Origin: a virus
Lineage: Duplodnaviria; Heunggongvirae; Uroviricota; Caudoviricetes
Length of the DNA: 19,695 nucleotides
Direction: 5' to 3' (one strand)
Virus record (IMG/VR): IMGVR_UViG_2700989272_000006
Location: 1-19,695 of that record
Part shown: positions 1 to 19,695 of the stretch, one piece after another
How the letters are laid out: each line of letters opens with the position of its first letter
Numbering within the stretch: the first letter of the stretch is position 1
Position numbers and translations under genes: made by a program
The notes under the pieces: model-generated
Seen by the model: the letters and a program-made list of their open reading frames with translations, nothing else
Database searches by the model: none
Told to the model about the DNA's origin: nothing

Positions 1-141
1 TATGGCGGCGGCAGAGTCATAAAGCACCTCATTACCCTTGCCACCGCCTCGCAGAACGGGCATTCCCTGCTCCTGCCAGTTCTGAATGGTACGGATACTC
101 GCACCGAAAATGTCAGCCAGCTGCTTTTTGTTGACTTCCAT
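1..141 (-). CDS. nu1: Terminase small subunit Nu1, N-terminal part (partial, continues beyond window start)
   Basis: Reverse complement from position 141 translates to MEVNKKQLADIFGASIRTIQNWQEQGMPVLRGGGKGNEVLYDSAA..., which matches the N-terminal wHTH of lambda Nu1 as I recall it; ATG at 139-141 (minus); lies immediately downstream of the cos/cosB region. Confidence 0.85.
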   Translation of the reverse strand, partial: MEVNKKQLADIFGASIRTIQNWQEQGMPVLRGGGKGNEVLYDSAAAI

Positions 142-144
142 TGT

Positions 145-335
145 TCATTCCACGGACAAAAACAGAGAAAGGAAACGACAGAGGCCAAAAGGCCTGTTTT
201 CAGCACCTGTCGTTTCCTTTCTTTTCAGGGGGTGTTTTAAATAAAAACAGTAAGTTACGGCGAAGAAGAACGGAAACGCCTTAAACCGGAAAATTTTCAT
301 AAATAGCGAAAACCCGCGACGCTCCCGCCCCGTGG
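145..335 (-). other. cos region: cosB with three Nu1-binding R-like repeats (approx 169-180, 211-221, 271-281) and cosN cohesive-end site (approx 319-331)
   Basis: Sequence ccggaaaattttcataaatagcgaaaacccgcga followed by cgctcccgcccc closely resembles (from memory) the reverse complement of the lambda left end, including the GC-rich 12-nt cohesive end. Repeated GGAAACG/CGTTTCC motifs (aggaaacgaca, tcgtttccttt, acggaaacgcc) lie between cosN and the Nu1 start, as cosB R sites do in lambda. Exact nick positions were not determined. Confidence 0.6.
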
Positions 336-726
336 CAGGCCACCCCACCGGGAGGACCCGTCAGCCTGACAGCTCTGACGAACGTCTGATACAACGCCTT
401 GCATGAATGGCATCGGGATAATCCAGAAAGGCATAGCATCGTGCCCACAAGAATCTGTGTAAGTGTCCTGTTTCTTCCACCCCCGCACAGGACTGGCGAG
501 CATGAGGGACAAACCCGCGAACCATAAACGCGGTAAAAACCCGGTGTGCATCGTTTTTGATTATTCCCGCACACTCTCGCAGAAGGAGTTCCCCGTCGGG
601 CTACGGTCTCTGTTAATACGGGAATACGGCGACGATACAGCGCATGATGTGTCAGGCTTGAATACCTTTATCCGTTAAAAGGGATATCAGTTAAGTTATC
701 CCGTGTAGGGTATAAACCATTATCAA

Positions 727-752
727 AGCCACTCTGTAGGGAGTGGCTTTTG
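727..752 (+). terminator. Putative intrinsic terminator hairpin (gccactc-tgtagg-gagtggc followed by TTTTGT)
   Basis: 7-bp perfect stem with 6-nt loop and a following T-run on the plus strand, downstream of the plus-strand ORF 463..678. Confidence 0.3.
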
Positions 753-959
753 TAATGACAATAAAAAGCCCCGCGAATACGAGGCTAAATCCTGGTATTT
801 GTAATGACTGGCTCTTATCTCAACGCAGCCCCTTACCGCGCGCAAGATGCTCAATATCAAGCATCAGCAATGAGATATTTAATCTGGATTCACTCCAGAA
901 GTGATCACCACCCTGTCTACAGAGCCAGATGTGAAGGATGATGAGTAAAATTATCGCTA

Positions 960-1427
960 TCATCGAAGGCATTGCGTCCTGATATATTCCTGAAGCGTTC
1001 TCAGTGCTGTCTGGTCTCTGATGATTCCGTCCCGGATACCGAGAACGTTTCGTCCAGCAACTGGAGAGAGTTCGACGGTGGCATCATTGCCCATGCCGGA
1101 GGCGCTGGAGGTTTCGGCTGAGGATGGCACAGAGCATTTTCCTTTGACGAGCACCCGACCACCATTATCAAGCTTGCGCCGAAGAGCATCATTTTCAGCT
1201 TTCGCATCAGCCAACTCCTTCGTGTATTTAGCATCGAGTACATCAGCAGCACGCTGGCGTTGCTGCATGTCAGTAATGGTGGCGGTCGCCTGCTTCAGCT
1301 CACTGACTTTTTTATCACGCTGTTCTTTGTAGGCGATGGCGTTATCACGGTAATGATTGACCGCCCACGACAGGCAGACGATGATGCAGATAACCAGAGC
1401 ATAAATAATCGCGGCGACTCTGCTCAC
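960..1427 (-). CDS. Rz: Spanin inner-membrane subunit Rz (i-spanin)
   Basis: Translation ...[38 protein letters not shown]...[16 protein letters not shown]... is collinear with lambda Rz (N-terminal TM helix, coiled-coil body). Likely GTG start at 1427 overlapping the endolysin TGA stop (GTGA); the ORF-track start at 1442 is TTG. Confidence 0.85.
1001..1207 (-). CDS. Rz1: Spanin outer-membrane lipoprotein Rz1 (o-spanin), embedded in the +1 frame of Rz
   Basis: [21 protein letters not shown]... has a lipobox (VVGC) followed by a Pro-rich segment ([16 protein letters not shown]), as in lambda Rz1; AAGGAG SD 6 nt upstream of ATG at 1207; fully embedded within Rz. Confidence 0.75.
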
Positions 1428-1957
1428 TGATCTATCCCCCAACAGGCTAATGCGCTTTCCTGGTCACGACGAATAACCTGTCCATAGCAGTTATTTGAAC
1501 GTATGCGGCAATCGCGCCCACCATCTTTTATCCACCAGCGAATCGCCTCGCATGCACCCTTACGATCACCGGCATTCAGCCGCTTATAAAACGTCGACGG
1601 GAAACACTTACCGGGGCCAATGTTATAGGGACAAAATGACGCTATACCCGCTTTCTGTGGTTCGGTCAGTGGCACTTTAATATTGCGCTCCACCCATGCC
1701 AGCGCCTTATCCCGTTCAATGGCGTTAACCTGGTCGCATTTTTCCTTCGACAGTTTCATACCGGGAAAAACGGGTTTTCCATCCACCACCGTGGCACCCC
1801 GACAGATGGTCCAGATGCCGGAACCATCGCGGTATGCCGTTGTGTGGTTACCTTCTTTTTCATTCAGAAACTGGTCGAGAATATCAGGCGCAGGCGCACC
1901 GACGGCAATCAGTGCCAGAACGGCAGCCGACAGGCCGTATCTGATTTTTACGTTCAT
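1424..1957 (-). CDS. SAR endolysin (T4-lysozyme-like, GH24 muramidase) of phage 21 R type
   Basis: E-x8-D-x5-T catalytic pattern ([16 protein letters not shown]) typical of T4-type lysozymes; N-terminal weakly hydrophobic Gly/Ala-rich segment ([17 protein letters not shown]) consistent with a signal-anchor-release domain; sits downstream of a pinholin. Confidence 0.85.
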
Positions 1958-2062
1958 GGATATTTATCAGGATTTATCGGTTTCTGAACCCTGGATATGT
2001 TTATCTGTCCCGGCCTGTTGAATCAGGCAAGGAATAGTTAAATACAATAGAGAGGATTGTTT

Positions 2063-2335
2063 ATGGACAATAGCACCATTTCTCTACAGGAGTTGCTCGA
2101 CTGCATTTCCAAGCTTCGGGATGATGTAAATGCCCTTACTGTCGCATTTTCATATCTGGCATTCTCAATTCCCAAGGAACAAATGCAACCAACACTGGCA
2201 TCGCTCCAGCTTGAATCACTCAACCCCAAATGGTCCCAGCAACAACAAAATTCTTTCAAGTGGCTGGCGGTATTACTGGAAGAAAAATATGCTGGTGAAA
2301 TTACCATTTCGGCGGAGTCTTCAGAGAACCAGTAA
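2063..2335 (+). CDS. Hypothetical 90-aa protein, reverse-oriented inside the lysis cassette (candidate moron)
   Basis: ATG at 2063 preceded by AGAGAGGA 6 nt upstream; fills a 344-bp gap between the endolysin start and the DUF1327 gene stop that has no minus-strand gene; hydrophilic, Q-rich product (MDNSTISLQELLDCISKLRDDVNALT...). Coding status unverified. Confidence 0.3.
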   Translation: MDNSTISLQELLDCISKLRDDVNALTVAFSYLAFSIPKEQMQPTLASLQLESLNPKWSQQQQNSFKWLAVLLEEKYAGEITISAESSENQ

Positions 2336-2645
2336 TTCTTCCCGGTAGCTTTCCTTTGTAGGTTATCCACACATTCTGCGCCTCTAAAATTATGGGGCGC
2401 TTTTCCGGCGACAGCTCATCCCCTTCACATAACCCGGCAGCAACATCCAGGAAGACCTGTCTGATGCTCCTTCTGGCTGCTGCCTCATAAAACTCCAGCG
2501 CGGCACCTTCAACACGGTCCAGCGAGATGTCCAGGTCAAAAATTTCACCGTCAAAGCGGTTTTTGTCCCGTAACGCTAAAGTTACCGTAACTTTATTCTC
2601 AAAATTGCGGATCCCTTTCACAATCAGTTCATAGTTTTGAGTCAT
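2301..2645 (-). CDS. DUF1327-like protein (YdfR-like), lysis-cassette-associated
   Basis: 114-aa ORF with ATG at 2645 and GGAGAG SD; located between holin and endolysin, the position YdfR occupies in the E. coli Qin prophage. The family assignment is from memory. Confidence 0.55.
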   Translation of the reverse strand: MTQNYELIVKGIRNFENKVTVTLALRDKNRFDGEIFDLDISLDRVEGAALEFYEAAARRSIRQVFLDVAAGLCEGDELSPEKRPIILEAQNVWITYKGKLPGRITGSLKTPPKW

Positions 2646-2649
2646 TGAA

Positions 2650-2865
2650 TTACTCTCCCCGTGCAGCCTTACGCTTGTCTTCTTTAATCTTGAAATAAAG
2701 ATTTGTCAGATACGTCAGCAGGCCAAACACCAGACTACCCAGCACACCTATTGCCGCCCACTGTGAGGGCGTGACTTTATCGAGCAACTGTAAAAACCAG
2801 TACCCGGCACTACCTGCTGAGGTGCCATAGGCGACACCCGTTGTTAACTTATCCATGGATTTCAT
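2650..2865 (-). CDS. Pinholin, phage 21 S21-like class II holin with dual-start motif
   Basis: [71 protein letters not shown] is near-collinear with the S21 pinholin as I recall it (two TM segments, charged C-terminus); Met1/Met4 dual start (2865 and 2856); strong GAGGTGGGG SD. Confidence 0.85.
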
Positions 2866-2932
2866 AACCCCACCTCGCAGATGCGGGTGCTGTGTAATGG
2901 AAATAAAAAGGCCACCTGACGTGGACACCAGA

Positions 2933-3985
2933 TTATTTCCCCACCAGCTCGTTTATCTCTTTCACTGTCTGGTTAAACCGCTCTGACTCAAGCTCAACAC
3001 CTAAGGCCCGACGCCCCAGCGCCATTGCTGCTTTTATTGTGGAACCGGATCCCATAAAAAAATCAGCAACCAGATCACCAGGTCGACTACTGGCATTGAT
3101 TATTTGCCTGAGCATATCCGCCGGTTTCTCACACGGATGTTTACCCGGGTAGAACTGAACGGGTTTATGCATCCAGACATCGGTATAAGGCACGGAGACT
3201 GATACGGAGAAATAGCGCCGGAGAGATTTAAACTCATCCAGCAATTCAGAATATTTGCGATTCAGTGAATCATAAGATGCCACCAGCTGGTGGTGTGGTT
3301 GTTCCAGTTGTTGTTCCTGAAACTTCTCTGCCGCTATACGGGAAAACAGTGCCTGTAACTTCCGATAGTCAGCCTCATTCGGCAACTGCCACTGACTGGC
3401 ACCAAACCAGTGGGAAACCATATTTTTCTTACCTGTGGCTTCGGCAATTTGTTTTGCCGTTATACCCAGTTCGGCACGAGCATCCCTGAAATACGATATC
3501 AGCGGTGCCATTATGTGCTGTTTGAGTTCCCTTTCTTTTGCCGCATAGCCGTCACTTTTGCCGCGATATGGCCCCTGGTAATGTTCAGCAAACAGAACGC
3601 GCTCTGTGGCAGGAAAATATGCGCGCAGACTTTCTTTATTACACCCATTCCAACGTCCGGACGGCTTCGCCCAGATGATATGGTTAAGCACGTTGAAACG
3701 TTCACGCATCATGATCTCAATATCAGATGCCAGGCGATGCCCACAGAACAGGTAAAGGCTTCCGGCAGGTTTTAACACCCGCCAGAACTGGGCCAGACAG
3801 TGGTCCAGCCACTTAAGGTAATCTTCGTCCCCTTTCCACTGATTGTCCCAGCCGTTGGGTTTCACCTTGAAGTACGGCGGATCGGTAACAATCAGGTCAA
3901 TGGAATCATCAGGCAGGGACTGAATAAAATGCAGGCAATCAGCGTTGATTAAATCAGCACTGTTTATTTTTACAGTATTTTTCAT
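2933..3985 (-). CDS. DNA methyltransferase, beta-class amino-MTase (N6-adenine or N4-cytosine)
   Basis: N-terminal catalytic motif IV (IVTDPPYF) and C-terminal AdoMet-binding motif I (DFFMGSGST) in the circularly permuted beta-class order; 350 aa; no cognate restriction enzyme recognised adjacent. Confidence 0.85.
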
Positions 3986-4135
3986 GGATCAGTAAGCGTA
4001 ACTCTGGTAGGCTCACTCTGCTTTTGCGCTAAAGCAGTGGGCCGTGGTTCGCTTGTGACCAGTAAGCATGAGCGAATGGCTGGCAGGTGCTACCAACACC
4101 CACCAGCCGCCCATTTTCACAGCAGGAAACCGCCA

Positions 4136-4339
4136 TTACTGGCAGCGTCTGAATTTATTCCCGTACCCGCCGTTATCCTTCGCCAGACCCGCCAGAACTA
4201 ACTGAGTCAGTATTAACTGGCACCGGGCTTCGCTTACTCCGGTAGTTCTCGTCATCATGCGTGGCGTTACCCACTTGTCAGCAGGTAAGAAATGAAGGAC
4301 TGCGGCGGCGGTTTCTGTCATATCTTGCTGTTTTAGCAT
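4136..4339 (-). CDS. Small putative winged-helix DNA-binding protein (67-75 aa)
   Basis: ORF 4136..4363; internal ATG at 4339 has an AAGGGA SD 7 nt upstream; sequence (TETAAAVLHFLPADKWVTPRMMTRTTGVSEARCQLILTQLVLAGLAKDNGG) has a wHTH-like pattern. Small size makes the call tentative. Confidence 0.4.
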   Translation of the reverse strand: MLKQQDMTETAAAVLHFLPADKWVTPRMMTRTTGVSEARCQLILTQLVLAGLAKDNGGYGNKFRRCQ

Positions 4340-4460
4340 GTCTTTTTCCCTTCTGGTTAACATGACATACCAATAACTCTTGTCTAAAAATCCAGCAAGA
4401 TAAAAAGTCAGTATTCACGACCACCAGCGTGTTTACTGTACTGCACCAAGTTTACAGGTA

Positions 4461-4487
4461 CAAAAAACCCGCTCAGTGGCGGGTTTA
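4461..4487 (-). terminator. Rho-independent terminator downstream of the 205-aa gene
   Basis: On the minus strand: stem acccgc / gcgggt with 6-nt loop followed by TTTTTTG; located 130 bp after the stop of the 4616..5233 gene. Confidence 0.6.
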
Positions 4488-4615
4488 AGTTGTGTGGCGA
4501 AGTAACCACTCTTAACACACTAATAGCATTTTTGTTATAACACAAGTAGCTCATTCAGTATTTTTAGAATCTTGACTTTCTTAAGCACGGCGAACTCTGA
4601 ATACCAAACATAAAA

Positions 4616-5233
4616 TCAATTATCTTCCAGGCCGGATGCTATCAACGAAAGCCTCTCAAAAAACGCTGTAGCAGCCTTGTCCAAAGTTGAATAAGTACTG
4701 TATTCTCCGTGTTCGGGACCAACCACTACCCATGGTCGTCTTTTTGGGATTCGGGACTTCTCAGAAATCACTGTTCCAGATATACCAATATCAATTGTTA
4801 CACCTGTTATTATTTTCTCTTCATCTCTTTCCCTGAACTCAATTGCCATAAATGCCGTTTTTTTTCGTTTCCCGTTTTTAAAAAAATCAAATAAAGCAAA
4901 GCGATGCTCATTAAAATCAACACCCCATCGTCCTTCAGGATAAAGGGCATGAAAGTTGTCATTTACGCTCTGCATCGTCTCATAAGCTTTAACTTCTAAA
5001 TCTCCATAGTGCATAGATACCGCGCAGGAGTCACTGGGTAACTGTATTTTCCCAAGATTGAAAACCTTTACTGCTCCAGAACTATGGCATCTTGCCCGCA
5101 ATTTATCCCCATTTATACTAATCGGAGAAATATTCCTTAATGTTCCGGGCTGGCTCCCTCCTAAGTAAACGACTGTTAAAGATTGCTTATTTTCAATTGC
5201 ATCAACTAATACATGCTCTACATTTTTATCCAT
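4616..5233 (-). CDS. Hypothetical protein (205 aa), AT-rich moron immediately downstream of Q
   Basis: ATG at 5233 with GGGAGG SD 5 nt upstream (the ORF-track start at 5260 is upstream of the SD). Lower GC than flanking phage genes; own terminator. No domain confidently recognised; the N-terminal 65 aa (LTVVYLGGSQPGTLRNISPISINGDKLRARC...VKVFNLGKIQL) weakly resemble a WYL/SH3-like beta-barrel pattern. Confidence 0.65.
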   Translation of the reverse strand: MDKNVEHVLVDAIENKQSLTVVYLGGSQPGTLRNISPISINGDKLRARCHSSGAVKVFNLGKIQLPSDSCAVSMHYGDLEVKAYETMQSVNDNFHALYPEGRWGVDFNEHRFALFDFFKNGKRKKTAFMAIEFRERDEEKIITGVTIDIGISGTVISEKSRIPKRRPWVVVGPEHGEYSTYSTLDKAATAFFERLSLIASGLEDN

Positions 5234-5260
5234 AATAACCTCCCGATGAACAGGTATCAT

Positions 5261-5330
5261 CAGGAGGTTATAATAAAATATGATTATTTACTTTGATTGA
5301 ATTTATTACTATATGTAACAATCAATTTCT
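5261..5330 (-). promoter_or_regulatory. Candidate late promoter (pR-prime-like) region overlapping the Q 3' end / Q-205aa intergenic spacer
   Basis: AT-rich stretch with sigma70-like hexamers (e.g. TTGATT ... TAATAAA) directly downstream of Q, where lambdoid phages place pR-prime and qut. Exact -35/-10 not resolved. Confidence 0.25.
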
Positions 5331-5680
5331 AAAGATACCCCCAACATTGCCAGACAACCGTCAATAAACCCTTCAGCTTTCTGCAGTCTGATAACAACCT
5401 GATTAAGTGATATCCCCAGTTTTACCCCCAACGCCCGTAATGTAACCCCATACACATAATACATTTCCAGTAATTCGTATTGATACGGTTCCTTTTTCTT
5501 AAGAACTGTCATTGCAGAGCTAATGATCAGGCCATCGTCATCGCTACATTGCGGGCGGGATTTTACTTTCGAAGGAATTAATCCCTTAAAACCTGCAGCA
5601 ACAGATGACCATTCCACATCCTCGTGATTATTTGCCACCCATGCCCCCCAACGTTCAAGAACCATTTGAATATCACGCAT
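5309..5680 (-). CDS. Q: Late-gene antiterminator Q (short QuuD / 933W-type)
   Basis: MRDIQMVLERWGAWVANNHEDVEWSSVAAGFKGLIPSKVKSRPQC... matches the N-terminus of short Q antiterminators as I recall them; first ATG at 5680 with GGAGAAA SD; positioned immediately upstream of the lysis region. Confidence 0.75.
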   Translation of the reverse strand: MRDIQMVLERWGAWVANNHEDVEWSSVAAGFKGLIPSKVKSRPQCSDDDGLIISSAMTVLKKKEPYQYELLEMYYVYGVTLRALGVKLGISLNQVVIRLQKAEGFIDGCLAMLGVSLEIDCYI

Positions 5681-5697
5681 CAACTTTCTCCACAAAA

Positions 5698-6693
5698 TCA
5701 GGCCAGCACGCCTATTGCCAGCGCACGATCGATAAAACGAAATATCAGCTCCAGCTGGGAGCCATACTTCTCTTCAAATGCCACGGTATCCGCATGCAGC
5801 TCGTCGTGATGCTTTCTGCACAAAGGCAACACAAAGAGGTCATGCGCTTTTGTACCCATTCCACCCTGACCGTGGCCTATCAGGTGGTGGGGATCATCAG
5901 CAGGCTTTCCACAACATGCACACGGCTGTGTCTTAACCCAGCGCGTGTACTTTTCATTAACCCAGCGGCGGCGTTTTGGGCGTAACATAAAAGACTCCGG
6001 CGACTCCGGATCCACTTTCAGCGCCAGCACCTTTTTCGCTTTATCCTGGATGATGCTGGTGGCAGGAACCGAAGGCACAAGGTCACTCTCCCGGGTGACA
6101 GACGGCACAACAGGTTTCGGTAATCTCAGCGCCTTACGGGCTGCGCTTTCAGGTAAGGCATCCGCCAGGTCATTACGAATCAGCCACCAGCACAGTTCCG
6201 GCATTGTCACGGCATGGTTATCATCAAAACCGAGATCCCGACGGACTACAGACAACACCCAGCGGGCACAGTTATCCGTTGCCATTGATTCCAGCCGTTC
6301 CGTGAACTGATCGCGCAGCTGGTTATCGCAGTGCCAGCACAGACGGATTGCGCCCGGAGCGTGTCGCATTGTGGTCATGTTCTCGCTGTGCCAGTCGGAA
6401 TGAGGCCACTGGCAGCCTTTTTCACGAAGTAACCAGCTTTCAAGACATTCCACGCCACCAGCACGACGGATCACTGCCTCATTGCGGAACACGGCCCGAA
6501 CGGCAGGATCATCCGCCAGCGGTTGTGATACCGCCGGAACGGCACCACTGGCGAAAGATGAATAACGTTCCGGCTCAGGCTCCAGCAGGACACGCCCCTG
6601 CATAAACAGGGGCATCAGCTCTGAACCTGGCCTGAACAATACGATCCCCATACGCGGGGCAATTTCAGGGGTCAGTAGTGCTCTCACGGTCAC
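5698..6693 (-). CDS. DUF968-like protein (YdfU-like) with C-terminal HNH/zinc-finger-like motif
   Basis: C-terminal CxxC ... HH ... H pattern (CACCGKPADDPHHLIGHGQGGMGTKAHDLFVLPLCRKHHDELH); occupies the YdfU position upstream of Q. Start uncertain (GTG 6693 or ATG 6651). Confidence 0.65.
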   Translation of the reverse strand: MTVRALLTPEIAPRMGIVLFRPGSELMPLFMQGRVLLEPEPERYSSFASGAVPAVSQPLADDPAVRAVFRNEAVIRRAGGVECLESWLLREKGCQWPHSDWHSENMTTMRHAPGAIRLCWHCDNQLRDQFTERLESMATDNCARWVLSVVRRDLGFDDNHAVTMPELCWWLIRNDLADALPESAARKALRLPKPVVPSVTRESDLVPSVPATSIIQDKAKKVLALKVDPESPESFMLRPKRRRWVNEKYTRWVKTQPCACCGKPADDPHHLIGHGQGGMGTKAHDLFVLPLCRKHHDELHADTVAFEEKYGSQLELIFRFIDRALAIGVLA

Positions 6694-6694
6694 C

Positions 6695-7504
6695 TCAATG
6701 AACGGTATCGAGCAGCTTTAACAGCTCAGGGAATCGGGATTCGAAGAAATGCGGCTGCGTCTCACGCGGATTTGCGGGACTGGTGATGTTCTTGCCGAAC
6801 ATGCAGCCTTTCGCCGTCAGCGACCAGAATTTTTTGATGTTGTTAATCCCGGTACGGCTGTATCGTTCGCGCTGCTCGACGATCCCCAGCTTCACCATCT
6901 GGTGATATGCCTGATTAGCCGTCAGGCGGATACCATACTGCTTCAGCAGTGCACTCAGCGACAGCGTCGGGCGGCTTGAGCCATCAGGCGCGTCAGCAGG
7001 TGCATCAATGGCATAGCGCGGTGCCAGATTCGGTAAGCCAACAGCCTCCTGGAGTTTCTGACAGGCACCAAGCACTGAAGAGTTAGACAGATTTAACTCC
7101 CGGCGCATAAAGTCCAGCAGGATCACGCCAGCCTGCATCTTGTCAGCAGCCTGTCCGGATAACTTTTCCGGCGCGCTGGTTACCATATCGAAAGTACGGA
7201 TCACCTTCAGATGGAATGACGGGCTGATCCACATTGCATAGGCATACACCAGTTCCTTACAGACATACGTTCCCCGTTCATTTCCCCCATGAATCACACT
7301 CACCGGGTCAACACCCAAATTCTGGGTGTTGGTTAATTCATGAACAAGCTCAACAGTTTGTTGGCTGGAAAGAAACTTTCCTGGCTCCTTGGTTCTGGCA
7401 TTTGCACCAGATGCTACTGCTGCGCGATGCAGATCGTTCAGGCTGTAACGCCCATAAGCATCACGACGAACTTCAATACCATCAATGACCATCAGATTAT
7501 TCAT
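6695..7504 (-). CDS. KilA-N domain protein (antirepressor-like)
   Basis: N-terminal KilA-N-like pattern (MVIDGIEVRRDAYGRYSLNDLHRAA...GGNERGTYVCKELVYAYAMWISPSFHLKV); ATG at 7504 with AGGAG-type SD. Confidence 0.7.
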   Translation of the reverse strand: MNNLMVIDGIEVRRDAYGRYSLNDLHRAAVASGANARTKEPGKFLSSQQTVELVHELTNTQNLGVDPVSVIHGGNERGTYVCKELVYAYAMWISPSFHLKVIRTFDMVTSAPEKLSGQAADKMQAGVILLDFMRRELNLSNSSVLGACQKLQEAVGLPNLAPRYAIDAPADAPDGSSRPTLSLSALLKQYGIRLTANQAYHQMVKLGIVEQRERYSRTGINNIKKFWSLTAKGCMFGKNITSPANPRETQPHFFESRFPELLKLLDTVH

Positions 7505-7523
7505 ACTTCGTTTCTCCTCTTAA

Positions 7524-7913
7524 TCAGGCAGCTGCACCCGCCGTTTTCTCGTACTTACTGATAGTGATCTCGACCTTCCCTTCCGGGATAACCGGTCCCC
7601 ACTCCACCAGCATTCTTTTCACCTGACTGTCGTCTTCCCACACCCCCGCGTGGGTCAGGGCGTCAAACAGCGCCTTGTTATAGTTGTCCAGATCGCGGAT
7701 CCTGTTATCCGGAGGAAACAACACGATCTCCACTGAAGCAGGTGCCGACGTTGGTTTCGGCAGACGACGTAACTGCTCAACTATTGCTGCACACGCCGCG
7801 CTCTGGAATTTGCGCCCCGCCGCGCTTATCAGGCTCTTACCTGCAAACGCCACTTTGTTGGGGTGTCGCCAGTACGTGTTCACGCTGGGCGGAAAAGGCA
7901 GTATTAGCTTCAT
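7524..7913 (-). CDS. rusA: Holliday junction resolvase RusA
   Basis: 129 aa; MKLILPFPPSVNTYWRH ... RIRDLDNYNKALFDALTHAGVWEDDSQV matches RusA family hallmarks (PxxxN..Y, catalytic DLDN). ATGA overlap with the upstream gene. Confidence 0.8.
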   Translation of the reverse strand: MKLILPFPPSVNTYWRHPNKVAFAGKSLISAAGRKFQSAACAAIVEQLRRLPKPTSAPASVEIVLFPPDNRIRDLDNYNKALFDALTHAGVWEDDSQVKRMLVEWGPVIPEGKVEITISKYEKTAGAAA

Positions 7914-8236
7914 ACTTTCAGGCCCCTCTCATGTAACCAGTGGGCTGCACGCAACCTGGCGTTCTCCTCACCGGCAAGCAGTGCGCGGATGATACCGACC
8001 GCCTCGCTGTCGTCGTCCTTCACCGCGGTATGAAGCGTGATGCCCCGGGCCACGCCACGCTTTATCGTGATGACGCCTTTTTTCTCCAGTGCGCGAAGAT
8101 GCTCCACCGCTGCATTCACTGAACGGTATCCCAGCATGGTTGCCACCTCCTGATTGGTTGGCGGGAAGCCACGTTCTTTCTGATAAGAAATCAGCATATC
8201 CAGCACCTGCTGCTGGCATTGAGTTAACGTCGTCAT
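7910..8236 (-). CDS. LexA DNA-binding-domain-only protein (winged helix, no S24 peptidase domain)
   Basis: MTTLTQCQQQVLDMLISYQKERGFPPTNQEVATMLGYRSVNAAVEHLRALEKKGVITIKRGVARGITL is collinear with the LexA N-terminal domain (LTxRQxEV ... GxPPT ... EHLKALxxKGxI); only 108 aa, so the catalytic domain is absent. Confidence 0.75.
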   Translation of the reverse strand: MTTLTQCQQQVLDMLISYQKERGFPPTNQEVATMLGYRSVNAAVEHLRALEKKGVITIKRGVARGITLHTAVKDDDSEAVGIIRALLAGEENARLRAAHWLHERGLKV

Positions 8237-8886
8237 GCCGCCATCTCCCTGACCAGTTTTTCTGCCTGCTGGCGAACCTGCGCCAGAAAGGCCTCACCAC
8301 ATGCCTCAAGTTCATCGCGCCCGATGTAGCTGATTGCCGGTCCCTTCCAGGTCTTGTCGAAAACAGCAATAGCACCAGCGAAGAAAGCGCCTGTCGGCAC
8401 CTGCTTCTCATCCTTCGGGATAAACCAGGCAGGCAGTTCAAAACCAATACGCCCGCGAATAAAAGCAATATGATCTGCATCTTCCGGCCACCACACTTCG
8501 CTGGTGGCAGCTTTGATCAGGAAAACATAGCGCCCGCCTTTATCACGCATGGCACTGGCATGCTTCATGATGTAACGCATGCCGGTGATGTATTGCCCCT
8601 CATGCTGACTGGCGCGGCTGTATGGGGGATTACCAAAGGCAGCACCTTTAAGCTCCGCAAGGCGTTCTGACCAGTCATGCGCCAGCGCGTTGTCTTCCGC
8701 CGTGTAATACGCAGCACATTTGGCGTTATCACCGTCAGTGAACAGATCCAGAACAAACGGGCCAAACAGGGTGTTAATTCCCCAGAAAATGTTGTCCGGC
8801 GTGCGCCACTGATCGCCCACTTCCTTCAGTTCATGGGCTGGTTTGTTCCGCAGTTCCGCCAGCGCCTGGCAATATTTATTACTCAT
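8233..8886 (-). CDS. Phage Dam-type DNA N6-adenine methyltransferase
   Basis: NPPY catalytic motif (FGNPPYS) in a phage N-6-adenine-MTase-like context; ATG at 8886 in a TAATG overlap with the upstream gene; ATGA overlap with the downstream gene. Confidence 0.8.
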   Translation of the reverse strand: MSNKYCQALAELRNKPAHELKEVGDQWRTPDNIFWGINTLFGPFVLDLFTDGDNAKCAAYYTAEDNALAHDWSERLAELKGAAFGNPPYSRASQHEGQYITGMRYIMKHASAMRDKGGRYVFLIKAATSEVWWPEDADHIAFIRGRIGFELPAWFIPKDEKQVPTGAFFAGAIAVFDKTWKGPAISYIGRDELEACGEAFLAQVRQQAEKLVREMAA

Positions 8887-9380
8887 TAAGCCCCCACGTA
8901 ATTCCCTGAGAGATACCACTCTTCACCTGATGCAGCCCGCTTACTGCTTTTCCGTAAACACCGTTCACGACGCGCCAGAAAATTGTTTCGTTCTGGCTGG
9001 GAGTGGCTTTCACGGAATGCCGCCATCCACACCGTTGCAGCACGACGGTATAAGCCCCTCGACTCCAGTTCTTCAGCCTGGCGGGTCAGGCACAAAATCA
9101 CCCGGGGGTCGTTAGTGCCGACATAGAACTTGCGCACAGGTCTGGTTTCACGAACTGGTTGTGGTTCCGGCTCCTGCGCTCTCTCAGTCAGGCGCGAGAA
9201 ATGTCTGCGTGTATCTCCTTCACAACGGTGAGCCACACGCCCACTCTGACGTAACTTGCTTGCTGACTGCAGAACGCGCTGCCGTGAGTAACCTGCAAAA
9301 GCATCCGCAATGTCTCCGGAAGTACAGCCCGGATGGGCTTCAATGAATTTCTGAACTTCATTCAAAATACTCATGCTCAC
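8886..9380 (-). CDS. wHTH-PerC-like protein (C-terminal PerC-family motif)
   Basis: C-terminal segment AEELESRGLYRRAATVWMAAF...ARRERCLR resembles the PerC/Pch signature (LExxGLWRRAAxRW) as I remember it; N-terminal 90 aa look like a winged helix. Start GTG 9380 (GTGA overlap with O-like stop) or ATG 9374. Confidence 0.45.
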   Translation of the reverse strand: MSMSILNEVQKFIEAHPGCTSGDIADAFAGYSRQRVLQSASKLRQSGRVAHRCEGDTRRHFSRLTERAQEPEPQPVRETRPVRKFYVGTNDPRVILCLTRQAEELESRGLYRRAATVWMAAFRESHSQPERNNFLARRERCLRKSSKRAASGEEWYLSGNYVGA

Positions 9381-10369
9381 CCCCTGAATCCTGCCGGGAT
9401 CTGGCTGTAGTCCACGTTGTCGTAACTGGATTTGAAATATGGGTCTTCGCGTTTTTCTGTGTATGTGCTGACGGACGGCGATAAGCGCAGGGAAAGCTCA
9501 TCCCATTTTTCCCGCAGCTTCGACGGGCTGAGCACGTTACGGCACCAGAACGGATCGCGGCTGACGCGGCTGTACATCTCGCAGATTTGTTTGTGAGTAC
9601 GACCATCCTGCACACACATCAGGCGAATTTCGTTTGCCCAGGCTGTCCAGTTCGGTTCTTTGGGACGAACCACCTCGCCGTCACATTCGGCGGCCTGCTC
9701 GTACAGGGCGATGATTTTTTTCCAGAGCCACTGTGCGCAGGTCAAATCATCCTGCGTTCCCCACTGGCGCTTTTTAGGGCTGAATACAACCGCATCAGGA
9801 TGGCGAGTTAAAAACTCCTGTTCAGCCGTTTGCGTGTCCGGTTGCGAAGCGTCCGGACGAGAAGAGGTTTTATTCTCTGTAGTAATCTCTGTTGTATTCT
9901 CTGTAAGATCATTGGGCCATTTTGACCCGATGACAGCGTGTCGTTTTGAACCAATGGATCGTGTCATTTTGCGCCCATCCATCAGGTCACTTTGACCCGA
10001 TGGAGAAGTGCATTTTGACCTGATGGATTCGTTCACTTTGACCTCTTCTAAAAGCTCACTTTCATAGTTGATCGTGTAGAAGTTGGTCATGTCACGCTTC
10101 GATTTATTGAGTTGCTCGCGACGCAAAACCCCAAGTGATTTCAGGCTTGCAAATGTGCGTTTCAGAGTGGACTCTGACCAGAACGGAAACTGCTCCAGCC
10201 ACTGTTCTGTCGTGTTATAAACCCAGCGAATTCCGCCATGCTCAGTGCCTGAATTCGTTTCATTCAGCCAGTAATGAAGCTGCTGCAACACAATTGCCTC
10301 ATTCAGACCAATACGGCATGCAAGATCACGATTTATCACAATGGGCTGGGATGTCATTAACAGGCTCAT
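9377..10369 (-). CDS. Replication initiator (lambda O-like; iteron-containing gene)
   Basis: 330-aa ORF containing an internal array of six direct repeats plus 12-bp repeats encoding a Thr/Glu/Asn-rich linker (TENTTEITTENKT), the hallmark of lambdoid O genes that carry ori; N-terminal domain is HTH-like. The C-terminal domain family is not confidently assigned. Confidence 0.7.
   Translation of the reverse strand: MSLLMTSQPIVINRDLACRIGLNEAIVLQQLHYWLNETNSGTEHGGIRWVYNTTEQWLEQFPFWSESTLKRTFASLKSLGVLRREQLNKSKRDMTNFYTINYESELLEEVKVNESIRSKCTSPSGQSDLMDGRKMTRSIGSKRHAVIGSKWPNDLTENTTEITTENKTSSRPDASQPDTQTAEQEFLTRHPDAVVFSPKKRQWGTQDDLTCAQWLWKKIIALYEQAAECDGEVVRPKEPNWTAWANEIRLMCVQDGRTHKQICEMYSRVSRDPFWCRNVLSPSKLREKWDELSLRLSPSVSTYTEKREDPYFKSSYDNVDYSQIPAGFRG
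9872..9907. repeat. Three tandem 12-bp repeats (TCTCTGT core) flanking the iteron array
   Basis: ctctgt cores at 9875, 9887 and 9899; adjacent to the iterons, analogous to the repeat/AT-rich region next to lambda ori; encodes the TEN/TEI/TEN linker. Confidence 0.55.
9918..10045. repeat. Origin-like iteron array: six direct repeats (consensus approx CAYTTTGACCYGATGG) at 23-bp spacing
   Basis: Repeat starts at 9918, 9941, 9965, 9988, 10011, 10034 (cattttgacccgatg / tcgttttgaaccaatgg / cattttgcgcccatcc / cactttgacccgatgg / cattttgacctgatgg / cactttgacctc), all inside the O-like gene. Confidence 0.75.
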
Positions 10370-10590
10370 GCCGCACCTCCGAGATGCTTCATGTTTTTTC
10401 CGGAGCGAAAGGCTATAAGCGGCATACTGACGCGGTAATTACGGCCCAGCGGTTCACAAATCACCTTCTGACATTCACGGTCAACCAGGCTAACACGTAG
10501 AACATGCCCTGCAGGCGTGGTGTACCACTGACCGGGGCGAGGACAACGGAAAGTCTGATTGGTAAATCGTTTGAAAATATTCCGGATCAT
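10366..10590 (-). CDS. Hypothetical protein (74 aa), translationally coupled within the replication operon
   Basis: ATG at 10590 overlaps the Rha-gene TGA stop (ATGA), and its own stop overlaps the O-like ATG (ATGA); no recognisable domain. Confidence 0.5.
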   Translation of the reverse strand: MIRNIFKRFTNQTFRCPRPGQWYTTPAGHVLRVSLVDRECQKVICEPLGRNYRVSMPLIAFRSGKNMKHLGGAA

Positions 10591-11735
10591 TTGCGCCCCC
10601 TTACCTCTGAAGAGTTCAGCGACGAATGAATAAGACGGGCAAGAAATGCCGCATCGTTAATTCGGTCATACAGACTTACAGCCAGAGGTGATTCAGCTTT
10701 TTCCAGCATGGGATAAAGCTGCTGCAACCAGACCTGATGAATTGATGAAATGTAGGAATAGAGAACGCTGGCGTTATGTGCAACGTCGCTCGGTACAGCG
10801 GGCTTTGAAAGCTGTTTCTCCATCTGGTTAAAGGCATTGATGTATGCCTCTTTGAACTGGGCAGCACGTTTACCCGTGAAACCCATAGCAAGAAACGCAA
10901 AGCCGTCGCGGGTTATTTGATAGCAAGGTAGTTTGCGGCCTGTGCAATCGGTGTAATCACTCACCGAAAAATTGCGGGCAGTGAATGATGCGGAACATTC
11001 AAGCGTGCGGATCTTTTTCAGTACATCGTCATGACGTTTGGAGAAGAAGTTGGCAACAGCCAGGGATGAAGTAACAGCCTGACCATCAACGATGGCAATT
11101 TCAGGTTGAGTGAGGGTTGGGATCGTAGCCATGATGGCAGTCTCCGATAACAGTGAATTACCTTCACCACCGGAAACGCCAATTTCGCTGGTGGTGAACT
11201 GAACGGGGTTGGCGTAACCGGCGTTATCGGAAACCGGCGCACCTTTCGGTGCCCCCGTCCAGCCCACCATAATTTGGGTGTGCACAGACGCAGACGATAA
11301 AAAAGACGCTGGCGCGTCATATATCGCCGATAACATTTCCAGGACGCCAATCCCGACACCCGCTTTATAAGGTGCCTGAACAGTGTAACGTCCCGGAATG
11401 GCAGAATCAATGTGCTGGTGGTCCTTCACACTCAACAAAATCACGCCTGAATTTCCACAAAGGACTAAAGCACTCATGCGGGTAGTCTTTGCGAAGATAG
11501 ATAACGCGCTGTGTTTCTGGCTCCCAACGAATAACATGGACATAAAGCCCTCTTCCGTCACGAAACCAGCGGTTAAGTTCCTGCACAACTCGCCCCCCAC
11601 AGTCAGGTAAAGTTCTCTGTGGTTACTTACAGCCAGGTGATTTGGTAATCTGCATTCATGCCGTAACAACAGGTGTTCAGCGACGCTGACCACCAGCTGT
11701 TGCGACAAACGGTTATTTGCCGTTAAACTGTTCAT
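10587..11735 (-). CDS. Rha-domain phage regulatory protein with about 200-aa N-terminal extension of unknown function
   Basis: Residues about 205-300 (VTSSLAVANFFSKRHDDVLKKIRTLECS...YQITRDGFAFLAMGFTGKRAAQFKEAYINAF) match the Rha/ORF6-type pattern; ATG at 11735 with GGAGAAA SD and ATGA overlap with the upstream stop support the long form. The N-terminal half has atypical composition. Confidence 0.6.
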   Translation of the reverse strand: MNSLTANNRLSQQLVVSVAEHLLLRHECRLPNHLAVSNHRELYLTVGGELCRNLTAGFVTEEGFMSMLFVGSQKHSALSIFAKTTRMSALVLCGNSGVILLSVKDHQHIDSAIPGRYTVQAPYKAGVGIGVLEMLSAIYDAPASFLSSASVHTQIMVGWTGAPKGAPVSDNAGYANPVQFTTSEIGVSGGEGNSLLSETAIMATIPTLTQPEIAIVDGQAVTSSLAVANFFSKRHDDVLKKIRTLECSASFTARNFSVSDYTDCTGRKLPCYQITRDGFAFLAMGFTGKRAAQFKEAYINAFNQMEKQLSKPAVPSDVAHNASVLYSYISSIHQVWLQQLYPMLEKAESPLAVSLYDRINDAAFLARLIHSSLNSSEVRGRK

Positions 11736-12295
11736 GCGTTAGTTTCTCCACAGACACAAAACGCCACGACGCCCGGAGCTGCACACTCGCGGGCGTCACT
11801 CTTTTCTGGAGCGCAAAAGATTTTGTAGACCAGTGCTGCATGCTCCTGGAGCTTCGAAATTGACAGATACAACTCATCATTAATTGCTGTCTGCTCGTGT
11901 GGCTCCACTACCCCATCTTCGATTGCCGAACGAATCTGCTTTGAGTAACTCCCGATCTGTTCGATGACTTCCAGCAGGCGCTGGTTTATATCGGCGTTCT
12001 CTACTTCCTCAAGTTCAGGAAGCGATACAAACACCCCACCAGCAGACTGTGCGACAGCATCCGCAATGTAGTGAGTGCCAGCCGCGCGCTGTAAAATCAT
12101 TGCCCATCCCAGCGGGAAAATCTGATCGCCATCTGCACGAAGGCGGTTGAATAAAGCGTTCTCTGTTACATCCAGCCACTCAGCAGCTTCAGCGTAACCT
12201 CCCGGCAACGCCGCGATAGTTTTTCTGACAGCTTTCACGTACCACTCAGGCTGTTTTTCTACTTTCCAGTGATGCTTACCCACGGTTAGCCTCAT
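11732..12295 (-). CDS. Early regulatory protein in cII position (cII/YdaT-like), function unverified
   Basis: 187-aa ORF directly downstream of cro-like gene; HTH-like segment (GYAEAAEWLDVTENALFNRLR); assignment is positional. Confidence 0.45.
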   Translation of the reverse strand: MRLTVGKHHWKVEKQPEWYVKAVRKTIAALPGGYAEAAEWLDVTENALFNRLRADGDQIFPLGWAMILQRAAGTHYIADAVAQSAGGVFVSLPELEEVENADINQRLLEVIEQIGSYSKQIRSAIEDGVVEPHEQTAINDELYLSISKLQEHAALVYKIFCAPEKSDARECAAPGVVAFCVCGETNA

Positions 12296-12326
12296 CGTTC
12301 TGTGGTTAAAAATTGAAGGTGTTCTG

Positions 12327-12527
12327 TTAATCTTTCGGATAGATATCCGGTCTTAAGTCAGATTTCGTAATTGCACCTGACGTGCATTGCTCAAGTTTTT
12401 TAGCCAGCACAAAACTGGCTTTTTTATAACCATTGAAAACCAGCCGTAAGTAGCCTGGTGTTGAGCCAACTTTTCCGGCCAACTCGCCCTGCTGTTCTTT
12501 GGTTAAAGAGTCCCAATACGCTTTCAT
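12327..12527 (-). CDS. cro: Cro-like repressor (66 aa)
   Basis: C-terminal part of ORF 12327..12830 (MKAYWDSLTKEQQGELAGKVGSTPGYLRLVFNGYKKASFVLAKKLEQCTSGAITKSDLRPDIYPKD) resembles Cro/YdaS-type HTH; internal ATG at 12527 has a GGAGG SD and lies just downstream of the PR-like promoter. The upstream part of the ORF overlaps cI antisense and is considered non-coding. Confidence 0.65.
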   Translation of the reverse strand: MKAYWDSLTKEQQGELAGKVGSTPGYLRLVFNGYKKASFVLAKKLEQCTSGAITKSDLRPDIYPKD

Positions 12528-12617
12528 ACAATATGTACCTCCGATATACATATTACATGATTGAGATGAACCTTCAAGATACTTGTACCCTATCGGTACA
12601 AAGGTTTTAATTTCGTT
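12528..12617. promoter_or_regulatory. OR-like divergent control region: two 19-bp palindromic operators (12533-12551 ATGTACCtccgaTATACAT; 12583-12601 TTGTACCctatcGGTACAA) and PR-like promoter (minus; -35 TTGAAG 12572-12577, -10 TAATAT 12550-12555)
   Basis: Perfect or near-perfect 7-5-7 palindromes sharing the half-site (A/T)TGTA(C/T)C, positioned between divergent cI-like and cro-like genes; the -10 overlaps operator 1. Confidence 0.65.
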
Positions 12618-13292
12618 ATGAAAACAGTCCATGACATCCGGCGGTCTAACGCCAGAAAACTGAGAGATGGTGTTGGCGGGAATTCTTCCTTTGCCACCAT
12701 GATTGATCGCGAGCCAACCCAGACCAGCAGGTTTATGGGAGATGGTGCTACTAAAAATATCGGTGACAGCATGGCACGGCACATCGAAAAATGTTTCGAC
12801 CTGCCTGTCGGATGGCTTGATCAAGAACACCAGACAACAAACATCACAAAAAAACCTGATGTTTCAATTACTAACAAACAAATAACGTTAGTCCCTGTCA
12901 TATCATGGGTACAGGCCGGAGCATGGAAAGAAGTTGGCTATTCTGAGGTTGATTTGAGCACAGCAGAAACTTATCCCTGCCCTGTACCCTGTGGCGAAAT
13001 GACTTATATCTTGCGGGTGATTGGTGATTCAATGATTGATGAGTACCGCCCGGGAGACATGATTTTTGTTGATCCTGAAGTCCCTGCCTGCCACGGTGAC
13101 GACGTTATTGCATTGATGCACGATACAGGCGAAACCACCTTCAAGCGGTTGATAGAAGATGGAACACAGCGTTACCTCAAAGCATTAAACCCAAACTGGC
13201 CTGAACCTTACATTAAGATCAACGGTAATTGCTCTATAATTGGTACAGTGATTTTCTCAGGAAAACCAAGAAGATACAAAATAAAGGCCTAA
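12618..13292 (+). CDS. cI: CI-like prophage repressor with C-terminal S24 (LexA-like) autopeptidase domain
   Basis: C-terminal domain with Ser/Lys dyad context (VIGDSM ... TFKRL) and Ala-Gly cleavage-site-like motif (VISWVQAGAW); N-terminal 70 aa HTH-like; divergent from cro with operators between. An in-frame TGA at 12567-12569 rules out an upstream extension. Confidence 0.85.
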   Translation: MKTVHDIRRSNARKLRDGVGGNSSFATMIDREPTQTSRFMGDGATKNIGDSMARHIEKCFDLPVGWLDQEHQTTNITKKPDVSITNKQITLVPVISWVQAGAWKEVGYSEVDLSTAETYPCPVPCGEMTYILRVIGDSMIDEYRPGDMIFVDPEVPACHGDDVIALMHDTGETTFKRLIEDGTQRYLKALNPNWPEPYIKINGNCSIIGTVIFSGKPRRYKIKA

Positions 13293-13304
13293 TCAATATT
13301 TATA

Positions 13305-13328
13305 ACCTGCTTCGGCAGGTTTTTTTAT
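13305..13328 (+). terminator. Intrinsic terminator after cI (acctgc-ttcg-gcaggt + TTTTTTAT)
   Basis: 6-bp GC-rich stem, GNRA-like tetraloop, 6-T run immediately downstream of cI stop (13290-13292). Confidence 0.7.
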
Positions 13329-13330
13329 AC

Positions 13331-13375
13331 TTGACAATGTACCCTTGAGATACATAATGTATCTAAAAGAAACAT
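13331..13375 (+). promoter_or_regulatory. pL-like promoter (-35 TTGACA 13331-13336, 16-bp spacer, -10 CATAAT 13353-13358) overlapped by two operator palindromes (13337-13355 ATGTACCcttgaGATACAT; 13357-13375 ATGTATCtaaaaGAAACAT)
   Basis: Consensus -35 and near-consensus -10 with proper spacing; operators share the half-site found in OR and sit in the spacer and over the -10, as expected for repressor control of an early-left promoter. Confidence 0.7.
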
Positions 13376-13978
13376 AACACAGGCAAGATTAAACTAAATT
13401 TGGTTGTAACACGGCGTATGGCACATGCGTCGTTAGCGGTCTGGGGACGTTAAAGGGGACAATCCACTCCTTGCTCGAGCAAACAAACCAGGTAGCCGGA
13501 ATGTGCAAGTCAATGATGATGCTGATAAGACGCCTAACCAGCGTGGCGATTCGGTTTGACGCCTGGGAAGAGACCAGGGTGCAACGATGAGGGCATTTAT
13601 GGAACCGCGACAAAGTGTGGTGCCGTAACTGGCTAAGTGCTCTCAGCGTTGTGGTGAATGCGCAGGCTGATGCGCGAAAGACATTGCAGCTATTGCGGAA
13701 AAGAGCTGTTCGGCGGGGCAATTAAACGCCCGTGAGAGTCTGAAATAACCGCAAGCCGGAGATCAGCACCGGTCACCACAACAGCCACTGCTTTGGCGGT
13801 ACCAGTTTGTACACTTGCTTCCGGCTGGTACCGCTCTTTTTACAAAACAGAGAAGAGCATCACCGGACGACGGGCTCATAACCCAATCCATCCGGGCGGC
13901 TGCCACCGCAGGTGTTCTTCTCTGTTTTGTGGAGAAACTAACCGACCTTGCAGGGTCGATATGATGAGGAGCAGCAAA

Positions 13979-14341
13979 ATGGCTAGCGAACGCAGTACTG
14001 ATGTGCAGGCATTTATCGGGGAGCTGGACGGCGGCGTATTTGAAACCAAAATCGGCGCAGTTCTCAGTGAAGTCGCTTCCGGTGTGATGAACACGAAAAC
14101 CAAAGGTAAGGTCTCGCTCAACCTGGAAATCGAACCATTTGATGAGAACCGTGTGAAAATCAAACACAAACTCTCATATGTTCGCCCGACTAACCGCGGG
14201 AAAATTTCCGAAGAAGACACCACCGAAACACCGATGTATGTCAATCGCGGTGGTCGCCTGACTATTCTGCAGGAAGACCAGGGACAATTACTGACTCTTG
14301 CCGGTGAACCTGACGGAAAACTACGCGCAGCAGGTCATTAA
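13979..14341 (+). CDS. Hypothetical early-left protein (120 aa; YfdP-like by size and position, unverified)
   Basis: ATG at 13979 with GAGGAG SD 7 nt upstream; the longer ORF-track form (from 13793) lacks an SD and is probably leader. Confidence 0.55.
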   Translation: MASERSTDVQAFIGELDGGVFETKIGAVLSEVASGVMNTKTKGKVSLNLEIEPFDENRVKIKHKLSYVRPTNRGKISEEDTTETPMYVNRGGRLTILQEDQGQLLTLAGEPDGKLRAAGH

Positions 14342-14406
14342 TATCGTTCTTAATTAACTGATTATTTATCTCATCACTGAATATCTTTATATAGTGAGGA
14401 CTGATT

Positions 14407-15231
14407 ATGTCTCATAACTTAGACGCAACCGCAATTAATCAAATCCATGCCCTTATTTCTGCTCAGGGTGTTAATGAAATCATCAGTAAGATTGGTGCCG
14501 ATGCTGTGGCATTGCCTGAGAATTTCCGCATTCATGATCTGGAAAAATTTAATTTAAATCGTTTCCGTTTCCGTGGTGCGCTTTCCACTGCCAGCATCGA
14601 TGACTTTACCCGTTATTCTAAAGATCTTGCAGATGAAGGCACCCGCTGCTTTATCGATGCCGATAATATGCGTGCCGTCAGTGTGCTTAACCTGGGTACT
14701 ATTGATGAGCCAGGTCACGCAGATAACACTGCCACTCTCAAACTGAAAAAGACAGCACCGTTCTCTGCTCTGTTGTCTGTTAATGGCGAGCGTAACTCCC
14801 AGAAGTCACTGGCAGAATGGATTGAAGACTGGGCCGACTACCTTGTGGGCTTTGATGCTAATGGTGACACCATTCAGGCAACCAAAGCGGCTGCGGCGAT
14901 CCGTAAAATCACAATTGAAGCGAACCAGACCGCTGATTTTGAAGATAATGACTTCAGCGGCAAACGCTCCCTGATGGAGTCTGTCGAAGCGAAGACCAAA
15001 GACATTATGCCAGTGGCATTTGAATTTAAATGCGTTCCGTTTGAAGGCCTGAAAGAACGTCCATTTAAATTACGCCTCAGCATTATCACTGGCGATCGTC
15101 CTGTACTGGTTCTGCGCATTATTCAGCTGGAAGCGGTGCAGGAAGAAATGGCTAACGAATTTCGTGATCTGCTTGTTGAGAAATTCAAAGACAGCAAAGT
15201 AGAAACCTTTATTGGTACTTTCACCGCCTGA
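14407..15231 (+). CDS. Hypothetical protein, DUF2303-like (YfdQ-like), 274 aa
   Basis: ATG at 14407 with GAGGA SD; size and operon context match the CPS-53 yfdQ-type gene as I recall it; no catalytic motif identified. Confidence 0.6.
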
Positions 15232-15358
15232 TTTCATTACTGCAAATGCCCCTGCGGGGGCATTTATGGAAACGTAATTAACTCAATAATCACCGAATGG
15301 TGAGGGCTTCCTTTTACCAGAATTCAGCGCGGTGCAGTGCATATACGTGGAGAACAAA

Positions 15359-15895
15359 ATGTCATTTATTAAAACTTTTTCCGGGAAGCATTTTTATTAT
15401 GACAAGATAAATAAAGACGACATCGTTATTAACGATATCGCGGTTTCCCTTTCAAATATCTGTCGCTTTGCAGGACATCTTTCACACTTCTACAGCGTCG
15501 CCCAACATGCGGTGCTTTGCAGCCAGCTGGTACCGCAGGAATTTGCTTTTGAAGCGTTAATGCATGATGCAACAGAAGCATATTGTCAGGACATCCCCGC
15601 ACCACTGAAACGCCTTCTTCCTGACTATAAACGGATGGAAGAAAAAATAGACGCCGTAATCCGTGAGAAATACGGGTTACCTCCTGTTATGAGCACGCCA
15701 GTGAAATATGCCGATCTCATTATGCTGGCAACCGAACGCCGCGATCTCGGGCTTGATGATGGTTCTTTCTGGCCTGTACTGGAAGGTATCCCGGCGACAG
15801 AGATGTTCAAAGTTATTCCACTGTCACCAGGCCATGCCTACGGGATGTTTATGGAACGTTTTAACGAGTTATCGGGGTTACGCAAATGCGCATGA
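15359..15895 (+). CDS. HD-domain phosphohydrolase (YfdR-like 5'-deoxynucleotidase family), 178 aa
   Basis: HD motif in LMHDATEAYCQDIP plus upstream His (FAGHLSHF...AQH); ATG at 15359 with GGAGAA SD; the ORF-track start at 15332 lacks an SD. Confidence 0.7.
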   Translation: MSFIKTFSGKHFYYDKINKDDIVINDIAVSLSNICRFAGHLSHFYSVAQHAVLCSQLVPQEFAFEALMHDATEAYCQDIPAPLKRLLPDYKRMEEKIDAVIREKYGLPPVMSTPVKYADLIMLATERRDLGLDDGSFWPVLEGIPATEMFKVIPLSPGHAYGMFMERFNELSGLRKCA

Positions 15896-16473
15896 ATGTT
15901 TTCGAAATGGAAGGGTTTCTTCGCGGGAAATGTGTACCGCGAGATCTGAAAGTGAACGAAACAAACGCTGAGTACCTGGTGCGTAAATTTGCTGAAGCTG
16001 AGGCCAAGTGCGCGGCGCTGGCTGAACGTATCGAAGAGTTACAGACAAAACCTACGCCAGATTCGTTTGGCATCATCGGTGAAAACATTCGAACACAGGA
16101 TAATCGAATAACGTCAGACCCTATGTTTTGTGTGTATCAAAAGCGCGAAATTGTTGTTGATGCTGATTATGACTATGACCGGATTGTCTGGGTTGATGAA
16201 GATAGCAATGAAGCCAATAAACTCCAAAGTCGTCGTCTCGAACTACTTCATGAAAACTTTCGGGAACCACCAGAAAAATGGCGGCGCGTTGCTGTGAAAG
16301 ATATTGATGAATTCGTTACCTGCTGTTTCACCGAACAGGGTTGTAAAGACTACCTGGCAGCCAATGGTCACAATCTTCGCTTGCCATTTATATATGTAAA
16401 AAGCGGTTTCAGGAACGCTGAATATATCGGCATAAGAAACTGGCTTGCTGGCATTCGCATCAAAGGAGAGTGA
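15886..16473 (+). CDS. Hypothetical protein (195 aa)
   Basis: ORF overlapping the stop of the HD gene by 10 nt; acidic, coiled-coil-like N-terminus; no recognised domain. Confidence 0.55.
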   Translation: MRMNVFEMEGFLRGKCVPRDLKVNETNAEYLVRKFAEAEAKCAALAERIEELQTKPTPDSFGIIGENIRTQDNRITSDPMFCVYQKREIVVDADYDYDRIVWVDEDSNEANKLQSRRLELLHENFREPPEKWRRVAVKDIDEFVTCCFTEQGCKDYLAANGHNLRLPFIYVKSGFRNAEYIGIRNWLAGIRIKGE

Positions 16474-16474
16474 G

Positions 16475-16666
16475 ATGATCGGACAAATATCAATTGTTCG
16501 ACCGGGAGCATGTGACGATCGCGAGATACGAATGATTATTCGTCTGGCAATAGGGAAAACAATAACTGCTCTCATTACTCCTGAAAATCTCGCATTAGCG
16601 TTAACAGGAAAGTCAGACCTGCCAGTAGAGCTAAAGCTGCGAAATATTGAGATTAAAGTGAAATAG
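16475..16666 (+). CDS. Small hypothetical protein (63 aa)
   Basis: ATG at 16475 with GGAGAG SD; the stop of the preceding gene overlaps the start (TGAGATG). Confidence 0.4.
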   Translation: MIGQISIVRPGACDDREIRMIIRLAIGKTITALITPENLALALTGKSDLPVELKLRNIEIKVK

Positions 16667-16668
16667 TT

Positions 16669-17556
16669 ATGAATACTCTTACCAAAGAATGGTTACAGAA
16701 CACGATTACCGGAATTGAGTCGATAATAGACGATAAATCGTTTGTATGTAGTGAAATAGCATTCGAAATAGGTGTGGTTAACAACATACTTACCGCATTT
16801 AAAATTGCACTGGCATCGCTGGAAGCAGATCCAGTTGCTTATATTTTCAAACATCCGGCCGGGAAATTATTCTGGGCTTTAACTGATGAAAGCAATAAAG
16901 AGCAAGCTGACGTTATTCCTGTTTATGCTGCCGCGCCTGCGTCGGTTGTGCCGGATAATGCATCAGAGCCTCTTGCTTATGCTTACAAAGAGCTTACGCC
17001 TGAGATTATGCGCAACCATTTAGCTGTATTCGAGCGATATGGAATAGCCCCAAACGATAGCTCTACCACAATTCAGGCACTGCGAATCGCGCTGGATGGC
17101 ATAGAGCGGAGCGGCGCCATGCTTCATGGTGCCGAACCTGTAAGCCAAACTTACAAGTTGCCTCCCCTGTCATCCAACGAAGTAAACGACGCGGCATGGA
17201 AATTACGCAACATGCTTACTGAACACGGTCCTCTTAATGGGCGTCAGTTCAACAATCTGAAAGGTTGCTTCTATGAGGCATTAAAGGTCGCAATGCGCAA
17301 CTATCCGGTAACTCCGGATAGTTGGATAAGCTGTAGTGATCGAATGCCAGAAATGGGAGAGCGACAATGCTATGCGTTAGCGGCTGACTTTAAAAACAAC
17401 TACCCGCCACACATCCCCAACACTCAGGTCGGCGTATATGGCGACTGGTTTAATGATGGCGATCCCACTTGGGTTGACGGTGATGGCGAAGACCTGTATC
17501 TCAAAGAGGTAACCCACTGGATTCCGCTACCAGAACCGCCGCAGGAGGTGAAGTGA
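16669..17556 (+). CDS. Hypothetical protein with DUF551-like C-terminus
   Basis: C-terminal ...EVTHWIPLPEPP motif typical of DUF551 phage proteins (from memory); 295 aa; the stop overlaps the next gene start. Confidence 0.6.
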   Translation: MNTLTKEWLQNTITGIESIIDDKSFVCSEIAFEIGVVNNILTAFKIALASLEADPVAYIFKHPAGKLFWALTDESNKEQADVIPVYAAAPASVVPDNASEPLAYAYKELTPEIMRNHLAVFERYGIAPNDSSTTIQALRIALDGIERSGAMLHGAEPVSQTYKLPPLSSNEVNDAAWKLRNMLTEHGPLNGRQFNNLKGCFYEALKVAMRNYPVTPDSWISCSDRMPEMGERQCYALAADFKNNYPPHIPNTQVGVYGDWFNDGDPTWVDGDGEDLYLKEVTHWIPLPEPPQEVK

Positions 17557-18128
17557 TGAACAACTTAATGATCGACCTTGAGACGATGGGGAAAAATAAG
17601 GATGCACCGATCGTTTCCATTGGCGCGGTGTTCTTCACTCCAGAAACCGGAGACATCGGACAAGAATTCTATACGGTTGTTAGCCTGGAAAGTGCTATGG
17701 GGCAAGGAGCTACACCTGACGGCGATACCATCCTGTGGTGGTTGAAACAAAGCCCTGAAGCACGAGCTGCAATCTGTATTGATGATACTTTGTCGATCAG
17801 CGATGCTCTCTCAGAACTAAATCATTTCATTAACCGGCACGCAGACAATACGAAATATTTAAAAGTCTGGGGTAACGGAGCCACCTTCGACAACGTAATT
17901 TTACGTGGAGCTTATGAGCGAGCAGGACAAATCTGTCCGTGGGCATACTGGAATGACCACGATGTACGCACGATCGTTACGCTTGGGCGTTCCATCGGAT
18001 TCGACCCCAAAATGGACATGCCTTTCGATGGCGAACGGCACAACGCCATGGCTGATGCCCGTCATCAGGCAAAATATGTTTCCGCTATCTGGCAGAAATT
18101 AATTCCTGCCACCAGCACAGAATTATGA
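17556..18128 (+). CDS. DEDDh-type 3'-5' exonuclease (DnaQ/RNase T-like fold)
   Basis: Exo motif I (IDLETMG), motif II-like (WGNGATFD), motif III (HNAMADARH); ATG at 17556 with GGAGGTG SD 5 nt upstream (the GTG at 17553 is the alternative start). Confidence 0.8.
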   Translation: MNNLMIDLETMGKNKDAPIVSIGAVFFTPETGDIGQEFYTVVSLESAMGQGATPDGDTILWWLKQSPEARAAICIDDTLSISDALSELNHFINRHADNTKYLKVWGNGATFDNVILRGAYERAGQICPWAYWNDHDVRTIVTLGRSIGFDPKMDMPFDGERHNAMADARHQAKYVSAIWQKLIPATSTEL

Positions 18129-18164
18129 TTTTCCCGGGTGCAGCCGGTTTTGATGGAGAAAATT

Positions 18165-18446
18165 ATGAACACCTTGTTTTTACTGATGGCTGAATTCAAT
18201 ACCCCTAACATTGAACTCTCAGCAGTTAGCCAAAAGTACTTTGGCATGAGTCCAGCCACGGCAGAAGCAAAAGCAAACGCTTGTAAGTTGCCCGTTCCAA
18301 CATATCGCATCGGCACATCACAAAAAGCAAAACGTTGCATCAATATTCAGGATCTTGCGGAATACATAGACAAAAGACGAGAAGAAGGACGTATCGAGTG
18401 GGAACAGGTCAGAACAAGCAAACAGAAGGGCAAAGAACATCACTAA
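18165..18446 (+). CDS. Small DNA-binding protein, PrtN/excisionase-like (tentative)
   Basis: MNTLFLLMAEFNTPNIELSAVSQKYFGMSPATAEAKANACKLPVPTYRIGTSQKAKRCINIQDLAEYIDKRREEG resembles the PrtN-family pattern as I recall it; last gene of the early-left operon before the terminator. Start 18165 or 18153. Confidence 0.5.
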   Translation: MNTLFLLMAEFNTPNIELSAVSQKYFGMSPATAEAKANACKLPVPTYRIGTSQKAKRCINIQDLAEYIDKRREEGRIEWEQVRTSKQKGKEHH

Positions 18447-18448
18447 AT

Positions 18449-18476
18449 AAAAAACCCGCCTAAAGGCGGGTTTTCA
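18449..18476. terminator. Bidirectional intrinsic terminator (AAAAAA cccgcc-taaa-ggcggg TTTT)
   Basis: 6-bp GC stem, 4-nt loop, flanked by an A-run and a T-run; sits between the convergent plus-strand early-left operon and the minus-strand accessory module. Confidence 0.75.
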
Positions 18477-18493
18477 AAAAGCACCAGCTATGA

Positions 18494-18667
18494 TCATGCT
18501 GCTTTGCGACGACGAAGCTTACCCTGCTGCTCTTTACCAGAGACAGTAGCGTGAGTGAACGCATTAGGAGCAGCCTTCATCAGAACTTCAACAGCAGCAC
18601 CCATACCTGCGAATGCTTTCATTGTGTCGAACTTAACCTGTGGCTTGGTTGCTTTTTGATCTTCCAT
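18494..18667 (-). CDS. Small hypothetical protein (57 aa), below the ORF-track cutoff
   Basis: Reverse complement gives ATG GAA GAT CAA ... (MEDQKATKPQVKFDTMKAFAGMGAAVEVLMKAAPNAFTHATVSGKEQQGKLRRRKAA) with an AGGAG SD 7 nt upstream and the bidirectional terminator just downstream. Confidence 0.4.
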   Translation of the reverse strand: MEDQKATKPQVKFDTMKAFAGMGAAVEVLMKAAPNAFTHATVSGKEQQGKLRRRKAA

Positions 18668-18706
18668 AGAAAACTCCTGAAGTTATACCGAAACAATTCC
18701 TGTTGT

Positions 18707-19126
18707 TTACTCATCATCAATAGATGATACGCAATATTTATTTTTAAATTTAAGGTTCTTTGGCGTAACTTCATCAGAGATATCAAAACCGTCCAGAATT
18801 CTATTGAATGTAGCTTCTGGCATATCATCATGAACAGAAATCTCACCCGATCGCTGCTTTCTAACCATGTTATCCACTCGCCAAATTATAGCTTCAGCGT
18901 AAACAACATAACTTGGATGCTTGATAAAGCGATGATCACCAGAATTCAAGACGCAAGACGGATCGTGGGGGACACCATCCTTGATACTAGAAATATTAAC
19001 AACTAAAACACAATAACAATCGTTAACGGGGTAATAAACAGGATCATTACAAATCACATGAAGATGATTGCATGGCCCAGTTGGGGCAAGCACAGTTCCT
19101 TTCCTGTATGGCTGATAATCCGTCAT
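18707..19126 (-). CDS. Hypothetical protein (139 aa), translationally coupled partner of the Panacea-domain gene (candidate toxin/effector)
   Basis: ATG at 19126 overlaps the TGA stop of the upstream gene (ATGA); AT-rich; Cys/His-rich N-terminal half (GPCNHLHVICNDPVYYPVNDCYC); no recognised domain. Confidence 0.6.
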   Translation of the reverse strand: MTDYQPYRKGTVLAPTGPCNHLHVICNDPVYYPVNDCYCVLVVNISSIKDGVPHDPSCVLNSGDHRFIKHPSYVVYAEAIIWRVDNMVRKQRSGEISVHDDMPEATFNRILDGFDISDEVTPKNLKFKNKYCVSSIDDE

Positions 19127-19695
19127 GATAATTGCAAAGAAAATTCCTTAAGTTTCTGAGATTCTTCCATTTTGCCAATTATGCGATTAGCCTCATCCTC
19201 GCTTTTACCCTCACTGATCAGCATTTCTTTCAGGTCTATAGGCTTACGAGAATTGCCAGGATCGTGCCACTCTGGACAAACGCTTTCTAGATGCGTCATA
19301 TTTGCGAGATCAAATCGGTTCATATGCCCATACCGAGAATAGATTTCATCTAAAATCCGGATATCTGCACGACTCAATTCATCAAAGACCTCGTCTGCAT
19401 CCATTTCCCTCGGATCTGAACGCAACGATACATTATGCCCGTTCGTCTCTATCAAGTTGTACCAGTAGTCACCAATGCCTTCAGCCTTACCGCGAATCAA
19501 GTTCAGCGTATTCGACATGACTGGTCCAAATTTCATAGAGTAAAGGCTATCTTCGCCGATCATCCTGCCATGCTTCAAAATCGACTGGCGGTTAGACAGA
19601 TAGAGCAACTTCATCAATTTCAGATATGCCATGCGCCCACCTCGCTTAAGAAGTAGGTATGCAGCCATTTGAGCTACTTTTTCTTCGCAAAACAT
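19123..19695 (-). CDS. Panacea-domain (DUF4065 / COG3600 GepA-like) protein, candidate antitoxin; start coincides with the window edge
   Basis: N-terminal pattern VAQMAAYLL...YLKLMKLLYLSNRQSILKHGRMIGEDSLYSMKFGPVMSNTL and C-terminal ...MTHLESVCPEWHD match the DUF4065/SocA-like signature (L.KLQKLLYY...GPV ... TH...W) as I recall it. The ATG is at 19693-19695, so the true 5' end cannot be confirmed. Confidence 0.6.
   Translation of the reverse strand: MFCEEKVAQMAAYLLLKRGGRMAYLKLMKLLYLSNRQSILKHGRMIGEDSLYSMKFGPVMSNTLNLIRGKAEGIGDYWYNLIETNGHNVSLRSDPREMDADEVFDELSRADIRILDEIYSRYGHMNRFDLANMTHLESVCPEWHDPGNSRKPIDLKEMLISEGKSEDEANRIIGKMEESQKLKEFSLQLS

Follow-up and report, generated by a model that had tools for sequence, protein, structure and literature searches.

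Morons of the lambda bor and lom type are small extra genes of the phage late region, which lie on the opposite strand, are optional among collinear relatives, have a base composition unlike that of their neighbours and have relatives outside phages. The bor gene adjoins the lysis genes, points in the opposite direction to the late operon and is active in the prophage; a promoter of its own has been demonstrated, and the lipoprotein that it encodes is exported and has a known phenotype, serum resistance. In the Qin prophage of K-12, ydfR overlaps the endolysin gene rrrQ by 4 nt. The K-12 YdfR protein (103 aa) is reported to bind RNase E at its catalytic domain and possibly RNA (PMC13232886, 2026).

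The locus described here lies in a stretch of 19,695 nt from a Caudoviricetes virus (IMG/VR record IMGVR_UViG_2700989272_000006), which we refer to as the window. It contains a plus-strand ORF of 90 codons that resembles bor and lom-type morons in its small size, late-region location, strand, optional presence, base composition and relatives outside phages. Whereas bor comes after Rz, the ORF sits inside the lysis cassette, with ydfR on one side and the endolysin gene R on the other, and it overlaps the 3′ end of ydfR; unlike Bor, its product appears to be cytoplasmic. A second useful comparison is with PHROG 2411, a sequence cluster with no assigned function, of which the window ORF is a full-length member. 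To this cluster we add a set of chromosomal orthologues between dinI and bssS, an insertion polymorphism, and copies on a genomic island and a plasmid.

A reverse-oriented ORF within a lambdoid lysis cassette

The window carries a minus-strand lambdoid lysis cassette that comprises a P21-type holin, a YdfR-family (DUF1327) protein, an endolysin and Rz (Table 1). It is plausible that the endolysin is of the SAR type, because it has an N-terminal hydrophobic stretch and is accompanied by a P21-type holin. The original prediction placed a plus-strand ORF starting at ATG 2063 in a 344-bp gap between ydfR and the endolysin gene. Both the ORF list and the gene coordinates bear out the gap and the ORF, but the gap (1958-2300) measures 343 bp. 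The ORF runs to a TAA stop at 2333-2335, and an alternative upstream start, TTG at 2057, would give a product of 92 aa.

The ORF and ydfR are convergent, and their 3′ ends overlap by 35 nt; the last eight ORF codons and the stop (2309-2335) are the antisense of the ydfR 3′ end and the C-terminal RITGSLKTPPKW of the ydfR product is encoded opposite the ORF tail. On the other side, the start of the ORF is separated from that of the endolysin gene by 105 bp on divergent strands, a spacing that recurs in 194 of 199 loci (endolysin found). The order S-ydfR-ORF-R is seen in all 202 Escherichia phage loci. A good Shine-Dalgarno sequence had also been anticipated, and it is indeed present as AGAGAGGA; the pattern nnnGAGGA followed by ATG is retained in 199/199 loci, where the main variants are AGAGAGGA, CAAGAGGA and CATGAGGA. 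The description of the product as Q-rich was a mild overstatement, as glutamine accounts for nine of the 90 residues, and most alleles have QEQQ in place of QQQQ.

Table 1 Features of the lysis region of the window, with the basis on which each was assigned.
Feature	Position	Strand	Basis or remark
Rz	960-1442	-	
Endolysin (rrrQ-like)	1424-1957	-	Pfam Phage_lysozyme
Inverted repeat/hairpin GCCTG-TTGAAT-CAGGC	2013-2028	+	RNA fold; left insert edge
Inserted module, ~295 bp, GC 42.5%	2015-2309		Alignment with Stx2a_WGPS2 and vB_EcoS-813R8
Candidate weak promoter TTGAAT (2018-2023)-N19-TACAAT (2043-2048)	2018-2048	+	Inferred by reading the sequence
Shine-Dalgarno sequence AGAGAGGA	2049-2056	+	Core GAGGA 2052-2056, 6 nt before ATG
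90-aa ORF, PHROG 2411 member	2063-2335	+	ORF list, RefSeq annotation, frame conservation
YdfR-family (DUF1327) late gene, 114 aa	2301-2645	-	Pfam DUF1327, E = 3e-42
Candidate terminator-like hairpin GCGCCTC-N9-GGGGCGC then TTTT	2378-2404	+	RNA fold; inferred; inside ydfR
P21-type holin (essD-like, holin S)	2650-2865	-	Pfam PF04971, E = 2e-35

The ORF lies on an optional low-GC insert

Two phages collinear with the window, Stx2a_WGPS2 and vB_EcoS-813R8, lack the insert and have a ydfR-R spacer of 50-63 bp. The insert is likewise absent from K-12 Qin, which is otherwise collinear as well. The GC content of the inserted module (42.5%) is below that of R (52%), ydfR (48%) and the whole window (48%). 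Its right junction falls inside the ORF, and the last eight codons and the stop come from the antisense of the shared ydfR 3′ end; this tail is predicted to be disordered and is variable across the family. Among 5426 complete genomes of E. coli, 1156 (~21%) have the insert, and a nucleotide search recovered 1355 E. coli places in all. BL21(DE3) has an insert 100% identical to that of the window in its Rac prophage, a decayed element of E. coli B, where the gene order is essD-ydfR-ORF-rrrQ-Rz, located between sieB/ydaF and trkG (L228, NZ_CP053602.1, 7950-9849); the ORF itself is HO396_RS06965 in that genome (1404947-1405219).

The ORF is thus optional among collinear relatives, with clean junctions and a base composition unlike that of its neighbours. 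We consider it probable that the ORF is a genuine protein-coding moron, carried on a low-GC cassette of ~295 bp at the ydfR-endolysin junction and facing against the late operon.

In phage 2H10 and in phages of the PhiR12 group, a different cassette occupies this junction. It encodes a protein of PHROG 2572 (‘DUF1823 containing protein’) and resembles the window ORF in being a backward-facing frame of ~86 aa, in having its own Shine-Dalgarno sequence, and in overlapping the 3′ end of the YdfR gene. In 2H10 (L206) the ORF lies at 1614-1874 (+) and the YdfR gene at 1822-2373 (-); unlike the window insert, this cassette adds a C-terminal extension of ~70 aa to YdfR. Homology between the two small proteins was considered and rejected, as BLASTP found nothing and hhalign gave a probability of 0.3%. 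The ydfR-endolysin junction appears to be a hot spot for the insertion of unrelated reverse-oriented cargo genes.

The plus-strand frame is conserved as protein

When the gap sequence is shuffled, 3.4% of the shuffles contain an ORF of 90 or more codons, so ORF length is weak evidence in its own right and the case for a gene rests on conservation. From 202 IMG/VR loci we derived 46 distinct alleles of 1958-2345, sharing 86-100% identity and showing no indels. In a count restricted to these loci, 194 of 199 have an uninterrupted plus frame, a count with a mild bias toward intact copies as the loci for the selection tests were fetched with the plus-strand protein as query; the five interrupted copies are each a single-locus allele. 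Variable sites number 13, 12 and 33 at codon positions 1, 2 and 3. The dN/dS of the plus frame is 0.23, against values above 1 for the four frames whose wobble positions differ from its own. The reading frame is thus conserved, and not just the nucleotides, whose conservation alone was one of the outcomes that would have refuted the original prediction. These data indicate that the ORF is a genuine protein-coding gene, in which the protein sequence, and not merely the DNA, is conserved under purifying selection.

Nonsense mutations are present in ~5% of alleles, and both truncated alleles and some 94-aa frameshift alleles occur, as is expected for prophage genes. The 94-aa E. coli alleles (P0044, P0046, P0049, P0051 and P0058) are a minority; they show a +1 shift after approximately codon 58, near CAGCAACAACAAAA, and retain only the first two helices of the predicted structure described below.

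A protein family with members inside and outside phages

The ORF is already present in RefSeq as a hypothetical protein, under accessions WP_000370545.1 (locus L001) and WP_000370546.1 (BL21(DE3)), and is annotated as a CDS in phage Chlobot. A few records call the product ‘Ybl58’. Its match to PHROG 2411 is full-length (E = 2.2e-59, residues 1-90 against profile positions 1-90 of 90), and the homologues from Citrobacter, Serratia and an unassigned phage contig (L216) match the same cluster. A search of the protein against Pfam and NCBIfam gave no family, PADLOC defence models matched neither the window protein nor the Serratia and Citrobacter homologues, and a scan of viral contigs with the protein P0033 found nothing. 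Literature searches on ybl58, DUF1327, the accessions and lysis-cassette morons returned nothing specific to the ORF. It is a gene found in ~21% of complete E. coli genomes, including BL21(DE3), yet lacking a Pfam family, a name or a literature.

An exhaustive HMM search and a second profile search revealed distant homologues of 81-106 aa with 30-42% identity, in both phage and non-phage loci. Every one of these homologues corresponds to the plus frame, not the antisense frame. They have in common the pattern ELL..I..L+..vN.L.vAFSYLAF...ES.N...Q..F..LA, and in the 46-sequence alignment the conserved core comprises L11, L12, I15, A28, F29, Y31, L32, F34, E51, Q62, F65, L68 and A69. The AlphaFold model of the ORF protein (mean pLDDT 82) has three helices, at residues 8-33, 38-52 and 59-77, and the protein is predicted to be soluble and of ~10 kDa, with a disordered tail. 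Fold searches with this model were uninformative. By reading of the sequence, with no prediction tool, we see no obvious transmembrane segment or signal peptide.

In a collection with one genome per species, a homologue was found in 42 species, and in 40 of these it occupies a syntenic position, pyrC-dinI-X-bssS, in constant orientation. These 40 species include ~27 of Serratia, together with members of Chimaeribacter, Hafnia, Biostraticola, Acerihabitans and Sodalis. In a Sodalis-like group, the homologue instead adjoins genes for DUF892 and DUF1883 proteins. The dinI-bssS gene belongs to the same family as the window ORF (30-40% identity, ~90 aa), and has the conserved AFSYLAF, ES.N and Q..F..LA positions. 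It differs in that it is monocistronic and belongs to the host core genes in a syntenic position, has a conserved promoter-like block upstream, and lies off mobile elements, with no overlap of a convergent gene; it is uncharacterised as well. In Serratia it is preceded by the dinI terminator, has its own Shine-Dalgarno sequence, and is followed by a hairpin.

The promoter-like block of the chromosomal orthologues (L233-L272) reads [TC]TGG[CA]A-N17/18-TGTAAT and lies ~20-60 nt upstream of the ATG. It is common to Serratia, Sodalis, Acerihabitans, Biostraticola and Chimaeribacter, and leaves a very short leader in some species (S. marcescens, Chimaeribacter). The Serratia orthologue also lies ~2 kb from rne (L208-L211, 1-2945 versus 5001-5279). 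Set against the reported binding of RNase E by K-12 YdfR, this proximity is most likely a coincidence.

Copies in other mobile contexts

A diverged copy (60% identity, intact at 90 aa) is found next to iha, an adhesin/siderophore-receptor gene, in ~60 complete genomes including SMS-3-5. The lysis genes are gone from this locus, and of the R 5′ flank only a decayed remnant persists, on the upstream side. As the copy retains just this endolysin-flank remnant, the small gene has outlived the lysis cassette with which it once travelled. In E. coli GF60 (L230), as in SMS-3-5, the copy lies at 4894-5310 within an IS-rich island. On the IncF plasmid p04IncF (L229), a family member of 89 aa is encoded at 2608-2877, directly downstream of an autotransporter gene and flanked by IS remnants.

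The Citrobacter prophage homologues are backward-facing and next to lysis genes, upstream of the holin gene. The homologue in the phage contig L216 also faces backward, and lies upstream of two late-strand genes of unknown function, which in turn are followed by the terminase genes. Every phage-borne copy is thus placed among late genes, and each runs toward a late-strand gene and overlaps its 3′ end; the product of that gene has the C-terminal ending K.xG..(R/K)ITGSL(K/R)xP. The motif is encoded at 2301-2340 (-) in the window, and the partner genes elsewhere lie at 5239-5430 (-) in L212, 5248-5436 (-) in L216 and 3239-3955 (-) in L232. The partners differ N-terminally, being the 114-aa DUF1327 protein in the window and unrelated proteins of 62, 63 and 238 aa in the other loci. 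K-12 YdfR has neither the ITGSL motif nor the insert next to its gene. These shared partners might point to a connection with lysis or with YdfR, which we treat here as a consequence of shared ancestry.

Putative expression signals

The candidate promoter upstream of the ORF has a -10-like hexamer that reads TACAAT or GACAAT in the alleles and TATAAT in the iha-island copy. A start from this promoter would leave a leader of ~8 nt. A scan for sigma-70 promoters near the ORF, with spacers of 16-18 nt, gave no match; the spacer of the candidate is 19 nt. Promoters for sigma-54, sigma-E and sigma-28 were considered by reading the upstream sequences, and gave no consistent fit across the homologues. 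As dinI is the neighbour of the Serratia gene, a LexA box was also sought, and there is none near the ORF and, by eye, none upstream of the Serratia gene.

Downstream, the terminator-like hairpin within ydfR is part of the flank that is common to insert-free phages. It falls below the thresholds of the terminator scan, which found none at the ORF, but the stem at 2378-2400 with its TTTT could act as a terminator for plus-strand transcripts. Further to the left, two terminator-like hairpins stand back to back between the cos-proximal region and Rz, one at 727-757 (+), after a 71-aa plus-strand ORF (463-678), and the other at 767-786 (-), after the lysis genes. With these in place, read-through on the plus strand from the left to 2063 is unlikely.

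The hairpin at the left edge of the insert is kept in a divergent lineage with an altered loop (TTGCCT). Hairpins are also seen 40-70 nt upstream of other phage-borne homologues, at 4927-4948 in both L212 and L216. The L212 hairpin, CGCCAGTG-GTAGGA-CACTGGCG, is two compensatory pair changes apart from that of L216, CGACTGTG-GTGGGA-CACAGTCG. The window hairpin is shorter than these, and no T-run follows any of the three. A search of 1700-2900 against Rfam gave no family match.

Possible role of the gene product

Given the kind of gene this is and the neighbours that it has, we infer that the ORF would be transcribed alone, from the weak promoter immediately upstream, at times when the late operon is silent, as in a lysogen or a cryptic prophage; other morons that face backward in the late region behave in this way. 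The product, a small soluble protein, may then modulate host physiology, probably by binding a host protein, with a role in neither lysis nor antisense regulation. These two steps, transcription and modulation, are much less certain than the core of the account, namely that the ORF is a real gene and a moron.

A bolder version of the account is unlikely when taken as a whole. It would hold that the gene is a small regulator of host origin, with its ancestral locus at dinI-X-bssS among small stress and SOS genes, from which it was captured by phages; that the captured family has been deliberately kept tail-to-tail with late genes ending in ITGSLxxP, including that for YdfR; and that the protein, or the convergent overlap, couples the stress state of the host to expression of the lysis module.

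The main alternative to a moron is an accessory of the lysis module, whose position would be functional and whose product would assist or oppose YdfR or the holin-endolysin pair, for instance in the timing of lysis or in blocking premature lysis. We regard this as unlikely. In its favour, the S-ydfR-ORF-R arrangement is invariant in the 202 Escherichia phage loci, the ydfR-R overlap of K-12 is interrupted by the insert, the Citrobacter homologues face backward beside lysis genes, the L216 homologue is placed just upstream of the terminase genes, and the phage copies always converge on and overlap a late gene with the (R/K)ITGSL(K/R)xP ending. Against this, the ORF is on the strand opposite to the late operon and has no lysis annotation in Pfam or PHROG, such that it does not look like a canonical lysis component. 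Orthologues are present on the chromosomes of 40 species with no lysis genes nearby, the intact copies beside iha and on the IncF plasmid have lost theirs, and related phages manage without the ORF. The apparent lack of a transmembrane segment or signal peptide, judged by sequence reading only, points the same way.

Considerably less likely is a regulatory RNA, in which antisense pairing or convergent transcription would damp late-operon transcription that reads through into R and Rz, with the ORF being incidental. A plus-strand transcript would indeed be fully complementary to the ydfR-R late mRNA and the ydfR 3′ end, and there is a hairpin at the left edge of the insert. However, conservation acts at the amino-acid level, with a clear codon-position pattern and a frame that is kept across lineages of 86-100% nucleotide identity, and homologues of 30-40% identity exist in non-phage loci. 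As the family is present where there is no lysis operon at all, its conservation cannot stem from being antisense to one. The region 1700-2900 has no Rfam match, the promoter scan did not find a strong promoter, and a transcript beginning inside the gap would miss the start codon of R. The original prediction had offered either a moron expressed in the lysogen or an antisense regulator of lysis timing. Of its first option, the moron part is supported by the optional low-GC insert, by purifying selection and by the homologues outside phages, whereas the part on expression in the lysogen stays a prediction; its second option is not supported as the purpose of the gene, in view of the amino-acid constraint, the homologue loci free of lysis genes and the Rfam result. 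Under the moron reading, convergent transcription may still affect the late operon as a by-product.

Another possibility is that the genuine gene lies on the minus strand, as the 110-aa ORF at 2038-2370, which is co-directional with the late operon and would make the plus-strand ORF its shadow. This frame is open in the window and its dN/dS, at 0.21, is as low as that of the plus frame, but the two have wobble positions in common, so dN/dS cannot separate them. Stop-codon counts and the quality of the substitutions differ, and these settle the strand. Internal stops interrupt the antisense frame in 109 of 199 loci and in 23 of the 46 alleles, located mid-ORF across whole lineages, and its own stop codon is not conserved. 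The plus frame shows conservative substitutions (mean BLOSUM62 +0.29), the antisense frame radical ones (-0.57). The antisense product is rich in Cys and Ser and has no Pfam match, and the distant homologues all match the plus frame. This possibility is effectively refuted, and we consider it very improbable indeed.

Equally improbable is that the ORF is decaying or spurious and has stayed open through chance and annotation habit, a reading that the comparative data likewise effectively refute: the shuffling result and the nonsense or frameshift mutations of some alleles would suit it, but the signatures of selection, a deep family with conserved synteny in 40 species and a confident three-helix model do not.

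The ORF, as a probable moron, is an ordinary kind of feature from a useful uncharacterised family, and introduces neither a new mechanism nor a new kind of lysis regulator. The combination of a selected protein, an orthologue at dinI-bssS, and carriage into late regions of prophages (beside the lysis genes wherever these were identifiable), the iha island and an IncF plasmid makes it a well-defined target for small-protein studies.

Other features of the window

Just upstream of the holin gene, a 350-aa ORF resembling a DNA methyltransferase (2933-3985, -) has its start overlapped by a perfect CTGT-N8-ACAG sequence, similar to a LexA box, at 3960-3975 (+) (CTGTTTATTTTTACAG). In the early region, two Rfam models score above the gathering threshold, C4 antisense RNA (82.8 bits) and isrK (61.5 bits), with matches at 11187-11274 (-) and 11299-11375 (-). 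These matches point to an antisense immunity element of the P1/P7 type in the early region of the prophage.

Follow-up and report, generated by a model that had tools for sequence, protein, structure and literature searches.

M.EcoGII and M.EcoGI are prophage-encoded methyltransferases (MTases) of E. coli O104:H4 C227-11 (Murray et al. 2018, PMC5778455). M.EcoGII methylates adenine non-specifically, is silent in the lysogen, is deleterious under constitutive expression, and is active when cloned alone (PMC5778455). Reconstructed ancestors of the M.EcoGII clade retain non-site-specific activity (PMC11551740).

A second point of reference is the late cassette of phage 21, which consists of Q21, pR', a sigma-dependent pause element (SDPE), tR', the S21 pinholin gene, and R21. 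In SfV (orf47/orf48), cdtI, mEp460, Ayreon, 720R4 and Stx2c phages, a small winged-helix gene and an MTase gene form a pair between the late terminator and either the holin gene or stx2AB. In SfV and 720R4 the order is Q, pR', tR', orf47, orf48 (MTase), S; in an Stx2c phage the pair is directly upstream of stx2AB.

The locus analysed here lies within a stretch of 19,695 nucleotides of viral DNA, hereafter the window. On its (-) strand, a Q21-type antiterminator gene is followed by an AT-rich gene for a 205-aa protein, a 67-aa winged-helix gene, a beta-class MTase gene and an S21-type holin gene (Table 1). As in phage 21, there is a Q21 homologue (matched by phmmer with the structures 6jnx and 6p18 of Q21, E 2.7e-10), a P21-type S holin, and an intrinsic terminator before the late genes; the Q protein and the terminator are features expected of a Q21-type cassette. 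The window differs from phage 21 in an extra 205-aa gene beside Q and in an extra winged-helix gene and MTase gene past tR'. The terminator and leader of the SfV-group phages are like those of the window, identical or nearly so, with a variant hairpin in cdtI. In contrast, these phages have a Q82-type Q of 250 aa or other cargo between Q and terminator, and none has the 205-aa gene.

Table 1. Features of the Q-to-lysis segment and the second MTase gene, in window coordinates.
Feature	Position	Strand	Basis
Holin, S21-type class II, EssD-like; first lysis gene	2650..2865	(-)	PF04971 (P21-type holin S) E 4e-35; RefSeq essD
Terminator-like hairpin, MTase stop codon to holin	2904..2933	(-)	Terminator scan
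M.EcoGII-family beta-class N6-adenine DNA MTase, 350 aa, orphan	2933..3985	(-)	PF01555; M.EcoGII homology; RefSeq WP_000799656.1
Conserved hairpin in the 150-nt spacer from winged-helix gene to MTase	4078..4108	(-)	RNA fold
Winged-helix protein, 67 aa (SfV orf47, phrog_331); first gene past tR'	4136..4339	(-)	AlphaFold2, Foldseek, Pfam
Intrinsic terminator, probable tR' (AAACCCGCCACTGAGCGGGTTTTTTG)	4461..4486	(-)	8-bp G+C-rich stem, then U tract
Candidate late promoter pR': -35 TTGTGT 4545-4540, 17-nt spacer, -10 TAGTGT 4522-4517	4517..4545	(-)	Inferred from conservation
205-aa protein: N-terminal WYL domain (~residues 1-65) and uncharacterised C-terminal alpha/beta domain; cargo linked to Q	4616..5233	(-)	
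Hairpin covering the Shine-Dalgarno sequence (GGGAGG), immediately 5' of the 205-aa gene ATG	5236..5270	(-)	RNA fold
Antiterminator Q, Q21 family, QuuD-like, 123 aa	5309..5680	(-)	PF06530 E 5e-48; RefSeq 'antiterminator Q family protein'
Phage Dam-type N6-adenine MTase; independent second MTase, early region	8233..8886	(-)	PF05869, TIGR01712; RefSeq WP_000066917.1

Taken together, the data suggest that the region belongs to the Q-to-lysis segment of a lambdoid prophage of E. coli, and that it holds three separately inherited elements and not one module, a reading to which we give a probability of about 0.78. Compared with a divergent allele set, L055, each of the four coding sequences shows purifying selection, with dN/dS values of 0.10 (MTase), 0.47 (winged-helix gene), 0.23 (205-aa gene), and 0.09 (Q). 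Scans of 2933-5233 for tRNA genes and Rfam families gave no matches. The locus is ordinary and already largely known; its WYL protein and its winged-helix protein are still uncharacterised.

An earlier note on this DNA had described a beta-class MTase, with DPPY preceding FxGxG, directly upstream of the holin gene, and the gene is confirmed there on the (-) strand. The protein scores 145.9 bits against PF01555 (N6_N4_Mtase; cut-off 26.7), and its DPPY (residues 35-38) and F-M-G-S-G (FxGxG, residues 310-314) stand in the order of the beta class. Its relatives in the PDB include M.RsrI, M.MboIIA, and CcrM. Over 349 aa it is 81% identical and 90% similar to M.EcoGII, with two gaps of one residue each. 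Both proteins (350 and 349 aa) share DPPY, a central four-helix target-recognition domain, and FxGxG; region 160-237 aligns without gaps, so that the homology includes the target-recognition domain. The remaining 19% of residues differ from M.EcoGII, and the window allele is nearer to Anc291, a reconstructed ancestor that is active (89% identical). M.EcoGII-type alleles, 95-99.6% identical to M.EcoGII, hold the same slot behind the winged-helix gene in five loci (L036, L055, L057, L060, and L061).

By these sequence comparisons, the MTase is a close relative of the non-specific N6-adenine orphan M.EcoGII, known from E. coli prophages. Its prophage location and the lack of any nuclease partner found linked to it agree with that clade. 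For the window allele, adenine methylation in any sequence context and silence in the lysogen would follow from the published M.EcoGII work; identity of 81% is no proof of non-specificity. The suggestion of an orphan anti-restriction MTase with a regulator finds support as regards the enzyme itself, an M.EcoGII-family member (81%) in a Q-dependent late operon. Two independent MTases had also been proposed for this prophage, correctly: the Dam-type enzyme of the early region matches PF05869 (E 1e-45; 155.7 bits, cut-off 28.1) and TIGR01712 (255.3 bits, cut-off 97).

The earlier note had further raised a compact type II restriction-modification (R-M) system, with the 205-aa protein as endonuclease, the winged-helix protein as controller (C) protein, and the MTase as protecting methylase. 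The three genes are indeed co-directional within 2.3 kb, and PADLOC assigns the MTase to MTase_II (E 2e-152), its best model being named 'Type II methyltransferase'. The AT-richness reported for the 205-aa gene was borne out as well (GC 37-39%, neighbours ~50%), and acquired genes are often AT-rich. The small DNA-binding protein upstream of an MTase also recalls C.PvuII, C.AhdI, and C.Esp1396I. The C proteins of type II R-M systems have a five-helix HTH fold of the Xre type. In contrast, the small protein of the window is a winged helix, has no linked endonuclease, and belongs to a family that also precedes genes other than MTases.

The distribution of the genes also argues against an R-M system. 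Among 5426 complete E. coli genomes, 52 have the 205-aa gene, and ~1160-1265 have the MTase, ~1100 of them without the 205-aa gene. The two are adjacent in 24 genomes, and 27 have the 205-aa gene only. In 26 of these 27 chromosomes the 205-aa gene is 100% identical and nothing matches the MTase probe; this megablast comparison used the 5' 600 nt (the N-terminal 200 codons) against chromosome records only, and a divergent or plasmid-borne MTase would escape it. The 205-aa protein combines a WYL domain with an alpha/beta domain, and searches for PD-(D/E)xK, HNH, GIY-YIG and PLD folds or motifs matched none. As the MTase also falls in a non-specific orphan clade and a terminator separates the 205-aa gene from the other two genes, the R-M reading is effectively refuted.

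The 205-aa gene instead follows Q. Of 49 E. coli-type viral loci in IMG/VR, 48 include the upstream sequence; each of these 48 has the 205-aa gene behind Q, and in 47 the distance is a fixed 78-90 nt. Relative to L055, dS is the same for Q (0.80) and the 205-aa gene (0.82) and is 1.31 for the MTase. Downstream of the 205-aa gene, viral loci of IMG/VR have an MTase in 24 cases and an AraC-like gene in 13; in MS7163 and similar genomes, too, the MTase is replaced by an AraC-like gene. The AraC-like gene of MS7163 was considered as a diverged or truncated MTase and ruled out, as there is no similarity. The 205-aa gene is inherited together with Q and independently of the MTase. The proposal of a three-gene methylation-linked module does not survive these observations: the 205-aa gene tracks Q, a promoter-like block and a terminator intervene, and the winged-helix gene also stands before the AraC-like gene.

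The placement of the late promoter bears on the same division. The candidate pR' is conserved immediately before the terminator in four Q21-type phages with differing Q-proximal regions; in alignment it corresponds to the TTGCAT-N17-TAAGAT promoter of Q82-type phages. It is a weak match to consensus (3/6 and 3/6); a consensus promoter scan missed it and found no convincing pR'. Near the candidate, neither a Q-binding element nor an SDPE was identifiable, the former because the Q21 papers do not give the pR'21 sequence in their text. The terminator is identical or nearly identical in E. coli phages and prophage MS7163, with a variant hairpin in L055 and cdtI, and its equivalent in SfV and 720R4 is the sole terminator from Q/pR' to orf47. 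A conserved promoter-like block and a terminator thus probably separate the 205-aa gene from the late operon.

Alternatively, pR' could lie in the 75-nt spacer between Q and the 205-aa ORF. The 205-aa gene would then fall in the pR'-tR' leader, be constitutive in the lysogen, and act as a lysogenic-conversion gene sharing the promoter of the MTase. A Q cassette has been defined as Q followed directly by pR', the SDPE, and a terminator (bioRxiv 10.1101/651190), the AT-rich spacer contains promoter-like hexamers, and there is a single terminator between Q and the late genes. Against this placement, it is the TTG-N17-TAnnnT block with its ~30-nt leader that is kept just upstream of the terminator in Q21-type phages, and the same block aligns with the known-type promoter of Q82-type phages. 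In cdtI and PhiR40_1, moreover, the Q-adjacent stretch carries unrelated cargo on the opposite strand. We therefore consider a promoter beside Q doubtful, though it is the strongest of the alternatives, and retain the block upstream of the terminator as the candidate pR'.

The earlier description of a small winged-helix-like ORF is upheld by the predicted topology, the RefSeq start, and purifying selection. The start adopted is that of RefSeq (PGAP), giving 67 aa; an alternative of 75 aa from 4363 lacks a Shine-Dalgarno sequence. The AlphaFold2 model (pLDDT 77.6) has the order H1-beta-H2-H3-beta-hairpin of a winged helix, and Foldseek matches it to the winged-helix domains of IclR, TrmBL2, NsrR, MarR, and Zalpha. 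Pfam matches are sub-threshold and all to winged-helix families, among them TrmB in 19 of 23 members and DprA_WH in 14 of 23. The ORF is also kept in Salmonella, Pantoea, Kosakonia, and Klebsiella.

The position of this gene raises the possibility of a two-gene unit, in which the winged-helix protein would serve the toxic, non-specific MTase as its dedicated regulator or targeting factor, for example limiting or timing its synthesis, and the 205-aa gene would be unrelated. The MTase directly follows this gene in SfV, cdtI, mEp460, Ayreon, 720R4, PhiR40_1, Stx2c phages, and the RefSeq genomes examined, and this arrangement in E. coli makes a functional link between the two possible. Between them lies a conserved 150-nt spacer with a stable hairpin. 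Its sequence is unchanged in mEp460 and PhiR40_1 but shows partial similarity only in MS7163, where the presence of the stem was judged by eye from the alignment. No recognisable Shine-Dalgarno sequence precedes the MTase ATG, so translation may need a further factor. At the other end of the MTase gene, the annotations of SfV and Ayreon show a putative rho-independent terminator at the site equivalent to the terminator-like hairpin before the holin.

Other observations weigh against such a unit. The winged-helix family precedes the AraC-like regulator and not the MTase in at least 13 viral loci, with conserved N-terminus and recognition helix, and also in four E. coli chromosomes that were inspected directly (MS7163, FDAARGOS_144, CEA601S, and N53). 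The central part of the protein is mosaic, and its constraint is moderate (dN/dS as above). In addition, M.EcoGII needs no partner for activity when cloned, as noted at the outset. A dedicated two-gene unit therefore appears unlikely, and our best guess is that the winged-helix protein binds DNA as an accessory or regulator of late-phase cargo.

The 205-aa protein is probably encoded apart from the late operon. Its N-terminal WYL domain, an Sm/SH3-like beta-barrel, begins at about residue 1 without a preceding HTH, and 73-78 residues align with structures of the CapW/BrxR/DriD/PafBC type. In characterised relatives, this ligand-sensing fold binds ssDNA or RNA. In contrast to DriD, CapW, BrxR, and PafBC, the window protein lacks an N-terminal HTH, has no detected similarity to WCX, and has an unrelated C-terminal domain. 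As a stand-alone phage protein of 205 aa without HTH or WCX, it is not a WYL transcription factor of that class.

The family comprises ~490 clusters at 50% identity, is always stand-alone, and occupies cargo positions in unrelated phages. Around distant homologues in unrelated phage contexts, neither an MTase nor a nuclease was found next to the gene, nor was any neighbour constant, and longer members of the family gave no informative fusion partners. Only two neighbours recur around distant homologues: a Rha-like gene, found downstream in two unrelated contigs, and a cI-like repressor, found in two prophages of Vibrio. A profile search of the genome contigs with a 12-sequence alignment of the family returned one locus only.

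Immediately upstream of the gene, the hairpin over the ribosome-binding site folds at -25.8 kcal/mol (z -5.5), and 0 of 200 shuffles fold as well. It is retained in the divergent L055 allele although both arms carry substitutions. The hairpin probably gates translation of the 205-aa gene. As to function, it is a long shot that this uncharacterised, widespread phage family couples a DriD-like WYL domain sensing ssDNA or RNA to a C-terminal domain with a new function. The protein could serve in defence or counter-defence, for example as a decoy for the ssDNA signal by which host systems controlled by CapW or BrxR are de-repressed. Alternatively, it could modulate the late switch.

On the reading of three separately inherited elements, the following sequence of events is proposed. 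The MTase and winged-helix genes lie past the probable tR' and ahead of the holin gene. In the lysogen, transcription from pR' would halt at tR', leaving the MTase silent, which matters because the enzyme would be toxic when made constitutively. After induction, RNA polymerase modified by Q would pass tR'. The MTase would then be co-expressed with the lysis genes, and adenines of progeny phage DNA would be methylated before packaging. In the next host, DNA methylated in this way may be shielded from m6A-sensitive restriction systems. The winged-helix gene is a conserved first gene of the late leader, in front of differing cargo genes, and the 205-aa gene would be cargo inserted between Q and pR' and co-inherited with the present Q allele. 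The scheme takes homology and position from the locus itself, and timing and activity from the published M.EcoGII work; a literature search on expression of M.EcoGII-type genes upon induction gave nothing usable.

The analysis removes a false lead, since the locus is no new compact R-M system. In addition, the family of M.EcoGII, an enzyme in wide use as a reagent, is given a natural setting: lambdoid prophages carry the gene behind their late terminator, adjoining the lysis genes or, in Stx2c phages, the Shiga toxin genes. The MTase gene is carried by about one fifth of complete E. coli genomes. Its position behind the late terminator would explain the silence in lysogens, and hypermethylation of virion DNA is predicted from it. 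Two small conserved phage proteins, those of the winged-helix leader gene and of the WYL-domain gene, are left as cheap experimental targets.

The locus described in the earlier note, in which an AT-rich 205-aa gene, a small ORF and a beta-class methyltransferase (MTase) gene lie between Q and the lysis genes, is confirmed because the same 3.15-kb segment occurs (near-)full length, at 99.1-99.6% identity, in at least 15 complete E. coli chromosomes whose RefSeq annotation agrees with the gene calls of the window. The window comes from an E. coli lambdoid prophage and spans its early-to-late region; the minus strand carries the genes of interest. The MTase has the beta-class motif order read from the sequence (DPPY 35-38, FMGSG 310-314), the G+C content of the 205-aa gene is 37-39%, and the second, Dam-type MTase matches PF05869 and TIGR01712. 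Comparison with a divergent allele set shows purifying selection on each of the four coding sequences (dN/dS: MTase 0.10, small ORF 0.47, 205-aa ORF 0.23, Q 0.09).

Features of the window, with order of transcription
Feature	Position	Strand	Order
DUF968/HNH protein	5698-6693	-	first
Antiterminator Q	5309-5680	-	second
Shine-Dalgarno hairpin	5236-5270	-	
205-aa ORF	4616-5233	-	third
Predicted pR'	4517-4545		
Terminator	4461-4486	-	
67-aa (small) ORF	4136-4339	-	fourth
Small ORF-MTase spacer	3986-4135		
Hairpin within that spacer	4078-4108	-	
350-aa MTase	2933-3985	-	fifth
Lysis cassette	1424-2928	-	
S21-type holin	2650-2865	-	sixth
DUF1327 protein, lysozyme, Rz	downstream of holin	-	last
LexA-like 108-aa protein	7910-8236	-	
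Dam-type MTase	8233-8886		
Anti-repressor/Rha-like ORF, 382 aa	10587-11735		
C4 and isrK RNA matches	11187-11375	-	

The window has a phage 21-type lysis cassette, with an S21-family holin and a lysozyme whose hydrophobic N-terminus resembles a signal-anchor-release (SAR) endolysin; the DUF1327 gene sits between these two genes as an insertion. The DUF968 protein, encoded just 5' of Q, has an HNH-like C-terminus (PF16784, 26.9 bits). Its candidacy as a restriction partner of the MTase was rejected, related prophages carrying the DUF968 gene with or without a beta-class MTase.

By every testable measure of clade membership, sequence comparison identifies the window MTase as an M.EcoGII-family enzyme. 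It is 81% identical and 90% similar to M.EcoGII (reference sequence from the PMC11551740 supplement) over the full length, with two 1-residue gaps, and 89% identical to Anc291, a reconstructed ancestor of the M.EcoGII clade. Anc291 is an active DNA methyltransferase that also methylates RNA non-site-specifically (PMC11551740). M.EcoGII methylates adenine in any sequence context; its family is very large and resides in a well-defined E. coli prophage; the enzyme is silent in the lysogen, its constitutive expression is deleterious, and it was proposed to be turned on at induction to overcome restriction (Murray et al., PMC5778455). The window allele is common in its own right: of 5426 complete E. 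coli genomes, 1158-1265 carry the MTase gene (at least 99% identity in 619 records). M.EcoGII-type alleles (95-99.6% identity) occupy the identical slot in five related viral contigs (L036, L055, L057, L060, L061).

The MTase belongs to the late operon and lies behind the late terminator tR'. This placement follows from the conservation of the terminator and from a gene order shared with SfV and vB_EcoM-720R4: Q, a promoter, a ~65-nt leader, an intrinsic terminator, orf47, orf48, a second terminator-like hairpin and the holin. The promoter between Q and leader in those phages is good (TTGCAT-N17-TAAGAT), and the window locus matches orf47/orf48 of SfV and its relatives, orf47 corresponding to the small ORF and orf48 to the MTase. 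The terminator, AAACCCGCCACTGAGCGGGTTTTTTG, folds as expected and, with the following ~120 nt, is (near-)identical across E. coli phages and strain MS7163; in L055 the region persists but has diverged by substitution, and its terminator hairpin is a variant. Position behind tR' would explain the published silence of M.EcoGII in lysogens. The MTase would then be made with the lysis genes, at a stage where its toxicity has ceased to matter and progeny DNA can be methylated.

In an Stx2c-converting phage (Stx2c_EH0430, 2835-5877), the winged-helix small ORF (98.5% identical) and an M.EcoGII-family MTase allele (85%) lie 3' of Q and directly 5' of stx2A and stx2B. Because of this position, an MTase that is non-specific by homology would be co-transcribed with Shiga toxin in Stx2c phages. 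The cargo ORF of the same phage encodes 141 aa with a lipoprotein-like N-terminus. In mEp460 and Ayreon, near-exact copies of the late terminator flank a 138/141-aa cargo gene inserted in the interval from Q to the small ORF; these copies may be recombination joints for cargo swapping.

The 205-aa gene is inherited with Q, not with the MTase. It is present in 52 of the 5426 genomes, with identity never below 99%. A chimeric probe, joining the 5'-terminal 600 nt of the MTase gene (N-terminal 200 codons) to the 205-aa gene, finds both genes adjacent in 24 complete genomes and a full-length 205-aa gene (99.8-100% identity) not adjoining the MTase in 27; about 1100 genomes have the MTase only. In 26 of those 27, megablast of the whole chromosome record turns up no MTase match. 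Strains that lack the MTase, such as MS7163 and S88, have Q followed by the 205-aa gene, a variant of the small ORF, an AraC-like gene, three tRNAs and a NanS-p esterase. The AraC-like protein was considered as an MTase relative and rejected, being without any similarity to it. Among 52 IMG/VR loci, 49 are of E. coli type and 48 of these include upstream sequence; in all 48 a Q21-type Q precedes the 205-aa gene, at a fixed distance of 78-90 nt in 47. Downstream lies an MTase (24 loci) or the AraC-like gene (13), 12 loci being incomplete. A 72%-identical 205-aa allele is paired with an 85%-identical Q allele, and synonymous divergence is equal for the two genes (dS 0.82 and 0.80) and higher for the MTase (1.31). 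This co-travel argues against the three-gene methylation-linked module suggested earlier. The compact type II restriction-modification (R-M) alternative, with the 205-aa protein as nuclease, fails because 26 genomes that lack the methylase could not have kept its endonuclease unchanged. Every type II R-M hallmark tested failed at the locus, and within the reach of sequence comparison, with megablast of chromosome records for MTase absence, this alternative is refuted.

Profile comparison identifies the 205-aa protein as a WYL-domain protein rather than a nuclease. Exhaustive searching with HMMER yields 490 cluster representatives, most of which stand alone, at 185-210 aa. Of 60 family members, 25 are matched by the WYL Pfam model, and the family profile matches the DriD WYL domain in the PDB, with the common motif Y-x-G-G-S-x-P-G-x-x-R-E-x-x-P. 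The protein has a WYL domain, yet is not a WYL transcription factor. In the unrelated phage contexts examined, no MTase or nuclease adjoins the distant homologues. Examples (32-36% identity; contigs L008 6001-7667, L063 5998-7687, L012 4998-6652, L062 5111-6876) lie by tail genes or by a terminase gene, with a Rha-family gene 3' in these two unrelated contigs, or, in two Vibrio prophages, beside and convergent with a cI-like S24 repressor.

R-M controller proteins are Xre-type helical HTH proteins. The AlphaFold2 model of the small ORF (23 homologues, pLDDT 77.6) instead has H1-beta-H2-H3-beta-hairpin topology, and Foldseek matches it to winged-helix domains of IclR, TrmBL2, NsrR, MarR and Zalpha; given this difference in fold, the small ORF encodes a winged-helix protein and not the proposed controller (C protein). 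Sub-threshold Pfam matches in the family are to TrmB (19/23), DprA_WH (14/23) and MarR_2 (14/23), and some sources label homologues 'TrmB family'. The ORF is conserved in Salmonella, Pantoea, Kosakonia and Klebsiella, and the N-terminus (MLKQQDMTETA) and the recognition helix (RCQLILTQL) are invariant in the family. A specific link with the MTase, the two forming a two-gene unit, is possible; however, in many prophages the small-ORF family precedes a 235-aa AraC-like regulator with no MTase there. The small ORF is best described as a conserved first gene of the late leader. Between small ORF and MTase, the 150-nt spacer is conserved and folds strongly (-56.9 kcal/mol, z -2.9). It shows no Shine-Dalgarno sequence ahead of the MTase start codon, and by eye from the alignment its stem may be kept in MS7163 via G-U changes.

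Where the late promoter pR' lies decides whether the 205-aa gene is in the late operon. Q is homologous to Q21 of structures 6jnx and 6p18 (E 2.7e-10). Four Q21-type elements (window, L055, PhiR40_1, cdtI) share a block directly 5' of the terminator. All but cdtI, which lacks a good one, have a TTG-type -35; an A-rich 16-17-nt spacer comes next, then a TAnnnT -10 that all four possess, with GTTAAGAGTGGTTACTTCGCCACACA(A/G)CTTA 3' of it. The block also aligns with the Q82-type phage promoter. Because of this conservation, and because the Q-to-block stretch holds unrelated opposite-strand cargo in cdtI and PhiR40_1, pR' is placed in the block. The textbook Q cassette has pR' right after Q, here in the 75-nt Q-to-ORF spacer, and the block hexamers are weak and were missed by a promoter scan. 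On balance the odds are slightly better than even that pR' lies in the block and that the 205-aa gene, as cargo inserted after Q and before pR', falls outside the late operon. Whichever placement holds, the 205-aa gene is separated from the small ORF and MTase by a strong terminator. A 15-bp hairpin (-25.8 kcal/mol, z -5.5) buries the Shine-Dalgarno sequence of this gene and is kept in the divergent 72%-identical allele (L055 5960-5997) despite substitutions in both arms, which suggests translational gating of the 205-aa gene, or a weak terminator after Q.

Elsewhere in the window, Rfam C4 antisense RNA (82.8 bits) and isrK Hfq-binding RNA (61.5 bits) matches both fall inside the 5' part of the anti-repressor/Rha-like ORF as listed, an arrangement like P1/P7-type anti-repressor control, here inside a lambdoid prophage. 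The 108-aa protein labelled LexA family regulator in RefSeq is too short for an S24 peptidase domain, and so may be a LexA DNA-binding domain alone.

Taken as a whole, the locus is ordinary and largely already known. Its remaining novelty lies in two uncharacterised small proteins, the WYL family above all.

Follow-up and report, generated by a model that had tools for sequence, protein, structure and literature searches.

A lambdoid prophage cargo gene between Q and a candidate pR′ encodes a WYL-domain protein without an HTH

WYL domains, whose ligands include single-stranded DNA (ssDNA) but are not limited to it, are familiar from transcription factors in which they sense ssDNA and thereby switch on DNA-damage responses and anti-phage systems. 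The closest described systems are the wHTH-WYL-WCX regulators CapW, BrxR, DriD and PafBC, which possess an N-terminal winged HTH, linker helices and a fixed ssDNA crevice, and which, like the family described here, occur beside defence genes and in mobile elements. In the window, the whole 19,695-nt stretch of DNA that was analysed, a WYL gene of another construction lies directly after the antiterminator gene Q of a lambdoid prophage. The reading put forward here, tentatively, is that this cargo gene encodes a small, non-enzymatic, two-domain ligand sensor that acts in phage–host conflict. The gene and the parts of its product are as follows.

4616..5233, minus strand: WYL-family protein-coding gene (205 aa, stop codon 4618-4616), comprising an N-terminal WYL domain, a flexible linker and a novel C-terminal α/β domain
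5039..5233, minus strand: WYL domain, residues 1-65, with helix 3-14 and then a four-strand SH3-like barrel
4979..5038, minus strand: inter-domain linker, residues 66-85, with pLDDT 39-78 and dN/dS 0.79 (column table)
4619..4978, minus strand: C-terminal domain, residues 86-205, arranged as α-β3-(variable acidic hairpin)-β2-long α

The 205-aa ORF is no chance reading frame but a genuine cargo gene conserved among prophages: compared with a variant of 72% identity (dS 0.84) it has a dN/dS of 0.21, it aligns with phrog_8498 along its entire length (E 3e-126), and its family comprises 954 cluster50 representatives (exhaustive HMMER search, E<=1e-3). The AF2 model of the protein has a pLDDT of 86.2. 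Several features named in the original prediction were recovered: the ORF itself, at 4616-5233 on the minus strand with its ATG at 5233-5231 (an in-frame ATG upstream at 5260 would give 214 aa); the strong GGGAGG SD, located at 5244-5239 with a spacing of 5 nt to the ATG; the position after Q, the end of which is 75 nt upstream of the gene; and the lower GC content, 39.6%, where the window as a whole has 48.3% and the flanking DNA beyond Q has 50-57%, Q being low as well (42.1%). Among complete E. coli genomes about 1% have the gene, the pathogenic strain S88 being one of them.

Residues 1-65 were shown to be a WYL domain, and the suspicion that the N-terminal 65 aa are WYL/SH3-like was borne out by the fold, by profile alignments with DriD and CapW, and by conserved pocket residues. 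This segment has the helix and SH3/Sm-like five-stranded β-barrel by which WYL (PF13280) is recognized, and the barrel superposes on that of the wHTH-WYL-WCX regulators at 1.2-1.5 Å. The protein scores 16.5 bits against PF13280 (E 0.0085), for which the gathering threshold is 21.8; WYL is matched at E<=0.1 by 80 of the 134 family members, with a best value of 4.8e-8, and some copies of the gene carry the RefSeq label 'WYL domain-containing protein'. The family profile matches DriD chains (E 9.5e-5), and hhalign aligns EcCapW with the family (probability 94%, E 1.4e-7), starting at CapW residue 135. DriD Y168, S172 and R178, which touch the phosphate backbone of ssDNA (PMC9186387), correspond to Y23, S27 and R33 in the profile alignment, and the motif Y-x-G-G-S-x-P-G-x-x-R-x-x-x-P, containing DriD Y168, R178 and P182, is present with identical spacing. 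CapW R184 and R200 (contacts according to PMC11662680) align by hhalign with the conserved basic residues R46 and K62, respectively. Among the 134 sequences of the family alignment from which the conservation columns were taken (the search for related loci used a 5-sequence alignment), Y23, R33 and K56 never vary and S27, F58 and K62 are at least 90% conserved, and the ligand-pocket positions of CapW and DriD are filled by the conserved basic or aromatic residues K44, R46, R48, K56, F58 and K62. Judging from these alignments, the domain is predicted to be of the kind that binds ssDNA. Scans of the protein with Pfam, PHROGs, PADLOC and NCBIfam returned only the sub-threshold WYL match and two PHROGs without a function label, PADLOC-DB v2 gave no defence-system match but only weak generic CRISPR-associated WYL models (E 0.0014 and 0.0066), and the matches of a BFVD fold search were limited to small uncharacterized WYL/SH3-like viral proteins.

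In contrast to the wHTH-WYL-WCX regulators, this protein has neither a winged HTH nor linker helices; Pfam, NCBIfam and PADLOC matched no HTH in the 205 aa, and the WYL domain begins at residue 3. Instead of a fixed ssDNA crevice, its two domains are joined by a flexible linker that is poorly conserved and proline-rich across the family. The topology of the DriD WCX is β-α-β-β-α-β-α, whereas that of the C-terminal domain here is α-β3-[hairpin]-β2-α with no detectable sequence similarity, and a WCX identity is ruled out by this topology and by the failure of the profiles to align. Since the wHTH, linker helices, WCX and fixed crevice are all missing, the protein cannot be a DNA-binding repressor or activator. 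It is also unlike WYL1, the CRISPR-linked Cas13d accessory protein (PDB 6oaw), which has an N-terminal RHH and another C-terminal dimerisation domain, and no Cas genes lie near any family member examined. Literature searches turned up nothing specific on WYL proteins that are encoded by phages or lack an HTH; a WYL sensor retained while its DNA-binding and WCX domains were replaced would, if confirmed, represent a different use of the same signal.

In a small sample of homologue contexts, two were defence islands, five were prophage immunity regions or Rha neighbourhoods, and at least four were neutral, several homologues lying in unremarkable chromosomal surroundings. The islands were found in Leucothrix (AAA_15/21, GmrSD_N, HEPN and NERD) and in Bacteroidota (AAA_13/23 ATPase and Mrr_cat-nSTAND3). 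A Rha gene adjoins the homologue in three lineages, and a CI-like or HTH_3 repressor directly precedes a co-oriented homologue in two distant phage lineages. The site downstream of a CI-like repressor is the classic one of lysogen-expressed exclusion genes, and the homologues in these two lineages match the repressor-linked position of lambda rexAB-type genes; however, the gene in this window is not placed in that way, and RexA and RexB are unrelated by sequence or structure. Four independent fusions of homologues to transmembrane segments resemble ligand-gated membrane effectors. A tblastn search of phage GenBank records gave two distant matches only, in Pseudoalteromonas phage PY3 and Dolichospermum phage Dfl-JY45, and partner genes of known defence systems were not found at the locus. 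Met repeatedly in prophage immunity regions and in defence islands, this family is a candidate for a new protein of defence or counter-defence.

The features around the gene are listed below.

5309..5695, minus strand: antiterminator Q gene (PF06530, E 5e-48; phrog_79), with a TTG start as listed
5235..5271, minus strand: 15-bp perfect hairpin with arms 5271-5257 and 5249-5235 and loop 5256-5250, sequestering the SD (5244-5239)
4517..4545, minus strand: candidate late promoter pR′, TTGTGT (4545-4540), 17-nt spacer, TAGTGT (4522-4517), with the transcript predicted to start at about 4511-4510
4380..4516, minus strand: late-transcript leader block, from Megablast and alignments (88-97% identity)
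4462..4483, minus strand: leader hairpin CCCGC-CACTGA-GCGGG plus U6, from the fold (stem 4483-4468, U6 4467-4462)
4136..4363, minus strand: first ORF downstream of the leader (phrog_331; 75 aa), with weak winged-helix-like matches
2933-3985: N6/N4 DNA methyltransferase, after the 75-aa ORF and followed by the lysis genes

The gene is probably co-transcribed with Q. No convincing promoter was found between Q and the ORF, where the only coding-strand promoter-like match (9/12, 5260-5232) lies over the start codon and the intergenic region is not promoter-conserved in the 72% variant. The fold of the hairpin over the SD (ΔG −26.1 kcal/mol, z −4.6) was as stable in 0/200 shuffles, and the variant keeps the hairpin with three pairing-preserving changes and one mismatch; Rfam and tRNA scans gave no match at the locus. 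Together with Q, the gene would form the end of the delayed-early (pR) operon and be expressed when the prophage is induced or the phage infects, not in the lysogen from pR′; translation of the gene may be gated by the SD-hiding hairpin. Its orientation, which it shares with Q, and the failure to detect a promoter for it alone favour lytic-phase expression. The ligand of the protein could be a short single strand of nucleic acid, ssDNA, which DriD, CapW and PafBC bind, being the likeliest, and the protein may act via ligand-dependent binding, oligomerisation or sequestration, which is proposed because it has no DNA-binding or enzymatic output.

The biological role would lie in phage–host or phage–phage conflict, and the family-level contexts slightly favour a protective role, as an exclusion or abortive-type sensor, over counter-defence. 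The earlier suggestion of an anti-phage or lysogenic-conversion gene is plausible by virtue of these distant-homologue contexts, although the slot from which it had been argued does not support it. A one-gene defence mechanism is hard to specify because the soluble 205-aa form has no recognisable effector, and lytic-phase expression fits awkwardly with the protection of a lysogen. More speculatively, the large unnamed HTH-less family of WYL plus novel C-terminal domain, with the gene described here as its E. coli representative, might form a self-contained ssDNA-triggered conflict module, either a one-gene exclusion or abortive sensor of which the membrane-anchored relatives are the effector form or the first sponge for the CapW/BrxR ssDNA alarm, and the slot might be a previously undescribed Q-pR′ hotspot of prophages with a Stx-like Q.

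A counter-defence decoy, in which the protein co-expressed with Q soaks up the ssDNA signal of CapW/BrxR and blunts the CBASS/BREX rise in the manner of a sponge, is considered rather unlikely. Such a decoy would suit the timing of CapW, which is activated 15-30 min after lambda induction, and its effect on virion yield, which is then ~100-fold lower (PMC11662680). It is also consistent with the presence of the DriD/CapW pocket residues in the absence of an HTH, with the gene position, which makes expression together with Q likely, and with the tiny WYL/SH3-only proteins encoded by many phages (BFVD search). The known phage sponges Tad1/Tad2, Acb2 and Acb4 are likewise small, non-enzymatic, ligand-binding and phage-borne, a likeness in mode and not in family, but their folds are unrelated and their ligands are cyclic or ADPR-derived, whereas some homologues here are chromosomal or membrane-anchored, and transmembrane fusions are unlike a sponge. 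In addition, ssDNA fragments are abundant, so that stoichiometric sequestration would be demanding, and the homologues in chromosomal defence islands or after prophage repressors occupy positions of a host-protective type.

It is unlikely that the protein is a regulator of the development of its own phage that senses ssDNA or DNA damage and tunes lysis–lysogeny or induction through protein contacts with partners such as Rha/Ant-type antirepressors, the repressor or the Q/pR′ machinery. DriD, PafBC and CapW are DNA-damage sensors, the Rha-like and CI-like repressor neighbours (three and two lineages, respectively) would agree with such a function, and the divergence of Q is shared by the WYL gene and the pR′ region, the three behaving as one module. 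However, this co-divergence is explained by linkage between two conserved recombination flanks, the family is present outside phages too, and the gene is absent from sister prophages with a related Q.

The original prediction had placed a pR′-like region between Q and the ORF; on the model built on it, the gene would be a lysogenic-conversion or defence moron in the stx slot, the first gene of the late operon, expressed constitutively from pR′ in the uninduced lysogen and closed by its own terminator. The gene does stand right after Q with a terminator-like hairpin beyond it, and pR′ does directly follow Q in lambda and the Stx phages, yet this model is very improbable. The interval between Q and the ORF offers no credible coding-strand promoter, only the 9/12 match over the start codon, and comparison puts a candidate pR′ downstream of the WYL gene, at about 4517-4545. 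The candidate aligns in position with TTTACG-16-TATCAT of the Stx1 phage AP005153 and TTTACA-16-TATGCT of PhiR40_1, each of which directly precedes the shared TAAGAGTGG core of the conserved leader block. In AP005153 this promoter lies at the Q stop, is followed by the same leader block, and is consistent with the mapping of StxS, for which the published length is 258 nt from PR′ to the 3′ end; this mapping anchors the placement. The hexamers in the window are weak by consensus and the register is ambiguous, the other register having an extended -10 TGtTATAAC (4543-4534), and 'TTGTGTTATAACAAAAA' at the candidate is kept in the 72% variant loci and differs in other Q types. The locus shares with the lambdoid pR′-tR′ and stx/StxS slot (Stx phages; lambda 6S RNA) a homologous leader block and hairpin, and its Q, 123 aa in the RefSeq form, is of the same family as Stx-phage Q, with 57-59% identity, or 57-66% when PhiR40_1 is included.

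The leader hairpin begins 133 nt past the WYL stop codon and, on the transcript predicted from pR′, would span roughly positions +28 to +49. The hairpin and U-tract that had been noticed are thus present, but they are not the gene's own terminator, because pR′ would lie downstream of the ORF and the leader block is common to about 1,350 E. coli genomes without the WYL gene (88-97% identity; Megablast, query 1-155). The hairpin is intrinsic-terminator-like and probably only partly efficient; in the Stx phages, transcription passes through its homologue, as is seen from the 258 nt that separate PR′ from the end of StxS. A simple terminator scan missed the hairpin in the window, presumably since pairing of the stem can run on into the U residues, and the 72% variant retains the stem with another sequence, CCTGCC-gcct-GGCGGG.

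Aligned in this way, the gene appears to fill a variable cargo slot between Q and pR′, upstream of the late promoter. PhiR40_1, SA186, CFSAN027343 and LR-06 hold other, opposite-strand cargo between Q and the leader block, in the very interval where the original prediction had its promoter; in two of the four this cargo abuts Q, the Q stop and cargo stop being 12-14 bp apart, and annotation of these alternative cargo genes gave no known function or defence match. Conservation at the same slot holds for the 72% variant loci, which carry the gene (identities of 86-87% for Q, 72% for WYL, 76% for the leader block and 97% for the flanking DUF968 gene), whereas the sister prophages carry unrelated cargo there. 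Unlike stx and other late morons, which lie downstream of pR′/tR′, this gene would be upstream, in a Q-pR′ gap of about 0.8 kb, and would lie outside the reach of the constitutive transcription that starts at pR′ in the lysogen. Cargo between Q and pR′ would accordingly refine the notion of a slot after Q.

The C-terminal part was shown to be a conserved α/β domain without a catalytic signature or known relative. A PD-(D/E)xK-type nuclease effector fused to the WYL sensor, suggested by the string D137/E138/E139/K140, is effectively refuted, as these residues lie in a variable, poorly conserved insert with pLDDT below 60 where the family consensus at 137-140 is T/S, Y/S, D/E and L/Y, and no nuclease family or fold matched this protein by sequence or structure. 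A profile of the C-terminal domain alone matched a single entry among PDB sequences, 1ylx (E 0.31, co-linear in two short segments), and one family member matched Pfam YutD-like (E 0.005); kinship with either was rejected because these values are too weak. A set of 5.8 billion proteins gave no other domain partners of the C-terminal domain, only members of its own family. In the family columns, no acidic or histidine residue of the domain is 90% conserved, and the residues at >=90% conservation are G, W, K, G, P, A and F only; its conserved motifs are GW, FKNGKxxK, RxRPW, A187 and F191.

The WYL gene is real and conserved. It lies directly beside the antiterminator gene Q, and its immediate surroundings are as follows.

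5309–5695, minus strand: antiterminator gene Q (PF06530, E = 5e-48), ending 75 nt upstream of the WYL ORF
5271–5235, minus strand: perfectly paired 15-bp hairpin, closed by a 7-nt loop, that buries the WYL Shine–Dalgarno (SD) sequence (dG −26 kcal/mol, z −4.6)
5244–5239, minus strand: SD sequence GGGAGG of the WYL gene, 5 nt before the start codon
4616–5233, minus strand: WYL gene, an ORF of 205 aa with its ATG start at 5233
4483–4462, minus strand: GC stem followed by U6, beginning 133 nt past the WYL stop codon

The GC content of the ORF is 39.6%, compared with 48.3% for the window and 50–57% for the DNA beyond Q, and that of Q is likewise low (42%). Of 5,426 complete E. coli genomes, 51 contain a 951-bp region with coverage of at least 80%, Q adjoins the WYL gene in all E. 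coli copies listed, and these copies are annotated as “hypothetical” or “WYL domain-containing protein”. The gene is also present on 52 IMG/VR viral contigs, among which all 49 E. coli-type prophage contigs show the order DUF968, Q, WYL gene and a conserved late-transcript leader segment (the block, about 4380–4516). A match to phrog_8498 (“unknown function”) spans the whole protein (E = 3e-126), and HMMER, run exhaustively with a profile of five sequences, retrieved 954 cluster representatives at E ≤ 1e-3, of which 191 reached E ≤ 1e-30; nearly all representatives are 187–210 aa long and aligned over their full length. Against a second allele group with a 72% identical protein (the variant), dN/dS was 0.21 (dS 0.84), with values of 0.14 for the N-terminal domain, 0.79 for the linker and 0.20 for the C-terminal domain; dS for the neighboring Q was 0.76. 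In the variant loci, identity is 97% for the DUF968 gene on the flank, in contrast to 86–87% for Q, 72% for the WYL gene and 76% for the downstream block, and therefore Q, the WYL gene and the promoter region move as one module. The WYL gene decays now and then, as in two viral contigs in which IS1 sits in the Q–WYL intergenic region (L038, 4145–5000) or the WYL gene is cut short by an internal ISKpn26-like element of the IS5 family (L068, 3490–5000). In a further locus, L067, the gene appears to be frameshifted.

An AlphaFold2 model built with a 134-sequence alignment (mean pLDDT 86) has three parts, the C-terminal domain being preceded by these two.

Residues 1–65: helix and SH3-like barrel
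Residues 66–85: low-confidence linker

The N-terminal domain is a WYL domain, which superposes at 1.2–1.5 Å over 65–69 aligned columns on CapW and BrxR (Foldseek), members, like DriD, of the wHTH-WYL-WCX transcription factors. The alignment probability for E. coli CapW was 94% (hhalign), and DriD chains were found by the family profile (E = 9.5e-5) via the motif Y-x-GGS-x-PG-x-x-R-x-x-x-P. Pfam WYL is matched by 80 of the 134 family members, the window's own sequence falling under the threshold. Y23, S27 and R33 are the counterparts of DriD Y168, S172 and R178, which were reported to form hydrogen bonds with the ssDNA backbone (PMC9186387), and of the four CapW residues that contact ssDNA, two, R184 and R200, align with R46 and K62 (PMC11662680). 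Because Y23, G26, R33 and K56 are invariant in the 134 sequences and G25, S27, G30, P37, A47, F58 and K62 are at least 90% conserved, constraint within the protein is strongest at the putative ligand pocket. The C-terminal domain has no match in Pfam, NCBIfam or PADLOC, a profile of this domain alone retrieved nothing significant from PDB sequences, and its topology is unlike that of the WCX domain of DriD. Its conserved residues (G102/W103, K119-N-G121, K125, R166-P167-W168, A187 and F191) include basic and aromatic positions; conserved acidic residues and histidines are absent across the 134 sequences. An HTH is absent from the protein. The original prediction of a possible PD-(D/E)xK nuclease was rejected, since the D137-E-E-K140 string is unconserved and lies in a variable hairpin. 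Fusions in four relatives suggest that some family members may be membrane-anchored: P0127 and P0143 carry a single extra N-terminal transmembrane helix with a coiled coil, P0144 carries two extra N-terminal transmembrane helices, and P0090 has C-terminal zinc ribbons with two transmembrane helices. In the WYL protein, a sensor domain of known type is joined to an unclassified partner domain, and this architecture is new; the names used in RefSeq already point to a WYL identity, PHROGs lists the family as unknown, and a literature search found no paper on HTH-less WYL proteins of this type.

The late promoter pR' is quite probably located downstream of the WYL gene. Window 4380–4534 (the first 155 bases of the query), and no other part of the queried region, is common to approximately 1,350 further E. 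coli genomes without the WYL gene (88–97% identity), and in prophages lacking the gene, other cargo lies on the opposite strand between a related Q and the block.

CFSAN027343, opposite strand: cargo genes of 308 aa and 182 aa
SA186, opposite strand: 308-aa gene as in CFSAN027343, next to an IS30-family element
LR-06, opposite strand: cargo gene of 339 aa
Phage PhiR40_1, opposite strand: cargo gene of 148 aa

Searches of Pfam, PADLOC and NCBIfam returned no match for any of these genes (loci L002, L003, L004 and L074). In two of these prophages, only 12–14 bp separate the Q stop from the cargo stop, and a promoter therefore cannot fit there. In the Stx1-converting phage AP005153, whose Q is 57% identical, cargo is absent between Q and the block, and TTTACG-16 nt-TATCAT at the Q stop precedes the same block, TAAGAGTGGTTAC...AACCCGCC....GCGGGTTTTTTT. 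The 3' end of StxS RNA was mapped 258 nt downstream of PR' in Sakai Stx phages (PMC7547250); counting 258 nt back from the annotated terminator U-tract of AP005153 (about 3217) leads to 6–7 nt past TATCAT, and this fit identifies TTTACG-16-TATCAT as PR'. PhiR40_1 carries TTTACA-16-TATGCT in the same register, past its cargo. The corresponding candidates in the window overlap each other.

4545–4540 and 4522–4517, minus strand: candidate pR', TTGTGT and TAGTGT with a 17-nt spacer, then G-TTAAGAGTGG, aligned with the PR' of AP005153
4543–4534, minus strand: alternative register with an extended −10, TGtTATAAC

TTGTGTTATAACAAAAA is retained in the variant despite the diverged surrounding DNA and differs in prophages of other Q types, as would be expected of a promoter and Q-binding element tied to one Q type. 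With pR' downstream, the place filled by the WYL gene is a variable cargo site bounded by Q and pR', not the stx-like slot originally proposed; the observation that Q and pR' can be parted by cargo is useful in itself. On this reading, the hairpin at 4483–4462 belongs to the late-transcript leader (about +28 to +49). Its homologue in the Stx phage locus (L073, 2985–3010, versus window 4462–4486) falls at roughly positions +27 to +50 in the RNA made from PR', and because StxS extends past it, the shared hairpin probably terminates transcription leakily or partially, or else serves the leader in some other way. In E. coli S88 (L001, 7641–7890 and 5188–7149), the genes beyond the Q–WYL–pR' module are one for an AraC-type HTH protein, three for tRNAs (Met, Arg, Arg) and one for a nanS-p-like SASA esterase. 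This late region is Stx-phage-like without stx, and the module therefore recombines with different late regions.

The SD, low GC content and downstream hairpin described in the original prediction stand, and its “pR-prime-like region” upstream of the ORF does not: no convincing coding-strand promoter was found between Q and the WYL gene, where the sole promoter-like match (9/12) overlaps the WYL start codon and where comparison with the variant shows the intergenic DNA not to be conserved as promoter sequence. The simplest inference is that the gene would be co-transcribed with Q from pR in lytic development. None of 200 shuffles was as stable as the SD hairpin. It is kept in the variant, where approximately 50% of nearby synonymous sites have changed, and differs there by one mismatch and three changes that maintain pairing; the two sequence types compared give a slight hint that it may gate WYL translation. 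The complement of this hairpin creates a strong sigma-70-like site on the plus strand (5247–5274, TGAACA-16-TATAAT, 10/12), antisense to Q and recalling lambda paQ, which would read back into Q; the site is weaker in the variant (TGAACG-16-TACTGT).

The WYL protein combines a conserved DriD/CapW-type pocket with the absence of HTH and catalytic motifs, and its gene holds a cargo position upstream of pR'. It would bind short single-stranded nucleic acid, with an output through binding, oligomerization or sequestration. As a general model, a role in phage–host or phage–phage conflict is put forward tentatively, and within it the family-level contexts, together with the transmembrane fusions, lean toward a protective sensor. 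Among distant homologues (30–37% identity), one in a Leucothrix island lies between a group of AAA_15/21 ATPase, FRG, GmrSD_N and HEPN genes and a NERD nuclease gene, and one in a Bacteroidota island is preceded by an AAA_13/23 ATPase and an Mrr_cat-nSTAND3 protein. A co-oriented CI-like or HTH_3 repressor gene lies directly upstream in two phage lineages (L070/L071 and L075–L077), a Rha-family gene lies immediately downstream in three (L012–L014, L019 and L072), an integrase is near the L006 homologue, and several homologues occupy unremarkable chromosomal neighborhoods. As no partner gene is conserved among these contexts, the protein would act alone or with host factors. A counter-defense “ssDNA decoy” is rather unlikely; it would accord with the position in E. 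coli and putative co-expression with Q, and with the report that CapW senses ssDNA in the first 15–30 min of lambda induction and then lowers phage yield ~100-fold (PMC11662680). Slightly less probable still is a modulator that senses damage and acts on the switch of the phage itself.

Elsewhere in the prophage, a C4 antisense RNA (11187–11274, minus strand, 82.8 bits) and an isrK Hfq-binding RNA (11299–11375, minus strand, 61.5 bits), both Rfam gathering-level matches, adjoin each other inside or beside a 382-aa ORF (10587–11735). Two DNA methyltransferases are also encoded.

2933–3985, minus strand: N6_N4_Mtase (PF01555), among the first late genes
8233–8919, minus strand: Dam-like phage N6-adenine methyltransferase, in the nin-like region

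Follow-up and report, generated by a model that had tools for sequence, protein, structure and literature searches.

The stretch of DNA analysed here (19,695 nucleotides, hereafter the window) carries a replication module in which the gene for an initiator protein is followed by yfdN and preceded by a small ORF (Table 1). The coordinates given for the two larger genes in the original prediction, on the minus strand, agree exactly with the ORF list. The 74-aa ORF accompanies this initiator position in relatives, and a homologue of it precedes an unrelated initiator in an Stx2c phage. The initiator belongs to PHROG 391, "replication initiation O-like" (1e-101), and has no family match in Pfam or NCBIfam; a sequence search of PDB chains with the initiator and YfdN gave no match at E<=10. 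A scan for the promoter and terminator of the operon returned nothing remarkable.

Table 1. Features of the replication module, in window coordinates.
Feature	Position	Strand	Basis or remark
74-aa ORF, PHROG 1153	10366-10590	minus	4-nt overlap with the initiator start
Replication initiator gene, 330 aa	9377-10369	minus	ORF list
Putative N-terminal winged-helix and origin-binding domain of the initiator, ~residues 1-105	10055-10369	minus	RepA_N/DnaD-like
Six iterons in 23-bp phase, core TCAYTTTGACCYGATGGA, internal dyad GGTCA-N3-TGACC	9914-10051		4 strong and 2 degenerate
AT-rich region, 12-bp repeat TCTCTGTAGTAA, 2.7 copies, 85% matches	9874-9905		TRF
Lambda-O-type C-terminal domain of the initiator, residues 183-296	9482-9823	minus	BLASTP, AF2
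Disordered C-terminal tail of the initiator, TEKREDPYFKSSYDNVDYSQIPAGFRG	9380-9460	minus	last nine residues (9380-9406) match DnaT
yfdN, 164-aa gene	8886-9380	minus	ORF list; 4-nt overlap with the initiator gene
YfdN N-terminal winged helix, residues 1-62	9195-9380	minus	
YfdN C-terminal three-helix PerC domain, residues 92-150	8931-9107	minus	

The replication module belongs to a lambdoid prophage from the CPS-53/SfV/mEp460 group. The same genes are present in CPS-53 (KpLE1), as yfdO-yfdN-yfdM, and in mEp460_4F5, PhiR29_2, SfII, SfIV, SfV and ST64B, and these modules share with the window the gene order initiator, YfdN, Dam, LexA-DBD protein and RusA. The initiator of phage mEp460_4F5 is 99.1% identical to that of the window. 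YfdN is 96% identical to its E. coli K-12 namesake, and K-12 YfdO (122 aa) corresponds to the C-terminal part of the initiator. By its sequence, yfdO of K-12 CPS-53 is a truncated copy, a fragment lacking the N-terminal domain and the origin, whereas the window holds the intact form. Since yfdN is that of K-12 and yfdO is a truncated initiator copy, the module is already known and widespread (CPS-53, SfV, ST64B, mEp460). Indeed, 3585 of 5426 complete E. coli genomes match part of it, and a search of viral contigs for related loci returned near-identical copies only. SfV, the reference mEp460 and Stx2c phages have a different initiator body, of the HTH_36 type, together with the same tail and YfdN as the window.

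The initiator starts with a putative RepA_N/DnaD-like winged helix, continues with a C-terminal domain of the lambda O type and closes with a DnaT-like tail, an architecture of which no account was found in the literature searched. The original prediction had described the protein as O-like. This is borne out for the C-terminal domain, residues 147-294 aligning with residues 135-270 of lambda O in BLASTP (33% identity, E 9e-27), but not for the N-terminal domain, which may fold like RepA_N/DnaD winged helices; lambda O has a Phage_rep_O (PF04492) N-terminal domain, recovered at 5.8e-36, whereas the window initiator has no Pfam match to this family at E<=0.1. At 50% identity, the family of the C-terminal domain falls into 2667 clusters. 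AF2 models the initiator with a confidence that is low to moderate (mean pLDDT 55); the model has a helical C-terminal domain (pLDDT ~56-83) and a linker, residues 113-177, that is predicted to be disordered (pLDDT ~25-44).

The six iterons announced in the original prediction are present in exact register, their 23-mers starting at 9914, 9937, 9960, 9983, 10006 and 10029, with iterons 3 (5 mismatches) and 6 (4 mismatches) being the degenerate ones. When the whole window was searched for the 18-nt consensus TCAYTTTGACCYGATGGA with <=3 mismatches, five matches were found, four direct copies and one minus-strand match arising from the internal dyad, all of them within 9917-10027; shuffled sequences gave a mean of 0.07 matches and 0 of 200 reached five. 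The 12-bp repeat sits promoter-distal of the iterons and coincides with the lowest G+C in the initiator gene (0.325, at 9860-9899). It encodes TENTTEITTENK, which is part of the linker, and the low pLDDT of this linker fits the prediction that the repeats encode a flexible segment. The AT-rich repeat region is probably the DNA-unwinding element, and in the lambda origin an AT-rich region is placed likewise relative to the iterons. Phased iterons and an AT-rich region inside the initiator gene are consistent with the ori-in-O organisation proposed earlier, and from them we infer a putative origin. Relatives with other tails and loaders (loci L012 and L013) have the same iterons, conserved in their DNA sequence; different repeats occupy their place in loci L098 and L102. 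The initiator would bind the six phased iterons in its own gene, probably as dimers, and would then open the adjacent AT-rich 12-mer region, while the iteron and AT-rich DNA also encodes the linker, predicted to be disordered, that joins the two domains of the protein.

This layout is close to that of lambda O, which also has its origin in the initiator gene, with phased dyad iterons followed along transcription by an AT-rich region, and in which the iteron DNA likewise encodes the interdomain linker; the lambda origin has four iterons and that of the window six. In several iteron plasmids the helicase is recruited via DnaA. A plasmid-like route might then be envisaged, in which the initiator opens the origin and nearby host DnaA recruits DnaB-DnaC, and the apparent resemblance of the N-terminal domain to a plasmid RepA_N initiator speaks in its favor. 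We nevertheless regard this route as very unlikely, as no DnaA box lies within or adjoining the origin and the nearest site is ~1.7 kb off; over the window, 20 matches to the DnaA box TTATNCACA with <=1 mismatch were found against 17.7 expected, that is, no enrichment. Compared with the initiators of iteron plasmids, staphylococcal RepA_N (PDB 4PTA) among them, the window initiator belongs to a phage, has its origin within the gene and a lambda-O-type C-terminal domain, and lacks DnaA boxes at the origin.

In lambda the P gene follows O, whereas no such gene follows the window initiator. Lambda P, a P-like protein, E. coli DnaC, a prophage DnaC-like protein and E. coli DnaB had no match at E<=10 in the six frames of the whole window. 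Pfam gave no loader domain in nine ORFs (6695-12295), and neither did PHROGs and NCBIfam in three ORFs (8886-10590). An AAA+ DnaC-like or Phage_lambda_P domain was found neither in the initiator, its C-terminus included, nor in YfdN nor in the other scanned ORFs of the window, and the claim that the module has no recognisable helicase loader stands. Moreover, the complete 42.9-kb genome of mEp460_4F5 has no P-, DnaC- or DnaB-like ORF. Weigel and Seitz reportedly used the phrase "initiator-solo" in 2006; it had no match in the literature searched. The missing loader could also reflect decay, in a module that is defective or helper-dependent, and the K-12 copy in CPS-53 is indeed truncated. However, the ORFs of the window are intact, the 99.1% identical initiator occurs with the same downstream genes in deposited phage genomes, some of which were grown on E. 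coli C or ECOR13, and the arrangement without a loader recurs across genera. The presence of the identical module in deposited phage genomes led us to reject a defective prophage, and we consider decay or helper dependence to be extremely improbable.

The C-terminus of the initiator offers another way to the helicase. The protein ends in SQIPAGFRG and E. coli DnaT in SQIPPGFRG, eight of nine residues being identical and both stretches standing at the extreme C-terminus. In DnaT the sequence closes a flexible tail (PMC5778457) and it is placed alike in the initiator, whereas lambda O ends in ...LDLTNTDWIYGVDL. The DnaT tail is near-invariant across 120 DnaT clusters. Among initiator homologues the tail is conserved and the preceding 20 residues are variable, and some of them end in SEPDTEIPPGFRG, 11 of 13 residues being identical to DnaT. 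The same tail is found on unrelated initiator bodies of the HTH_36 type, the Phg_2220_C type and PHROG 2418. A DnaT-type domain in the C-terminal part of the initiator was considered and rejected, because Pfam and hhalign find only the tail in common: the three-helix DNA-binding domain of DnaT (PF17948) had no Pfam match at E<=10 in the C-terminal 150 residues, and hhalign aligned 9 tail columns only (probability 7.6%). DnaT has, besides PF17948, a PriB-binding N-terminal domain, and the initiator has neither. In the literature searched, the motif strings IPAGFRG, IPEGFRG and PGFRG returned only unrelated papers, mostly on collagen, and nothing was found on phage DnaT-like proteins or DnaT homologs.

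The tail type predicts the loader in relatives, and the same body carries different tails. In P0016, whose initiator body is 80% identical, with the same iterons and a W-rich tail, the next gene encodes Phage_lambda_P. In P0047, with a 71% identical body and the tail SEPD..IPSGFRG, it encodes a homologue of E. coli DnaC (50% identity). Rac-type prophage modules, in which an O-like initiator is followed by a DnaC homologue, resemble the window in the initiator body (71% identity), in the iterons and in having an IPxGFRG tail, but they bring a DnaC-type loader of their own, with 50% identity to the E. coli protein, which the window phage lacks. In a survey with one genome per species, a P-like gene was present in 26 of 29 loci with W-acidic tails; the 15 genomes with IPxGFRG tails had a P-like gene in no case, a DnaC-like gene in three and no loader in twelve (Fisher 3.5e-9 for the association, on survey loci that are not phylogenetically independent). 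Not one of 107 IMG/VR ORFs ending in IPxGFRG-TGA was followed by a P-like gene, whereas a DnaC-like gene came after 18 of them. As tail and downstream gene lie next to each other, part of the association could reflect linkage within mosaic modules.

The 164-aa neighbor had been predicted to end in a PerC-like domain. The PF06069 profile matches its residues 100-151 with 36.2 bits (gathering score 22.6), in agreement with a protein made of a winged helix and a PerC-like C-terminus, which are separated by a disordered linker; the ANR family NF033650 scored 23.7 bits, below its cutoff of 32. This PerC-like gene is not new, being the annotated YfdN, which PGAP names a PerC family regulator. YfdN has been called "the K12 unique PerC homologue" in a study in which yfdN was deleted as a precaution in the reporter strain and in which ler was strongly activated by group 1 Pch proteins only (PMC5931665). 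Its C-terminal three-helix domain matches the profile of EPEC PerC and EHEC Pch, from which it differs by the additional N-terminal winged helix and linker.

The position of yfdN, in the place of lambda P and with a 4-nt overlap with the initiator stop, might suggest that YfdN is the missing adaptor, an analogue of lambda P that the tail docks and that brings the host helicase. The tail travels together with yfdN as a mosaic unit that is found after unrelated initiator bodies, YfdN is present in 57 of 64 phage records with the tail, and in IMG/VR the NVDYSQIPAGFRG tail subtype mostly travels with YfdN, which leaves room for a contact between tail and YfdN. Yet host DnaT ends in the same tail, tailed initiators without YfdN precede DnaC-like, Dam, MT-A70, DUF977 and ParB-like genes, and YfdN-like genes also follow tail-less initiators (L123). 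In addition, YfdN consists of a winged helix and a PerC domain and has no similarity to P or DnaC. Finally, in cdtI, mEp390 and the Klebsiella phage vB_VIPKPNMC05 the tail-bearing initiator is followed neither by YfdN nor by a loader, and because of these phages YfdN looks dispensable for replication. We therefore hold an adaptor role of YfdN to be improbable. YfdN would rather be an accessory product of the early operon, its gene standing where lambda has ren, and most likely a regulator that works through the winged helix and the PerC domain, outside the replication machinery. Thus, the PerC-family neighbor matters less than the original prediction had hoped.

Having no phage loader and a DnaT-like tail, the phage therefore probably borrows the host DnaC-DnaB machinery. 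In such a scheme, IPxGFRG-COOH would replace the W-rich tail seen on P-partnered O proteins and would dock host DnaB6-DnaC6 at the opened origin, via DnaC or DnaB within the complex; the phage would mimic DnaT, and host DnaC would serve as the loader. The original prediction had already supposed that the initiator recruits host helicase, possibly via its C-terminus, and a tail that is shared with DnaT and excludes a P-type loader gives this specific support, from which we infer recruitment of DnaB-DnaC by the tail. In the host, dnaT lies directly upstream of dnaC. DnaT acts upstream of DnaB-DnaC loading according to the literature, and the initiator may do likewise. A DnaT-DnaC contact has not been documented (PMC5778457, PMC11087952), a preprimosome study of 2026 proposes the N-terminal domain of DnaT, not its tail, as the recruiter (PMC13377028), and in reviews and the 2026 preprimosome structures the route from DnaT to DnaB/DnaC is undefined.

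The tail might be functional in a way unrelated to the loader, through self-oligomerisation, ssDNA handling or a host factor such as PriA, PriC, SSB or primase. Its portability across unrelated bodies speaks against its touching the body of the protein that carries it, P-type loaders are excluded and DnaC-type loaders co-occur with it, and it is not obvious why an initiator already bound to the origin should require PriA or PriB; we consider this possibility unlikely, if less so than an adaptor role of YfdN. To the module as a whole, with an initiator that would open its internal origin, a DnaT-like tail that would dock host DnaB-DnaC and an accessory YfdN, we give an even chance, as read from sequence.

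A broader and more tentative proposal, to which we attach somewhat less than an even chance, is that IPxGFRG is the DnaT element that hands DnaB-DnaC to the restart site, and that Enterobacterales temperate phages and related elements have copied it onto at least four unrelated initiator bodies, allowing the use of DnaC-type loaders, whether of host or phage, without a P-type adaptor. If this is true, the choice of loader would be set by the C-terminal tail of a lambda-O-type initiator, acting as an interchangeable docking code. For loader-less lambdoid phages, the tail offers a concrete and testable answer to the question of how DnaB is loaded. It also bears on a question of host biology, how DnaT recruits DnaB/DnaC: a nine-residue peptide that is common to DnaT and phage initiators, and that is excluded with a P-type loader, is an obvious candidate for the DnaT contact.

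The window is an E. coli prophage of the lambdoid type, in which the initiator module lies within the rightward early operon, here on the minus strand. The minus-strand gene order is LexA-family cI-like repressor (divergently transcribed), cro, CII/YmfL-like, DUF4222, Ash-Rha fusion, 74-aa ORF, initiator, YfdN, Dam, LexA-DNA-binding-domain protein, RusA, KilA-N, DUF968 and Q. The Stx2c phage counterpart of the Ash-Rha gene is shorter (278 aa) and differs in its C-terminus. The genes of the module and their arrangement are already known and annotated, and loader-less lambdoid modules were reportedly catalogued by Weigel and Seitz in 2006.

Main features and their coordinates
Feature	Sequence	Position	Strand	Description
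LexA DNA-binding-domain protein	window	7910-8236	-	108 aa; PF01726, 2.9e-19; no peptidase domain
YfdN	window	8886-9380	-	164 aa; PerC family
Initiator	window	9377-10369	-	330 aa
12-bp repeat	window	9874-9905		2.7 copies
Iteron array	window	9914-10051		six 23-mers
Ash-Rha fusion	window	10587-11735	-	382 aa; early operon, upstream of initiator
Relative with lambda-O-type C-terminal domain	L012	5001-5975		
K-12 yfdO	L164	3379-3747		N-terminally truncated initiator copy, DnaT-type tail intact
PHROG 2418 protein tail	L167	3859-3882		
PHROG 2418 protein tail	L185	4338-4361		

The original prediction that a P- or DnaC-like helicase loader is missing was borne out. Indeed, no loader or helicase family was found by a Pfam scan of the nine ORFs of 6695-12295 or by searching the initiator, YfdN and the 74-aa ORF against PHROGs and NCBIfam. 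When the whole window was scanned in six frames with lambda P, a P-like protein, E. coli DnaC, a prophage DnaC homologue and E. coli DnaB as queries, nothing matched at E<=10. Decay as the cause of the missing loader was rejected, since the same arrangement occurs in phage mEp460_4F5, whose initiator is 99.1% identical to that of the window and whose complete 42.9-kb genome contains no loader- or helicase-like ORF in the same scan, and in further deposited phages, for some of which the host is given as E. coli C or ECOR13. The loader-less state is therefore a trait of working phages.

Both predicted ORFs, which overlap by 4 nt, were recovered, as were the predicted repeats inside the initiator gene, namely six iterons in exact 23-bp register and, promoter-distal to the array, a 12-bp linker-coding repeat. 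The 18-nt iteron consensus (<=3 mismatches) matched five times, all inside the array, versus 0.07 expected; these are four direct copies and one minus-strand match reflecting an internal dyad. By our own count iterons 3 and 6 are degenerate, and the dyad GGTCA-N3-TGACC, which would fit dimer binding, is present in every iteron. The 12-bp repeat falls where the gene is richest in A+T (G+C 0.325). In ori-lambda, iterons are followed along transcription by an AT-rich stretch; because the order is the same here, the 12-mers likely double as unwinding element and linker-coding DNA. Relatives with the same N-terminal domain keep the iterons at the DNA level, and those with a differing domain have other repeats instead, the pattern to be expected if initiator and origin are a cognate pair. 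A 299-aa homologue (P0013) lacks 31 residues of iteron-encoded linker, roughly four iterons, so that iteron number and linker length vary together.

No Pfam or NCBIfam family matched the initiator. PHROG 391 ('replication initiation O-like') spans its full length, and residues 147-294 align with lambda O 135-270 (33% identity, E 9e-27); judged by sequence, the two proteins have homologous C-terminal domains, which belong to a large family of 2667 clusters at 50% identity. AlphaFold, run on a shallow alignment, gave a low- to moderate-confidence model (mean pLDDT 55). In it residues 14-100 form a winged helix, residues 113-177, encoded by the iterons and 12-mers, are without structure, and residues 183-296 form a helical domain that is followed by an unstructured tail.

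YfdN of Stx2c-converting phages is preceded by a gene for an unrelated 272-aa initiator of HTH_36/DnaD_N type, the last 27 residues of which match those of the window initiator despite the unrelated body. Since RAST labels Stx2c-type initiator proteins 'Primosomal protein I', which is DnaT, E. coli DnaT was compared. It ends in ...SEPDSQIPPGFRG and the window initiator in ...NVDYSQIPAGFRG, with 8/9 residues identical at the extreme C-terminus of both; an initiator-homologue subgroup ending in ISEPDTEIPPGFRG reaches 11/13. IP[PR]GFRG-COOH is almost invariant across the 120 DnaT clusters retrieved, and in initiator homologues the final seven residues show little or no variation and the preceding 20 are variable. 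Pfam DnaT did not match the initiator and profile-profile alignment paired nine columns and no more; the detectable likeness is limited to the tail. Phg_2220_C-type initiators (mEp390 gp42) also end in this tail, which behaves as a portable short linear motif. Another unrelated body carrying it was observed in PHROG 2418 proteins (281 and 319 aa, weak HTH_36 match), ending in ...EQWGIPAGFRG or ...DREDWSIPEGFRG.

Two close relatives have body and iterons in common with the window initiator and differ in tail and next gene. The window initiator (tail ...YSQIPAGFRG) is followed by YfdN and no loader; P0016 (80% body identity), whose tail ...GDWNSADGWEDVL resembles the ...NTDWIYGVDL of lambda O, by a Phage_lambda_P protein; and P0047 (71% body identity, tail ...SEPDTEIPSGFRG) by a DnaC homologue 50% identical to E. 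coli DnaC. In a survey of one genome per species (68 loci retrieved; 65 plus the P0016 and P0047 contigs scored), a P-like gene lay within 3.5 kb in 26/29 loci with tryptophan-rich acidic tails, and IPxGFRG-type tails had a P-like gene in 0/15, a DnaC-like gene in 3/15 and no loader in 12/15, counts that take in related loci (Fisher 3.5e-9, relatedness ignored). Among 107 ORFs ending in IPxGFRG-TGA on IMG/VR viral contigs, none was followed by a P-like gene and 18 were followed by a DnaC-like one. Downstream genes were classed by a small reference-protein set that a loader of unrecognised type would escape. On the viral contigs, the SEPD..IPPGFRG subtype accompanies the DnaC-like gene (16/18) and the NVDYSQIPAGFRG subtype YfdN or nothing; in host E. 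coli, dnaC lies immediately downstream of dnaT. At the sequence level tail type predicts loader type, and linkage contributes to this association, the tail physically adjoining the downstream gene. Given the lambda-P-like gene next in 26/29 loci, the tryptophan-rich acidic tail itself is suggested to be a P-docking element.

Several distinct classes of tail occur among initiators with a lambda-O-type C-terminal domain (L100-L157 and L012), the tryptophan-rich acidic class reading ...HWNSxEAWExxL or ...NTDWxxGVDL. Oxalobacteraceae prophages (Duganella, Janthinobacterium; L139, L141, L143, L145, L147, L150, L151) have a third conserved tail, ...GNFxxQDYRAGVxxDGSF, and no P-, DnaC- or DnaB-like gene within 3.5 kb downstream. 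Two Edwardsiella loci (L105, L109) are exceptions, with a tryptophan-rich tail, no P-like gene next and a small PerC-like ORF downstream; they may be decayed prophages or a different arrangement.

In lambda, the C-terminal part of O contacts P, which brings DnaB. Compared with lambda O, the window initiator keeps the C-terminal domain, whereas a DnaT peptide replaces the tail and there is no P. Most simply, we infer, the tail would dock DnaB-DnaC of the host once the origin is opened, and host DnaC would thereby serve as the loader; the direct partner of the tail might be DnaC or DnaB. No DnaT-DnaC contact is documented (PMC5778457; PMC11087952), and the DnaT tail, about 20 residues, is described as highly flexible and nothing further (PMC5778457). 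A 2026 preprimosome study leaves the tail unmentioned in its text and suggests the DnaT N-terminal oligomer as recruiter, calling the mechanism unknown (PMC13377028). In the literature searched, nothing was found that identifies the tail as a motif in common with DnaT, and nothing on its portability among unrelated initiator bodies or on mutual exclusion between it and P-type loaders.

The PerC-like C-terminus predicted for YfdN was confirmed (36.2 bits vs a gathering score of 22.6). Its model has a winged helix predicted with confidence at the N-terminus and, beyond a disordered linker, a PerC domain of three helices with pLDDT >90. The family is small (200 clusters, Enterobacteriaceae only). 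YfdN could be thought to replace P; against this, cdtI, mEp390, a Klebsiella phage and most tail-bearing species-level loci have neither YfdN nor loader, and YfdN-like genes are also found after tail-less initiators. These patterns argue that YfdN is dispensable for replication and no substitute for P. Weak matches to Ren-like and MarR-type families were seen for its N-terminal half, and in loader-bearing relatives small winged-helix genes (DUF977, DUF1627) come after the loader; YfdN thus occupies the ren slot of lambda rather than the P slot, and a regulatory role is the default assumption. yfdN has already been treated as a K-12 PerC homologue, strong ler activation being confined to group 1 Pch proteins (PMC5931665; PMC6265319). 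A sub-threshold ANR (AraC negative regulator) match of its PerC domain (residues 98-144; 23.7 bits, cutoff 32) hints that PerC-type domains may work through protein-protein contact.

The position of the 108-aa LexA-DNA-binding-domain protein is kept in phages cdtI, mEp390, Ayreon and PhiR29_2, and this protein could rival LexA at SOS boxes. The 1.8-kb region has a partial match in 3585/5426 complete E. coli genomes, with at least 80% of it in 98. The K-12 cryptic prophage CPS-53 retains the module as yfdO-yfdN-yfdM, where YfdN is 96% identical to that of the window and YfdO corresponds to the final 122 residues of the initiator. If expressed, K-12 YfdO could titrate the binding partner of the tail.

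Follow-up and report, generated by a model that had tools for sequence, protein, structure and literature searches.

The window, by which we mean the whole 19,695-nt (19.7-kb) stretch of viral DNA that was analysed, carries on its minus strand an initiator gene of 330 aa (9377..10369). Its product comprises an N-terminal winged-helix domain (aa 1-~105, nt 10055-10369), a linker whose coding sequence carries the putative origin (aa ~107-180) and a C-terminal domain of the lambda O type (aa ~183-295, nt ~9485-9823). In PHROGs, the initiator matches phrog_391, 'replication initiation O-like', at 1e-101. By BLASTP, aa 147-294 align with aa 135-270 of lambda O, in the C-domain (the P-interacting part), with 33% identity and an E value of 1e-26. 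These matches bear out the claim, previously made from the letters alone, that the repeats described below lie inside an initiator gene, and they place them between both of its domains. Regarding the N-domain, PF04492 (the Phage_rep_O N-domain) did not match the window protein even at E<=10, while lambda O, in the same scan, matched at 5.7e-36. Pfam and NCBIfam searches gave no model matching the initiator, and a PDB sequence search with it gave no matches. The best structural match of the N-domain was a plasmid RepA_N initiator, with a RepA_N/DnaD-NTD-like winged-helix fold, and this domain presumably binds the iterons. We also compared its predicted recognition helix (KRTF vs KRAL) with the iteron half-site (GGTCA vs GGGCA); the trend was suggestive, and it was not used because phylogeny confounds it and one relative, L249, is a counter-example.

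Six direct repeats are found at 9915-10049, inside the initiator gene, with start-to-start spacings of 24, 23, 23, 23 and 23. The sequence-only reading had described six iterons at a strict 23-bp periodicity: the six repeats are there, and the strictness was slightly overstated. On the plus strand the 16-mers start at 9918, 9942, 9965, 9988, 10011 and 10034, which confirms five of the six starts given before and corrects the remaining one from 9941 to 9942. When the whole window was scanned with the pattern CAYTTTGACCYGATGG, allowing up to 3 mismatches, we obtained 5 matches, all of them within the iteron cluster, with 0.58 expected, and none of 200 shuffles gave 5 matches. Copies 3 (9965) and 6 (10034) are degenerate and fall beyond the 3-mismatch limit.

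The full iteron unit is larger than the 16-mer and reads, on the coding (minus) strand, CCATCR followed by GGTCA-AAA-TGACC, with a core that forms an imperfect 13-bp palindrome. Starting from the 5' side of the gene, iteron a (10031..10049, AGAAGA GGTCAAAGTGAAC) has a degenerate 5' flank and is followed by iteron b (10008..10026, CCATCA GGTCAAAATGCAC). Iteron c (9985..10003, CCATCG GGTCAAAGTGACC) contains a perfect palindrome, GGTCA-N3-TGACC at 9985-9997, and with its flanks gives a 13-nt inverted repeat (9977-9989 / 10016-10028). Iteron d (9962..9980, GGATGG GCGCAAAATGACA) corresponds to the degenerate copy 3; its counterpart in diverged relatives matches GGTCAAAATG well. The last two are iteron e (9939..9957, CCATTG GTTCAAAACGACA) and iteron f (9915..9933, TCATCG GGTCAAAATGGCC), 24 bp apart. 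By itself, TTTGACC is not enriched in the window (6 observed vs 3.4 expected), and an isolated inverted TTTGACC at 9740-9746, made of codons of the conserved QDDLTCA motif in the C-domain, was taken as a coincidence.

Three 12-bp tandem repeats (TATTCTCTGTAG, 9871-9906) lie within 9869..9906 on the minus strand, reading ACAGAGAATACA ACAGAGATTACT ACAGAGAATAAA on the coding strand. They had been reported as directly following the iterons; the repeats are real, and they follow the iterons in the direction of the gene only, preceding them on the plus strand. The array has a GC content of 31% and a computed dG of -40.3, compared with a window mean of -49.0 (sd 3.9), and no 36-bp stretch of the initiator gene is less stable than 9867-9902, which reaches the 98th percentile of instability among all such stretches of the window. 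We propose that this array is a DNA unwinding element. Directly after the 12-mers, at 9836..9859 on the same strand, lies a GC-rich (71%) dyad, GTCCGG..GC...GC..CCGGAC, that the sequence-only reading did not list. Its hairpin has a predicted energy of -6.8 kcal/mol (z -2.2). Among 28 relatives, 86.8% of the cells are paired in the covariation analysis, against at most 35% in slid controls, and 4 pairs have changed on both sides. The dyad belongs with the iterons and the 12-mers as a third element.

We compared this arrangement with known origins. The lambda ori, made of four iterons and a 38-bp AT-rich part inside O (PMC3349717), likewise lies between the N- and C-terminal domains of its initiator gene, and in the direction of the gene both loci present the same order of iterons, AT-rich stretch and palindrome. 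The iterons span gene nt 321-455 in the window and nt 349-433 in lambda O; the AT-rich part, nt 466-501 (the 12-mers) and about 434-474; and the palindrome, nt 511-534 (the dyad) and 475-496. Relatives from Proteus and Edwardsiella have a palindrome of the lambda type, placed as it is in lambda. As in lambda, the window iterons are dyad-symmetric, have a central A-tract and are about two helical turns apart. However, the iteron sequences are unrelated (TCCCTCAAAACGAGGGA in lambda, GGTCAAAATGACC in the window) and, unlike in lambda, the N-domain is not Phage_rep_O, the AT-rich part is built of three 12-mers whose sequence is conserved, and no P-type helicase loader gene comes after the initiator. 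So, what had been called a textbook origin does mirror the lambda ori in its layout, but its N-domain is not of the lambda O type. Having six iterons, in turn, had been presented as a departure from lambdoid origins, and it is not one, since six are also present in 933W and P27, both of them Stx phages (PMC7466680).

The N-domain also matches the NTD fold, a DnaD-NTD-like winged helix, of RepA_N plasmid initiators (RepA of pSK41/pTZ2162; PDB 4PTA, 4PQL and 5KBJ), and these initiators, like the window gene, have iterons in the central part of the gene. Identity to the window N-domain is 9%, with no match at the sequence level, and the Pfam RepA_N model matched neither the window protein nor any of 84 family members, none of which reached the gathering score of any Pfam model when scanned. 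Unlike RepA_N systems, which belong to Gram-positive plasmids, the window protein comes from a phage and has a CTD of the lambda O type. The tandem AT-rich 12-mers beside putative initiator-binding repeats could be analogous to the three 13-mers of oriC and the four of RK2 oriV, which, once melted, are bound in single-stranded form by DnaA and TrfA (PMC4980987). As in the DUE of these origins, it is the sequence of the 12-mers that is conserved and not composition alone; unlike the 13-mers, the unit is 12 nt long (ACAGAGAWTAC), is unrelated to GATCTnTTnTTTT and lies within coding sequence.

The sequence-only reading had staked its origin on the conservation of the repeats in related initiator genes, and conserved they are: a period of 22-24 nt gave the strongest self-match right after the N-domain in 61 of 80 genomic relatives, from more than 25 genera, although these counts come from related sequences and do not represent independent events. 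Most relatives with the array also have the ACAGAGAWTAC 12-mers, conserved as DNA even in a differing frame. Within one array, all iteron copies carry the core variant of their lineage, that is, they change in concert. The Bacillus/Neobacillus branch mostly lacks the pattern of 23-bp repeats plus 12-mers, so this layout is not universal. The nearest phage record is mEp460_4F5, 98.5% identical over the gene; according to PMC12315714, it is the phage to which CI and Cro of LLS are most closely related. In phage SfII, the C-domain is a near-identical protein (97% identity in DNA), the N-domain is HTH_36, and different 15-bp tandem repeats are found at the same site. This comparison shows, at the level of sequence, that N-domain and repeats have been replaced jointly.

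Across all ORFs from xis up to the lysis genes, and likewise between cII and Q, no helicase or loader (P, DnaC-like or DnaB-like) was found, and there is a single O homolog in the window. The genes downstream of the initiator are PerC-like, Dam, LexA-like and RusA. By its gene content, the window is an 'O-only' replication module, like those of phage LLS and of 34 among 314 lambdoid phages of Enterobacterales (PMC12315714). According to this 2025 paper, lambdoid phages with only an O homolog are unstudied and their replication is not understood; the portion of it that we cite does not describe the origin, the iterons or the non-lambda N-domain. We found no literature on the origin of this initiator family and no experiment on any of its members, and searching full texts for the 12-mer and for the peptide it encodes returned unrelated papers only, which does not prove that they are undescribed.

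According to these results, the repeats are very probably the origin from which a lambdoid E. coli prophage replicates vegetatively, located within the stretch of its own initiator gene that encodes the linker. Judging from the alignments, the locus contains at least three helically phased direct repeats, conserved as DNA and apparently specific to their cognate initiator, as in iteron origins, and the computed stability of the 12-mer array provides the adjacent easily melted element. The phage replication origin put forward earlier is thus supported by the position of the repeats between two domains as in lambda, by the swap of N-domain and repeats in SfII and by selection at the DNA level, from which we infer origin activity.

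One could argue that the repeats are a by-product of a low-complexity protein linker (TENT-TEIT-TENK) devoid of any DNA function, or a minisatellite or CRISPR-like repeat. Indeed, the 12-bp repeats keep the reading frame and are translated as TENTTEITTENK, and their copy number ranges from 2 to 5 among relatives, as in slippage-prone repeats. However, a period of 23 bp is not divisible by 3, which puts the six iterons in all three reading frames, where they encode unrelated peptides. Measured against 18 relatives with nucleotide identities of 77-85%, identity at third codon positions was 0.93 in the iteron cores (10 nt) and 0.97 in the 12-mers, compared with 0.58 in the upstream coding sequence, so that synonymous sites are frozen in cores and 12-mers and free in the flanks. 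Codon usage was measured in 40 arrays, chosen by peptide rather than by DNA pattern to avoid circularity: the Glu codon of the 12-mers is GAG in 99% of cases vs 44% elsewhere in the same genes, and Thr is encoded by ACC or ACG in 1% vs 53%. Besides, six lineages have one 12-mer unit in another frame (peptide RDY/RDF/KDY; units 1 and 3 in the case of L218), and these units retain the DNA motif, CARAGAnT, and not the peptide. As far as alignments can tell, these data show that selection acts on the repeat DNA itself, and they make a mere by-product extremely improbable. A CRISPR array was rejected, since the repeats are 16-19 bp long with gaps of 4-7 bp inside an intact 330-codon ORF; no Cas-like protein was found among the window proteins scanned. 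A minisatellite was rejected as well, given the intact ORF and an iteron number that is constant in 44 distinct relatives.

The 12-mers and the GC-rich dyad could instead be linkers at a module boundary, promoting recombination between N- and C-domains in mosaic lambdoid phages and taking no part in replication. The dyad is the junction from which window-type and SfII-type genes turn identical, and one and the same set of N-domain, iterons, 12-mers and dyad occurs with unrelated C-domains: the lambda O type here, and another, for which the AH07 record has the note 'conserved phage c-terminus', in Klebsiella and Pantoea phages. We consider this explanation very improbable, because recent exchange cannot account for 12-mers kept in Staphylococcus, Limosilactobacillus and Cellulosilyticum phages or prophages and in a Hydrogenimonas MAG, where N-domains are only 45-55% identical. 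In addition, the compensatory changes in the dyad indicate that pairing or symmetry is conserved and not sequence identity, something that a recombination linker would not need. Being part of an origin and being a recombination junction are compatible roles. A different objection is that the repeats are binding sites of the initiator, or of another protein, with a mainly regulatory function (initiator titration or autoregulation, handcuffing-type copy control, or exclusion of related phages), and that initiation takes place elsewhere. Iterons of plasmids also serve copy control. Moreover, plasmid-cloned lambda iterons block the replication of rep-lambda phage (PMC3349717), and sequence data do not locate the start site of DNA synthesis; GC-skew around the gene was uninformative because gene orientation confounds it. 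Against this, the tripartite layout matches the functional lambda ori element by element and travels with the N-domain across phyla, and our pattern scan found no second iteron cluster elsewhere in the 19.7-kb window, all of which makes a mainly regulatory function improbable.

If the repeats are the origin, as we favour, winged-helix dimers of the N-domain of the 330-aa protein would bind the six dyad-symmetric GGTCA-AAA-TGACC iterons, which would lie on one face of the helix given their 23-bp spacing of about two helical turns. The bound iterons would form an O-some-like nucleoprotein complex, and its stress could open the adjacent AT-rich 12-mers, acting as the unwinding element, with the probable assistance of transcription from the early rightward promoter. 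The 12-mers are probably read in a sequence-specific manner, because their sequence is conserved far beyond AT-richness, and the reader could be the initiator on single-stranded DNA or a host factor, in a way that would resemble the 13-mers of oriC and RK2 oriV. The GC-rich dyad may bound the bubble, and the lambda-O-type C-domain would recruit the host helicase. As the phage encodes no loader of its own, this step would presumably rely on DnaC-DnaB of the host or on some other host pathway.

As a tentative extension, to which we give somewhat less than even credence, the window could be one member of a very large, undescribed initiator-plus-origin cassette. It would consist of a Pfam-less RepA_N/DnaD-like winged helix, 3-6 dyad iterons with a CAAAATG core, spaced 22-24 bp, 2-5 ACAGAGAWTAC 12-mers of conserved sequence and a dyad, and would be common to phages of Gammaproteobacteria, Campylobacterota, Desulfuromonadota and Firmicutes, with interchangeable C-domains and partners. 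The 12-mer would then be a near-universal, sequence-specific signal for unwinding or loading, recognised in single-stranded form by the initiator, through its conserved part, or else by a host replication protein that is itself conserved, and in 'O-only' phages such as this one the signal would let the phage recruit the host helicase without a loader. A 12-mer conserved as DNA within a coding region across phyla could be a general phage origin signal, and could serve to mark the origins of this initiator family by sequence. For the 'O-only' lambdoid phages, the locus offers a concrete, clonable 230-bp fragment with which to study their replication.

Judged by database comparisons, the initiator family is very common and barely annotated, and the layout of its putative origin is retained all the way from phages of E. 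coli to those of Staphylococcus. The N-domain profile matches 12,936 cluster representatives. Of the 5426 complete E. coli genomes, 1764 contain DNA of the N-domain plus putative origin at a coverage of at least 80%, and RefSeq labels the gene there 'hypothetical protein', so a probable origin can now be assigned to a type of prophage common in this species. Strains AR_0085 and PMV-1 share 100% identity with the window over 9800-10369. Many truncated database proteins of the family are 100-195 aa long, about the length of the N-domain plus the repeat region, possibly as a result of assemblies or gene calls breaking in the repeats.

The repeats lie within a minus-strand ORF (9377-10369) that encodes a 330-aa O-like protein. 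The arrangement, as the sequence-only reading had it, is in kind that of a textbook iteron origin inside its own initiator gene. By reading 9700-10300 and running repeat finders, we located six direct repeats with plus-strand starts at 9918, 9942, 9965, 9988, 10011 and 10034. A strict 23-bp periodicity had been described, with the second repeat at 9941; the six copies are present, that start was off by one, and spacings of 24, 23, 23, 23 and 23 bp make 'strict' a slight overstatement. The consensus proposed at that time, allowing up to 3 mismatches, gave five matches, all within the cluster (0.58 expected; five reached in 0 of 200 shuffles). Copies 3 and 6, in plus-strand order, are degenerate. 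On the coding strand, the unit reads CCATCR followed by GGTCA-AAA-TGACC, a 13-bp core that is imperfectly palindromic, with full symmetry at 9985-9997. The 13-nt inverted repeat at 9977-9989/10016-10028 is present because this core is palindromic. Repeat finders also returned the three 12-bp tandem repeats (12-mers) at 9871-9906. These had been said to follow the iterons; given the minus-strand gene, this holds in gene direction only, and in plus-strand order they precede them. The 12-mer array has 31% GC, and no other 36-bp stretch of the gene is less stable (dG -40.3; the window averages -49.0 with an sd of 3.9). Past it in gene direction lies a GC-rich dyad (9836-9859, 71% GC). At 9731-9746, around 170 bp from iteron f, the last of the array in gene direction, there is a lone partial copy of the iteron in inverted orientation (coding strand, GGATGATTTGACCTGC). 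It is probably a coincidence, since it overlaps the codons for QDDLTCA, a conserved motif in the lambda-O-type C-domain.

Sequence comparisons indicate that these repeats are DNA elements and not peptide repeats. A peptide-repeat reading of the iterons is out because the 23-bp period is not divisible by 3: the six cores fall in all three frames and give the unrelated peptides VKV, RSKC, GQSD, RKM, GSKR and GSKW. For comparison with the window, we used 18 relatives of 77-85% nucleotide identity, drawn from IMG/VR loci and phage HannyBb. Third-codon-position identity was 0.58 in the upstream coding sequence, 0.93 in the 10-nt iteron cores and 0.97 in the 12-mers; the non-core positions of the iteron region showed identities of 0.75-0.80, flat over codon positions. 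Iteron number was invariant in 44 distinct sequences and 12-mer copy number was variable, with five copies in locus L073, all these conservation counts being drawn from related sequences. Among the IMG/VR relatives, L071 has a variant 12-mer unit, L038 a 12-bp deletion just past the array, and L059 a 1-nt deletion within iteron d, with a predicted frameshift.

Downstream of the iterons, we collected 53 distinct 12-mer arrays of 2-5 units, with the consensus ACAGAGAWTACW. This set was picked by DNA pattern, which makes a codon test on it circular, and codon usage was measured in 40 distinct arrays defined by peptide (TExT repeats), in comparison with the rest of the same genes. Glu was encoded by GAG in 99% of cases in the arrays and 44% elsewhere, Ile by ATT in 95% and 46%, and Asn by AAT in 88% and 48%, respectively, while ACC or ACG accounted for 1% of Thr codons in the arrays and 53% elsewhere. 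Besides, the first unit stands at 11-nt spacing, in another reading frame, in six lineages (a Hydrogenimonas MAG, Staphylococcus caprae, Paenalcaligenes, Limosilactobacillus, Fructilactobacillus and Cellulosilyticum), and in the Paenalcaligenes locus (L218) the third unit is frame-shifted too. Such units encode RDY, RDF or KDY instead of TET and retain CARAGAnT as DNA. The out-of-frame units and the codon bias therefore mean that conservation of the 12-mer acts at the DNA level and goes further than AT-richness alone.

Folded as single-stranded DNA, the GC-rich dyad gives -6.8 kcal/mol (z -2.2). Its inverted repeat, GTCNGGTTGC nnn GCAACCNGAC (10-bp arms, 3-nt spacer), is retained in 28 distinct relatives, with pairing in 86.8% of cells vs at most 35% in controls with a slid partner column. 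Both sides have changed in four pairs (e.g. GGTTGC/GCAACC, GGTTTC/GAAACC and GGCTCA/TGAGCC), and the covariation score was reached by none of 500 shuffles; given the relatives' kinship, this covariation is supportive rather than conclusive. At the dyad position, the Proteus, Edwardsiella and Scandinavium relatives carry a near-copy of the lambda palindrome, TTCGTCAGA-GAAT-TCTGGCGAA.

Regarding the initiator protein, we found no model for it in Pfam or NCBIfam, and PHROGs labels it 'replication initiation O-like' (phrog_391, 1e-101). Residues ~147-294 share homology with the C-domain of lambda O (33% identity, E 1e-26), and the N-terminal ~105 aa have no match to the lambda O N-domain PF04492. 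An AlphaFold2 model of this N-domain, built on 84 diverse relatives, is a confident winged helix (pLDDT 84.8, pTM 0.76) for which Foldseek returned only generic winged-helix matches. The initiator is therefore a chimera of a RepA_N/DnaD-like, predicted origin-binding fold, the likeness to RepA_N being structural and at fold level only, and a lambda-O C-domain. The N-domain family comprises 12,936 cluster representatives (50% identity clusters) at E<=1e-10, and none of the 84 members scanned reached a Pfam gathering score. Its best-scoring representatives (P0241-P0270, 400-880 aa) include proteins with two N-domain copies, or fusions, because the profile matches two separate stretches. Many family proteins in databases are cut short, to 100-195 aa. 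This roughly equals the N-domain and repeat region combined, and assemblies or gene calls may break there.

N-domain and iterons are replaced jointly. The protein of Shigella phage SfII, like those of many other phages, shares the C-domain and is near-identical to the window initiator from about aa 171 on (97% identical DNA in the C-domain half), with an HTH_36-type domain in place of the window-type N-domain and 15-bp tandem repeats, TGACCCGTCAAAATC, where the window has its iterons. The mosaic breakpoint maps to 9836-9866 in the window and 3434-3497 in the SfII locus (L003): N-domains and repeats are unrelated before it, and from the GC-rich dyad on, past the AT-rich part, the two gene types are ~97% identical. 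Two phages, Kp4884-3 of Klebsiella and AH07 of Pantoea, have the window-type N-domain, iterons and 12-mers fused to a different, non-lambda-O C-terminal domain, annotated in the AH07 record as 'conserved phage c-terminus'.

Homologs from Klebsiella, Pantoea, Staphylococcus and Acinetobacter phages (35-60% identity) each have a 22-23-bp array directly after the N-domain; Pseudomonas phage AF has the 12-mers and only one iteron-like copy. A genome scan by N-domain alignment yielded 80 loci that span more than 25 genera. In 61 of them, gene nt 301-470 matched itself best at a period of 22-24, against an expectation of about 3 of 32 under equally likely periods. By this measure, the repeat layout is conserved in much of the N-domain family. 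Core variants are lineage-specific (GGTCAAAATGAC in E. coli, Klebsiella and Citrobacter, GGGCAAATTGC in Pantoea and Pseudomonas, GTGCAAAATGCAC in the Hydrogenimonas MAG, GGATCAAAATGATCC in Limosilactobacillus and GGACAAAATGRCC in Staphylococcus), and all copies within one array are the same variant, a concerted change. In the Bacillus/Neobacillus branch and its relatives (L216, L219-L223, L226-L235, L237, L239, L242-L244 and L250), there was mostly neither a clear 22-24-bp period nor any CARAGAnT 12-mer downstream of the N-domain, with partial signs of the layout in a few loci (e.g. L221, L222 and L229). The origin of this branch may lie elsewhere or be of a different design.

The window corresponds to a lambdoid prophage early region. 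Its gene order begins with xis and leftward early genes and a cI-like repressor (12618-13292, plus strand), continues with cro-like, cII-like (CP76), a Rha/Ash-type regulator, a 74-aa protein and the initiator gene, and follows with PerC-like, Dam, LexA-like, RusA, a Q-like antiterminator, a methyltransferase, holin, endolysin and Rz. From xis to the lysis genes we found no P, DnaC-like, DnaB-like, helicase, helicase loader or primase gene; the PerC-like protein directly after the initiator (8886-9380) has a weak Ren-like or MarR-like N-terminal part and is not a loader. The initiator is the sole replication gene of this early region, an O-only module. What PMC12315714 (2025) says on such modules places them in phage LLS and 34 of 314 lambdoid phages, none studied and their replication not understood. 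The nearest phage record is mEp460_4F5 (98.5% identity over the initiator gene). On the minus strand, a C4 antisense RNA (11187-11274; Rfam RF01695, 82.8 bits) and an isrK Hfq-binding sRNA (11299-11375; RF01394, 61.5 bits) both fall within a mechanical ORF of 382 aa (10587-11735) with Ash and Rha domains in its product. The real Ash/Rha protein probably starts downstream of both RNAs, and the 11187-11375 region looks like a P1 immI-type c4/antirepressor module between cII and the initiator gene.

Lambda ori, with four iterons and a 38-bp AT-rich part (PMC3349717), has the same tripartite order (iterons, AT-rich element, palindrome) at the same position in the gene, its iterons being annotated at nt 349-433 of O. 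The predicted origin in the window differs from it in N-domain family, iteron sequence, sequence-conserved 12-mers and the lack of a loader gene. Six iterons had been highlighted against the four of lambda, but Stx phages already have six, with four bound well and the extra two required for plasmid replication (PMC7466680). A literature search for a description of this origin found none, which is no proof that none exists. By analogy with the lambda, RepA_N, oriC and RK2 paradigms, N-domain dimers would bind the dyad iterons on one helix face to form an O-some-like complex, the neighbouring 12-mer array would melt, the GC dyad would bound the bubble, and the lambda-O-type C-domain would bring the host helicase without a phage-encoded loader. 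The 13-mers of oriC and RK2 are read as single strands by DnaA and TrfA (PMC4980987), and the conserved sequence of the 12-mers suggests a comparable sequence-specific reader. The evidence allows, and does not prove, a more novel reading, an initiator-origin cassette shared across phyla in which the 12-mer is a near-universal signal; we hold it to be slightly less than an even prospect.

The N-domain-plus-origin segment (9800-10369) is present at a coverage of at least 80% in 1764 of 5426 complete E. coli genomes, in up to 6 places per genome (RefSeq). In these genomes, PGAP annotates the initiator gene only as 'hypothetical protein' and the upstream 74-aa gene carries the annotation DUF4222.

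Follow-up and report, generated by a model that had tools for sequence, protein, structure and literature searches.

The apparent N-terminal extension of a lambdoid prophage Rha protein is most likely a stop-free frame over a DUF4222 gene and an isrK-C4 RNA cassette

C4-type antisense RNAs are known from the immI operon of P1 and P7 (c4-icd-ant1/ant2), from the immunity region of P4 (CI RNA, seqA, seqB and seqC), and from the isrK-orf45-anrP locus of Gifsy-1. A stable processed repressor RNA of this type (about 77-88 nt) was shown in the literature for P1 and, as STnc1160, for Gifsy-1. At the Gifsy-1 locus, the isrK promoter was demonstrated experimentally, the isrK terminator allows read-through, and the processed RNA (STnc1160) is approximately 80 nt long (Hershko-Shalev et al. 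2016, PMC4825925). According to the literature, P4 CI RNA acts mainly by making transcription of the replication operon terminate prematurely.

We interpret the locus analyzed here as a known RNA-controlled module, most likely of the antirepressor type. It is located in a window of 19,695 nt (the whole stretch of DNA that was analyzed, IMG/VR record IMGVR_UViG_2700989272_000006) and belongs to the early-right operon of a prophage of the lambdoid type, whereas P1 is a plasmid prophage. The features of the locus are listed in Table 1. The window, with its candidate promoter, shares with P1/P7 the order promoter, a1, b1, C4 RNA and targets, and both have an Rfam C4 RNA. In P1 and in the window, the first target follows C4 after 3-4 nt (the P1 record labels a site 4 nt after c4 as a2, which corresponds to a' in the window), and approximately 10 nt lie between the end of the second target and the first regulated ORF. 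In P1/P7, and presumably in the window, specificity is defined by allelic loop and target sequences. In contrast to P1, however, the window has a 181-aa Rha protein in the icd position and no icd homologue, and its a1 and b1 sequences reside in a discrete terminated RNA (isrK). Furthermore, P1 Ant has an ANT/KilAC domain and not a Rha domain.

The Gifsy-1 locus contains Rfam isrK, c4-a1b1 and C4 in the window order. In both, 54 nt separate C4 from the start codon, and the Gifsy-1 promoter occupies the position of the candidate promoter of the window. The Gifsy-1 loop is complementary to the Shine-Dalgarno region. One difference concerns orf45, which in Gifsy-1 does not share the frame of anrP and runs up to the anrP start codon (AUGA), whereas the corresponding AUG of the window is in frame with the Rha ATG. 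Moreover, the Gifsy-1 module lies beside antQ in the late region. The isrJ RNA, which is present in the Gifsy-1 locus, was not found in the window by Rfam search. We considered AnrP as an orthologue of the window protein and rejected it (E 2.2; ORF6N versus Rha domain). In P4, Rfam C4 and isrK are again arranged as in the window, but the downstream genes differ. The P4 CDS annotated as "cI gene product" has its Pfam Ash match exactly over the CI/C4 RNA, the same artefact as in the window.

Table 1. Features of the Rha locus (positions are those of the window)
Feature	Position	Strand	Remarks
First 50 codons of the long ORF	11587..11735	-	between ymfL stop and DUF4222 start
DUF4222 gene, 59 aa, GTG start, GGGGGG Shine-Dalgarno	11407..11586	-	PF13973; PGAP WP_001341559.1
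Candidate isrK promoter	11382..11410	-	-35 TTGATT 11405-11410, 17-nt spacer, -10 TACACT 11382-11387
isrK-type RNA (P4 seqA / P1 a1b1 equivalent)	11299..11375	-	Rfam RF01394, 61.5 bits vs gathering score 50
a1 ATTGGCGT in isrK	11344-11351	-	copy of a' target sequence
b1 TGTTATCGG in isrK	11327-11335	-	copy of target sequence
isrK intrinsic terminator	hairpin 11305-11318, T-run 11299-11304	-	terminator-like site from scan
C4-type antisense RNA gene	11187..11274	-	Rfam RF01695, 82.8 bits vs gathering score 45, model 1-87 of 87
Conserved AUG inside C4	11268-11270	-	corresponds to first AUG of Gifsy-1 orf45
b2 loop of C4, CCGATAAC	11223-11230	-	
a2 segment of C4, ACGCCAA, single-stranded	11209-11215	-	
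a' target site ATTGGCGT	11176..11183	-	complementary to a2 of C4; begins 3 nt past C4 end
b' target site TGTTATCGGAGA	11141..11152	-	complementary to C4 loop; includes Rha Shine-Dalgarno GGAG (11142-11145)
b' segment GTTATCGG			example altered version GTCAACGG
Rha-family gene, 181 aa, MATIPTL...	10587..11132	-	Pfam and TIGR02681 matches, homologue starts, codon periodicity
74-aa ORF, overlaps Rha stop (ATGA)	10366..10590	-	annotated hypothetical protein

An earlier note on this DNA described a Rha-family regulator with a 200-aa N-terminal extension, and its account of the reading frame was accurate. The minus-strand ORF at 10587..11735 consists of 382 codons without a stop, its ATG shares an ATGA with the stop codon of the preceding ymfL/CP76 cII-like gene, and GGAG is located 10 nt upstream of this ATG (11735). 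As described, the Rha motif occupies the C-terminal half (PF09669, aa 222-307, 1.7e-30, 105.8 bits versus a cut-off of 29.9; TIGR02681, aa 213-311, 105.1 bits versus a cut-off of 45.95), and the extension is rich in Gly, Ser, Ala and Val (47% of aa 117-201 versus 31.5% of the Rha part). The frame is open in 74 of 80 IMG/VR loci selected by the Rha core alone and in every E. coli-lineage cassette allele. The statement that the extension has no recognisable domain did not hold: Phage_ASH (Pfam PF10554) matches aa 117-212 (3.6e-17, 63.2 bits versus a cut-off of 26), and the same DNA carries DUF4222 in another frame, C4 and isrK. Indeed, codons 117-212 are the conceptual translation of the candidate promoter, the isrK RNA, the C4 antisense RNA and the C4 target sites, and codons 51-110 overlie the DUF4222 gene in a different frame. 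A PDB sequence search with the 201-aa extension as query gave chance-level matches only.

The start of the Rha gene was analyzed by comparison with homologues and by codon-level variability. Only in the 181-aa form is the Rha domain N-terminal, as in other members of the family (phi80 and P22 rha; PF09669, TIGR02681), with a full-length domain match in which TIGR02681 model positions 5-106 correspond to aa 12-110 and the model starts 7 residues past the internal Met. Homologues from 74 genome loci and from phages align from residues 1-20 of this form and share no upstream part; in a comparison of phage homologues across phyla, the alignments began at residues 1-22 and none extended upstream of this form. 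Most of those with an alignment reaching residue 1 have an ATG at the position of the internal Met, a few have GTG, and these starts are preceded by GGAG or GAGG 7-10 nt upstream. Variability by codon position was 0.44/0.37/1.00 after ATG 11132, compared with 0.74/0.76/0.77 in the 83 codons before it, where no three-base periodicity was seen; periodicity starts at that ATG. Likewise, the Ash-matched region showed no three-base periodicity, i.e., no codon-level constraint in the matched frame. Furthermore, four relatives have in-frame stops 10-116 codons upstream while their 181-aa Rha ORF is intact.

Two of the checks that the earlier note had suggested, alignment of Rha homologues and codon-level conservation upstream of the internal Met, spoke for its fallback reading, in which the long form is an artefact of the reading frame and the gene truly starts at the Met of MATIPTL. 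Its proposed fusion to a new sensor or effector domain of 200 aa was not supported: there is no codon-level signal upstream of ATG 11132, and this DNA holds DUF4222 and RNA genes. A gene of about 170 aa after a separate small ORF or non-coding spacer had been anticipated; a DUF4222 ORF and RNA genes do precede the gene, but it encodes 181 aa. The C-terminal 70 aa of this form matched no family, and a PDB sequence search with the 181-aa form yielded chance-level matches only and no sequence-related solved structure. The 74-aa ORF overlapping the Rha stop probably belongs to the Rha transcription unit; it matched no Pfam or NCBIfam family.

The long frame has similarity to e14 YmfM in its aa 1-90 (BLASTP, E 6e-8, 33% identity over 99 aa), which stems in part from an MNSLT start common to both and for the most part from the region of overlap with DUF4222. 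The DUF4222 gene matches PF13973 with 9.5e-14 (51.1 bits versus a cut-off of 27). Between the window and the e14 copy, the DUF4222 frame is under purifying selection (pN 0.28, pS 0.91), whereas the long-ORF frame in the same stretch shows pN 0.43 and pS 0.28 (omega ~1.8); this frame test is limited to one divergent pair, window versus e14, because the DUF4222 relatives fetched from IMG/VR were all 98%-identical copies. Since omega is ~1.8 in the YmfM frame, we regard the YmfM similarity as a by-product of DUF4222 conservation in the other frame. A protein-level YmfM homology independent of the overlapping frame was considered and rejected on the basis of this omega value and of non-triplet indels in the 5' 50 codons. 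Like the window frame, e14 ymfM follows ymfL, has an ATGA-coupled start and overlaps a DUF4222 ORF in another frame, but its frame ends at 112 codons, and e14 lacks both the cassette and Rha. The conserved, selected frame in this comparison is DUF4222, not YmfM. The first 50 codons of the long ORF, which are 97-100% identical within the lineage, align poorly with e14 (indels of 14, 5 and 20 nt) and matched no family in a Pfam search. They probably represent a spacer (146 nt) or else a short leader coupled to ymfL, the counterpart of the 5' part of e14 ymfM.

Upstream of isrK, a candidate promoter with +1 at ~11375 was read by eye. The assignment relies on this reading and on positional conservation, because a consensus promoter scan of positions 10500-11900 called none (TTGATT-17-TACACT has 8/12 matches). 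Both hexamers hold their position in all 29 loci inspected, including Gifsy-1 (TTGACA-17-TATATT), and the sequence upstream of the -35 box is unrelated. Judging from these sequence features, this is probably an isrK promoter of the sigma-70 type.

In the C4 RNA, 20 of 26 stem pairs show compensatory (double-sided) changes among 29 sequences. In the window, the C4 loop forms 12 contiguous pairs with b', ending 8 nt before the Rha ATG. Loop b2 (CCGATAAC) pairs with TGTTATCGG at two places, and a2 (ACGCCAA) pairs with ATTGGCGT at two places. As a measure of pairing, we counted contiguous loop-to-target pairs, in place of an RNAduplex matrix. In 23 of 26 alleles, 10-12 contiguous nt of the loop are paired with a site whose end lies 6-10 nt upstream of the ATG, the sequence being different in each, and a second copy of the loop-complementary site is present within isrK in those alleles. 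This covariation of loop and target spans about a dozen allelic types. RNAduplex with the C4 core and the spacer gave -36.8 kcal/mol for cognate and -26.0 kcal/mol for non-cognate combinations, a moderate separation only, because the conserved stems pair too.

The cassette behaves as a module. In 34 of 60 genome loci scanned, which represent Rha homologues from different species, the Rha start is preceded at a distance of 45-57 nt by the end of a C4 RNA or of sRNA-Xcc1, which is similar to C4. These 34 loci are all gamma-proteobacterial, and nearly all have isrK too. The cassette together with Rha was found behind unrelated upstream DNA, with homology beginning at the -35 box. In 33 of 80 loci selected by DUF4222, the cassette is again present, with an unrelated 77-aa ORF joined to it ~8 codons past the ATG. 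Upstream open frames of 300-400 codons in Edwardsiella and Izhakiella were considered as N-terminal domains and dismissed, since they are the antisense strand of toxin-antitoxin-like genes.

We propose that the cassette is a self-contained unit comprising a sigma-70 promoter, isrK (a1, b1, terminator), C4 (a2, b2) and the targets a' and b'. At this locus we observed sequence complementarity, covariation and positional conservation; for the remaining mechanism, we infer from P1, P4 and Gifsy-1. Transcription would start at the isrK promoter, and most transcripts would end at the isrK terminator, while those reading through would contain C4 and the Rha mRNA. C4 would be cut out of the transcript and, via loop b2 and single strand a2, would pair with b' and a' of the mRNA. 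This pairing is predicted to cover the ribosome-binding site and to leave Rha untranslated in the lysogen. Because isrK has copies of the target sequences (a1 and b1), it could sequester C4 or remodel the leader, and this would turn on Rha translation. The hypervariable loop and target sequences would set the immunity specificities. By analogy, we regard the Rha protein as most likely a regulator that either is of antirepressor type or promotes lysis; the antirepressor idea has two sources, the position in the cassette (P1 ant, Gifsy-1 anrP) and annotation names. A cI-like repressor of the prophage is located at 12618-13292.

The 200-residue "extension" is most likely not protein but a stop-free frame over the DUF4222 gene (in the wrong frame), isrK and C4. 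We are highly confident that the 382-aa ORF as a whole is an annotation artefact covering a spacer, DUF4222, the regulatory cassette and a 181-aa Rha gene with its Shine-Dalgarno sequence inside b'. What speaks against an artefact is the open long frame in 74 of 80 close relatives and in all E. coli-lineage cassette alleles, as well as the ymfL coupling and GGAG of the first ATG and the phenotype reported for the equivalent e14 ORF (ymfM). The artefact explanation would be compatible with a 227-aa Rha isoform made alongside the 181-aa form from the C4 AUG at 11270 (the orf45 equivalent), as it would then apply to everything upstream of 11270. We consider this isoform unlikely. In Gifsy-1, orf45 translation from the equivalent AUG was shown experimentally and is needed for anrP translation, but the Gifsy-1 leader is out of frame with anrP and terminates where anrP begins, and according to the authors the orf45 amino acid sequence is not conserved (PMC4825925). 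In the window and in 13 of 15 Enterobacterales genome-locus alleles, the C4 AUG shares its frame with the Rha ATG and no stop intervenes; in Marinomonas, Endozoicomonas, Aeromonas and Vibrio, however, a stop follows this AUG within 8-35 codons. P1 annotates ant1 and ant2 as in-frame starts, which resembles a 227/181-aa pair. AUG 11270, in turn, lacks an upstream Shine-Dalgarno sequence, and the 46 codons that follow it show no three-base periodicity (0.69/0.74/0.80 by codon position). In Enterobacterales, the 83 codons preceding the ATG are stop-free in the Rha frame, compared with 1-6 stops in the two other frames in most alleles, and most indels in cassette alleles sum to multiples of three. 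For these two reasons, some translation through part of the cassette is plausible. A regex census comparing stop avoidance before and after the C4 AUG was not decisive, because its 22 alleles, all closely related, are too non-independent. That selection in Enterobacterales keeps the frame from the C4 AUG (possibly from isrK) to Rha open, with ribosomes crossing C4 and the leader fused to Rha, is doubtful in our estimation. If it were true, the same 138 nt would be an antisense RNA gene and would encode the N-terminal 46 residues of the 227-aa isoform, whose synthesis would bypass or report on C4 control.

Far less probable is a genuine 382-aa protein, with a YmfM-like N-terminal module, an "Ash" linker and Rha, translated from the ymfL-coupled ATG and with the RNA genes embedded in it (dual use). 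The retention of the ORF in many genomes, the ATGA coupling and GGAG at ATG 11735 and the BLASTP match to e14 YmfM would fit such a protein, as would the description of the P4 immunity RNA as "within a Bro network gene" (PMC10111431). Against it stand the omega value where DUF4222 overlaps, the missing periodicity upstream of ATG 11132, and the relatives with upstream in-frame stops and an intact Rha ORF. Moreover, the ORF encloses a positionally conserved candidate promoter as well as an intrinsic terminator, the "extension" is swapped for unrelated or antisense sequence in other taxa, and PGAP splits the region in many genomes. The PGAP alternative, a 296-aa Rha protein from ATG 11477 (MSALVLCGNSG...) overlapping the 3' end of DUF4222, is hardly credible, although it is annotated in many RefSeq E. 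coli genomes (WP_223665967.1). ATG 11477 has no preceding Shine-Dalgarno sequence and is internal to the DUF4222 gene, where its frame is not the selected one, and the model still crosses the candidate promoter, isrK and C4. Periodicity and homologue starts argue against it as they do against the 382-aa form.

The result is mainly a correction, with no new sensor domain. The proper annotation of the locus has DUF4222, isrK and C4 followed by a Rha-family protein of 181 aa, and the 382-aa or 296-aa protein model is a widespread mis-annotation of this module: as a 382-aa, 296-aa or "peptidase" model, it has spread through numerous E. coli and Salmonella records. What the Pfam Ash family describes appears to be a translated immunity-RNA cassette and not a protein. 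The cassette alleles also constitute a natural set of orthogonal antisense/target pairs, with about a dozen specificities in an otherwise near-identical prophage backbone.

In e14, ymfM overlaps a conserved, unannotated DUF4222 ORF. YmfM is reported to be an SOS-inducible division inhibitor, and the overlap raises the question of which product is behind the reported SOS-inducible filamentation.

Within a lambdoid prophage of E. coli, the 382-codon ORF lies in the immunity and early-right region, where the gene order is cI-like repressor, cro-like gene, ymfL, long ORF, 74-aa ORF, replication protein, PerC-family regulator (yfdN in RefSeq), and methyltransferase. As the earlier note had stated, the ORF begins with a Shine-Dalgarno-led ATG overlapping the upstream stop: GGAG stands 10 nt upstream, and an ATGA is shared with the preceding gene, which encodes a Phage_CP76/cII-like protein (ymfL in RefSeq). 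Pfam placed the Rha domain at aa 222 to 307 (1.7e-30), and therefore the picture of Rha confined to the C-terminal half, behind about 200 extra residues, is right as a description. The claim that these residues hold no recognizable domain was incomplete, since Phage_ASH (Ash, PF10554) matched aa 117 to 212 (3.6e-17) and aa 1 to 90 resembled YmfM of the K-12 e14 prophage (33% identity). RefSeq models of the locus disagree: some genomes carry the 382-aa version, and many others a 296-aa "Rha family" protein plus a separate 59-aa DUF4222 gene. Among the RefSeq E. coli records under window positions 10400-11900 and in protein clusters, many copies of the product are named "peptidase"; Pfam detected no peptidase domain in the long ORF.

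The extension overlaps a DUF4222 gene that has its own Shine-Dalgarno sequence (GGGGGG) and matched Pfam well past the threshold. An Rfam scan of the whole window (gathering scores, 45 for C4 and 50 for isrK) gave only two matches, C4 and isrK, both within the Ash part of the long ORF. The Ash match itself extends from the putative -10 element through isrK, C4, and the spacer to Rha codon 11. With DUF4222 in another frame and both RNAs inside the Ash part, the extension most likely consists of a spacer, an out-of-frame reading of the DUF4222 gene, and an RNA cassette (probable promoter, isrK, C4, and a spacer with target sites a′ and b′). The 382-codon stop-free frame is genuine but most likely not a protein extension, and the proposed fusion of Rha to a new domain is not upheld.

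Coordinates of features in the window and in comparison loci (L numbers)
Feature	Sequence	Position	Strand	Remarks
74-aa ORF	Window	10366-10590	-	Overlaps Rha stop (ATGA)
Long ORF	Window	10587-11735	-	382 codons
Ash match	Window	11100-11387	-	aa 117-212 of long ORF
Internal ATG	Window	11132	-	Start of 181-aa Rha
Stop-free Rha frame across cassette	Window	11133-11381	-	83 codons
GGTGGTGA	Window	11164-11171	-	In spacer
C4 antisense RNA	Window	11187-11274	-	Rfam, 82.8 bits
TCACCACC	Window	11190-11197	-	3′ strand of C4 closing stem
AUG inside C4	Window	11270	-	
isrK	Window	11299-11375	-	Rfam, 61.5 bits
Terminator-like hairpin and T-run	Window	11305-11318	-	isrK terminator
DUF4222 gene	Window	11407-11586	-	59 aa; frame other than long ORF; Pfam, 9.5e-14
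ymfM	L003 (K-12 e14)	7823-8161		
DUF4222 ORF	L003 (K-12 e14)	8002-8181	+	Pfam, 8.6e-19; TTG start; AAGGAG Shine-Dalgarno
"cI gene product" CDS	L159 (phage P4)	8168-8584	-	Pfam Ash, 4.3e-16
Region with small-gene pairs (Edwardsiella, Izhakiella)	L007; L012	1672-2188; 1513-2146	-; -	
Tandem cassettes	L015	1299-1493; 2258-2446		
Tandem cassettes	L142/L143	Upstream of 2001		

We took 74 loci with relatives of the Rha core (query, aa 202 to 382 of the long ORF) from one-genome-per-species contigs and, as a second sample, 80 close relatives from IMG/VR. In the 74 genome loci, most alignments that reached residue 1 of the 181-aa query had ATG at this point and 3 had GTG, in agreement with the suggestion that homologues start at the internal Met; GGAG or GAGG lay 7 to 10 nt ahead of the ATG. 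The open in-frame stretch upstream of it was erratic in length, with 8 to 58 codons in Marinomonas, Endozoicomonas, and Aeromonas, 60 to 140 in several Enterobacterales, and 300 to 400 in Edwardsiella and Izhakiella, where the "extension" is the antisense strand of toxin-antitoxin-like genes. These opposite-strand small-gene pairs, which resemble toxin-antitoxin modules, lie upstream of cassette and Rha, and their antisense frame yields "Rha" ORFs of 478 to 584 aa. The TIGR02681 Rha model starts 7 residues past the internal Met, and phage Rha proteins from many phyla aligned from residues 1 to 22 of the 181-aa form, never further upstream.

Mean column entropy by codon position, calculated for thirteen diverse Enterobacterales alleles, was 0.44/0.37/1.00 over the first 110 Rha codons past the internal ATG, which is the signature of coding sequence. 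Over the 83 codons ahead of the ATG it was 0.74/0.76/0.77, and periodicity was absent from every subsegment there (isrK, gap, C4, and spacer) in these alleles. The codon-level check, with periodicity only past the internal ATG, thus bears out the suspicion that the upstream frame is an artefact.

By Rfam scan, C4 or the similar sRNA-Xcc1 was present on the same strand in 34 of 60 genome loci, spanning all Enterobacterales, Marinomonas, Endozoicomonas, Aeromonas, and Vibrio loci; nearly all of the 34 also have isrK. The scan found neither RNA beside the Desulfovibrio, Bilophila, and beta-proteobacterial homologues. In the C4-bearing genome loci, 45 to 57 nt separate the C4 3′ end from the Rha start. 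RNAalifold recovered the Rfam C4 structure from 29 C4 copies, and 20 of its 26 pairs show compensatory changes on both sides.

The scanner that detected the isrK terminator called no promoter within the long ORF. TTGATT-17 nt-TACACT ends 6 nt upstream of the isrK 5′ end in the window, and both hexamers, which match the Gifsy-1 promoter (TTGACA-17-TATATT), hold their position in each of the 29 loci inspected, which range from E. coli to Vibrio. Among these loci, the DNA ahead of the -35 element is unrelated. The cassette with Rha was found after DUF4222, after another antirepressor-like gene (L095), and as tandem units (L142, L143, and L015), and in each context homology starts about 3 nt before the -35. 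In the tandem units, the two isrK-C4 cassettes point the same way, and each has a Rha-family gene behind it. Of 80 loci chosen by DUF4222 alone, 33 have the cassette joined, about 8 codons past the ATG, to an unrelated ORF of 77 aa. The opening codons of the regulated gene behave as though they belonged to the cassette, which is a portable unit of probable promoter, RNAs, and RBS. The 77-aa ORF that replaces Rha in L161 and 32 others of the IMG/VR loci L160 to L239 (regulated start, MATVPALT...) matched no Pfam family.

Prophages with near-identical DUF4222 (98 to 100%) and Rha (92 to 99%) carry sharply distinct alleles of isrK-C4-spacer, the RNAs falling to 61 to 65% identity and the spacer to 44%. 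In the alignment, the differences sit in the second C4 hairpin loop (b2) and its two complement copies, b1 inside isrK and b′ adjoining the Rha Shine-Dalgarno sequence. The window loop CCGATAAC pairs with GTTATCGG at both b1 and b′; likewise at both sites, CTTTGGTGA pairs with TCACCAAAG in the L078 type and CCGTTGAC with GTCAACGG in the L090 type. Each of L092, L004, L005, L006, L009, L012, and L015 has its own loop/target triplet, and a second covarying set joins the C4 segment a2, ACGCCAA in the window, with both copies of ATTGGCGT. Among 26 distinct alleles, 23 have a loop that makes 10 to 12 contiguous pairs with a site whose end lies 6 to 10 nt ahead of the internal ATG, compared with an average of 6.3 pairs for noncognate combinations. 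Two exceptions are instructive: b′ has lost 1 nt in L082, and L142 is a recombinant whose C4 loop fits its own b1, while its b′ belongs to another type.

The window shares the a1-b1/a2-b2/a′-b′ architecture of the phage P1 annotation. In P1, the first of the target sites begins 4 nt past c4, and the second ends 10 nt short of the icd start; the corresponding distances in the window are 3 nt and 8 nt. Together, covariation and the P1-like layout argue for occlusion as the best-supported mechanism: C4 would cover the Rha ribosome-binding site, the internal ATG being the regulated start. The matched triplets look like heteroimmune specificity types. Across the IMG/VR loci L078 to L157 and L160 to L239, in the region homologous to window positions 11133-11375, there are at least six types of cassette allele (those of the window, L078, L090, L092, L161, and L172), each with a matched triplet of its own, in an otherwise 92 to 100% identical prophage backbone. 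Separately, GGTGGTGA is complementary to TCACCACC, and this complementarity is kept in almost all Enterobacterales alleles. This candidate alternative pairing would compete with the folding or processing of C4 and may be equivalent to the alternative helices described for Gifsy-1.

In Gifsy-1, Rfam placed isrK, c4-a1b1, and C4 between antQ and STM2616 (AnrP), and C4 lies 54 nt from the start codon, as in the window. According to Hershko-Shalev et al. (PMC4825925), the isrK promoter drives this locus, and read-through of the isrK terminator produces an isrK-orf45-anrP mRNA, which is translationally silent, is activated by IsrK in trans, and has an ~80-nt RNA (STnc1160) processed out of it. The same paper describes orf45 as conserved at the nucleotide and not the amino acid level and remarks on the likeness of the locus to P4 seqA and CI. 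orf45 has as its first AUG the conserved one at C4 position +4. AnrP was ruled out as a homologue of the window protein (E 2.2), and the domains differ (ORF6N in AnrP, ANT/KilAC in P1 Ant, and Rha in the window). Nonhomologous proteins stand beside the same RNAs; thus, the RNA cassette is common and the regulated protein interchangeable. In P4, whose immunity is RNA based according to the literature, the "cI gene product" CDS matches Ash exactly over the C4/CI RNA match. Because Ash matches fall on CI/C4 in P4 and, in the window, on isrK-C4-spacer, a region without codon periodicity, Pfam Ash appears to be a conceptual translation of the RNA cassette and not a protein family.

Every in-frame Enterobacterales allele lacks stops in the Rha frame over the 83 codons upstream of the ATG, a span that covers the whole cassette in the window, L004 to L012, L015, and L078 to L157. 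The other two frames contain 1 to 6 stops in most Enterobacterales alleles, often at variable positions, and most cassette indels compensate to multiples of three. No such stop bias was seen across the cassette in more distant gamma-proteobacteria. The pattern is partly structural, because conserved RNA motifs such as GGTGGTGAG give stops in other frames only and a1 and b1 repeat a′ and b′ in phase. It may reflect a need for leader translation, which would fit the Gifsy-1 result that downstream expression needs translation of the leader ORF from the C4 AUG (PMC4825925). The window and 13 of the 15 Enterobacterales alleles from genome loci have the C4 AUG and the Rha ATG in one frame without an intervening stop, and therefore a 227-aa Rha isoform, made in addition to the 181-aa form, is conceivable. 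We consider it unlikely, given that this AUG has no Shine-Dalgarno sequence, three-base periodicity is absent upstream of the Rha ATG, the Gifsy-1 leader is in a different frame, and more distant gamma-proteobacteria have early stops. Such an isoform does not rescue the 382-aa form.

The locus is most likely of a known kind, a C4/isrK antisense-RNA cassette controlling an antirepressor-type gene, which in the window is most likely the 181-aa Rha-family gene with a DUF4222 gene ahead. Judging only by position, Rha would be an antirepressor or transcriptional regulator. Little is new in a system of this type; the practical value lies in fixing a widely propagated annotation, and further value lies in the side observations on the nature of Ash and on the ymfM/DUF4222 overlap in e14.

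For the DUF4222 stretch, one pair was compared, the window and the e14 copy. The DUF4222 frame gave a pN of 0.28 and a pS of 0.91, versus 0.43 and 0.28 (omega, ~1.8) in the long-ORF (YmfM) frame. Selection acts on the DUF4222 frame and not the YmfM frame, and therefore the BLASTP likeness to YmfM stems mostly from conservation of DUF4222 in the other frame. Over its first 50 codons, the long ORF aligned poorly with e14, with nontriplet indels. The 74-aa ORF, which had no family match, weakly resembles the DUF4222 protein (pairwise E 0.02, with 26% identity across 43 residues). In K-12, a 59-aa DUF4222 ORF that the annotation does not include overlaps, in a different frame, ymfM, which is listed there as a cell-division inhibitor. 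In the ymfM paper, the ymfM ORF was placed in pBAD24 and no controls were specific to one frame; the DUF4222 product, which in this clone would miss only its last 6 codons, could therefore be behind the filamentation phenotype.

Follow-up and report, generated by a model that had tools for sequence, protein, structure and literature searches.

The immunity region of phage lambda carries 17-bp operators, OR1-3 and OL1-3, with OR centre spacings of 24 and 23 bp; OR and OL are 2.3 kb apart and rex genes are present. The Stx2 phage 933W has three OR and two OL operators, as given in a review (PMC8065619, citing Tyler et al. 2004). In prophage e14 of E. coli K-12 the repressor and Cro genes are annotated as ymfK and ymfT. 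A preprint (bioRxiv 10.1101/2020.11.19.390815) characterises this repressor, also named CohE, as CI-like and SOS-responsive. The genes of e14 (listed in PMC12132413) co-vary with sulA and recN, and both H2O2 and the loss of fur induce them (PMC10602906). The YmfT regulon appears in the Reg-Seq and iModulon papers, which leave its operators unmapped (PMC12132413, PMC10602906), and the literature searched contained no binding, footprinting or reporter data for operators of the e14/SfV type.

The DNA analysed here is a stretch of 19,695 nt from a tailed phage (IMG/VR record IMGVR_UViG_2700989272_000006), referred to as the window. Its immunity module is the e14/SfV cassette, an immunity type very common in E. 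coli prophages, with a YmfK/CohE repressor and a YmfT/CroE protein; the feature is real and known in kind, and it represents no new kind of regulation. An initial annotation had described an immunity region with related 19-bp operators in an OR-like and a pL/OL-like cluster, whose sequence defines an immunity type. This description holds, the number of operators at OR was misread, and the well-known cassette itself had not been recognised.

The e14/SfV immunity cassette

The repressor gene cI (12618..13292, plus strand, 224 aa, YmfK/CohE type) and cro (12327..12527, minus strand, 66 aa, YmfT/CroE type) are divergent and flank an operator-bearing gap, as is found in lambdoid immunity regions. 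Over 1.1 kb the module is 95.5% identical to the K-12-type e14. The cI protein is 100% identical to that of SfV and at least 99% identical in 26 phage records, and 1324 of 5426 complete E. coli genomes carry module DNA of at least 95% identity. The cro gene carries this name in SfV and cdtI and is called ymfT in E. coli. In the SfV GenBank record a "putative operator region" is annotated that corresponds exactly to 12533-12601 of the window (69 bp).

With a near-identical repressor and Cro and the same half-sites, the window belongs to the e14/SfV group; its genes and all five operator sites recur in e14, SfV, SfIV, cdtI, Ayreon, 2H10 and Stx2c-converting phages. In alignments with e14 and SfV the operator half-sites are identical apart from OL2, and only point differences are seen, located in the spacers and in OL2, which reads ATGTATC-TAAAA-GAAACAT in the window and ATGTACC-CAAGA-GAAACAA in e14/SfV. 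Downstream of OL2, from about 13390, the window continues with a different mosaic module than e14/SfV.

From the assignment to the e14/SfV/cdtI/Stx2c immunity group one can predict SOS inducibility and relationships of superinfection immunity, also for the toxin-carrying relatives. The analysis further provides a precise map of five operator sites with predicted promoter positions for YmfK/CohE, a repressor that roughly one in four complete E. coli genomes encodes, K-12 among them. In practical terms the value is small.

Operators and promoters between cro and cI

All operators of the window are 19 bp long with a 7-5-7 architecture and the consensus ATGTACC-N5-GGTACAT. Four of them were already listed in the initial annotation, two between the divergent genes and two overlapping a pL-like promoter, and direct reading of the sequence reproduced their positions and architecture exactly. 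The search of the window for WTGTAYC-N5-GRTACAW, partly circular as the pattern was built from the tested sites themselves, gave five matches with up to two mismatches versus 0.56 expected, all within the two regulatory intergenic regions, and none of 200 shuffles reached five. When three mismatches were allowed the excess was gone (10 matches versus 6.55 expected). The fifth match, at 12566-12584, is a site that had been missed.

The independent support that this circularity calls for is supplied by conservation across genera. The comparison set comprised 21 sequences, namely the window, phages SfV, yong2 and EPP-1, K-12 e14 and further loci from at least 15 genera; cI identity within the set is 73-100%, and it contains 19 distinct OR and 20 distinct OL sequences. 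The three OR sites, named O-A, O-B and O-C from cro towards cI, have fixed offsets from the cI ATG in the 21 sequences (-85, -52 and -35, respectively). In detail, O-A is found at -85/-86 in every related locus and O-B at -52/-53 in 20 of 21 loci, the remaining locus keeping its left half. Half-site columns are nearly invariant (0.09-0.24 bit; for the right half of OL2 see below), and the spacers of O-C and OL1 vary freely (about 1.5 bit). We regard the palindromes as real sites of the repressor-binding type.

Three 7-5-7 sites are located inside the 90-bp gap between cro and cI. O-A (12533..12551, ATGTACC-TCCGA-TATACAT), the OR1-like operator, was read from the sequence and fits the pattern; it spans from the end of the predicted pR -10 to about +10 and includes the Shine-Dalgarno sequence of cro (CCTCC at 12538-12542, GGAGG on the minus strand). 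Its half-site entropy is 0.24 bit versus 0.78 bit for the 14 nt that separate it from O-B. O-C (12583..12601, TTGTACC-CTATC-GGTACAA), the OR3-like operator, is a perfect palindrome, with 0.16 bit in the half-sites versus 1.56 bit in the spacer among the 19 distinct sequences. O-B (12566..12584, ATGAACC-TTCAA-GATACTT), the OR2-like operator, matches the pattern with two mismatches and has 2 bp in common with O-C. The centre spacings are 33 bp for O-A/O-B and 17 bp for O-B/O-C.

The promoter pR is predicted on the minus strand from the sequence and its relatives, with TAATAT at 12550..12555 as -10 and TTGAAG at 12572..12577 as -35, separated by 16 nt. Relatives carry TAATAT or CATAAT in the -10 register, and the TTG of the -35 is conserved in all loci (consensus ..cAAG, plus strand). 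The consensus promoter scan gave no call for pR, which was placed by manual reading and conservation.

O-B is centred on this -35 hexamer, shares its last two bases with O-C and scores lowest among the five matches (PWM score 13.2 versus 18.6-21.4 for the others). One could therefore take OR to be truly bipartite and explain the conservation of 12566-12584 solely by the pR -35 region and the bases in common with O-C. We consider this improbable, as ATGAACC, the left half, is part of the promoter spacer, for which sigma-70 sets no sequence requirement, and is nevertheless conserved across the 19 distinct sequences, in contrast to the neighbouring 14 nt. It matches the half-site consensus at six of seven positions and is paired, at the proper 7-5-7 distance, with a right half containing GRTAC, and with a PWM built solely from the four annotated sites O-B ranks fifth among the 19,677 positions of the 19.7-kb window. 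Of the 14 half-site columns of O-B 10 are invariant, and the half-site entropy is 0.19 bit. The position of O-B and its particular deviations, always ATGAACC and ..ACTT, are kept in the 19 distinct OR sequences, which come from at least 15 genera and include both prophages and phages, and such constant deviations are expected of a tuned weak site. Owing to this conserved third site OR is tripartite, with an ordinary lambda-like layout, and not limited to two operators as had been annotated. As to a fourth OR site, the PWM scan returned just isolated weak half-sites, for example TTGTATG at 12525-31 inside cro.

For the promoter of cI, pRM (12583..12611, plus strand), a -35 TTGTAC at 12583-12588 and a -10 TTTAAT at 12606-12611 are predicted with a 17-nt spacer. 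The -10 ends 6 nt upstream of the cI ATG, which predicts a leaderless cI mRNA. A 'TaAt' is located 6-7 nt upstream of the ATG in most relatives, and the invariant -10 positions A and T are kept in 20 of 20 distinct rows. The ymfK mRNA of e14 is leaderless by dRNA-seq (PMC4681348), and e14 is identical to the window from the pRM -10 through the cI ATG. The leaderless start of the e14 orthologue thus fixes the +1 of pRM at or adjoining 12618. With pRM anchored in this way, the centre of O-B is at -43 of pRM and the cI-proximal O-C lies inside pRM, covering its -35 and spacer with its centre at -26, as in lambda.

The pL region

Downstream of cI an intrinsic terminator of the cI transcript was found by the terminator scan (13304..13327, plus strand; AACCTGC-TTCG-GCAGGTT followed by a T run). 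This terminator is annotated in SfV and Ayreon, and its stem shows compensatory changes across loci. It is followed by pL (13331..13358, plus strand), with TTGACA, a 16-nt spacer and CATAAT, which agrees with the consensus at 11 of 12 positions. The -35 of pL is invariant in the 20 distinct sequences and the promoter is annotated as such in Ayreon. The second operator cluster is located at pL, and this arrangement downstream of the cI terminator is kept in all relatives.

OL1 (13337..13355, ATGTACC-CTTGA-GATACAT) fills the pL spacer and extends into the -10, and OL2 (13357..13375) begins in the -10 and covers the +1. Throughout the comparison set both sites abut the invariant TTGACA. OL1 is perfect everywhere, with a half-site entropy of 0.09 bit versus 1.48 bit in the spacer. 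OL2 is the weaker and less conserved of the two: its left half is nearly invariant (0.11 bit) and its right half decays (1.22 bit), matching at just two or three of seven positions in 6 of 20 relatives. This decay, together with the overlap of the left half with the -10/+1 region, would suit an OL that functions with OL1 as its one operator, OL2 being a conserved half-site or initially transcribed sequence that binds no dimer of its own. Such an arrangement is conceivable but seems unlikely to us, since in the window the right half matches at six of seven positions and the site has a PWM score of 19.06, as high as that of O-A. In addition, the conservation of the left half ATGTACC exceeds the needs of a -10/+1 region, and the centres of OL1 and OL2 are 20 bp apart and therefore on the same face of the DNA, which would suit cooperative filling of a weak site.

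We thus treat OL as a pair of operators. Two sites are present in each of the 20 distinct OL sequences (21 sequences counting the window), in agreement with the initial annotation. A third degenerate operator, which would have made both clusters lambda-like, was found at OR only; a lambda-like tripartite OL is absent, as the pattern search near pL gave no further match with up to three mismatches and the PWM scan of the 21 loci scored only the OL1 and OL2 positions beyond the cI stop (downstream flanks of 1.5-4 kb for most loci, less for L014, L021 and L024). Two half-site-like heptamers at 13404-13410 and 13420-13426 were considered as OL3 and rejected, as their 9-nt spacer is wrong and the DNA is not conserved. 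A bipartite OL is not new, since the same layout of three OR and two OL operators is given for 933W in the review cited above.

The terminator scan also lists O-C (12583-12601), with a stem of 7 bp and a T-rich tail behind it, which raises the question whether the palindromes act as RNA hairpins or terminators instead of protein-binding DNA sites. This can be given hardly any credence. The arms of the palindromes are invariant rather than co-varying and drift is confined to the 5-nt centre, in contrast to the compensatory changes in the true terminator at 13304-13321. Moreover, with a leaderless cI mRNA both transcripts start downstream of the OR sites, and at pL the motif occurs again, placed so that it would block the promoter. 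Searches with Rfam (gathering threshold, and E≤1 over 13290-14050) yielded no hit that bears on the operators or a leader, and ARAGORN found no tRNA.

Repressor, Cro and the proposed switch

The C-terminal part of cI is an S24 autopeptidase domain (Pfam Peptidase_S24, residues 93-212, E=1.5e-26), as had been annotated. Structures of the lambda cI C-terminal domain match it at about E=2e-9, whereas the N-terminal domain has no detectable homology to lambda and matches, apart from PHROG repressor families, the Rep protein of SPC32H (5d50, weak, E=0.0026). Ala100-Gly101 is invariant in 20 homologues, in which the motifs around Ser138 and Lys176 (G-x-SM and TFKRL) and the helix-turn-helix stretch R-x-x-TQ-x-SR of the N-terminal domain are conserved as well; substitutions are limited to flanking or x positions. 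Cro has a helix-turn-helix, with weak Pfam matches to YdaS_toxin/HTH_3 and a match to the PHROG 35 transcriptional repressor (E=3e-15). The repressor of 933W belongs to a different specificity family; 933W-type cI proteins match cI of the window over S24 only, with about 33-35% identity.

The locus probably works as the lambda-type switch between lysis and lysogeny of the e14/SfV immunity group. In this model both cI and Cro would recognise the 19-bp operators, and the placement of the three OR sites would suit a repressor that blocks the predicted pR and autoregulates pRM. In the lysogen, cI on O-A and O-B would shut pR, and from O-B it would probably stimulate the weak leaderless pRM. O-C would be filled by cI at high concentration, or by Cro after induction, and thereby shut pRM. 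At the other end, the abutting OL1 and OL2 would jointly block the strong pL promoter. Upon DNA damage, activated RecA is expected to trigger self-cleavage of cI at Ala100-Gly101 by the Ser138/Lys176 dyad, which would release pR and pL.

The pR operon also contains, downstream of cro, an Ash/Rha antirepressor-like ORF with matches to a C4-type antisense RNA and isrK RNA, and induction may for this reason have a second layer. Together with the weak match of the N-terminal domain to the antirepressor-controlled SPC32H Rep and the presence of CTGT-N8-ACAG sequences in the window, this could indicate that induction occurs mainly by an antirepressor, as in the Gifsy phages and SPC32H, and not by RecA-stimulated self-cleavage of cI. 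We regard this as very doubtful. The cleavage site and the Ser/Lys dyad are intact and conserved, whereas Gifsy-type repressors, to our knowledge, have neither. An antirepressor encoded in the cI-repressed pR operon cannot be made first, and e14 lacks the full antirepressor region and is still SOS-responsive. Three LexA-like CTGT-N8-ACAG boxes are present in the window, none of them at OR or OL, and no promoter adjoins the box at 11617.

In its general plan the locus resembles lambda, with divergent cI and cro, a tripartite OR overlapping the (here predicted) PR and PRM, the middle OR site at about -42/-43 of PRM, a leaderless cI mRNA, OL/pL downstream of the cI terminator and an S24-type repressor with an Ala-Gly cleavage site. 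The operators are 19 bp (7-5-7, TGTAC core) instead of 17 bp, OL has two sites instead of three, and OR and OL are about 750 bp apart compared to 2.3 kb. Unlike in lambda, rex genes are absent from the window, and downstream of pL no homologue of N was recognised.

The OR geometry differs as well. The 33 bp between O-A and O-B, compared to 24 bp in lambda, do not allow pairwise cooperativity of the lambda style to be assumed, and the 17 bp between O-B and O-C, compared to 23 bp, come with the 2-bp overlap that makes their simultaneous occupancy in the manner of lambda uncertain. The best palindrome is O-C, the site predicted to shut pRM, which is unlike the order of cI affinities in lambda. 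Tentatively, and with a low expectation that it holds, this uneven, strictly conserved geometry, along with an OL of one strong and one degenerate site, may encode a switch logic unlike that of lambda. For example, occupancy of O-B and O-C could be mutually exclusive, so that activation and repression of pRM would compete directly; cooperativity might act across three helical turns from O-A to O-B; and an OL-OR octamer loop of the lambda style might possibly not form. As K-12 carries the same cassette in e14, such a logic would be easy to test.

Predicted operator sites between cro and cI and at pL

The 90-bp gap between a cro-like ORF (66 aa, 12327-12527, minus strand) and the cI repressor ORF (224 aa, 12618-13292, plus strand) contains the palindromes O-A (12533-12551, ATGTACC-TCCGA-TATACAT) and O-C (12583-12601, TTGTACC-CTATC-GGTACAA), while OL1 (13337-13355, ATGTACC-CTTGA-GATACAT) and OL2 (13357-13375, ATGTATC-TAAAA-GAAACAT) overlap the pL promoter. 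Direct reading of the window returned all four at exactly the coordinates proposed in the initial annotation. When its degenerate pattern was searched in the 19.7-kb window with at most two mismatches, five matches were obtained against 0.56 expected (equalled by 0 of 200 shuffles), all confined to the cro-cI gap and the pL intergenic region. At up to three mismatches the signal is gone (10 matches, 6.55 expected). As the pattern was taken from the very sites tested, this test is partly circular; independent support comes from comparison with relatives. The best-supported reading of the sequence is that the palindromes are predicted repressor-binding sites of 19 bp with a 7-5-7 architecture; a literature search found no paper testing these operators.

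The fifth match, O-B (12566-12584, ATGAACC-TTCAA-GATACTT), lies between O-A and O-C and shares its final two bases with O-C. Using a weight matrix built from the four palindromes alone, O-B ranks fifth of 19,677 window positions with a score of 13.2, the next-best position elsewhere reaching 11.3. The initial annotation was right in its outline of the immunity region, but it had recognized only two operators at OR; a third 7-5-7 site is present, the very finding it had named as contradicting this count.

Scanning one genome per species gave 19 loci with cI 73-100% identical, from Escherichia, Pseudocitrobacter, Klebsiella, Leclercia, Atlantibacter, Phytobacter, Enterobacter, Pantoea, Trabulsiella, Kluyvera, Limnobaculum, Rahnella, Edwardsiella, Entomohabitans and others. 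Eighteen were analyzed, L009 being left out as one of three identical E. coli matches. Together with the window, SfV, e14, Hafnia phage yong2 and Edwardsiella phage EPP-1 they provided 19 distinct OR and 20 distinct OL sequences. One locus, L024 (NZ_SZPQ01000090.1, cI 73% identical, same operators), comes from an assembly labelled 'Martelella alba', an alphaproteobacterium; the cassette is enterobacterial and the contig very short (4.2 kb). This is probably assembly contamination.

The OR sites keep fixed offsets from the cI ATG (-85/-86, -52/-53 and -35/-36), O-B in 20 of 21 loci with its left half persisting in the 21st, and follow the consensus aTGTACCTCC....TACAt / aTGAACC..cAAG..aCTT / TTGTACC.....GgTACa. 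Mean column entropies of half-sites and spacers were 0.24 and 0.46 bit for O-A, 0.19 and 0.68 bit for O-B, 0.16 and 1.56 bit for O-C, and 0.09 and 1.48 bit for OL1, with 0.78 bit for the stretch between O-A and O-B. The O-A spacer is partly conserved because it holds the cro Shine-Dalgarno sequence (GGAGG, minus strand), and that of O-B because of the TTG of the pR -35. A bipartite OR is contradicted, since ATGAACC is invariant though located in promoter-spacer DNA, and O-B stands in the correct register. Its departures from the consensus (A at left-half position 4, ..ACTT on the right) are always the same, as a deliberately sub-optimal site would predict and a chance match would not. That the palindromes are RNA hairpins or terminators is likewise contradicted, as their arms are invariant and their loops free, and the OR sites lie upstream of both transcription starts. 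In the same relatives the repressor retains its helix-turn-helix core R-x-x-TQ-x-SR, its Ser motif (G-x-SM) and its Lys motif (TFKRL), and the sequence at the Ala-Gly cleavage site (VQAGAW) never varies, in keeping with the unchanged operator half-site.

Promoters and site geometry

For pRM, a candidate -10 TTTAAT (12606-12611) of the conserved TaAT type lies 6-7 nt before the cI ATG in most loci, and cI has no usable Shine-Dalgarno sequence. By dRNA-seq in K-12, the transcript of ymfK, the e14 cI gene, is among just five E. coli mRNAs found to be leaderless (PMC4681348). Since e14 and the window are identical from the -10 to the cI ATG, the pRM +1 is placed at about 12618, which makes TTGTAC (12583-12588), the left half of O-C, the -35. 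Relative to this +1 the centres lie at -26 (O-C), -43 (O-B) and -76 (O-A). In lambda the centre of OR2 is at about -42 of PRM; O-B would therefore occupy the classical activating and O-C a self-repressing position.

A predicted pR reads on the minus strand as TTGAAG (12577→12572), a 16-nt spacer and TAATAT (12555→12550). Related loci conserve its TTG and, in the same register, either TAATAT or CATAAT; a simple promoter scan made no call at pR. On this reading O-A would span the end of the -10 to about +10, and O-B would lie over the -35.

The pL promoter (TTGACA-16-CATAAT, 13331-13358) matches the consensus at 11 of 12 positions and follows an intrinsic terminator (13304-13321). OL1 occupies the -35/-10 spacer, and OL2 begins within the -10 and spans the start site; their centres are 20 bp apart, so that both sites face the same side of the helix. 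Across all sequences compared, the -35 TTGACA never varies and OL1 stays perfect. Of OL2 the left half is retained (0.11 bit), whereas the right half is drifting (1.22 bit), with just 2-3 of 7 matches in six relatives, and conservation stops at this site. OL may effectively be a single site in some relatives, but this is less likely here, where the right half matches 6 of 7 positions. Neither alignment nor a weight-matrix scan, which covered 1.5-4 kb of downstream flank for most loci and less for three, revealed a third OL site in any locus; the bipartite OL of the initial annotation holds, but has a precedent in 933W.

Identity of the cassette and the proposed switch

Over its 1.7 kb the region shares 99% identity with phage cdtI, 98.7% with a series of Stx2c-converting phages and about 97% with SfV. 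Its cI protein equals that of SfV (100% identity) and is at least 99% identical in 26 phage records; intermediate relatives occur in two phage records only, yong2 (79%) and EPP-1 (74%). At 95% identity or more the module is found in 1324 of 5426 complete E. coli genomes, annotated as ymfK (LexA family) and ymfT. It is the immunity region of the K-12 e14 element, and the cassette is the widespread, already annotated e14/SfV module. The SfV GenBank feature "putative operator region", converted via the cro/cI coordinates, corresponds to 12533-12601, from the first base of O-A to the last base of O-C, so the cluster was already noticed when SfV was sequenced.

The best-supported model is an ordinary lambda-type switch, in which the order of binding, cooperativity and activation are inferred. 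In this model pR would be blocked by repressor at O-A and O-B, and pL by repressor at OL1 and OL2; the leaderless pRM would be under positive and negative autoregulation via O-B and O-C. Cro would act at the same sites in the lytic direction, and RecA-stimulated self-cleavage at Ala100-Gly101 (Ser138/Lys176) would inactivate the repressor. The departures from lambda concern detail and not kind: 19-bp 7-5-7 operators, OR centre spacings of 33 and 17 bp with a 2-bp O-B/O-C overlap, the best palindrome in the OR3-like position, a bipartite OL with a weak second site, and an OR-OL distance of just about 750 bp. Three OR and two OL operators are already on record for 933W, and four OR sites for H-19B (review PMC8065619).

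The S24 domain noted initially was found in the repressor, whose C-terminal domain is homologous to that of lambda cI. The e14 repressor, CohE, is described as an SOS-responsive CI-like repressor (bioRxiv 10.1101/2020.11.19.390815), and sulA and recN fall in one group with the e14 "YmfT iModulon", which responds to H2O2 and fur loss (PMC10602906, PMC12132413). Together these support an SOS linkage. Primarily antirepressor-driven induction is unlikely, as cI retains the full cleavage apparatus and the antirepressor-like gene lies within the repressed pR operon.

The pL leader and other elements

A sharp mosaic boundary lies at about 13390, directly past OL2. Here e14, SfV and most enterobacterial relatives read ACAGGCAGGACGCCCACGA..., but an unrelated leader follows in the window, cdtI, Ayreon and the Stx2c phages. 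The immunity cassette that is exchanged therefore comprises cro-OR-cI-terminator-pL/OL. For the remainder of the window the best match is mEp460 (97.5% over 68%), which has a different repressor and carries the whole leader as well. In yong2 a tRNA-Gly(CCC) gene, absent from the record's annotation, lies in the untranslated leader directly 3' of the homologous pL/OL (L004, the yong2 locus, 2867-2940).

From pL to the first credible gene (ATG at 13979), about 600 nt (13376-13978) contain no convincing ORF and no Rfam family. Within this mosaic, 13398-13575 is ~78% identical to P1 intergenic DNA immediately upstream of ban (DnaB-like). A 40-nt core (13636-13676) is ~90% identical in well over 100 phages. 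Among these are lytic Klebsiella phages, T1-like and Vi1-like, and HK620, whose late leader has the core between qut and tQ. The aligned core, GAGTGCTCT(TT/CA).CG.TGTGGTGAATGCGCAGGCTGATGCGC, combines a boxA-like TGCTCTTT with a G/T-rich tract and a 5-bp hairpin, and may be a Nus-factor (boxA-type) antitermination signal.

Immediately before the first pL gene, 13796-13934 holds two strong hairpins (fold of 13780-13985: -93.4 kcal/mol, z=-7.8). The first, GCGGTACCAG...CTGGTACCGC (13796-13834), resembles a terminator and has a T run after it (13837-13841); this run is contained in the 5' arm of the second, a roughly 25-bp stem (13837-13934). The hairpins imply a need for antitermination in transcription from pL, although an N homologue is not evident.

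Rfam matches to C4 antisense RNA (82.8 bits) and isrK (61.5 bits, with its own terminator at 11318-11299) lie at 11187-11375 on the minus strand, inside the open 382-aa frame 10587-11735. Pfam and PHROGs assign this ORF Ash plus Rha/antirepressor, with the RNA matches falling on its 'Ash' domain. Either coding sequence here has an immI-like antisense-RNA control module embedded in it, or the ORF is not translated in its 5' half.

Exact LexA-box-like CTGT-N8-ACAG occurs three times against 0.25 expected, at 3960-3975, 11617-11632 and 16323-16338. No promoter was found beside the 11617 box. The box at 3960-3975 (CTGTTTATTTTTACAG), located where the minus-strand ORF 2933-3985 starts, shares the AT-richness of real LexA boxes.

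Follow-up and report, generated by a model that had tools for sequence, protein, structure and literature searches.

A chain of portable structured RNA elements, including a candidate RybB-like small RNA, in the untranslated pL leader of a yfdP-type lambdoid phage

The leader lying between the cI-like gene and yfdP in the window (that is, the whole stretch of 19,695 nucleotides of phage DNA analysed here) is best explained as a series of RNA genes and elements that a pL-like promoter under plausible repressor control would transcribe, and it embeds five or more independently conserved and covarying plus-strand RNA structures, namely E1, the S hairpin, E2, an intrinsic terminator, and a long hairpin. 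Its modules are portable cassettes common to unrelated phages, where they stand beside or instead of tRNA genes. The leader is a mosaic of such cassettes, with a 3' half built like an sRNA gene and equipped with a RybB-like seed; both features were missed in the initial annotation, which had nevertheless listed a structured regulatory RNA among the possible contents of the region, and the presence of conserved RNA structure is borne out by the comparison of homologues. On the whole it seems probable, if by no means assured, that pL drives an STnc100-type sRNA carrying a RybB-like seed, whose terminator would also attenuate the entry into the early-left operon.

N-less lambdoid phages of the yfdP type are common, and what replaces N in them has only been the object of speculation by Casjens et al. 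(PMC12315714). The concrete proposal made here is that the first product of pL would be an RNA rather than a protein, and that the terminator of this RNA would gate the operon. The leader RNA is a candidate phage-made mimic of RybB, present in about 15% of the complete E. coli genomes, Stx2c phages included, and it could reprogramme the synthesis of outer-membrane proteins and phage receptors upon induction or infection.

Promoter, extent and coding content of the leader

The pL-like promoter, downstream of the cI terminator (Table 1), has the structure TTGACA-16-CATAAT and matches the consensus at 11 out of 12 positions. An operator-like 17-mer, TGTACC-N7-RTACA, falls within its spacer (13338-13354), with two more copies between cI and cro (positions 12534 and 12584); a control of pL by the repressor is, therefore, plausible on the basis of these motifs. 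A consensus-like pL with two operators had been described at this site: the promoter and one clear operator were confirmed, and the second operator turned out to be weaker. Transcription would start near 13365, and the first ~45 nt of the transcript are unstructured. Sister phages of different immunity have the leader in common only from ~13392 onward.

The cI-like gene (12618-13292) and the ATG of yfdP (13979), the first gene of the early-left operon, are separated by a gap of 686 bp. The interval 13293-13978, lying 3' of this plausibly repressor-controlled sigma-70 promoter, does not contain any credible ORF. On the plus strand, the longest ORF of the leader spans 29 codons when starting with ATG and 49 codons with any start, values not above the mean of the longest ORFs in the shuffled leader sequence (48 and 61 codons, respectively). 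According to the ORF inventory, none of the plus-strand ORFs of the leader is preceded by an SD sequence, and RefSeq/PGAP left the leader unannotated in an almost identical E. coli prophage. The 110-codon call (13721-13389) is a minus-strand ORF starting with TTG, and it crosses modules that are exchanged between sister phages. These data agree with the initial annotation, which had reported about 600 bp without a usable plus-strand ORF, ORF calls that were antisense or devoid of an SD, and yfdP as the first SD-led gene, as well as a GC-rich leader (52.7%, versus 48.3% in the window and 45-46% in the flanking genes). The absence of an N-like gene holds as well: no SD-led ORF occurs in the leader, and a search for Pfam families in the ten largest ORFs from the early-left operon and the immunity region, and in ten more from the minus-strand (pR-side) region, detected none of the N type.

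In light of this, a hidden protein-coding gene, be it a small N-like ORF on the plus strand or the 110-codon one on the minus strand, appears extremely improbable. Some phage records do annotate hypothetical ORFs here (mEp460_036/037; Ayreon 0036/0037), but the ORF lengths are those of shuffled sequence, the ATG-initiated frames (29 codons at most) lack an SD, PGAP calls no gene, the swaps of cassettes break the ORFs, and the substitutions are compensations within RNA pairs. The coding hypothesis was dropped on the basis of the ORF inventory and of the shuffles.

The leader is more than a mere gap between genes: 798 of the 5426 complete E. coli genomes contain at least 80% of the region, which as a whole has a folding z-score of -3.7. 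The K-12 prophage CPS-53 is devoid of everything upstream of the yfdP SD/ATG, the SD/ATG region itself being identical. Since K-12 lacks the whole leader, the latter has probably escaped study so far; this deletion also implies that K-12 transcriptomics is of no help.

Structured modules of the leader and their distribution

Table 1. Features of the leader and its borders (window coordinates, plus strand)
Feature	Position	Strand	Remarks
cI-like (ymfK) intrinsic terminator	13304..13321	+	GC-rich stem of 7 bp, then a T run; annotated terminator in phage Ayreon
pL-like sigma-70 promoter	13331..13358	+	-35 at 13331-36, -10 at 13353-58
E1 pseudoknotted RNA	13412..13578	+	conservation reaches 5' to ~13397
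E1 helix H1	13412-13432	+	
E1 candidate second pseudoknot	13421-26 with 13501-06	+	
E1 helix H2	13436-43 with 13489-96	+	
E1 invariant core	13486-13509	+	
E1 helix H4	13530-33 with 13541-44	+	
E1 pseudoknot	13536-39 with 13553-56	+	
E1 helix H5	13562-66 with 13574-78	+	
S hairpin	13585..13648	+	15-bp stem, 13585-99 with 13634-48, around a variable insert; ends 1-2 nt before E2
E2	13650..13780	+	7/4/5-bp helices, kissing loops, hypervariable insert
E2 P1	13650-56 with 13774-80	+	7 bp
E2 J (after P1)		+	AAU
E2 P2	13660-63 with 13672-75	+	4 bp
E2 loop-loop kissing	13666-71 with 13762-67	+	
E2 variable insert	13676-13754	+	
E2 P3	13755-59 with 13769-73	+	5 bp, abuts the P1 3' strand
Single-stranded linker GCCACUGCUUU	13784..13794	+	equals RybB nt 1-11; candidate seed
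Intrinsic terminator	13795..13842	+	13-bp stem, 13795-13807 with 13823-13835, then CUUUUUA
Long hairpin	13839..13933	+	23-25-bp lower stem; invariant apical part GACGGGCUCAUWACCCAAUCCAYCCGG
Small hairpin	13943..13958	+	just 5' of the yfdP ribosome-binding site
yfdP SD GAGGAG and ATG	13966..13981	+	SD 13966-71, ATG 13979; PGAP call in a near-identical prophage

The multialignment of 17 diverse E1 copies (A3) revealed that 99% of the cells are paired and that nine pairs changed on both sides, with a covariation of 0.26 versus 0.11 in shuffles (0/500) and ~0.05 when slid. G.U pairs outnumber A.C ones 58 to 2; the plus-strand RNA is, therefore, the functional form. E1 abuts tRNA genes in phage P1 and in epsilon15-like phages: in P1 it begins 1 nt after trnI, and in the phiV10-like phages E1 and the S hairpin are located directly 5' of a tRNA-Arg gene, with S ending 2 nt before it. 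No Rfam family matched E1.

The S hairpin (folding z-score -3.3) exhibits extensive compensatory variation of its stem across loci, as in CGGGAAGAACACTGG/CCAGTGTTCTTCCCG and CTGTAACGACGCTTC/GGAGCGTCGTTACAG, and in other phages its insert contains a canonical T-arm. The search for nut sites retrieved a boxA-like UGCUCU in the 3' strand of S, where it is base-paired, and a boxA-like CGCUCUUUUUACAA at the terminator tail, which is not conserved in the homologues; no boxB was recognised. The idea that UGCUCUUU in S might be a boxA was abandoned, this string being base-paired and covarying away in many copies.

As for E2, the alignment of 68 genomes (A6) contains 105 cells changed on both sides versus 33.7 in shuffles (0/500), each of the outer P1 pairs accounting for 18-27 double changes; alignment A4 gave concordant results, and the ratio of G.U to A.C is 26 to 7. 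A DNA-level element (a MITE or a recombination site) was rejected, the terminal inverted repeats being the P1 stem and the wobble asymmetry favouring RNA. E2 recurs in more than 119 contigs of viral origin and in over 104 species genomes, and the window copy scores 91.8 bits with the covariance model. A core of ~50 nt hardly varies among the phages and prophages of Gamma-, Beta-, and Alphaproteobacteria, a degree of conservation for which serving simply as a scaffold would not account. Moreover, sister phages exchange the E2 cassette while maintaining identical flanks. E1 and E2 represent two RNA families absent from Rfam 15.

The geometry of E2 is that of a tRNA, with an acceptor-like helix of 7 bp showing heavy covariation, a D-like one of 4 bp, a T-like one of 5 bp, and 0 nt between P3 and P1. 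E2 has no anticodon arm; a hypervariable insert of 13-200 nt occupies that place, and for the window copy no complementarity of 12 nt or more that might point to an antisense target of the insert was found inside the window. P1 is followed by CCA or NCCA in 42 of 177 copies, the window copy having ACAG and no CCA. ARAGORN did not find any tRNA or tmRNA in the window, and the Rfam tRNA model did not match the leader at E<=10. In the phiV10-like phages, a real tRNA-Arg takes the place of E2 behind an S stem that is identical; in many loci, tRNAs on the same strand abut E2, and phage swi2 harbors an operon with the order promoter-S-E2-tRNA-Met-terminator. An ARAGORN tmRNA call in swi2 and weak Rfam permuted-tmRNA matches in phage Magnus were judged to be artefacts of tRNA-like pieces, and hammerhead-like (CUGAUG) and SRP-like (CCAGGU...GGAA) strings picked out by eye were discarded, having no model support. 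One E2 insert holds a T-arm-like sequence (by eye), suggesting an embedded tRNA.

The initial annotation had also considered terminators governing the entry into the operon, and an intrinsic terminator does lie between pL and the first gene (-21.2 kcal/mol, z-score -4.5). Homologous leaders from phages of Salmonella, Klebsiella, and E. coli have a hairpin with a U tract at this place, with different stem sequences. More generally, a terminator occurs within 120 nt after E2 in 68 out of 184 loci (37%), versus 38 out of 552 control windows (7%). The long hairpin downstream (-49.1 kcal/mol, z-score -7.5) shows compensatory changes in the Salmonella, Klebsiella, and Eeyore homologues (by eye) and may represent an RNase III or regulatory site. 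The stem of the small hairpin is GACC...GGUC in the window versus GGCGG...CCGCC in the homologues; its fold taken alone is not significant (z-score -0.7).

The RybB-like linker and the proposed small RNA

The comparison with the K-12 rybB sequence revealed that the linker is identical to nt 1-11 of RybB, thus matching its 5' seed GCCACUGCUUUUCUUU. Of the 75 occurrences of the 11-mer in the DNA searched, 74 fall in this slot, versus 1.9 expected, the 74 copies all belonging to one closely related leader lineage. The linker is predicted to pair with omp mRNAs with an energy equal to that of RybB, forming the same 8-bp duplexes with ompC (-50..-41) and ompA (+24..+33), at -17.2/-17.9 versus -17.4/-17.5 kcal/mol. 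In 620 nt of leader, roughly one 11-mer shared with a known sRNA is to be expected, and the identity could be due to convergence or chance; the argument for a seed is based on its exact position and on the parallel with RprA, whose seed is located in the same slot of sister leaders (SfV-type) with the same terminator. Full-text literature searches for the core sequences and for phage RybB-like sRNAs did not retrieve any match.

RybB is a core sigma-E sRNA of enterobacteria, and the leader shares with it the first 11 nt and a seed followed by a terminator hairpin. However, there is no similarity past the seed and no Rfam RybB match; furthermore, the leader is served by a phage sigma-70 pL with an operator instead of a sigma-E promoter, and the RybB seed works from the 5' end, a position that the seed of the leader would reach only through processing of the RNA.

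The portion from E2 to the terminator has the layout of STnc100, i.e., P1 (UGGUG/CACCA), AAU, P2, a variable middle, P3 abutting P1, a linker, and an intrinsic terminator. STnc100/PasD and E2 also share the same niches, namely beside tRNA genes, in prophages, and between the Q and lysis genes, where PasD/STnc100 has been reported (preprint 10.64898/2026.05.13.724894); the E2 family sits there, too, and follows cI-like repressors in 61 of 228 loci. In phage Lys8385Vzw, which has no E1 at this place, E2, linker, and terminator begin ~10 nt after pL. The SfV-type elements behave as intermediates matched by both models: together with the Salmonella- and P1-type ones, they obtain 31-37 bits with the E2 model and 33-39.5 bits with the Rfam STnc100 model. 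The latter (RF02076) did not match positions 13200-14100 at E<=10, the score for membership being at least 47 bits, and the E2 model retrieved a single bona fide STnc100 (23 bits, E 4e-4), missing the others. A relationship with STnc100 is, thus, proposed from the architecture and from transitive sub-threshold model matches, and it suggests that this known sRNA carries a tRNA-like 5' domain. The window copy differs from STnc100/PasD in being missed by the Rfam model, in the sequences of the P2 and P3 loops, which in E2 form a kissing helix of 5-6 bp, in its position in a pL leader behind E1 and S, and in its RybB-type seed; moreover, the E2 core extends to Beta- and Alphaproteobacteria.

In principle, and inferring expression, processing, and targets, we can depict the following scenario for the STnc100-type sRNA. 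Upon induction or infection, RNA polymerase would start near 13365 and transcribe E1, S, E2, and the linker; most transcripts would end at 13842, giving a primary RNA of ~480 nt, from which a tRNA-type processing might release a stable sRNA of roughly 60-195 nt, with candidate cuts by RNase P at the S/E2 junction and by RNase E, or 3' trimming, after E2. The exposed GCCACUGCUUU, with the terminator hairpin and the U tail as an Hfq-type 3' module, would then pair with mRNAs targeted by RybB, those of ompC and ompA for example, and less outer-membrane protein would be made; many proteins of this class serve as phage receptors. The tail of five U, as read from the sequence, appears short for a strong Hfq binder and would count against an sRNA. 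The same terminator would also restrict transcription into yfdP-yfdQ-yfdR...xis, and the read-through RNA would carry the hairpin with the 25-bp stem, likely an RNase III or translation-control site, before the yfdP SD. Since pL is presumably repressed in the lysogen, any action of the sRNA would be confined to the time following induction or infection.

A broader idea, which we put forward tentatively and regard as rather doubtful, is that E2/STnc100-type elements form a universal tRNA-shaped chassis of proteobacterial phages, processed by tRNA enzymes and delivering interchangeable host-sRNA seeds (RybB here, RprA in the SfV-type), with E1 as a further undescribed class of structured RNA working with tRNA-like genes. 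This, in turn, would imply that the host sRNA regulons (synthesis of outer-membrane proteins and receptors, RpoS control) are hijacked from the first phage transcript.

Other readings and comparison with known phage RNAs

The put RNA of HK022 binds the zinc-binding domain of the beta' subunit of RNA polymerase and suppresses termination. A cis-acting antiterminator of this kind (put- or EAR-like), in which E2, with or without E1, would bind RNA polymerase on the nascent RNA and allow it to read through 13842 and later terminators in place of N, seems unlikely to us. Like put, the leader furnishes an RNA element that is not translated and that falls between pL and terminators, in a lambdoid phage that lacks N; its position directly after pL and before a terminator (in Lys8385Vzw, E2 lies ~10 nt past the inferred start), the absence of an N-like protein, the enrichment of terminators 3' of E2, and a core as invariant in Proteobacteria as if it bound a universal machine such as RNA polymerase would all fit, and a put-like control has been suggested for N-less yfdP-type phages by Casjens et al. 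(PMC12315714). However, the HK022 put-like element considered in the initial annotation found no support in the comparison. Probing the 24-33 kb region of HK022, the immunity region expected to hold putL and putR, by blastn with a word size of 7 retrieved only an 18-nt chance match (E 0.19), and no putR-like second copy of any leader module exists in the 19.7-kb window (BLAST, E2 model). The leader is much larger than put, modular, and without sequence or structural similarity to it: its first folded element, E1, is a pseudoknotted RNA of ~170 nt, versus two hairpins in ~70 nt at the 5' end for put. The modules also occur outside antitermination contexts: virulent phages carry them in tRNA operons, P1 has them as well, and others lie 3' of Q genes, a place at which the function of put would be redundant. 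In addition, unrelated cassettes replace E2 in otherwise identical leaders, E2 has the helices and the placement of a tRNA, and the conserved yfdP-proximal hairpin is placed after the terminator and not before it.

The tRNA likeness may point in another direction, i.e., to a trans-acting mimic excised by the tRNA-processing enzymes and serving as decoy or sponge, whether for a host factor that binds tRNA or for a defence nuclease, linker and terminator being just the end of the transcription unit. Geometry, abutting helices, the CCA or NCCA ends of part of the copies, the occupation of tRNA slots within same-strand arrays, and the extreme conservation of the core across Proteobacteria speak for it, and C4 RNA and phi80 M3 RNA are precedents for phage RNAs that are RNase P substrates (PMC11143913); yet neither ARAGORN nor the Rfam tRNA model recognises E2, the hypervariable insert replaces the anticodon arm, the window copy lacks CCA, and the fixed RybB- or RprA-like linkers are left unexplained, so that we consider this mimic improbable as well. 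Less probable still is a passive structured leader, with folds that do no more than protect the transcript against Rho and RNases and adjust the translation of yfdP, and with cassettes representing selfish or neutral mosaic DNA swapped at short conserved boundaries. An untranslated RNA of 600 nt requires protection from Rho, the swaps fall exactly at GUGGU...CCAC borders, and phages of Salmonella and Klebsiella retain both the long and the small hairpin along with yfdP; against this, E1 and E2 keep their loops and junctions invariant in sequence well past the needs of stability, the changes are wobble-tolerant and strand-specific, and the same elements are found in unrelated contexts with promoters and terminators of their own.

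Like the C4 antisense RNA of P1/P7 and the M3 RNA of phi80, the STnc100-type sRNA proposed here would be a phage RNA inside the leader of the operon that it precedes; the closing stem of C4 around two hairpins and its release by RNase P (PMC11143913) recall the fold of E2 and the processing proposed for it. The phi80 pL-N region shows no similarity to the leader. C4 differs in sequence, its model does not match the leader, and it acts on targets of its own operon via two loops, whereas the two conserved loops of E2 are complementary to each other. GOLLD and ROOL are ornate large RNAs of phages and prophages, typically beside tRNA genes and sometimes enclosing one (PMC12286853). E1 and E2 resemble them in being phage RNAs with pseudoknots or kissing loops near tRNA genes, but they are smaller, they are not matched by the respective models, and they occur in Proteobacteria rather than in Firmicutes or rumen organisms. 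The Rfam search of the window (gathering, E<=10) gave no match in the leader; the only matches elsewhere were isrK and C4, the latter at positions 11187-11274.

Coding content and mosaic structure of the leader

In this lambdoid E. coli prophage, the 686 bp separating the cI-like gene from yfdP (13293–13978) do not harbor any credible ORF, in agreement with the initial annotation. The longest plus-strand ATG ORF has no SD and 29 codons, a length like that obtained from shuffled sequence, and PGAP left the gap unannotated in a 99.3%-identical prophage. Other features proposed there were also recovered: a GC-rich leader (52.7%, vs 48.3% for the window), the absence of an N-like gene (no N-type family was matched by any of the 20 ORFs subjected to a Pfam scan), a structured RNA folding better than its shuffles (z-score -3.7), with covarying helices in E1, S, and E2, and a terminator between pL and yfdP. 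The coordinates of the elements are reported in the table below.

Elements of the leader and of its neighborhood (window positions, unless an L-number denotes a compared sequence)
Feature	Position	Strand	Remarks
CII-like gene	11732-12295	-	opposed to the cI-like gene
Cro-like gene	12327-12527	-	opposed to the cI-like gene
cI-like repressor	12618-13292	+	LexA/S24-type, ymfK type
cI terminator	13304-13321
pL-like promoter	13331-13358		TTGACA-16-CATAAT, near-consensus
E1	13412-13578		pseudoknotted module
S	13585-13648		hairpin
E2	13650-13780		tRNA-shaped domain
Linker	13784-13794		candidate seed, GCCACUGCUUU
Terminator	13795-13842		stem 13795-13807 with 13823-13835, then CUUUUUA; -21.2 kcal/mol, z-score -4.5
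Long hairpin	13839-13933		95 nt, 23-25-bp stem; -49.1 kcal/mol, z-score -7.5
yfdP	13979-14341		first of the early-left operon, right of the repressor
Rest of early-left operon			DUF2303/yfdQ, HD-domain yfdR, unknown gene, DUF551 protein, Rv2179c-like 3'-5' exoribonuclease, PrtN/Xis-like protein
Rv2179c-like (RNase T-like) exoribonuclease	17553-18128	+	E 1e-74
C4 antisense RNA	11187-11274	-	82.8 bits
isrK-like RNA	11299-11375	-	61.5 bits
RprA seed in SfV	L227 1484-1500		UGCUGUGUGUAGUC

The promoter is very probably controlled by the repressor, since the 17-mer in its spacer (TGTACC-N7-RTACA, 13338) recurs twice between cI and cro (12534 and 12584). No promoter-like site was found in 13400–13979; thus, yfdP must be reached by read-through from pL.

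The BLAST comparison with phage genomes revealed that the leader is split into blocks of differing distribution. Phages with another immunity region, mEp460 among them, share it only from about 13392 onward, which implies that the leader belongs with yfdP and not with the repressor. In the Ayreon, cdtI, and Stx2c phages it is identical to that of the window except for 13651–13776, in place of which stands an unrelated cassette (about 110 nt) with the GUGGU...CCACCAC ends preserved; SfV carries a third cassette in this slot, and in Lys8385Vzw E2 lies within about 10 nt of pL, without E1. Among 5426 complete E. coli genomes, 798 contain at least 80% of the region and 3024 contain parts of it. 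In the CPS-53 prophage of K-12 (L338, 5248–5604), yfdP-yfdT are kept and everything upstream of the yfdP SD is unrelated sequence; E1, S, E2, the terminator, and the long hairpin are all absent, so this model strain lacks these RNAs.

Structure and distribution of E1, S, and E2

No Rfam family matches E1, and both E1 and the E2 subtype are absent from Rfam 15; full-text literature searches retrieved nothing, either for the cores of E1 and E2 or for an sRNA resembling RybB in phages.

The phiV10/epsilon15-like podophages are about 82% identical to window 13411–13654 and carry E1 and S directly before tRNA-Arg(UCU), S ending 2 nt from the tRNA. Phage P1 is about 78% identical to 13398–13575, its copy starting one base past the CCA of trnI and preceding ban. 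The alignment of 17 diverse E1 copies supported four helices and one pseudoknot, with 99% of the cells paired, nine pairs (45 cells) changed on both sides, and a covariation score of 0.26, vs 0.11 in shuffled alignments (0/500) and about 0.05 with partners slid. The pseudoknot itself covaries (CACC/GGUG vs AACC/GGUU); a candidate second one, GCACAU with AUGUGC, is invariant among the copies. G.U pairs exceed A.C ones by 58 to 2, which points to a function on the plus-strand RNA. Exact copies of the 24-nt core AACCAGGUAGCCGGAAUGUGCAAG occur in over 119 viral contigs. Of the 192 assessable E2 loci, 27 have E1 upstream on the same strand, all of them in Enterobacterales.

S is a 15-bp stem ending 1–2 nt before E2, with numerous fully compensated variants. 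Its insert measures 25–300 nt and in some phages holds a canonical T-arm that abuts the 3' strand directly. In phiV10-like phages an identical S stem and UU linker lead into a real tRNA-Arg, at the place taken by E2 in the window. The S 3' strand occurring most often, AGUGCUCUUUCCG, includes the rrn boxA core UGCUCUUU (13638–13645), probably by coincidence: it is base-paired, and many copies have a different sequence there.

From 5' to 3', E2 consists of UGUGGUG (P1), AAU, GCGC-AGGCUGAU-GCGC (P2), a hypervariable insert, GCCGG-AGAUCAGCA-CCGGY (P3), and CACCACA (P1 3' strand). The 7-bp P1, 3-nt junction, 4-bp P2, and 5-bp P3 abutting the P1 3' strand reproduce the acceptor/D/T geometry of a tRNA; unlike a tRNA, E2 has a Watson-Crick kissing helix in place of the D/T loop contact and an insert of 13–200 nt instead of the anticodon arm. 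tRNA detectors did not recognize it. Of 177 copies, 42 have CCA or NCCA after P1, that of the window not being among them; by eye, one insert includes a T-arm-like stretch that hints at an embedded tRNA. In 68 genomic copies, 105 cells changed on both sides, vs 33.7 in shuffled alignments (0/500), with 18–27 double changes for each outer P1 pair; P3 covaries, and P2 and the loop-loop helix GCUGA/UCAGC show wobble changes only.

As regards E2, a 40-nt piece around 13636–13676 has matches of about 92% in very different phages, including Ackermannviridae, T1-like, Edwardsiella, Cronobacter, and Erwinia phages. Exact-pattern scans retrieved E2 from more than 119 viral contigs and 104 species-representative genomes, belonging to Enterobacterales, other Gammaproteobacteria (Pseudomonas, Marinobacterium, Salinicola), Betaproteobacteria (Massilia, Pandoraea, Janthinobacterium, Acidovorax, Comamonas, Achromobacter, Thauera), and Alphaproteobacteria (Pelagibacterium, Martelella), among others. 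Exact cores also occur in MAGs labelled Coriobacteriia, Geobacteraceae, Phycisphaerales, and Acidobacteriota (L246, L253, L261, L274), which could represent either a real spread or mis-binned phage contigs.

Of 228 unique E2 loci, 61 are in the pL-leader position, about 1.3 kb downstream of an S24 cI-like repressor encoded on the same strand. The late-leader position is represented by at least 24 loci followed by lysozyme, holin, or spanin genes and by 10 with a Q antiterminator just upstream. Many loci lie within same-strand tRNA arrays, some only 3–31 nt from a tRNA; in phage swi2 the order is promoter, S, E2, tRNA-Met, terminator. In 68 of 184 loci, the 120 nt after E2 contain a terminator-like hairpin with a U run, vs 38 of 552 random windows. 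P1 (L005; 306–411, 567–694, 1500–1700) holds all three element types, none annotated: an E2 copy antisense to the annotated plp/upl ORFs, with which it overlaps, an STnc100-like E2b element in the upl-tciA interval, and E1 between trnI and ban.

Relationship with STnc100 and host sRNA seeds

Prophage sRNAs of the STnc100/PasD type, located in phage leaders or next to tRNA genes, are already known; both are described as base-pairing RNAs, PasD being encoded near Q and holin/lysozyme genes (preprint 10.64898/2026.05.13.724894). The consensus layout of STnc100 is that of E2, linker, and terminator. The E2 covariance model scored 91.8 bits on the window copy, found no second copy in the window, and gave 31 bits for the SfV cassette, 33.7 for a Salmonella phage leader, and 34.1 for the P1 upl-tciA element. 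The Rfam STnc100 model (threshold 47 bits) gave sub-threshold scores of 39.5 bits in SfV, over the full model (cassette, linker, and terminator), 35.1 for the Salmonella element, and 33.4 for that of P1. The E2 model reached one bona fide STnc100 (23 bits, E 4e-4); such copies (63–165 bits) are arranged in tandem immediately downstream of tRNA triplets. Since the Rfam model did not match the window copy even at E<=10, we classed the latter as a distant variant and not as a member. Tandem STnc100 pairs of 136–165 bits were observed directly past same-strand three-tRNA arrays in five viral contigs (L353, L370, L404, L407, L412); in L407, one copy adjoins an AgvB gene of the opposite strand.

The linker is identical to RybB nt 1–11 (K-12 annotation). 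This 11-mer occurs 75 times in all the DNA compared, vs 1.9 expected, and 74 occurrences are at the linker slot, regardless of the preceding cassette. With ompC (-50..-41) and ompA (+24..+33) it is predicted to form the same 8-bp duplexes as RybB, with equal energies. SfV/Eeyore-type sister leaders have at this slot the conserved RprA seed region (29 occurrences vs 0.03 expected), and Eeyore (L232, 1108–1206) matches the whole RprA 3' half (Rfam RprA model, 41 bits; gathering score 70), which suggests phage mimics of RprA. Two host-sRNA seeds at one slot, each directly before a terminator, would look like the seed module expected of an Hfq-type sRNA.

In the full-length fold, the linker AGCCACUGCU (13783–13792) pairs with the yfdP start region AGCAG-CAAAA-UGGCU (13970–13984); this could be a cis contact, a self-target, or a folding artefact. 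The terminator 5' half UUUGGCGGUACCAGUUUGUAC (13792–13812; L227 1489–1543) resembles the center UUUGGCGGUAUCAGUUUUAC of DicF, another prophage sRNA, cut out of an immunity-region operon; in SfV, however, the DicF model of Rfam scores only 15.7 bits.

Other yfdP phages of E. coli, and those of Salmonella and Klebsiella, retain the U tract after a terminator stem of differing sequence; the long stem has compensatory changes with a nearly invariant apical 27 nt, and a small hairpin before the SD covaries.

Possible processing and alternative explanations

According to the model we propose, most pL transcripts would end at 13842 and would be trimmed by tRNA-type enzymes and RNase E; the trimmed product may bind Hfq and repress RybB targets, the terminator and the long hairpin determining how strongly the early-left genes are expressed. 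The principal alternatives are a put-like antiterminator, raised for this N-less leader in the initial annotation, a pure tRNA mimic or decoy, to which the geometry and slot of E2 could be ascribed, a passive structured leader, and a hidden ORF, against which stands the shuffle-like coding content. None of them accounts for the near-invariance of the E2 core across hosts this diverse.

It is conceivable that the Rv2179c-like exoribonuclease is tied to the 3' trimming of the leader RNAs. On the pR side, the C4 and isrK-like RNAs both lie within a mechanically called ORF (10587–11735) bearing Ash and Rha domains; this looks like an antirepressor control module of the P1 immI type. C4 precursors are known to be substrates of RNase P.

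Follow-up and report, generated by a model that had tools for sequence, protein, structure and literature searches.

The recombination genes of lambda (exo-bet-gam) and P22 (erf-abc-arf) lie midway along the pL operon, between the immunity region and xis, which is the position examined here. Zheng et al. (2025, PMC12315714) described a class of lambdoid phages that have no Rec module, are rich in Chi sites, carry yfdP/Q/R as a cluster and replicate with an O-only module. Their lack of Red genes was explained by reliance on host RecBCD and Chi, which was shown experimentally for phage LLS only, and a 3'-5' DEDDh-type nuclease next to xis was not counted as a Rec-module gene (PMC12315714). The cryptic K-12 prophage CPS-53 (KpLE1) has a related gene order, yfdP-yfdQ-yfdR-yfdS-yfdT-ypdJ-torI.

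We compared these systems with a phage-derived stretch of 19,695 nucleotides (the window). Our favored and reasonably probable account is that its early-left segment is the pL operon from a lambdoid prophage of E. coli, of the SfV/ST64B/mEp460/LLS type, which truly lacks a Rec module, belongs to the high-Chi class and has core genes that most likely target host replication.

Table 1. Features of the window discussed in the text.
Feature	Position	Strand	Description
Chi sites, all 16 (GCTGGTGG)	1532..18116	both	0.66 expected; 0/200 shuffles reached 16
Chi sites, n=11	1532, 2941, 3280, 4100, 4421, 6184, 6455, 7604, 11690, 12036, 18109	-	
Chi sites, n=5	3286, 6055, 8500, 11187, 11414	+	
DUF968/HNH protein	5698..6693	-	nin region
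RusA	7524..7913	-	nin region
cI-like repressor	12618..13292	+	S24 LexA-type peptidase domain (Pfam Peptidase_S24, 92.8 bits); co-directional with early-left operon
Terminator-like hairpin and T-run	13304..13321	+	just past cI stop codon; pattern scan
Candidate pL	13331..13363	+	TTGACA-16-CATAAT; 11/12 consensus match
Intrinsic-terminator-like hairpin	13796..13841	+	GGCGGUACCAG...CUGGUACCGC then UCUUUUU; in leader, ~440 nt downstream of candidate pL
Y-shaped RNA structure	13835..13940	+	~25-bp closing helix; directly 5' of yfdP; conserved, very stable
yfdP	13979..14341	+	120 aa; first gene of operon, partner of yfdQ; phrog_204; precomputed PF27127
yfdQ	14407..15231	+	274 aa; DUF2303 (PF10065), 311 bits
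yfdR	15359..15895	+	178 aa; HD-domain protein; in K-12 a weak 5'-deoxynucleotidase and DnaA binder
195-aa protein	15886..16473	+	YfdS/Ea22-type N-terminal module, phrog_3205 C-terminus; mosaic accessory gene
63-aa basic protein	16475..16666	+	phrog_1222
DUF551 protein	16669..17556	+	295 aa, acidic, pI 4.7; C-terminal PF04448 (residues 218-292), 63 bits
DEDDh 3'-5' exonuclease	17556..18128	+	Rv2179c-like/T4 DexA family; best family PF16473, 250 bits
PrtN-family small DNA-binding protein	18138..18446	+	PF11112, 81.8 bits; phrog_1300 'excisionase', E 8e-40

Organization and spread of the operon

The segment contains eight co-directional genes, correctly listed in the original prediction, and its bounds are exact: 13979 is the start of the yfdP ATG and 18446 the final base of the stop codon of the PrtN-like ORF. 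Neighboring genes overlap or are tightly packed (spacing of -10 to +127 nt), with Shine-Dalgarno sequences before most of them. Three parts make up the operon: a conserved promoter-proximal core (yfdP-yfdQ-yfdR), an exchangeable mosaic middle, and a distal pair consisting of a DexA-family exonuclease and a PrtN-family putative excisionase.

This operon is ordinary, widespread and already known. DNA of the region was matched in 3812 of 5426 complete E. coli genomes and is 96-98% identical to that of mEp460, Stx2c and Stx2k phages and cdtI. In the early-left operons of mEp460, SfV, cdtI and the Stx2 phages this identity extends over most of the segment and takes in yfdPQR, the DUF551 protein, the exonuclease and the excisionase. 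mEp460 differs in having four other small ORFs and an Ea22-like gene in place of the 195-aa gene, and the middle genes are shuffled within the group. The order cI, long leader, yfdP-Q-R, variable genes, DEDDh exonuclease and xis is common to ST64B, phiNP and (as far as its region reaches) Eeyore, whose YfdQ shows just 55-58% identity. Across 80 IMG/VR loci with an approximately 99% identical yfdQ, yfdP is present in all 80 and yfdR in 78; the window's exonuclease and its xis are each found in 19, the 63-aa ORF in 14 and the 195-aa gene in only 4. The 195-aa protein has no Pfam match, and its residues 1-88 are 52% identical to YfdS.

CPS-53 shares the first three genes and their order with the window at 98-99% protein identity (YfdP 99.2%, YfdQ 98.9%, YfdR 97.8%), along with a DUF551 domain, a distal excisionase and the YfdS N-terminus that recurs in the 195-aa protein. 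It differs in having lost its immunity region and in its distal genes, with YfdT, YpdJ and TorI set against the 63-aa protein, DUF551 protein, DexA-like exonuclease and PrtN-type Xis of the window, where no YfdT homologue was found.

Rec genes and Chi sites

The original prediction that the operon lacks Red-type genes was borne out by Pfam and PHROG scans of the window's main ORFs, which returned no SSAP (Bet/RecT/Erf), 5'-3' exonuclease, Gam/Abc2 or SSB; this absence holds for the window, which spans about 20 kb, whereas the whole prophage should measure some 40-45 kb and could encode a recombinase elsewhere, atypical as that would be. None of the component families of lambda Red or its P22 counterpart is present, and the only nuclease at the equivalent position is the 3'-5' DEDDh enzyme beside xis. 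RusA and the DUF968/HNH protein are the only recombination-related genes in the window.

Chi is the commonest octamer in the window, followed by TGCTGGTG. Fifteen of the 16 sites lie within 1-12043, the right-operon/lysis part, and the late-gene strand carries 11, a bias (11:5) less marked than that seen in complete genomes of this class. Over the full length of mEp460, 16 Chi sites are on the top strand, 14 of them in the right half, and 4 on the bottom strand. LLS, ST64B and phiNP, which belong to the 'no Rec module, high Chi' LLS functional type (PMC12315714), resemble the window in their lambdoid layout, in having yfdP/Q/R and lacking SSAP, exonuclease, Gam and SSB genes, in their O-only replication (the window, like LLS, has just an O-like replication module) and in having Chi as the most frequent octamer, concentrated on the late-gene strand and towards the right end. 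LLS has no recombination-related nin gene, whereas the window has RusA. In such a phage a Chi-loaded genome would stand in for Red/Erf enzymes and a RecBCD inhibitor, and host RecBCD-RecA would supply the recombination that gives packageable concatemers; we infer this use of host enzymes from the density and orientation of Chi.

Candidate functions of the core and distal genes

Profile searches recovered the DUF2303 and DUF551 domains named in the original prediction, and did so less clearly for the HD protein: YfdR scored 24.1 bits against the Pfam YfbR-like family, slightly below the 25.9 cut-off, and matched phrog_318 (dNMP phosphatase, E 4e-111) and the HD protein in PDB 2gz4 (E 2.6e-13). 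The proposed RNase_T assignment of the exonuclease gave way to PF16473, as PF00929 reached 20.8 bits against a cut-off of 24.

K-12 YfdR has a much lower nucleotide affinity than YfbR and binds DnaA domain I at Phe46, with DiaA and DnaB as competitors (PMC4776307). Overexpression of yfdQ and yfdR together with yfdS or yfdT inhibits oriC initiation, an assay in which YfdP is dispensable; the DnaA effect was seen on multicopy overexpression only, and a yfdQRST deletion had no phenotype (PMC4776307). The core genes would thus most likely act on host replication, rather than on recombination or immunity, and by extension from the K-12 overexpression results, a YfdQ+YfdR+(YfdS or YfdT)-type depression of oriC may take place during phage growth. 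Against this account stand those limits of the K-12 data, the dispensability of YfdP, a conserved partner of YfdQ, the lack of a YfdT homologue in the window, and two observations that do not follow from the DnaA model: in Burkholderia phage JC1, YfdQ is associated with the virion (PMC9144972), and in PDB 9o7m, the sole match in profile searches of PDB sequences, a YfdQ homologue assembles into 36 chains. Lambda P is likewise an early phage protein that binds host DnaA and disturbs oriC initiation, a functional analogy drawn in PMC4776307. The two proteins are not homologous, and P targets DnaA domain III and loads DnaB, whereas YfdR targets domain I. We know of no helicase-loading activity of YfdQRS.

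The exonuclease (190 aa) is 32% identical to T4 DexA (227 aa) and matches its structure 8kel (E 9e-11). D7, E9, D112, H162 and D167 are invariant in an alignment with DexA and a Vibrio-phage DnaQ-like exonuclease; W132 aligns with DexA W152 and S80/D83 with DexA S87/D90. The PrtN-family protein is probably the excisionase (RDF), and its translation probably begins at an internal ATG, either 18153 or 18165. Its mEp460 counterpart is annotated as excisionase, and its gene stands where CPS-53 has TorI. In the nearest E. coli prophage, no further gene separates it from the prophage end, taken as the dusA fragment.

The original prediction read the HD protein and the exonuclease as counter-defence or nucleotide-pool factors acting on cyclic-nucleotide signals, modified dNTPs or retron/defence nucleic acids. 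The genes are early, accessory-like and in a mosaic region, HD and DEDDh folds are chemically fit for nucleotide or oligonucleotide hydrolysis, and the poor dNMPase affinity of YfdR could mean that its true substrate is another (PMC4776307). We nonetheless found no support for this reading and regard it as very unlikely. DnaA is the demonstrated protein target of YfdR, PADLOC reported no defence family beyond one weak generic DEDDh match, and no link between YfdR and anti-defence appeared among the 15 top-ranked literature matches. Anti-defence loci typically turn over fast, whereas yfdP-Q-R is 98-100% identical among E. coli prophages and keeps its synteny as far as phages of Salmonella and Citrobacter, and the right operon encodes better anti-restriction candidates, namely its two DNA methyltransferases. 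The original prediction had itself held that assignment to known replication or recombination families, together with knockouts free of a defence phenotype, would speak against it, and the YfdR-DnaA data, the DexA family and the RecBCD/Chi explanation of the missing Red genes point largely that way. The E. coli DexA-family member EcD (HREX) was reported to act in defence against T4 rather than in anti-defence (PMC12153337), so that some distal genes could instead be prophage defence or exclusion functions benefiting the lysogen, with the exonuclease as an HREX-type nuclease against modified-DNA phages. The window's enzyme shares the DEDDh catalytic residues and the W152-equivalent tryptophan with DexA and EcD, and a Panacea toxin-antitoxin pair adjoins. 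This too seems improbable, since the exonuclease lies in a repressed pL operon behind a terminator, making expression in the lysogen unlikely. It also keeps the S/D pair that supports the DexA tetramer, where EcD has Ala at the D90 position; DexA D169 is not clearly conserved; and its conserved placement beside xis in phages capable of lytic growth points to a role in the phage cycle.

It is equally doubtful that YfdP-YfdQ, possibly with the exonuclease, form an unrecognised DNA-annealing or recombination-mediator module replacing Red. Conservation of the pair reaches from E. coli as far as Xanthomonas/Xylella phages, YfdQ is flanked by a DnaQ-like exonuclease and an SSB in Vibrio phages (PMC3558961) and comes directly after gam-recT-exo-ssb in P13374, and the 36-chain assembly recalls SSAP rings or filaments. 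The pair, however, also adjoins complete canonical Rec modules in P13374, Xylella phage Usme, JC1 (RecT + YqaJ) and ArgO145 (PMC12315714), which makes hidden recombinases unlikely. Predicted models of both proteins showed no likeness to Rad52/Redbeta/Erf, RecA or Gp2.5 folds, both are acidic (pI 5.0 and 5.7), SSAP-type resection calls for the opposite polarity to that of a 3'-5' exonuclease, and Chi enrichment points to RecBCD reliance.

Promoter and leader RNA

The counterpart of the cI-like repressor in the nearest E. coli prophage is annotated as ymfK/LexA family. Candidate pL overlaps a near-perfect 15-bp palindrome, GATACATAATGTATC, which is likely an operator. As an incidental result, the leader was seen to carry a conserved terminator and a very stable RNA structure shortly before yfdP. 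The terminator hairpin has a fold energy of -21.2 kcal/mol (z -4.5), and an alignment inspected by eye placed an equivalent hairpin and T-run, with a different stem sequence, in ST64B, phiNP and Eeyore. The Y-shaped structure folds at -51.2 kcal/mol (z -8.1) and had no match in an Rfam search; RNAalifold on four divergent phages (13826-13978) predicted 43 pairs, 37 of them within this structure and 4 with compensatory changes. By analogy with the lambda N leader, it may be a target of RNase III or another processing site. Given its place behind these two elements, the operon is probably expressed under antitermination or RNA processing, as in lambda N/tL1.

Composition and spread of the early-left operon

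The window covers part of a lambdoid prophage. The predicted boundaries of the early-left (pL) operon are exact, coinciding with the start codon of yfdP and the end of the final ORF (see table). Its genes overlap or follow one another closely, and most of them are preceded by ribosome-binding sites. Every element of the predicted gene list – two DUF-type proteins (YfdP and YfdQ), an HD-domain protein (YfdR), two proteins of unknown type, a DUF551-like protein, a DnaQ-like exonuclease and a PrtN-like protein – was borne out by Pfam and PHROG profile searches. YfdP belongs to phrog_204, YfdQ matches DUF2303 (311 bits in the Pfam search), one protein carries a DUF551 domain at its C-terminus (63 bits) and two proteins matched no Pfam family. 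NCBIfam models, applied to ten proteins, gave nothing useful for any of them.

Features of the window, with strand and position relative to neighbouring elements
Feature	Coordinates	Strand	Remarks
Lysis, Q, nin-region, replication and cII/cro-like genes	1 to ~12530	-	
DNA methyltransferase	2933-3985	-	
108-aa LexA-domain protein	7910-8236	-	
DNA methyltransferase	8233-8919	-	
Replication module	9377-10369	-	
Ash/Rha antirepressor ORF, 382 aa	10587-11735		
C4 antisense RNA and isrK matches	11187-11375	-	82.8 and 61.5 bits
Weak related copy of palindrome	12525-12539		near cro side; 3 mismatches
cI repressor, S24-type	12618-13292	+	
Terminator	13304-13321	+	after cI
Strong promoter-like site, near consensus (TTGACA-16-CATAAT)	13331-13363	+	promoter-like site itself 13331-13358; overlaps 15-bp palindrome GATACATAATGTATC
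Terminator-like hairpin and U-tract	about 13796-13841	+	~440 nt past candidate pL; -21.2 kcal/mol, z -4.5
Y-shaped RNA structure, 106 nt	13835-13940	+	directly after hairpin, just upstream of yfdP; -51.2 kcal/mol, z -8.1
Early-left operon	13979-18446	+	starts 686 nt past cI; first position is yfdP ATG, last is end of final ORF
DEDDh exonuclease gene	17556-18128	+	
PrtN-family gene (xis)	18138-18446	+	
Panacea-domain gene	18707-19695	-	interval includes overlapping gene of 139-aa partner; Panacea-domain gene cut by window end

For the exonuclease, the assignment to the DEDDh group holds, whereas the proposed RNase_T family scored below threshold; the protein instead belongs to the Rv2179c-like family PF16473 (250 bits, cut-off 27; all 177 profile positions covered), and its catalytic residues D7, E9, D112, H162 and D167 show no variation in the alignment. 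The PrtN-like protein matches PF11112 (81.8 bits, cut-off 24.2) and the PHROG excisionase family phrog_1300 (E 8e-40). We predict it to be an excisionase; its mEp460 counterpart is annotated as one, and its gene is the last of the pL operon ahead of the prophage end.

The operon closely resembles part of CPS-53, a cryptic prophage of Escherichia coli K-12. YfdP, YfdQ and YfdR are 99.2%, 98.9% and 97.8% identical to their CPS-53 counterparts over their full lengths and are encoded in the same order. Downstream, a 195-aa protein matches YfdS over its N-terminal 88 aa only (52% identity), the DUF551 domain sits on a different protein from the YfdS-like one, no YfdT homologue was found in the operon and the position of CPS-53 TorI is taken by the PrtN-family gene.

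At the DNA level the region is 96-98% identical to mEp460, 1720a-02, phiSTEC1575-Stx2k, cdtI and many Stx2c phages, and it is matched in 3812 of 5426 complete E. coli genomes (~70%). The best genome match is a prophage in strain ZH142, where a dusA fragment at the prophage end points to dusA as the apparent site. Several Shiga-toxin phages (Stx2a, Stx2c and Stx2k) contain the yfd cluster.

Among 80 IMG/VR loci with ~99% identical yfdQ, which are near-identical E. coli sequences and report on mosaicism rather than deep diversity, yfdP is present in all and yfdR in 78, the window's exonuclease and its xis in 19 each and the 195-aa gene in four. These counts thus describe a conserved yfdP-yfdQ-yfdR core followed by a mosaic tail. 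Diversity was taken instead from an annotated phage collection, in which the architecture is kept in Salmonella ST64B, Citrobacter phiNP and, within the region fetched, E. coli phage Eeyore. The common order is cI, a leader of 0.7-1 kb, yfdP-yfdQ-yfdR, variable genes, the DEDDh exonuclease and xis, and in this comparison YfdQ is only 55-58% identical.

Absence of a Rec module and abundance of Chi sites

The operon lacks Red-type recombination genes, as had been predicted. Pfam and PHROG scans of all main ORFs of the window, which spans the entire early-left and early-right operons, revealed no single-strand annealing protein (Bet, RecT, Erf, Sak or Sak4), no 5'-3' dsDNA exonuclease (lambda Exo, YqaJ or RecE) and no RecBCD inhibitor (Gam or Abc2) or phage SSB. 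The sole exonuclease is the 3'-5' PF16473 enzyme, and the only recombination-related genes encode RusA and a DUF968/HNH (NinG-like) protein, both in the nin region. When the Gam, RecT, Exo and Ssb proteins of phage P13374 were used as queries, nothing was found in the 80 related loci.

This lack is already explained in print. LLS, a lambdoid phage isolated by Zheng, Casjens, Davidson, Amundsen and Smith (Genome Res 2025; PMC12315714), has neither a Rec module nor a RecBCD inhibitor, carries 23 Chi sites and has its growth enhanced by RecBCD. Its early-left operon resembles those of ST64B and phiNP and contains yfdP-, yfdQ- and yfbR (yfdR)-type genes, and its sole replication gene is O-like. 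Phages of this kind make up 68 of 314 enterobacterial lambdoid phages, and the same trend, as the authors note, appears earlier in Bobay et al. (2013) (PMC12315714). The authors also state that DnaQ-type nucleases near int do not belong to the Rec module.

The window fits the LLS class. Its early-left operon is free of Rec genes and stands in lambdoid gene order, and its 19.7 kb contain 16 Chi sites, compared with 0.66 expected from shuffles and ~4 at the published host density of one per 4.6 kb. Among octamers Chi ranks first in frequency and TGCTGGTG second, an order identical to that reported for LLS and P1. Members of the class have at least eight Chi sites oriented along the late-gene strand, the putatively active direction, and at most six pointing the other way; in the window alone the numbers are 11 and 5, with 15 of the 16 sites in the right-operon/lysis part. 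Our count for the complete genome of the close relative mEp460 gave 16 top-strand sites (14 of them in the right half) and four on the bottom strand. The replication module likewise has an O-like initiator as its sole component; no helicase loader of the P, DnaC or DnaB type was found in the window, a peculiarity also reported for LLS.

The observation is confirmed, and what it describes is a very common module that was already known. It re-discovers a documented, large class of lambdoid phages that do without a recombination module and compensate via Chi and host RecBCD.

The leader RNA upstream of yfdP

The promoter-like site that follows the cI terminator, together with its palindrome, plausibly represents pL/oL; the cro side offers just one related palindrome, and a weak one (see table). 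The terminator-like hairpin upstream of yfdP suggests that the operon probably needs terminator read-through. Equivalent hairpins with different stem sequences are present in ST64B, phiNP and Eeyore.

In a comparison with the same three phages, conservation is highest in the adjoining Y-shaped structure, the rest of the leader being divergent. RNAalifold placed 43 pairs in 13826-13978, 37 of them within this structure and four with compensatory changes, and an Rfam search of the leader at a permissive threshold gave no match. By analogy with the lambda N leader, the long perfect helix looks like a putative RNase III-type processing site, and hairpin and Y-shaped structure together may be a point at which the operon is controlled by antitermination or RNase III. 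A small N-like ORF between 13365 and 13795 was considered and rejected: this interval contains only ORFs of 25-39 codons, none conserved by eye in the four-phage alignment.

On the opposite strand, C4 antisense RNA and isrK score above the Rfam gathering threshold inside or upstream of the annotated Ash/Rha antirepressor ORF. Their presence at this ORF suggests that an antirepressor is under antisense control of the P1/P7 type, and their positions suggest that the 382-aa ORF call is over-extended.

Candidate roles of the early-left proteins

The HD-domain protein YfdR matches phrog_318 (E 4e-111), is homologous to the HD protein 2gz4 (E 2.6e-13) and displays the H...HD...D residues, while scoring just under the cut-off for the YfbR-like Pfam family PF12917 (24.1 versus 25.9 bits) and below that of an NCBIfam equivalog (19.8 versus 122). 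Noguchi and Katayama found that K-12 YfdR binds DnaA and has a much lower nucleotide affinity than YfbR; that multicopy yfdQ and yfdR, combined with yfdS or yfdT as the necessary third component, counteracts over-initiation and inhibits initiation at oriC, both in vivo and in vitro; and that YfdP is dispensable for this inhibition and deletion of the cluster is without phenotype (PMC4776307). For the ancestral phage they proposed a function similar to that of lambda P (PMC4776307). At 97.8% identity to the K-12 protein, the window's YfdR would be expected to bind DnaA and its cluster to inhibit oriC initiation. Speculatively, the O-only replication module could be linked to YfdR binding the DnaB-interaction site on DnaA.

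The question left is what the very common yfdP-yfdQ-yfdR core does at the molecular level. An answer on whether it interferes with the initiation of host replication would matter for prophage induction and for the biology of toxin phages; the question has already been posed in the literature, and the window brings no new kind of evidence to it. What interest is left lies in the biochemistry of the YfdP-YfdQ pair and in the conserved leader RNA.

YfdP and YfdQ form a promoter-proximal two-gene cassette that ranges from E. coli to phages of Vibrio and Xanthomonas/Xylella, their pairing being conserved out to the latter (hhalign probability 99%). In Vibrio phages YfdQ is encoded between a DnaQ-like exonuclease and SSB (see also PMC3558961), and DUF2303/YfdQ has been found in virions of Burkholderia phage JC1 (PMC9144972). 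According to a preprint, expression of YfdQ sets off the production of another phage. Among solved folds, the only detectable resemblance of YfdQ is to its own homologue: profile searches of PDB sequences with YfdQ and YfdP alignments matched only 9o7m ('YfdQ Protein'), a large homo-oligomer which comprises 36 chains of a YfdQ homologue traced to a Xanthomonas phage (98.8% identical to MET23-P3). A Foldseek search of the PDB with the YfdQ model returned nothing at E <= 0.001, the 9o7m coordinates evidently lying outside the set searched. We found no publication describing 9o7m, and rejected it as a YfdP-YfdQ complex, the YfdP homologue of the source phage being absent from the PDB.

Phages without a Rec module might be suspected of encoding a hidden recombinase in the yfdP-yfdQ-yfdR cluster. 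Zheng et al. considered this unlikely because the cluster co-occurs with complete Rec modules (PMC12315714), and our observations argue in the same direction. Stx2a phage P13374 has a DUF2303 gene directly 3' of gam-recT-exo-ssb, JC1 has one alongside RecT and YqaJ (PMC9144972), and YfdP-YfdQ head an early operon with recombinase, exonuclease and SSB genes in Xylella phage Usme (locus L088, 8532-9786); nor do the YfdQ and YfdP models contain a recombinase fold. A different possibility is that YfdP-YfdQ together with YfdR constitute a new host-replication takeover device, which might capture DnaA and DnaB for phages that carry no helicase loader of the P type and whose sole initiator is O-like, or alternatively a new DNA-transaction assembly on incoming phage DNA. 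We regard this proposal as rather improbable.

The original prediction had also floated the HD protein and the exonuclease as anti-defence or nucleotide-pool-modifying factors. This interpretation is largely unsupported, with nothing in our searches or reading to back it. PADLOC, whose models cover defence systems, turned up no homologue related to defence or anti-defence apart from one weak generic DEDDh match, and no top-ranked literature match linked the operon to anti-defence. The exonuclease is homologous to T4 DexA (PDB 8kel; E 9e-11, 32% identity) and shares its DEDDh residues, whose E. coli homologue EcD is a reported defence nuclease against T4 (PMC12153337). A defence exonuclease of the HREX type, like EcD with its Ala at the D90 position, would be expected to lack the D90-equivalent Asp (the dimer-only form) and to retain the 5hmC-recognition Trp and Asp (PMC12153337). 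The window's enzyme keeps Asp at the D90-equivalent position (D83), and we rejected its identification with EcD because this diagnostic residue differs; the tryptophan equivalent to DexA W152 is conserved (W132), whereas the equivalent of D169 is not clearly so. The yfdP-yfdQ-yfdR core is moreover strongly conserved rather than fast-evolving, and on existing data YfdR has a host replication target. A counter-defence role for the early-left genes appears improbable.

Two DNA methyltransferases, one of the N6_N4_Mtase type and one Dam-like, are encoded in the late-proximal and nin regions. These right-operon enzymes make more conventional counter-restriction candidates than do the early-left genes. 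Between the Dam-like methyltransferase and RusA lies a protein consisting of a LexA DNA-binding domain without the S24 cleavage domain, which could be an uncleavable LexA-like repressor.

At the other end of the window, a gene with a Panacea (SocA-like antitoxin) domain overlaps that of a 139-aa phrog_19071 protein. PADLOC returned no match for either, and the two are probably a toxin-antitoxin or defence pair situated between xis and the prophage end.
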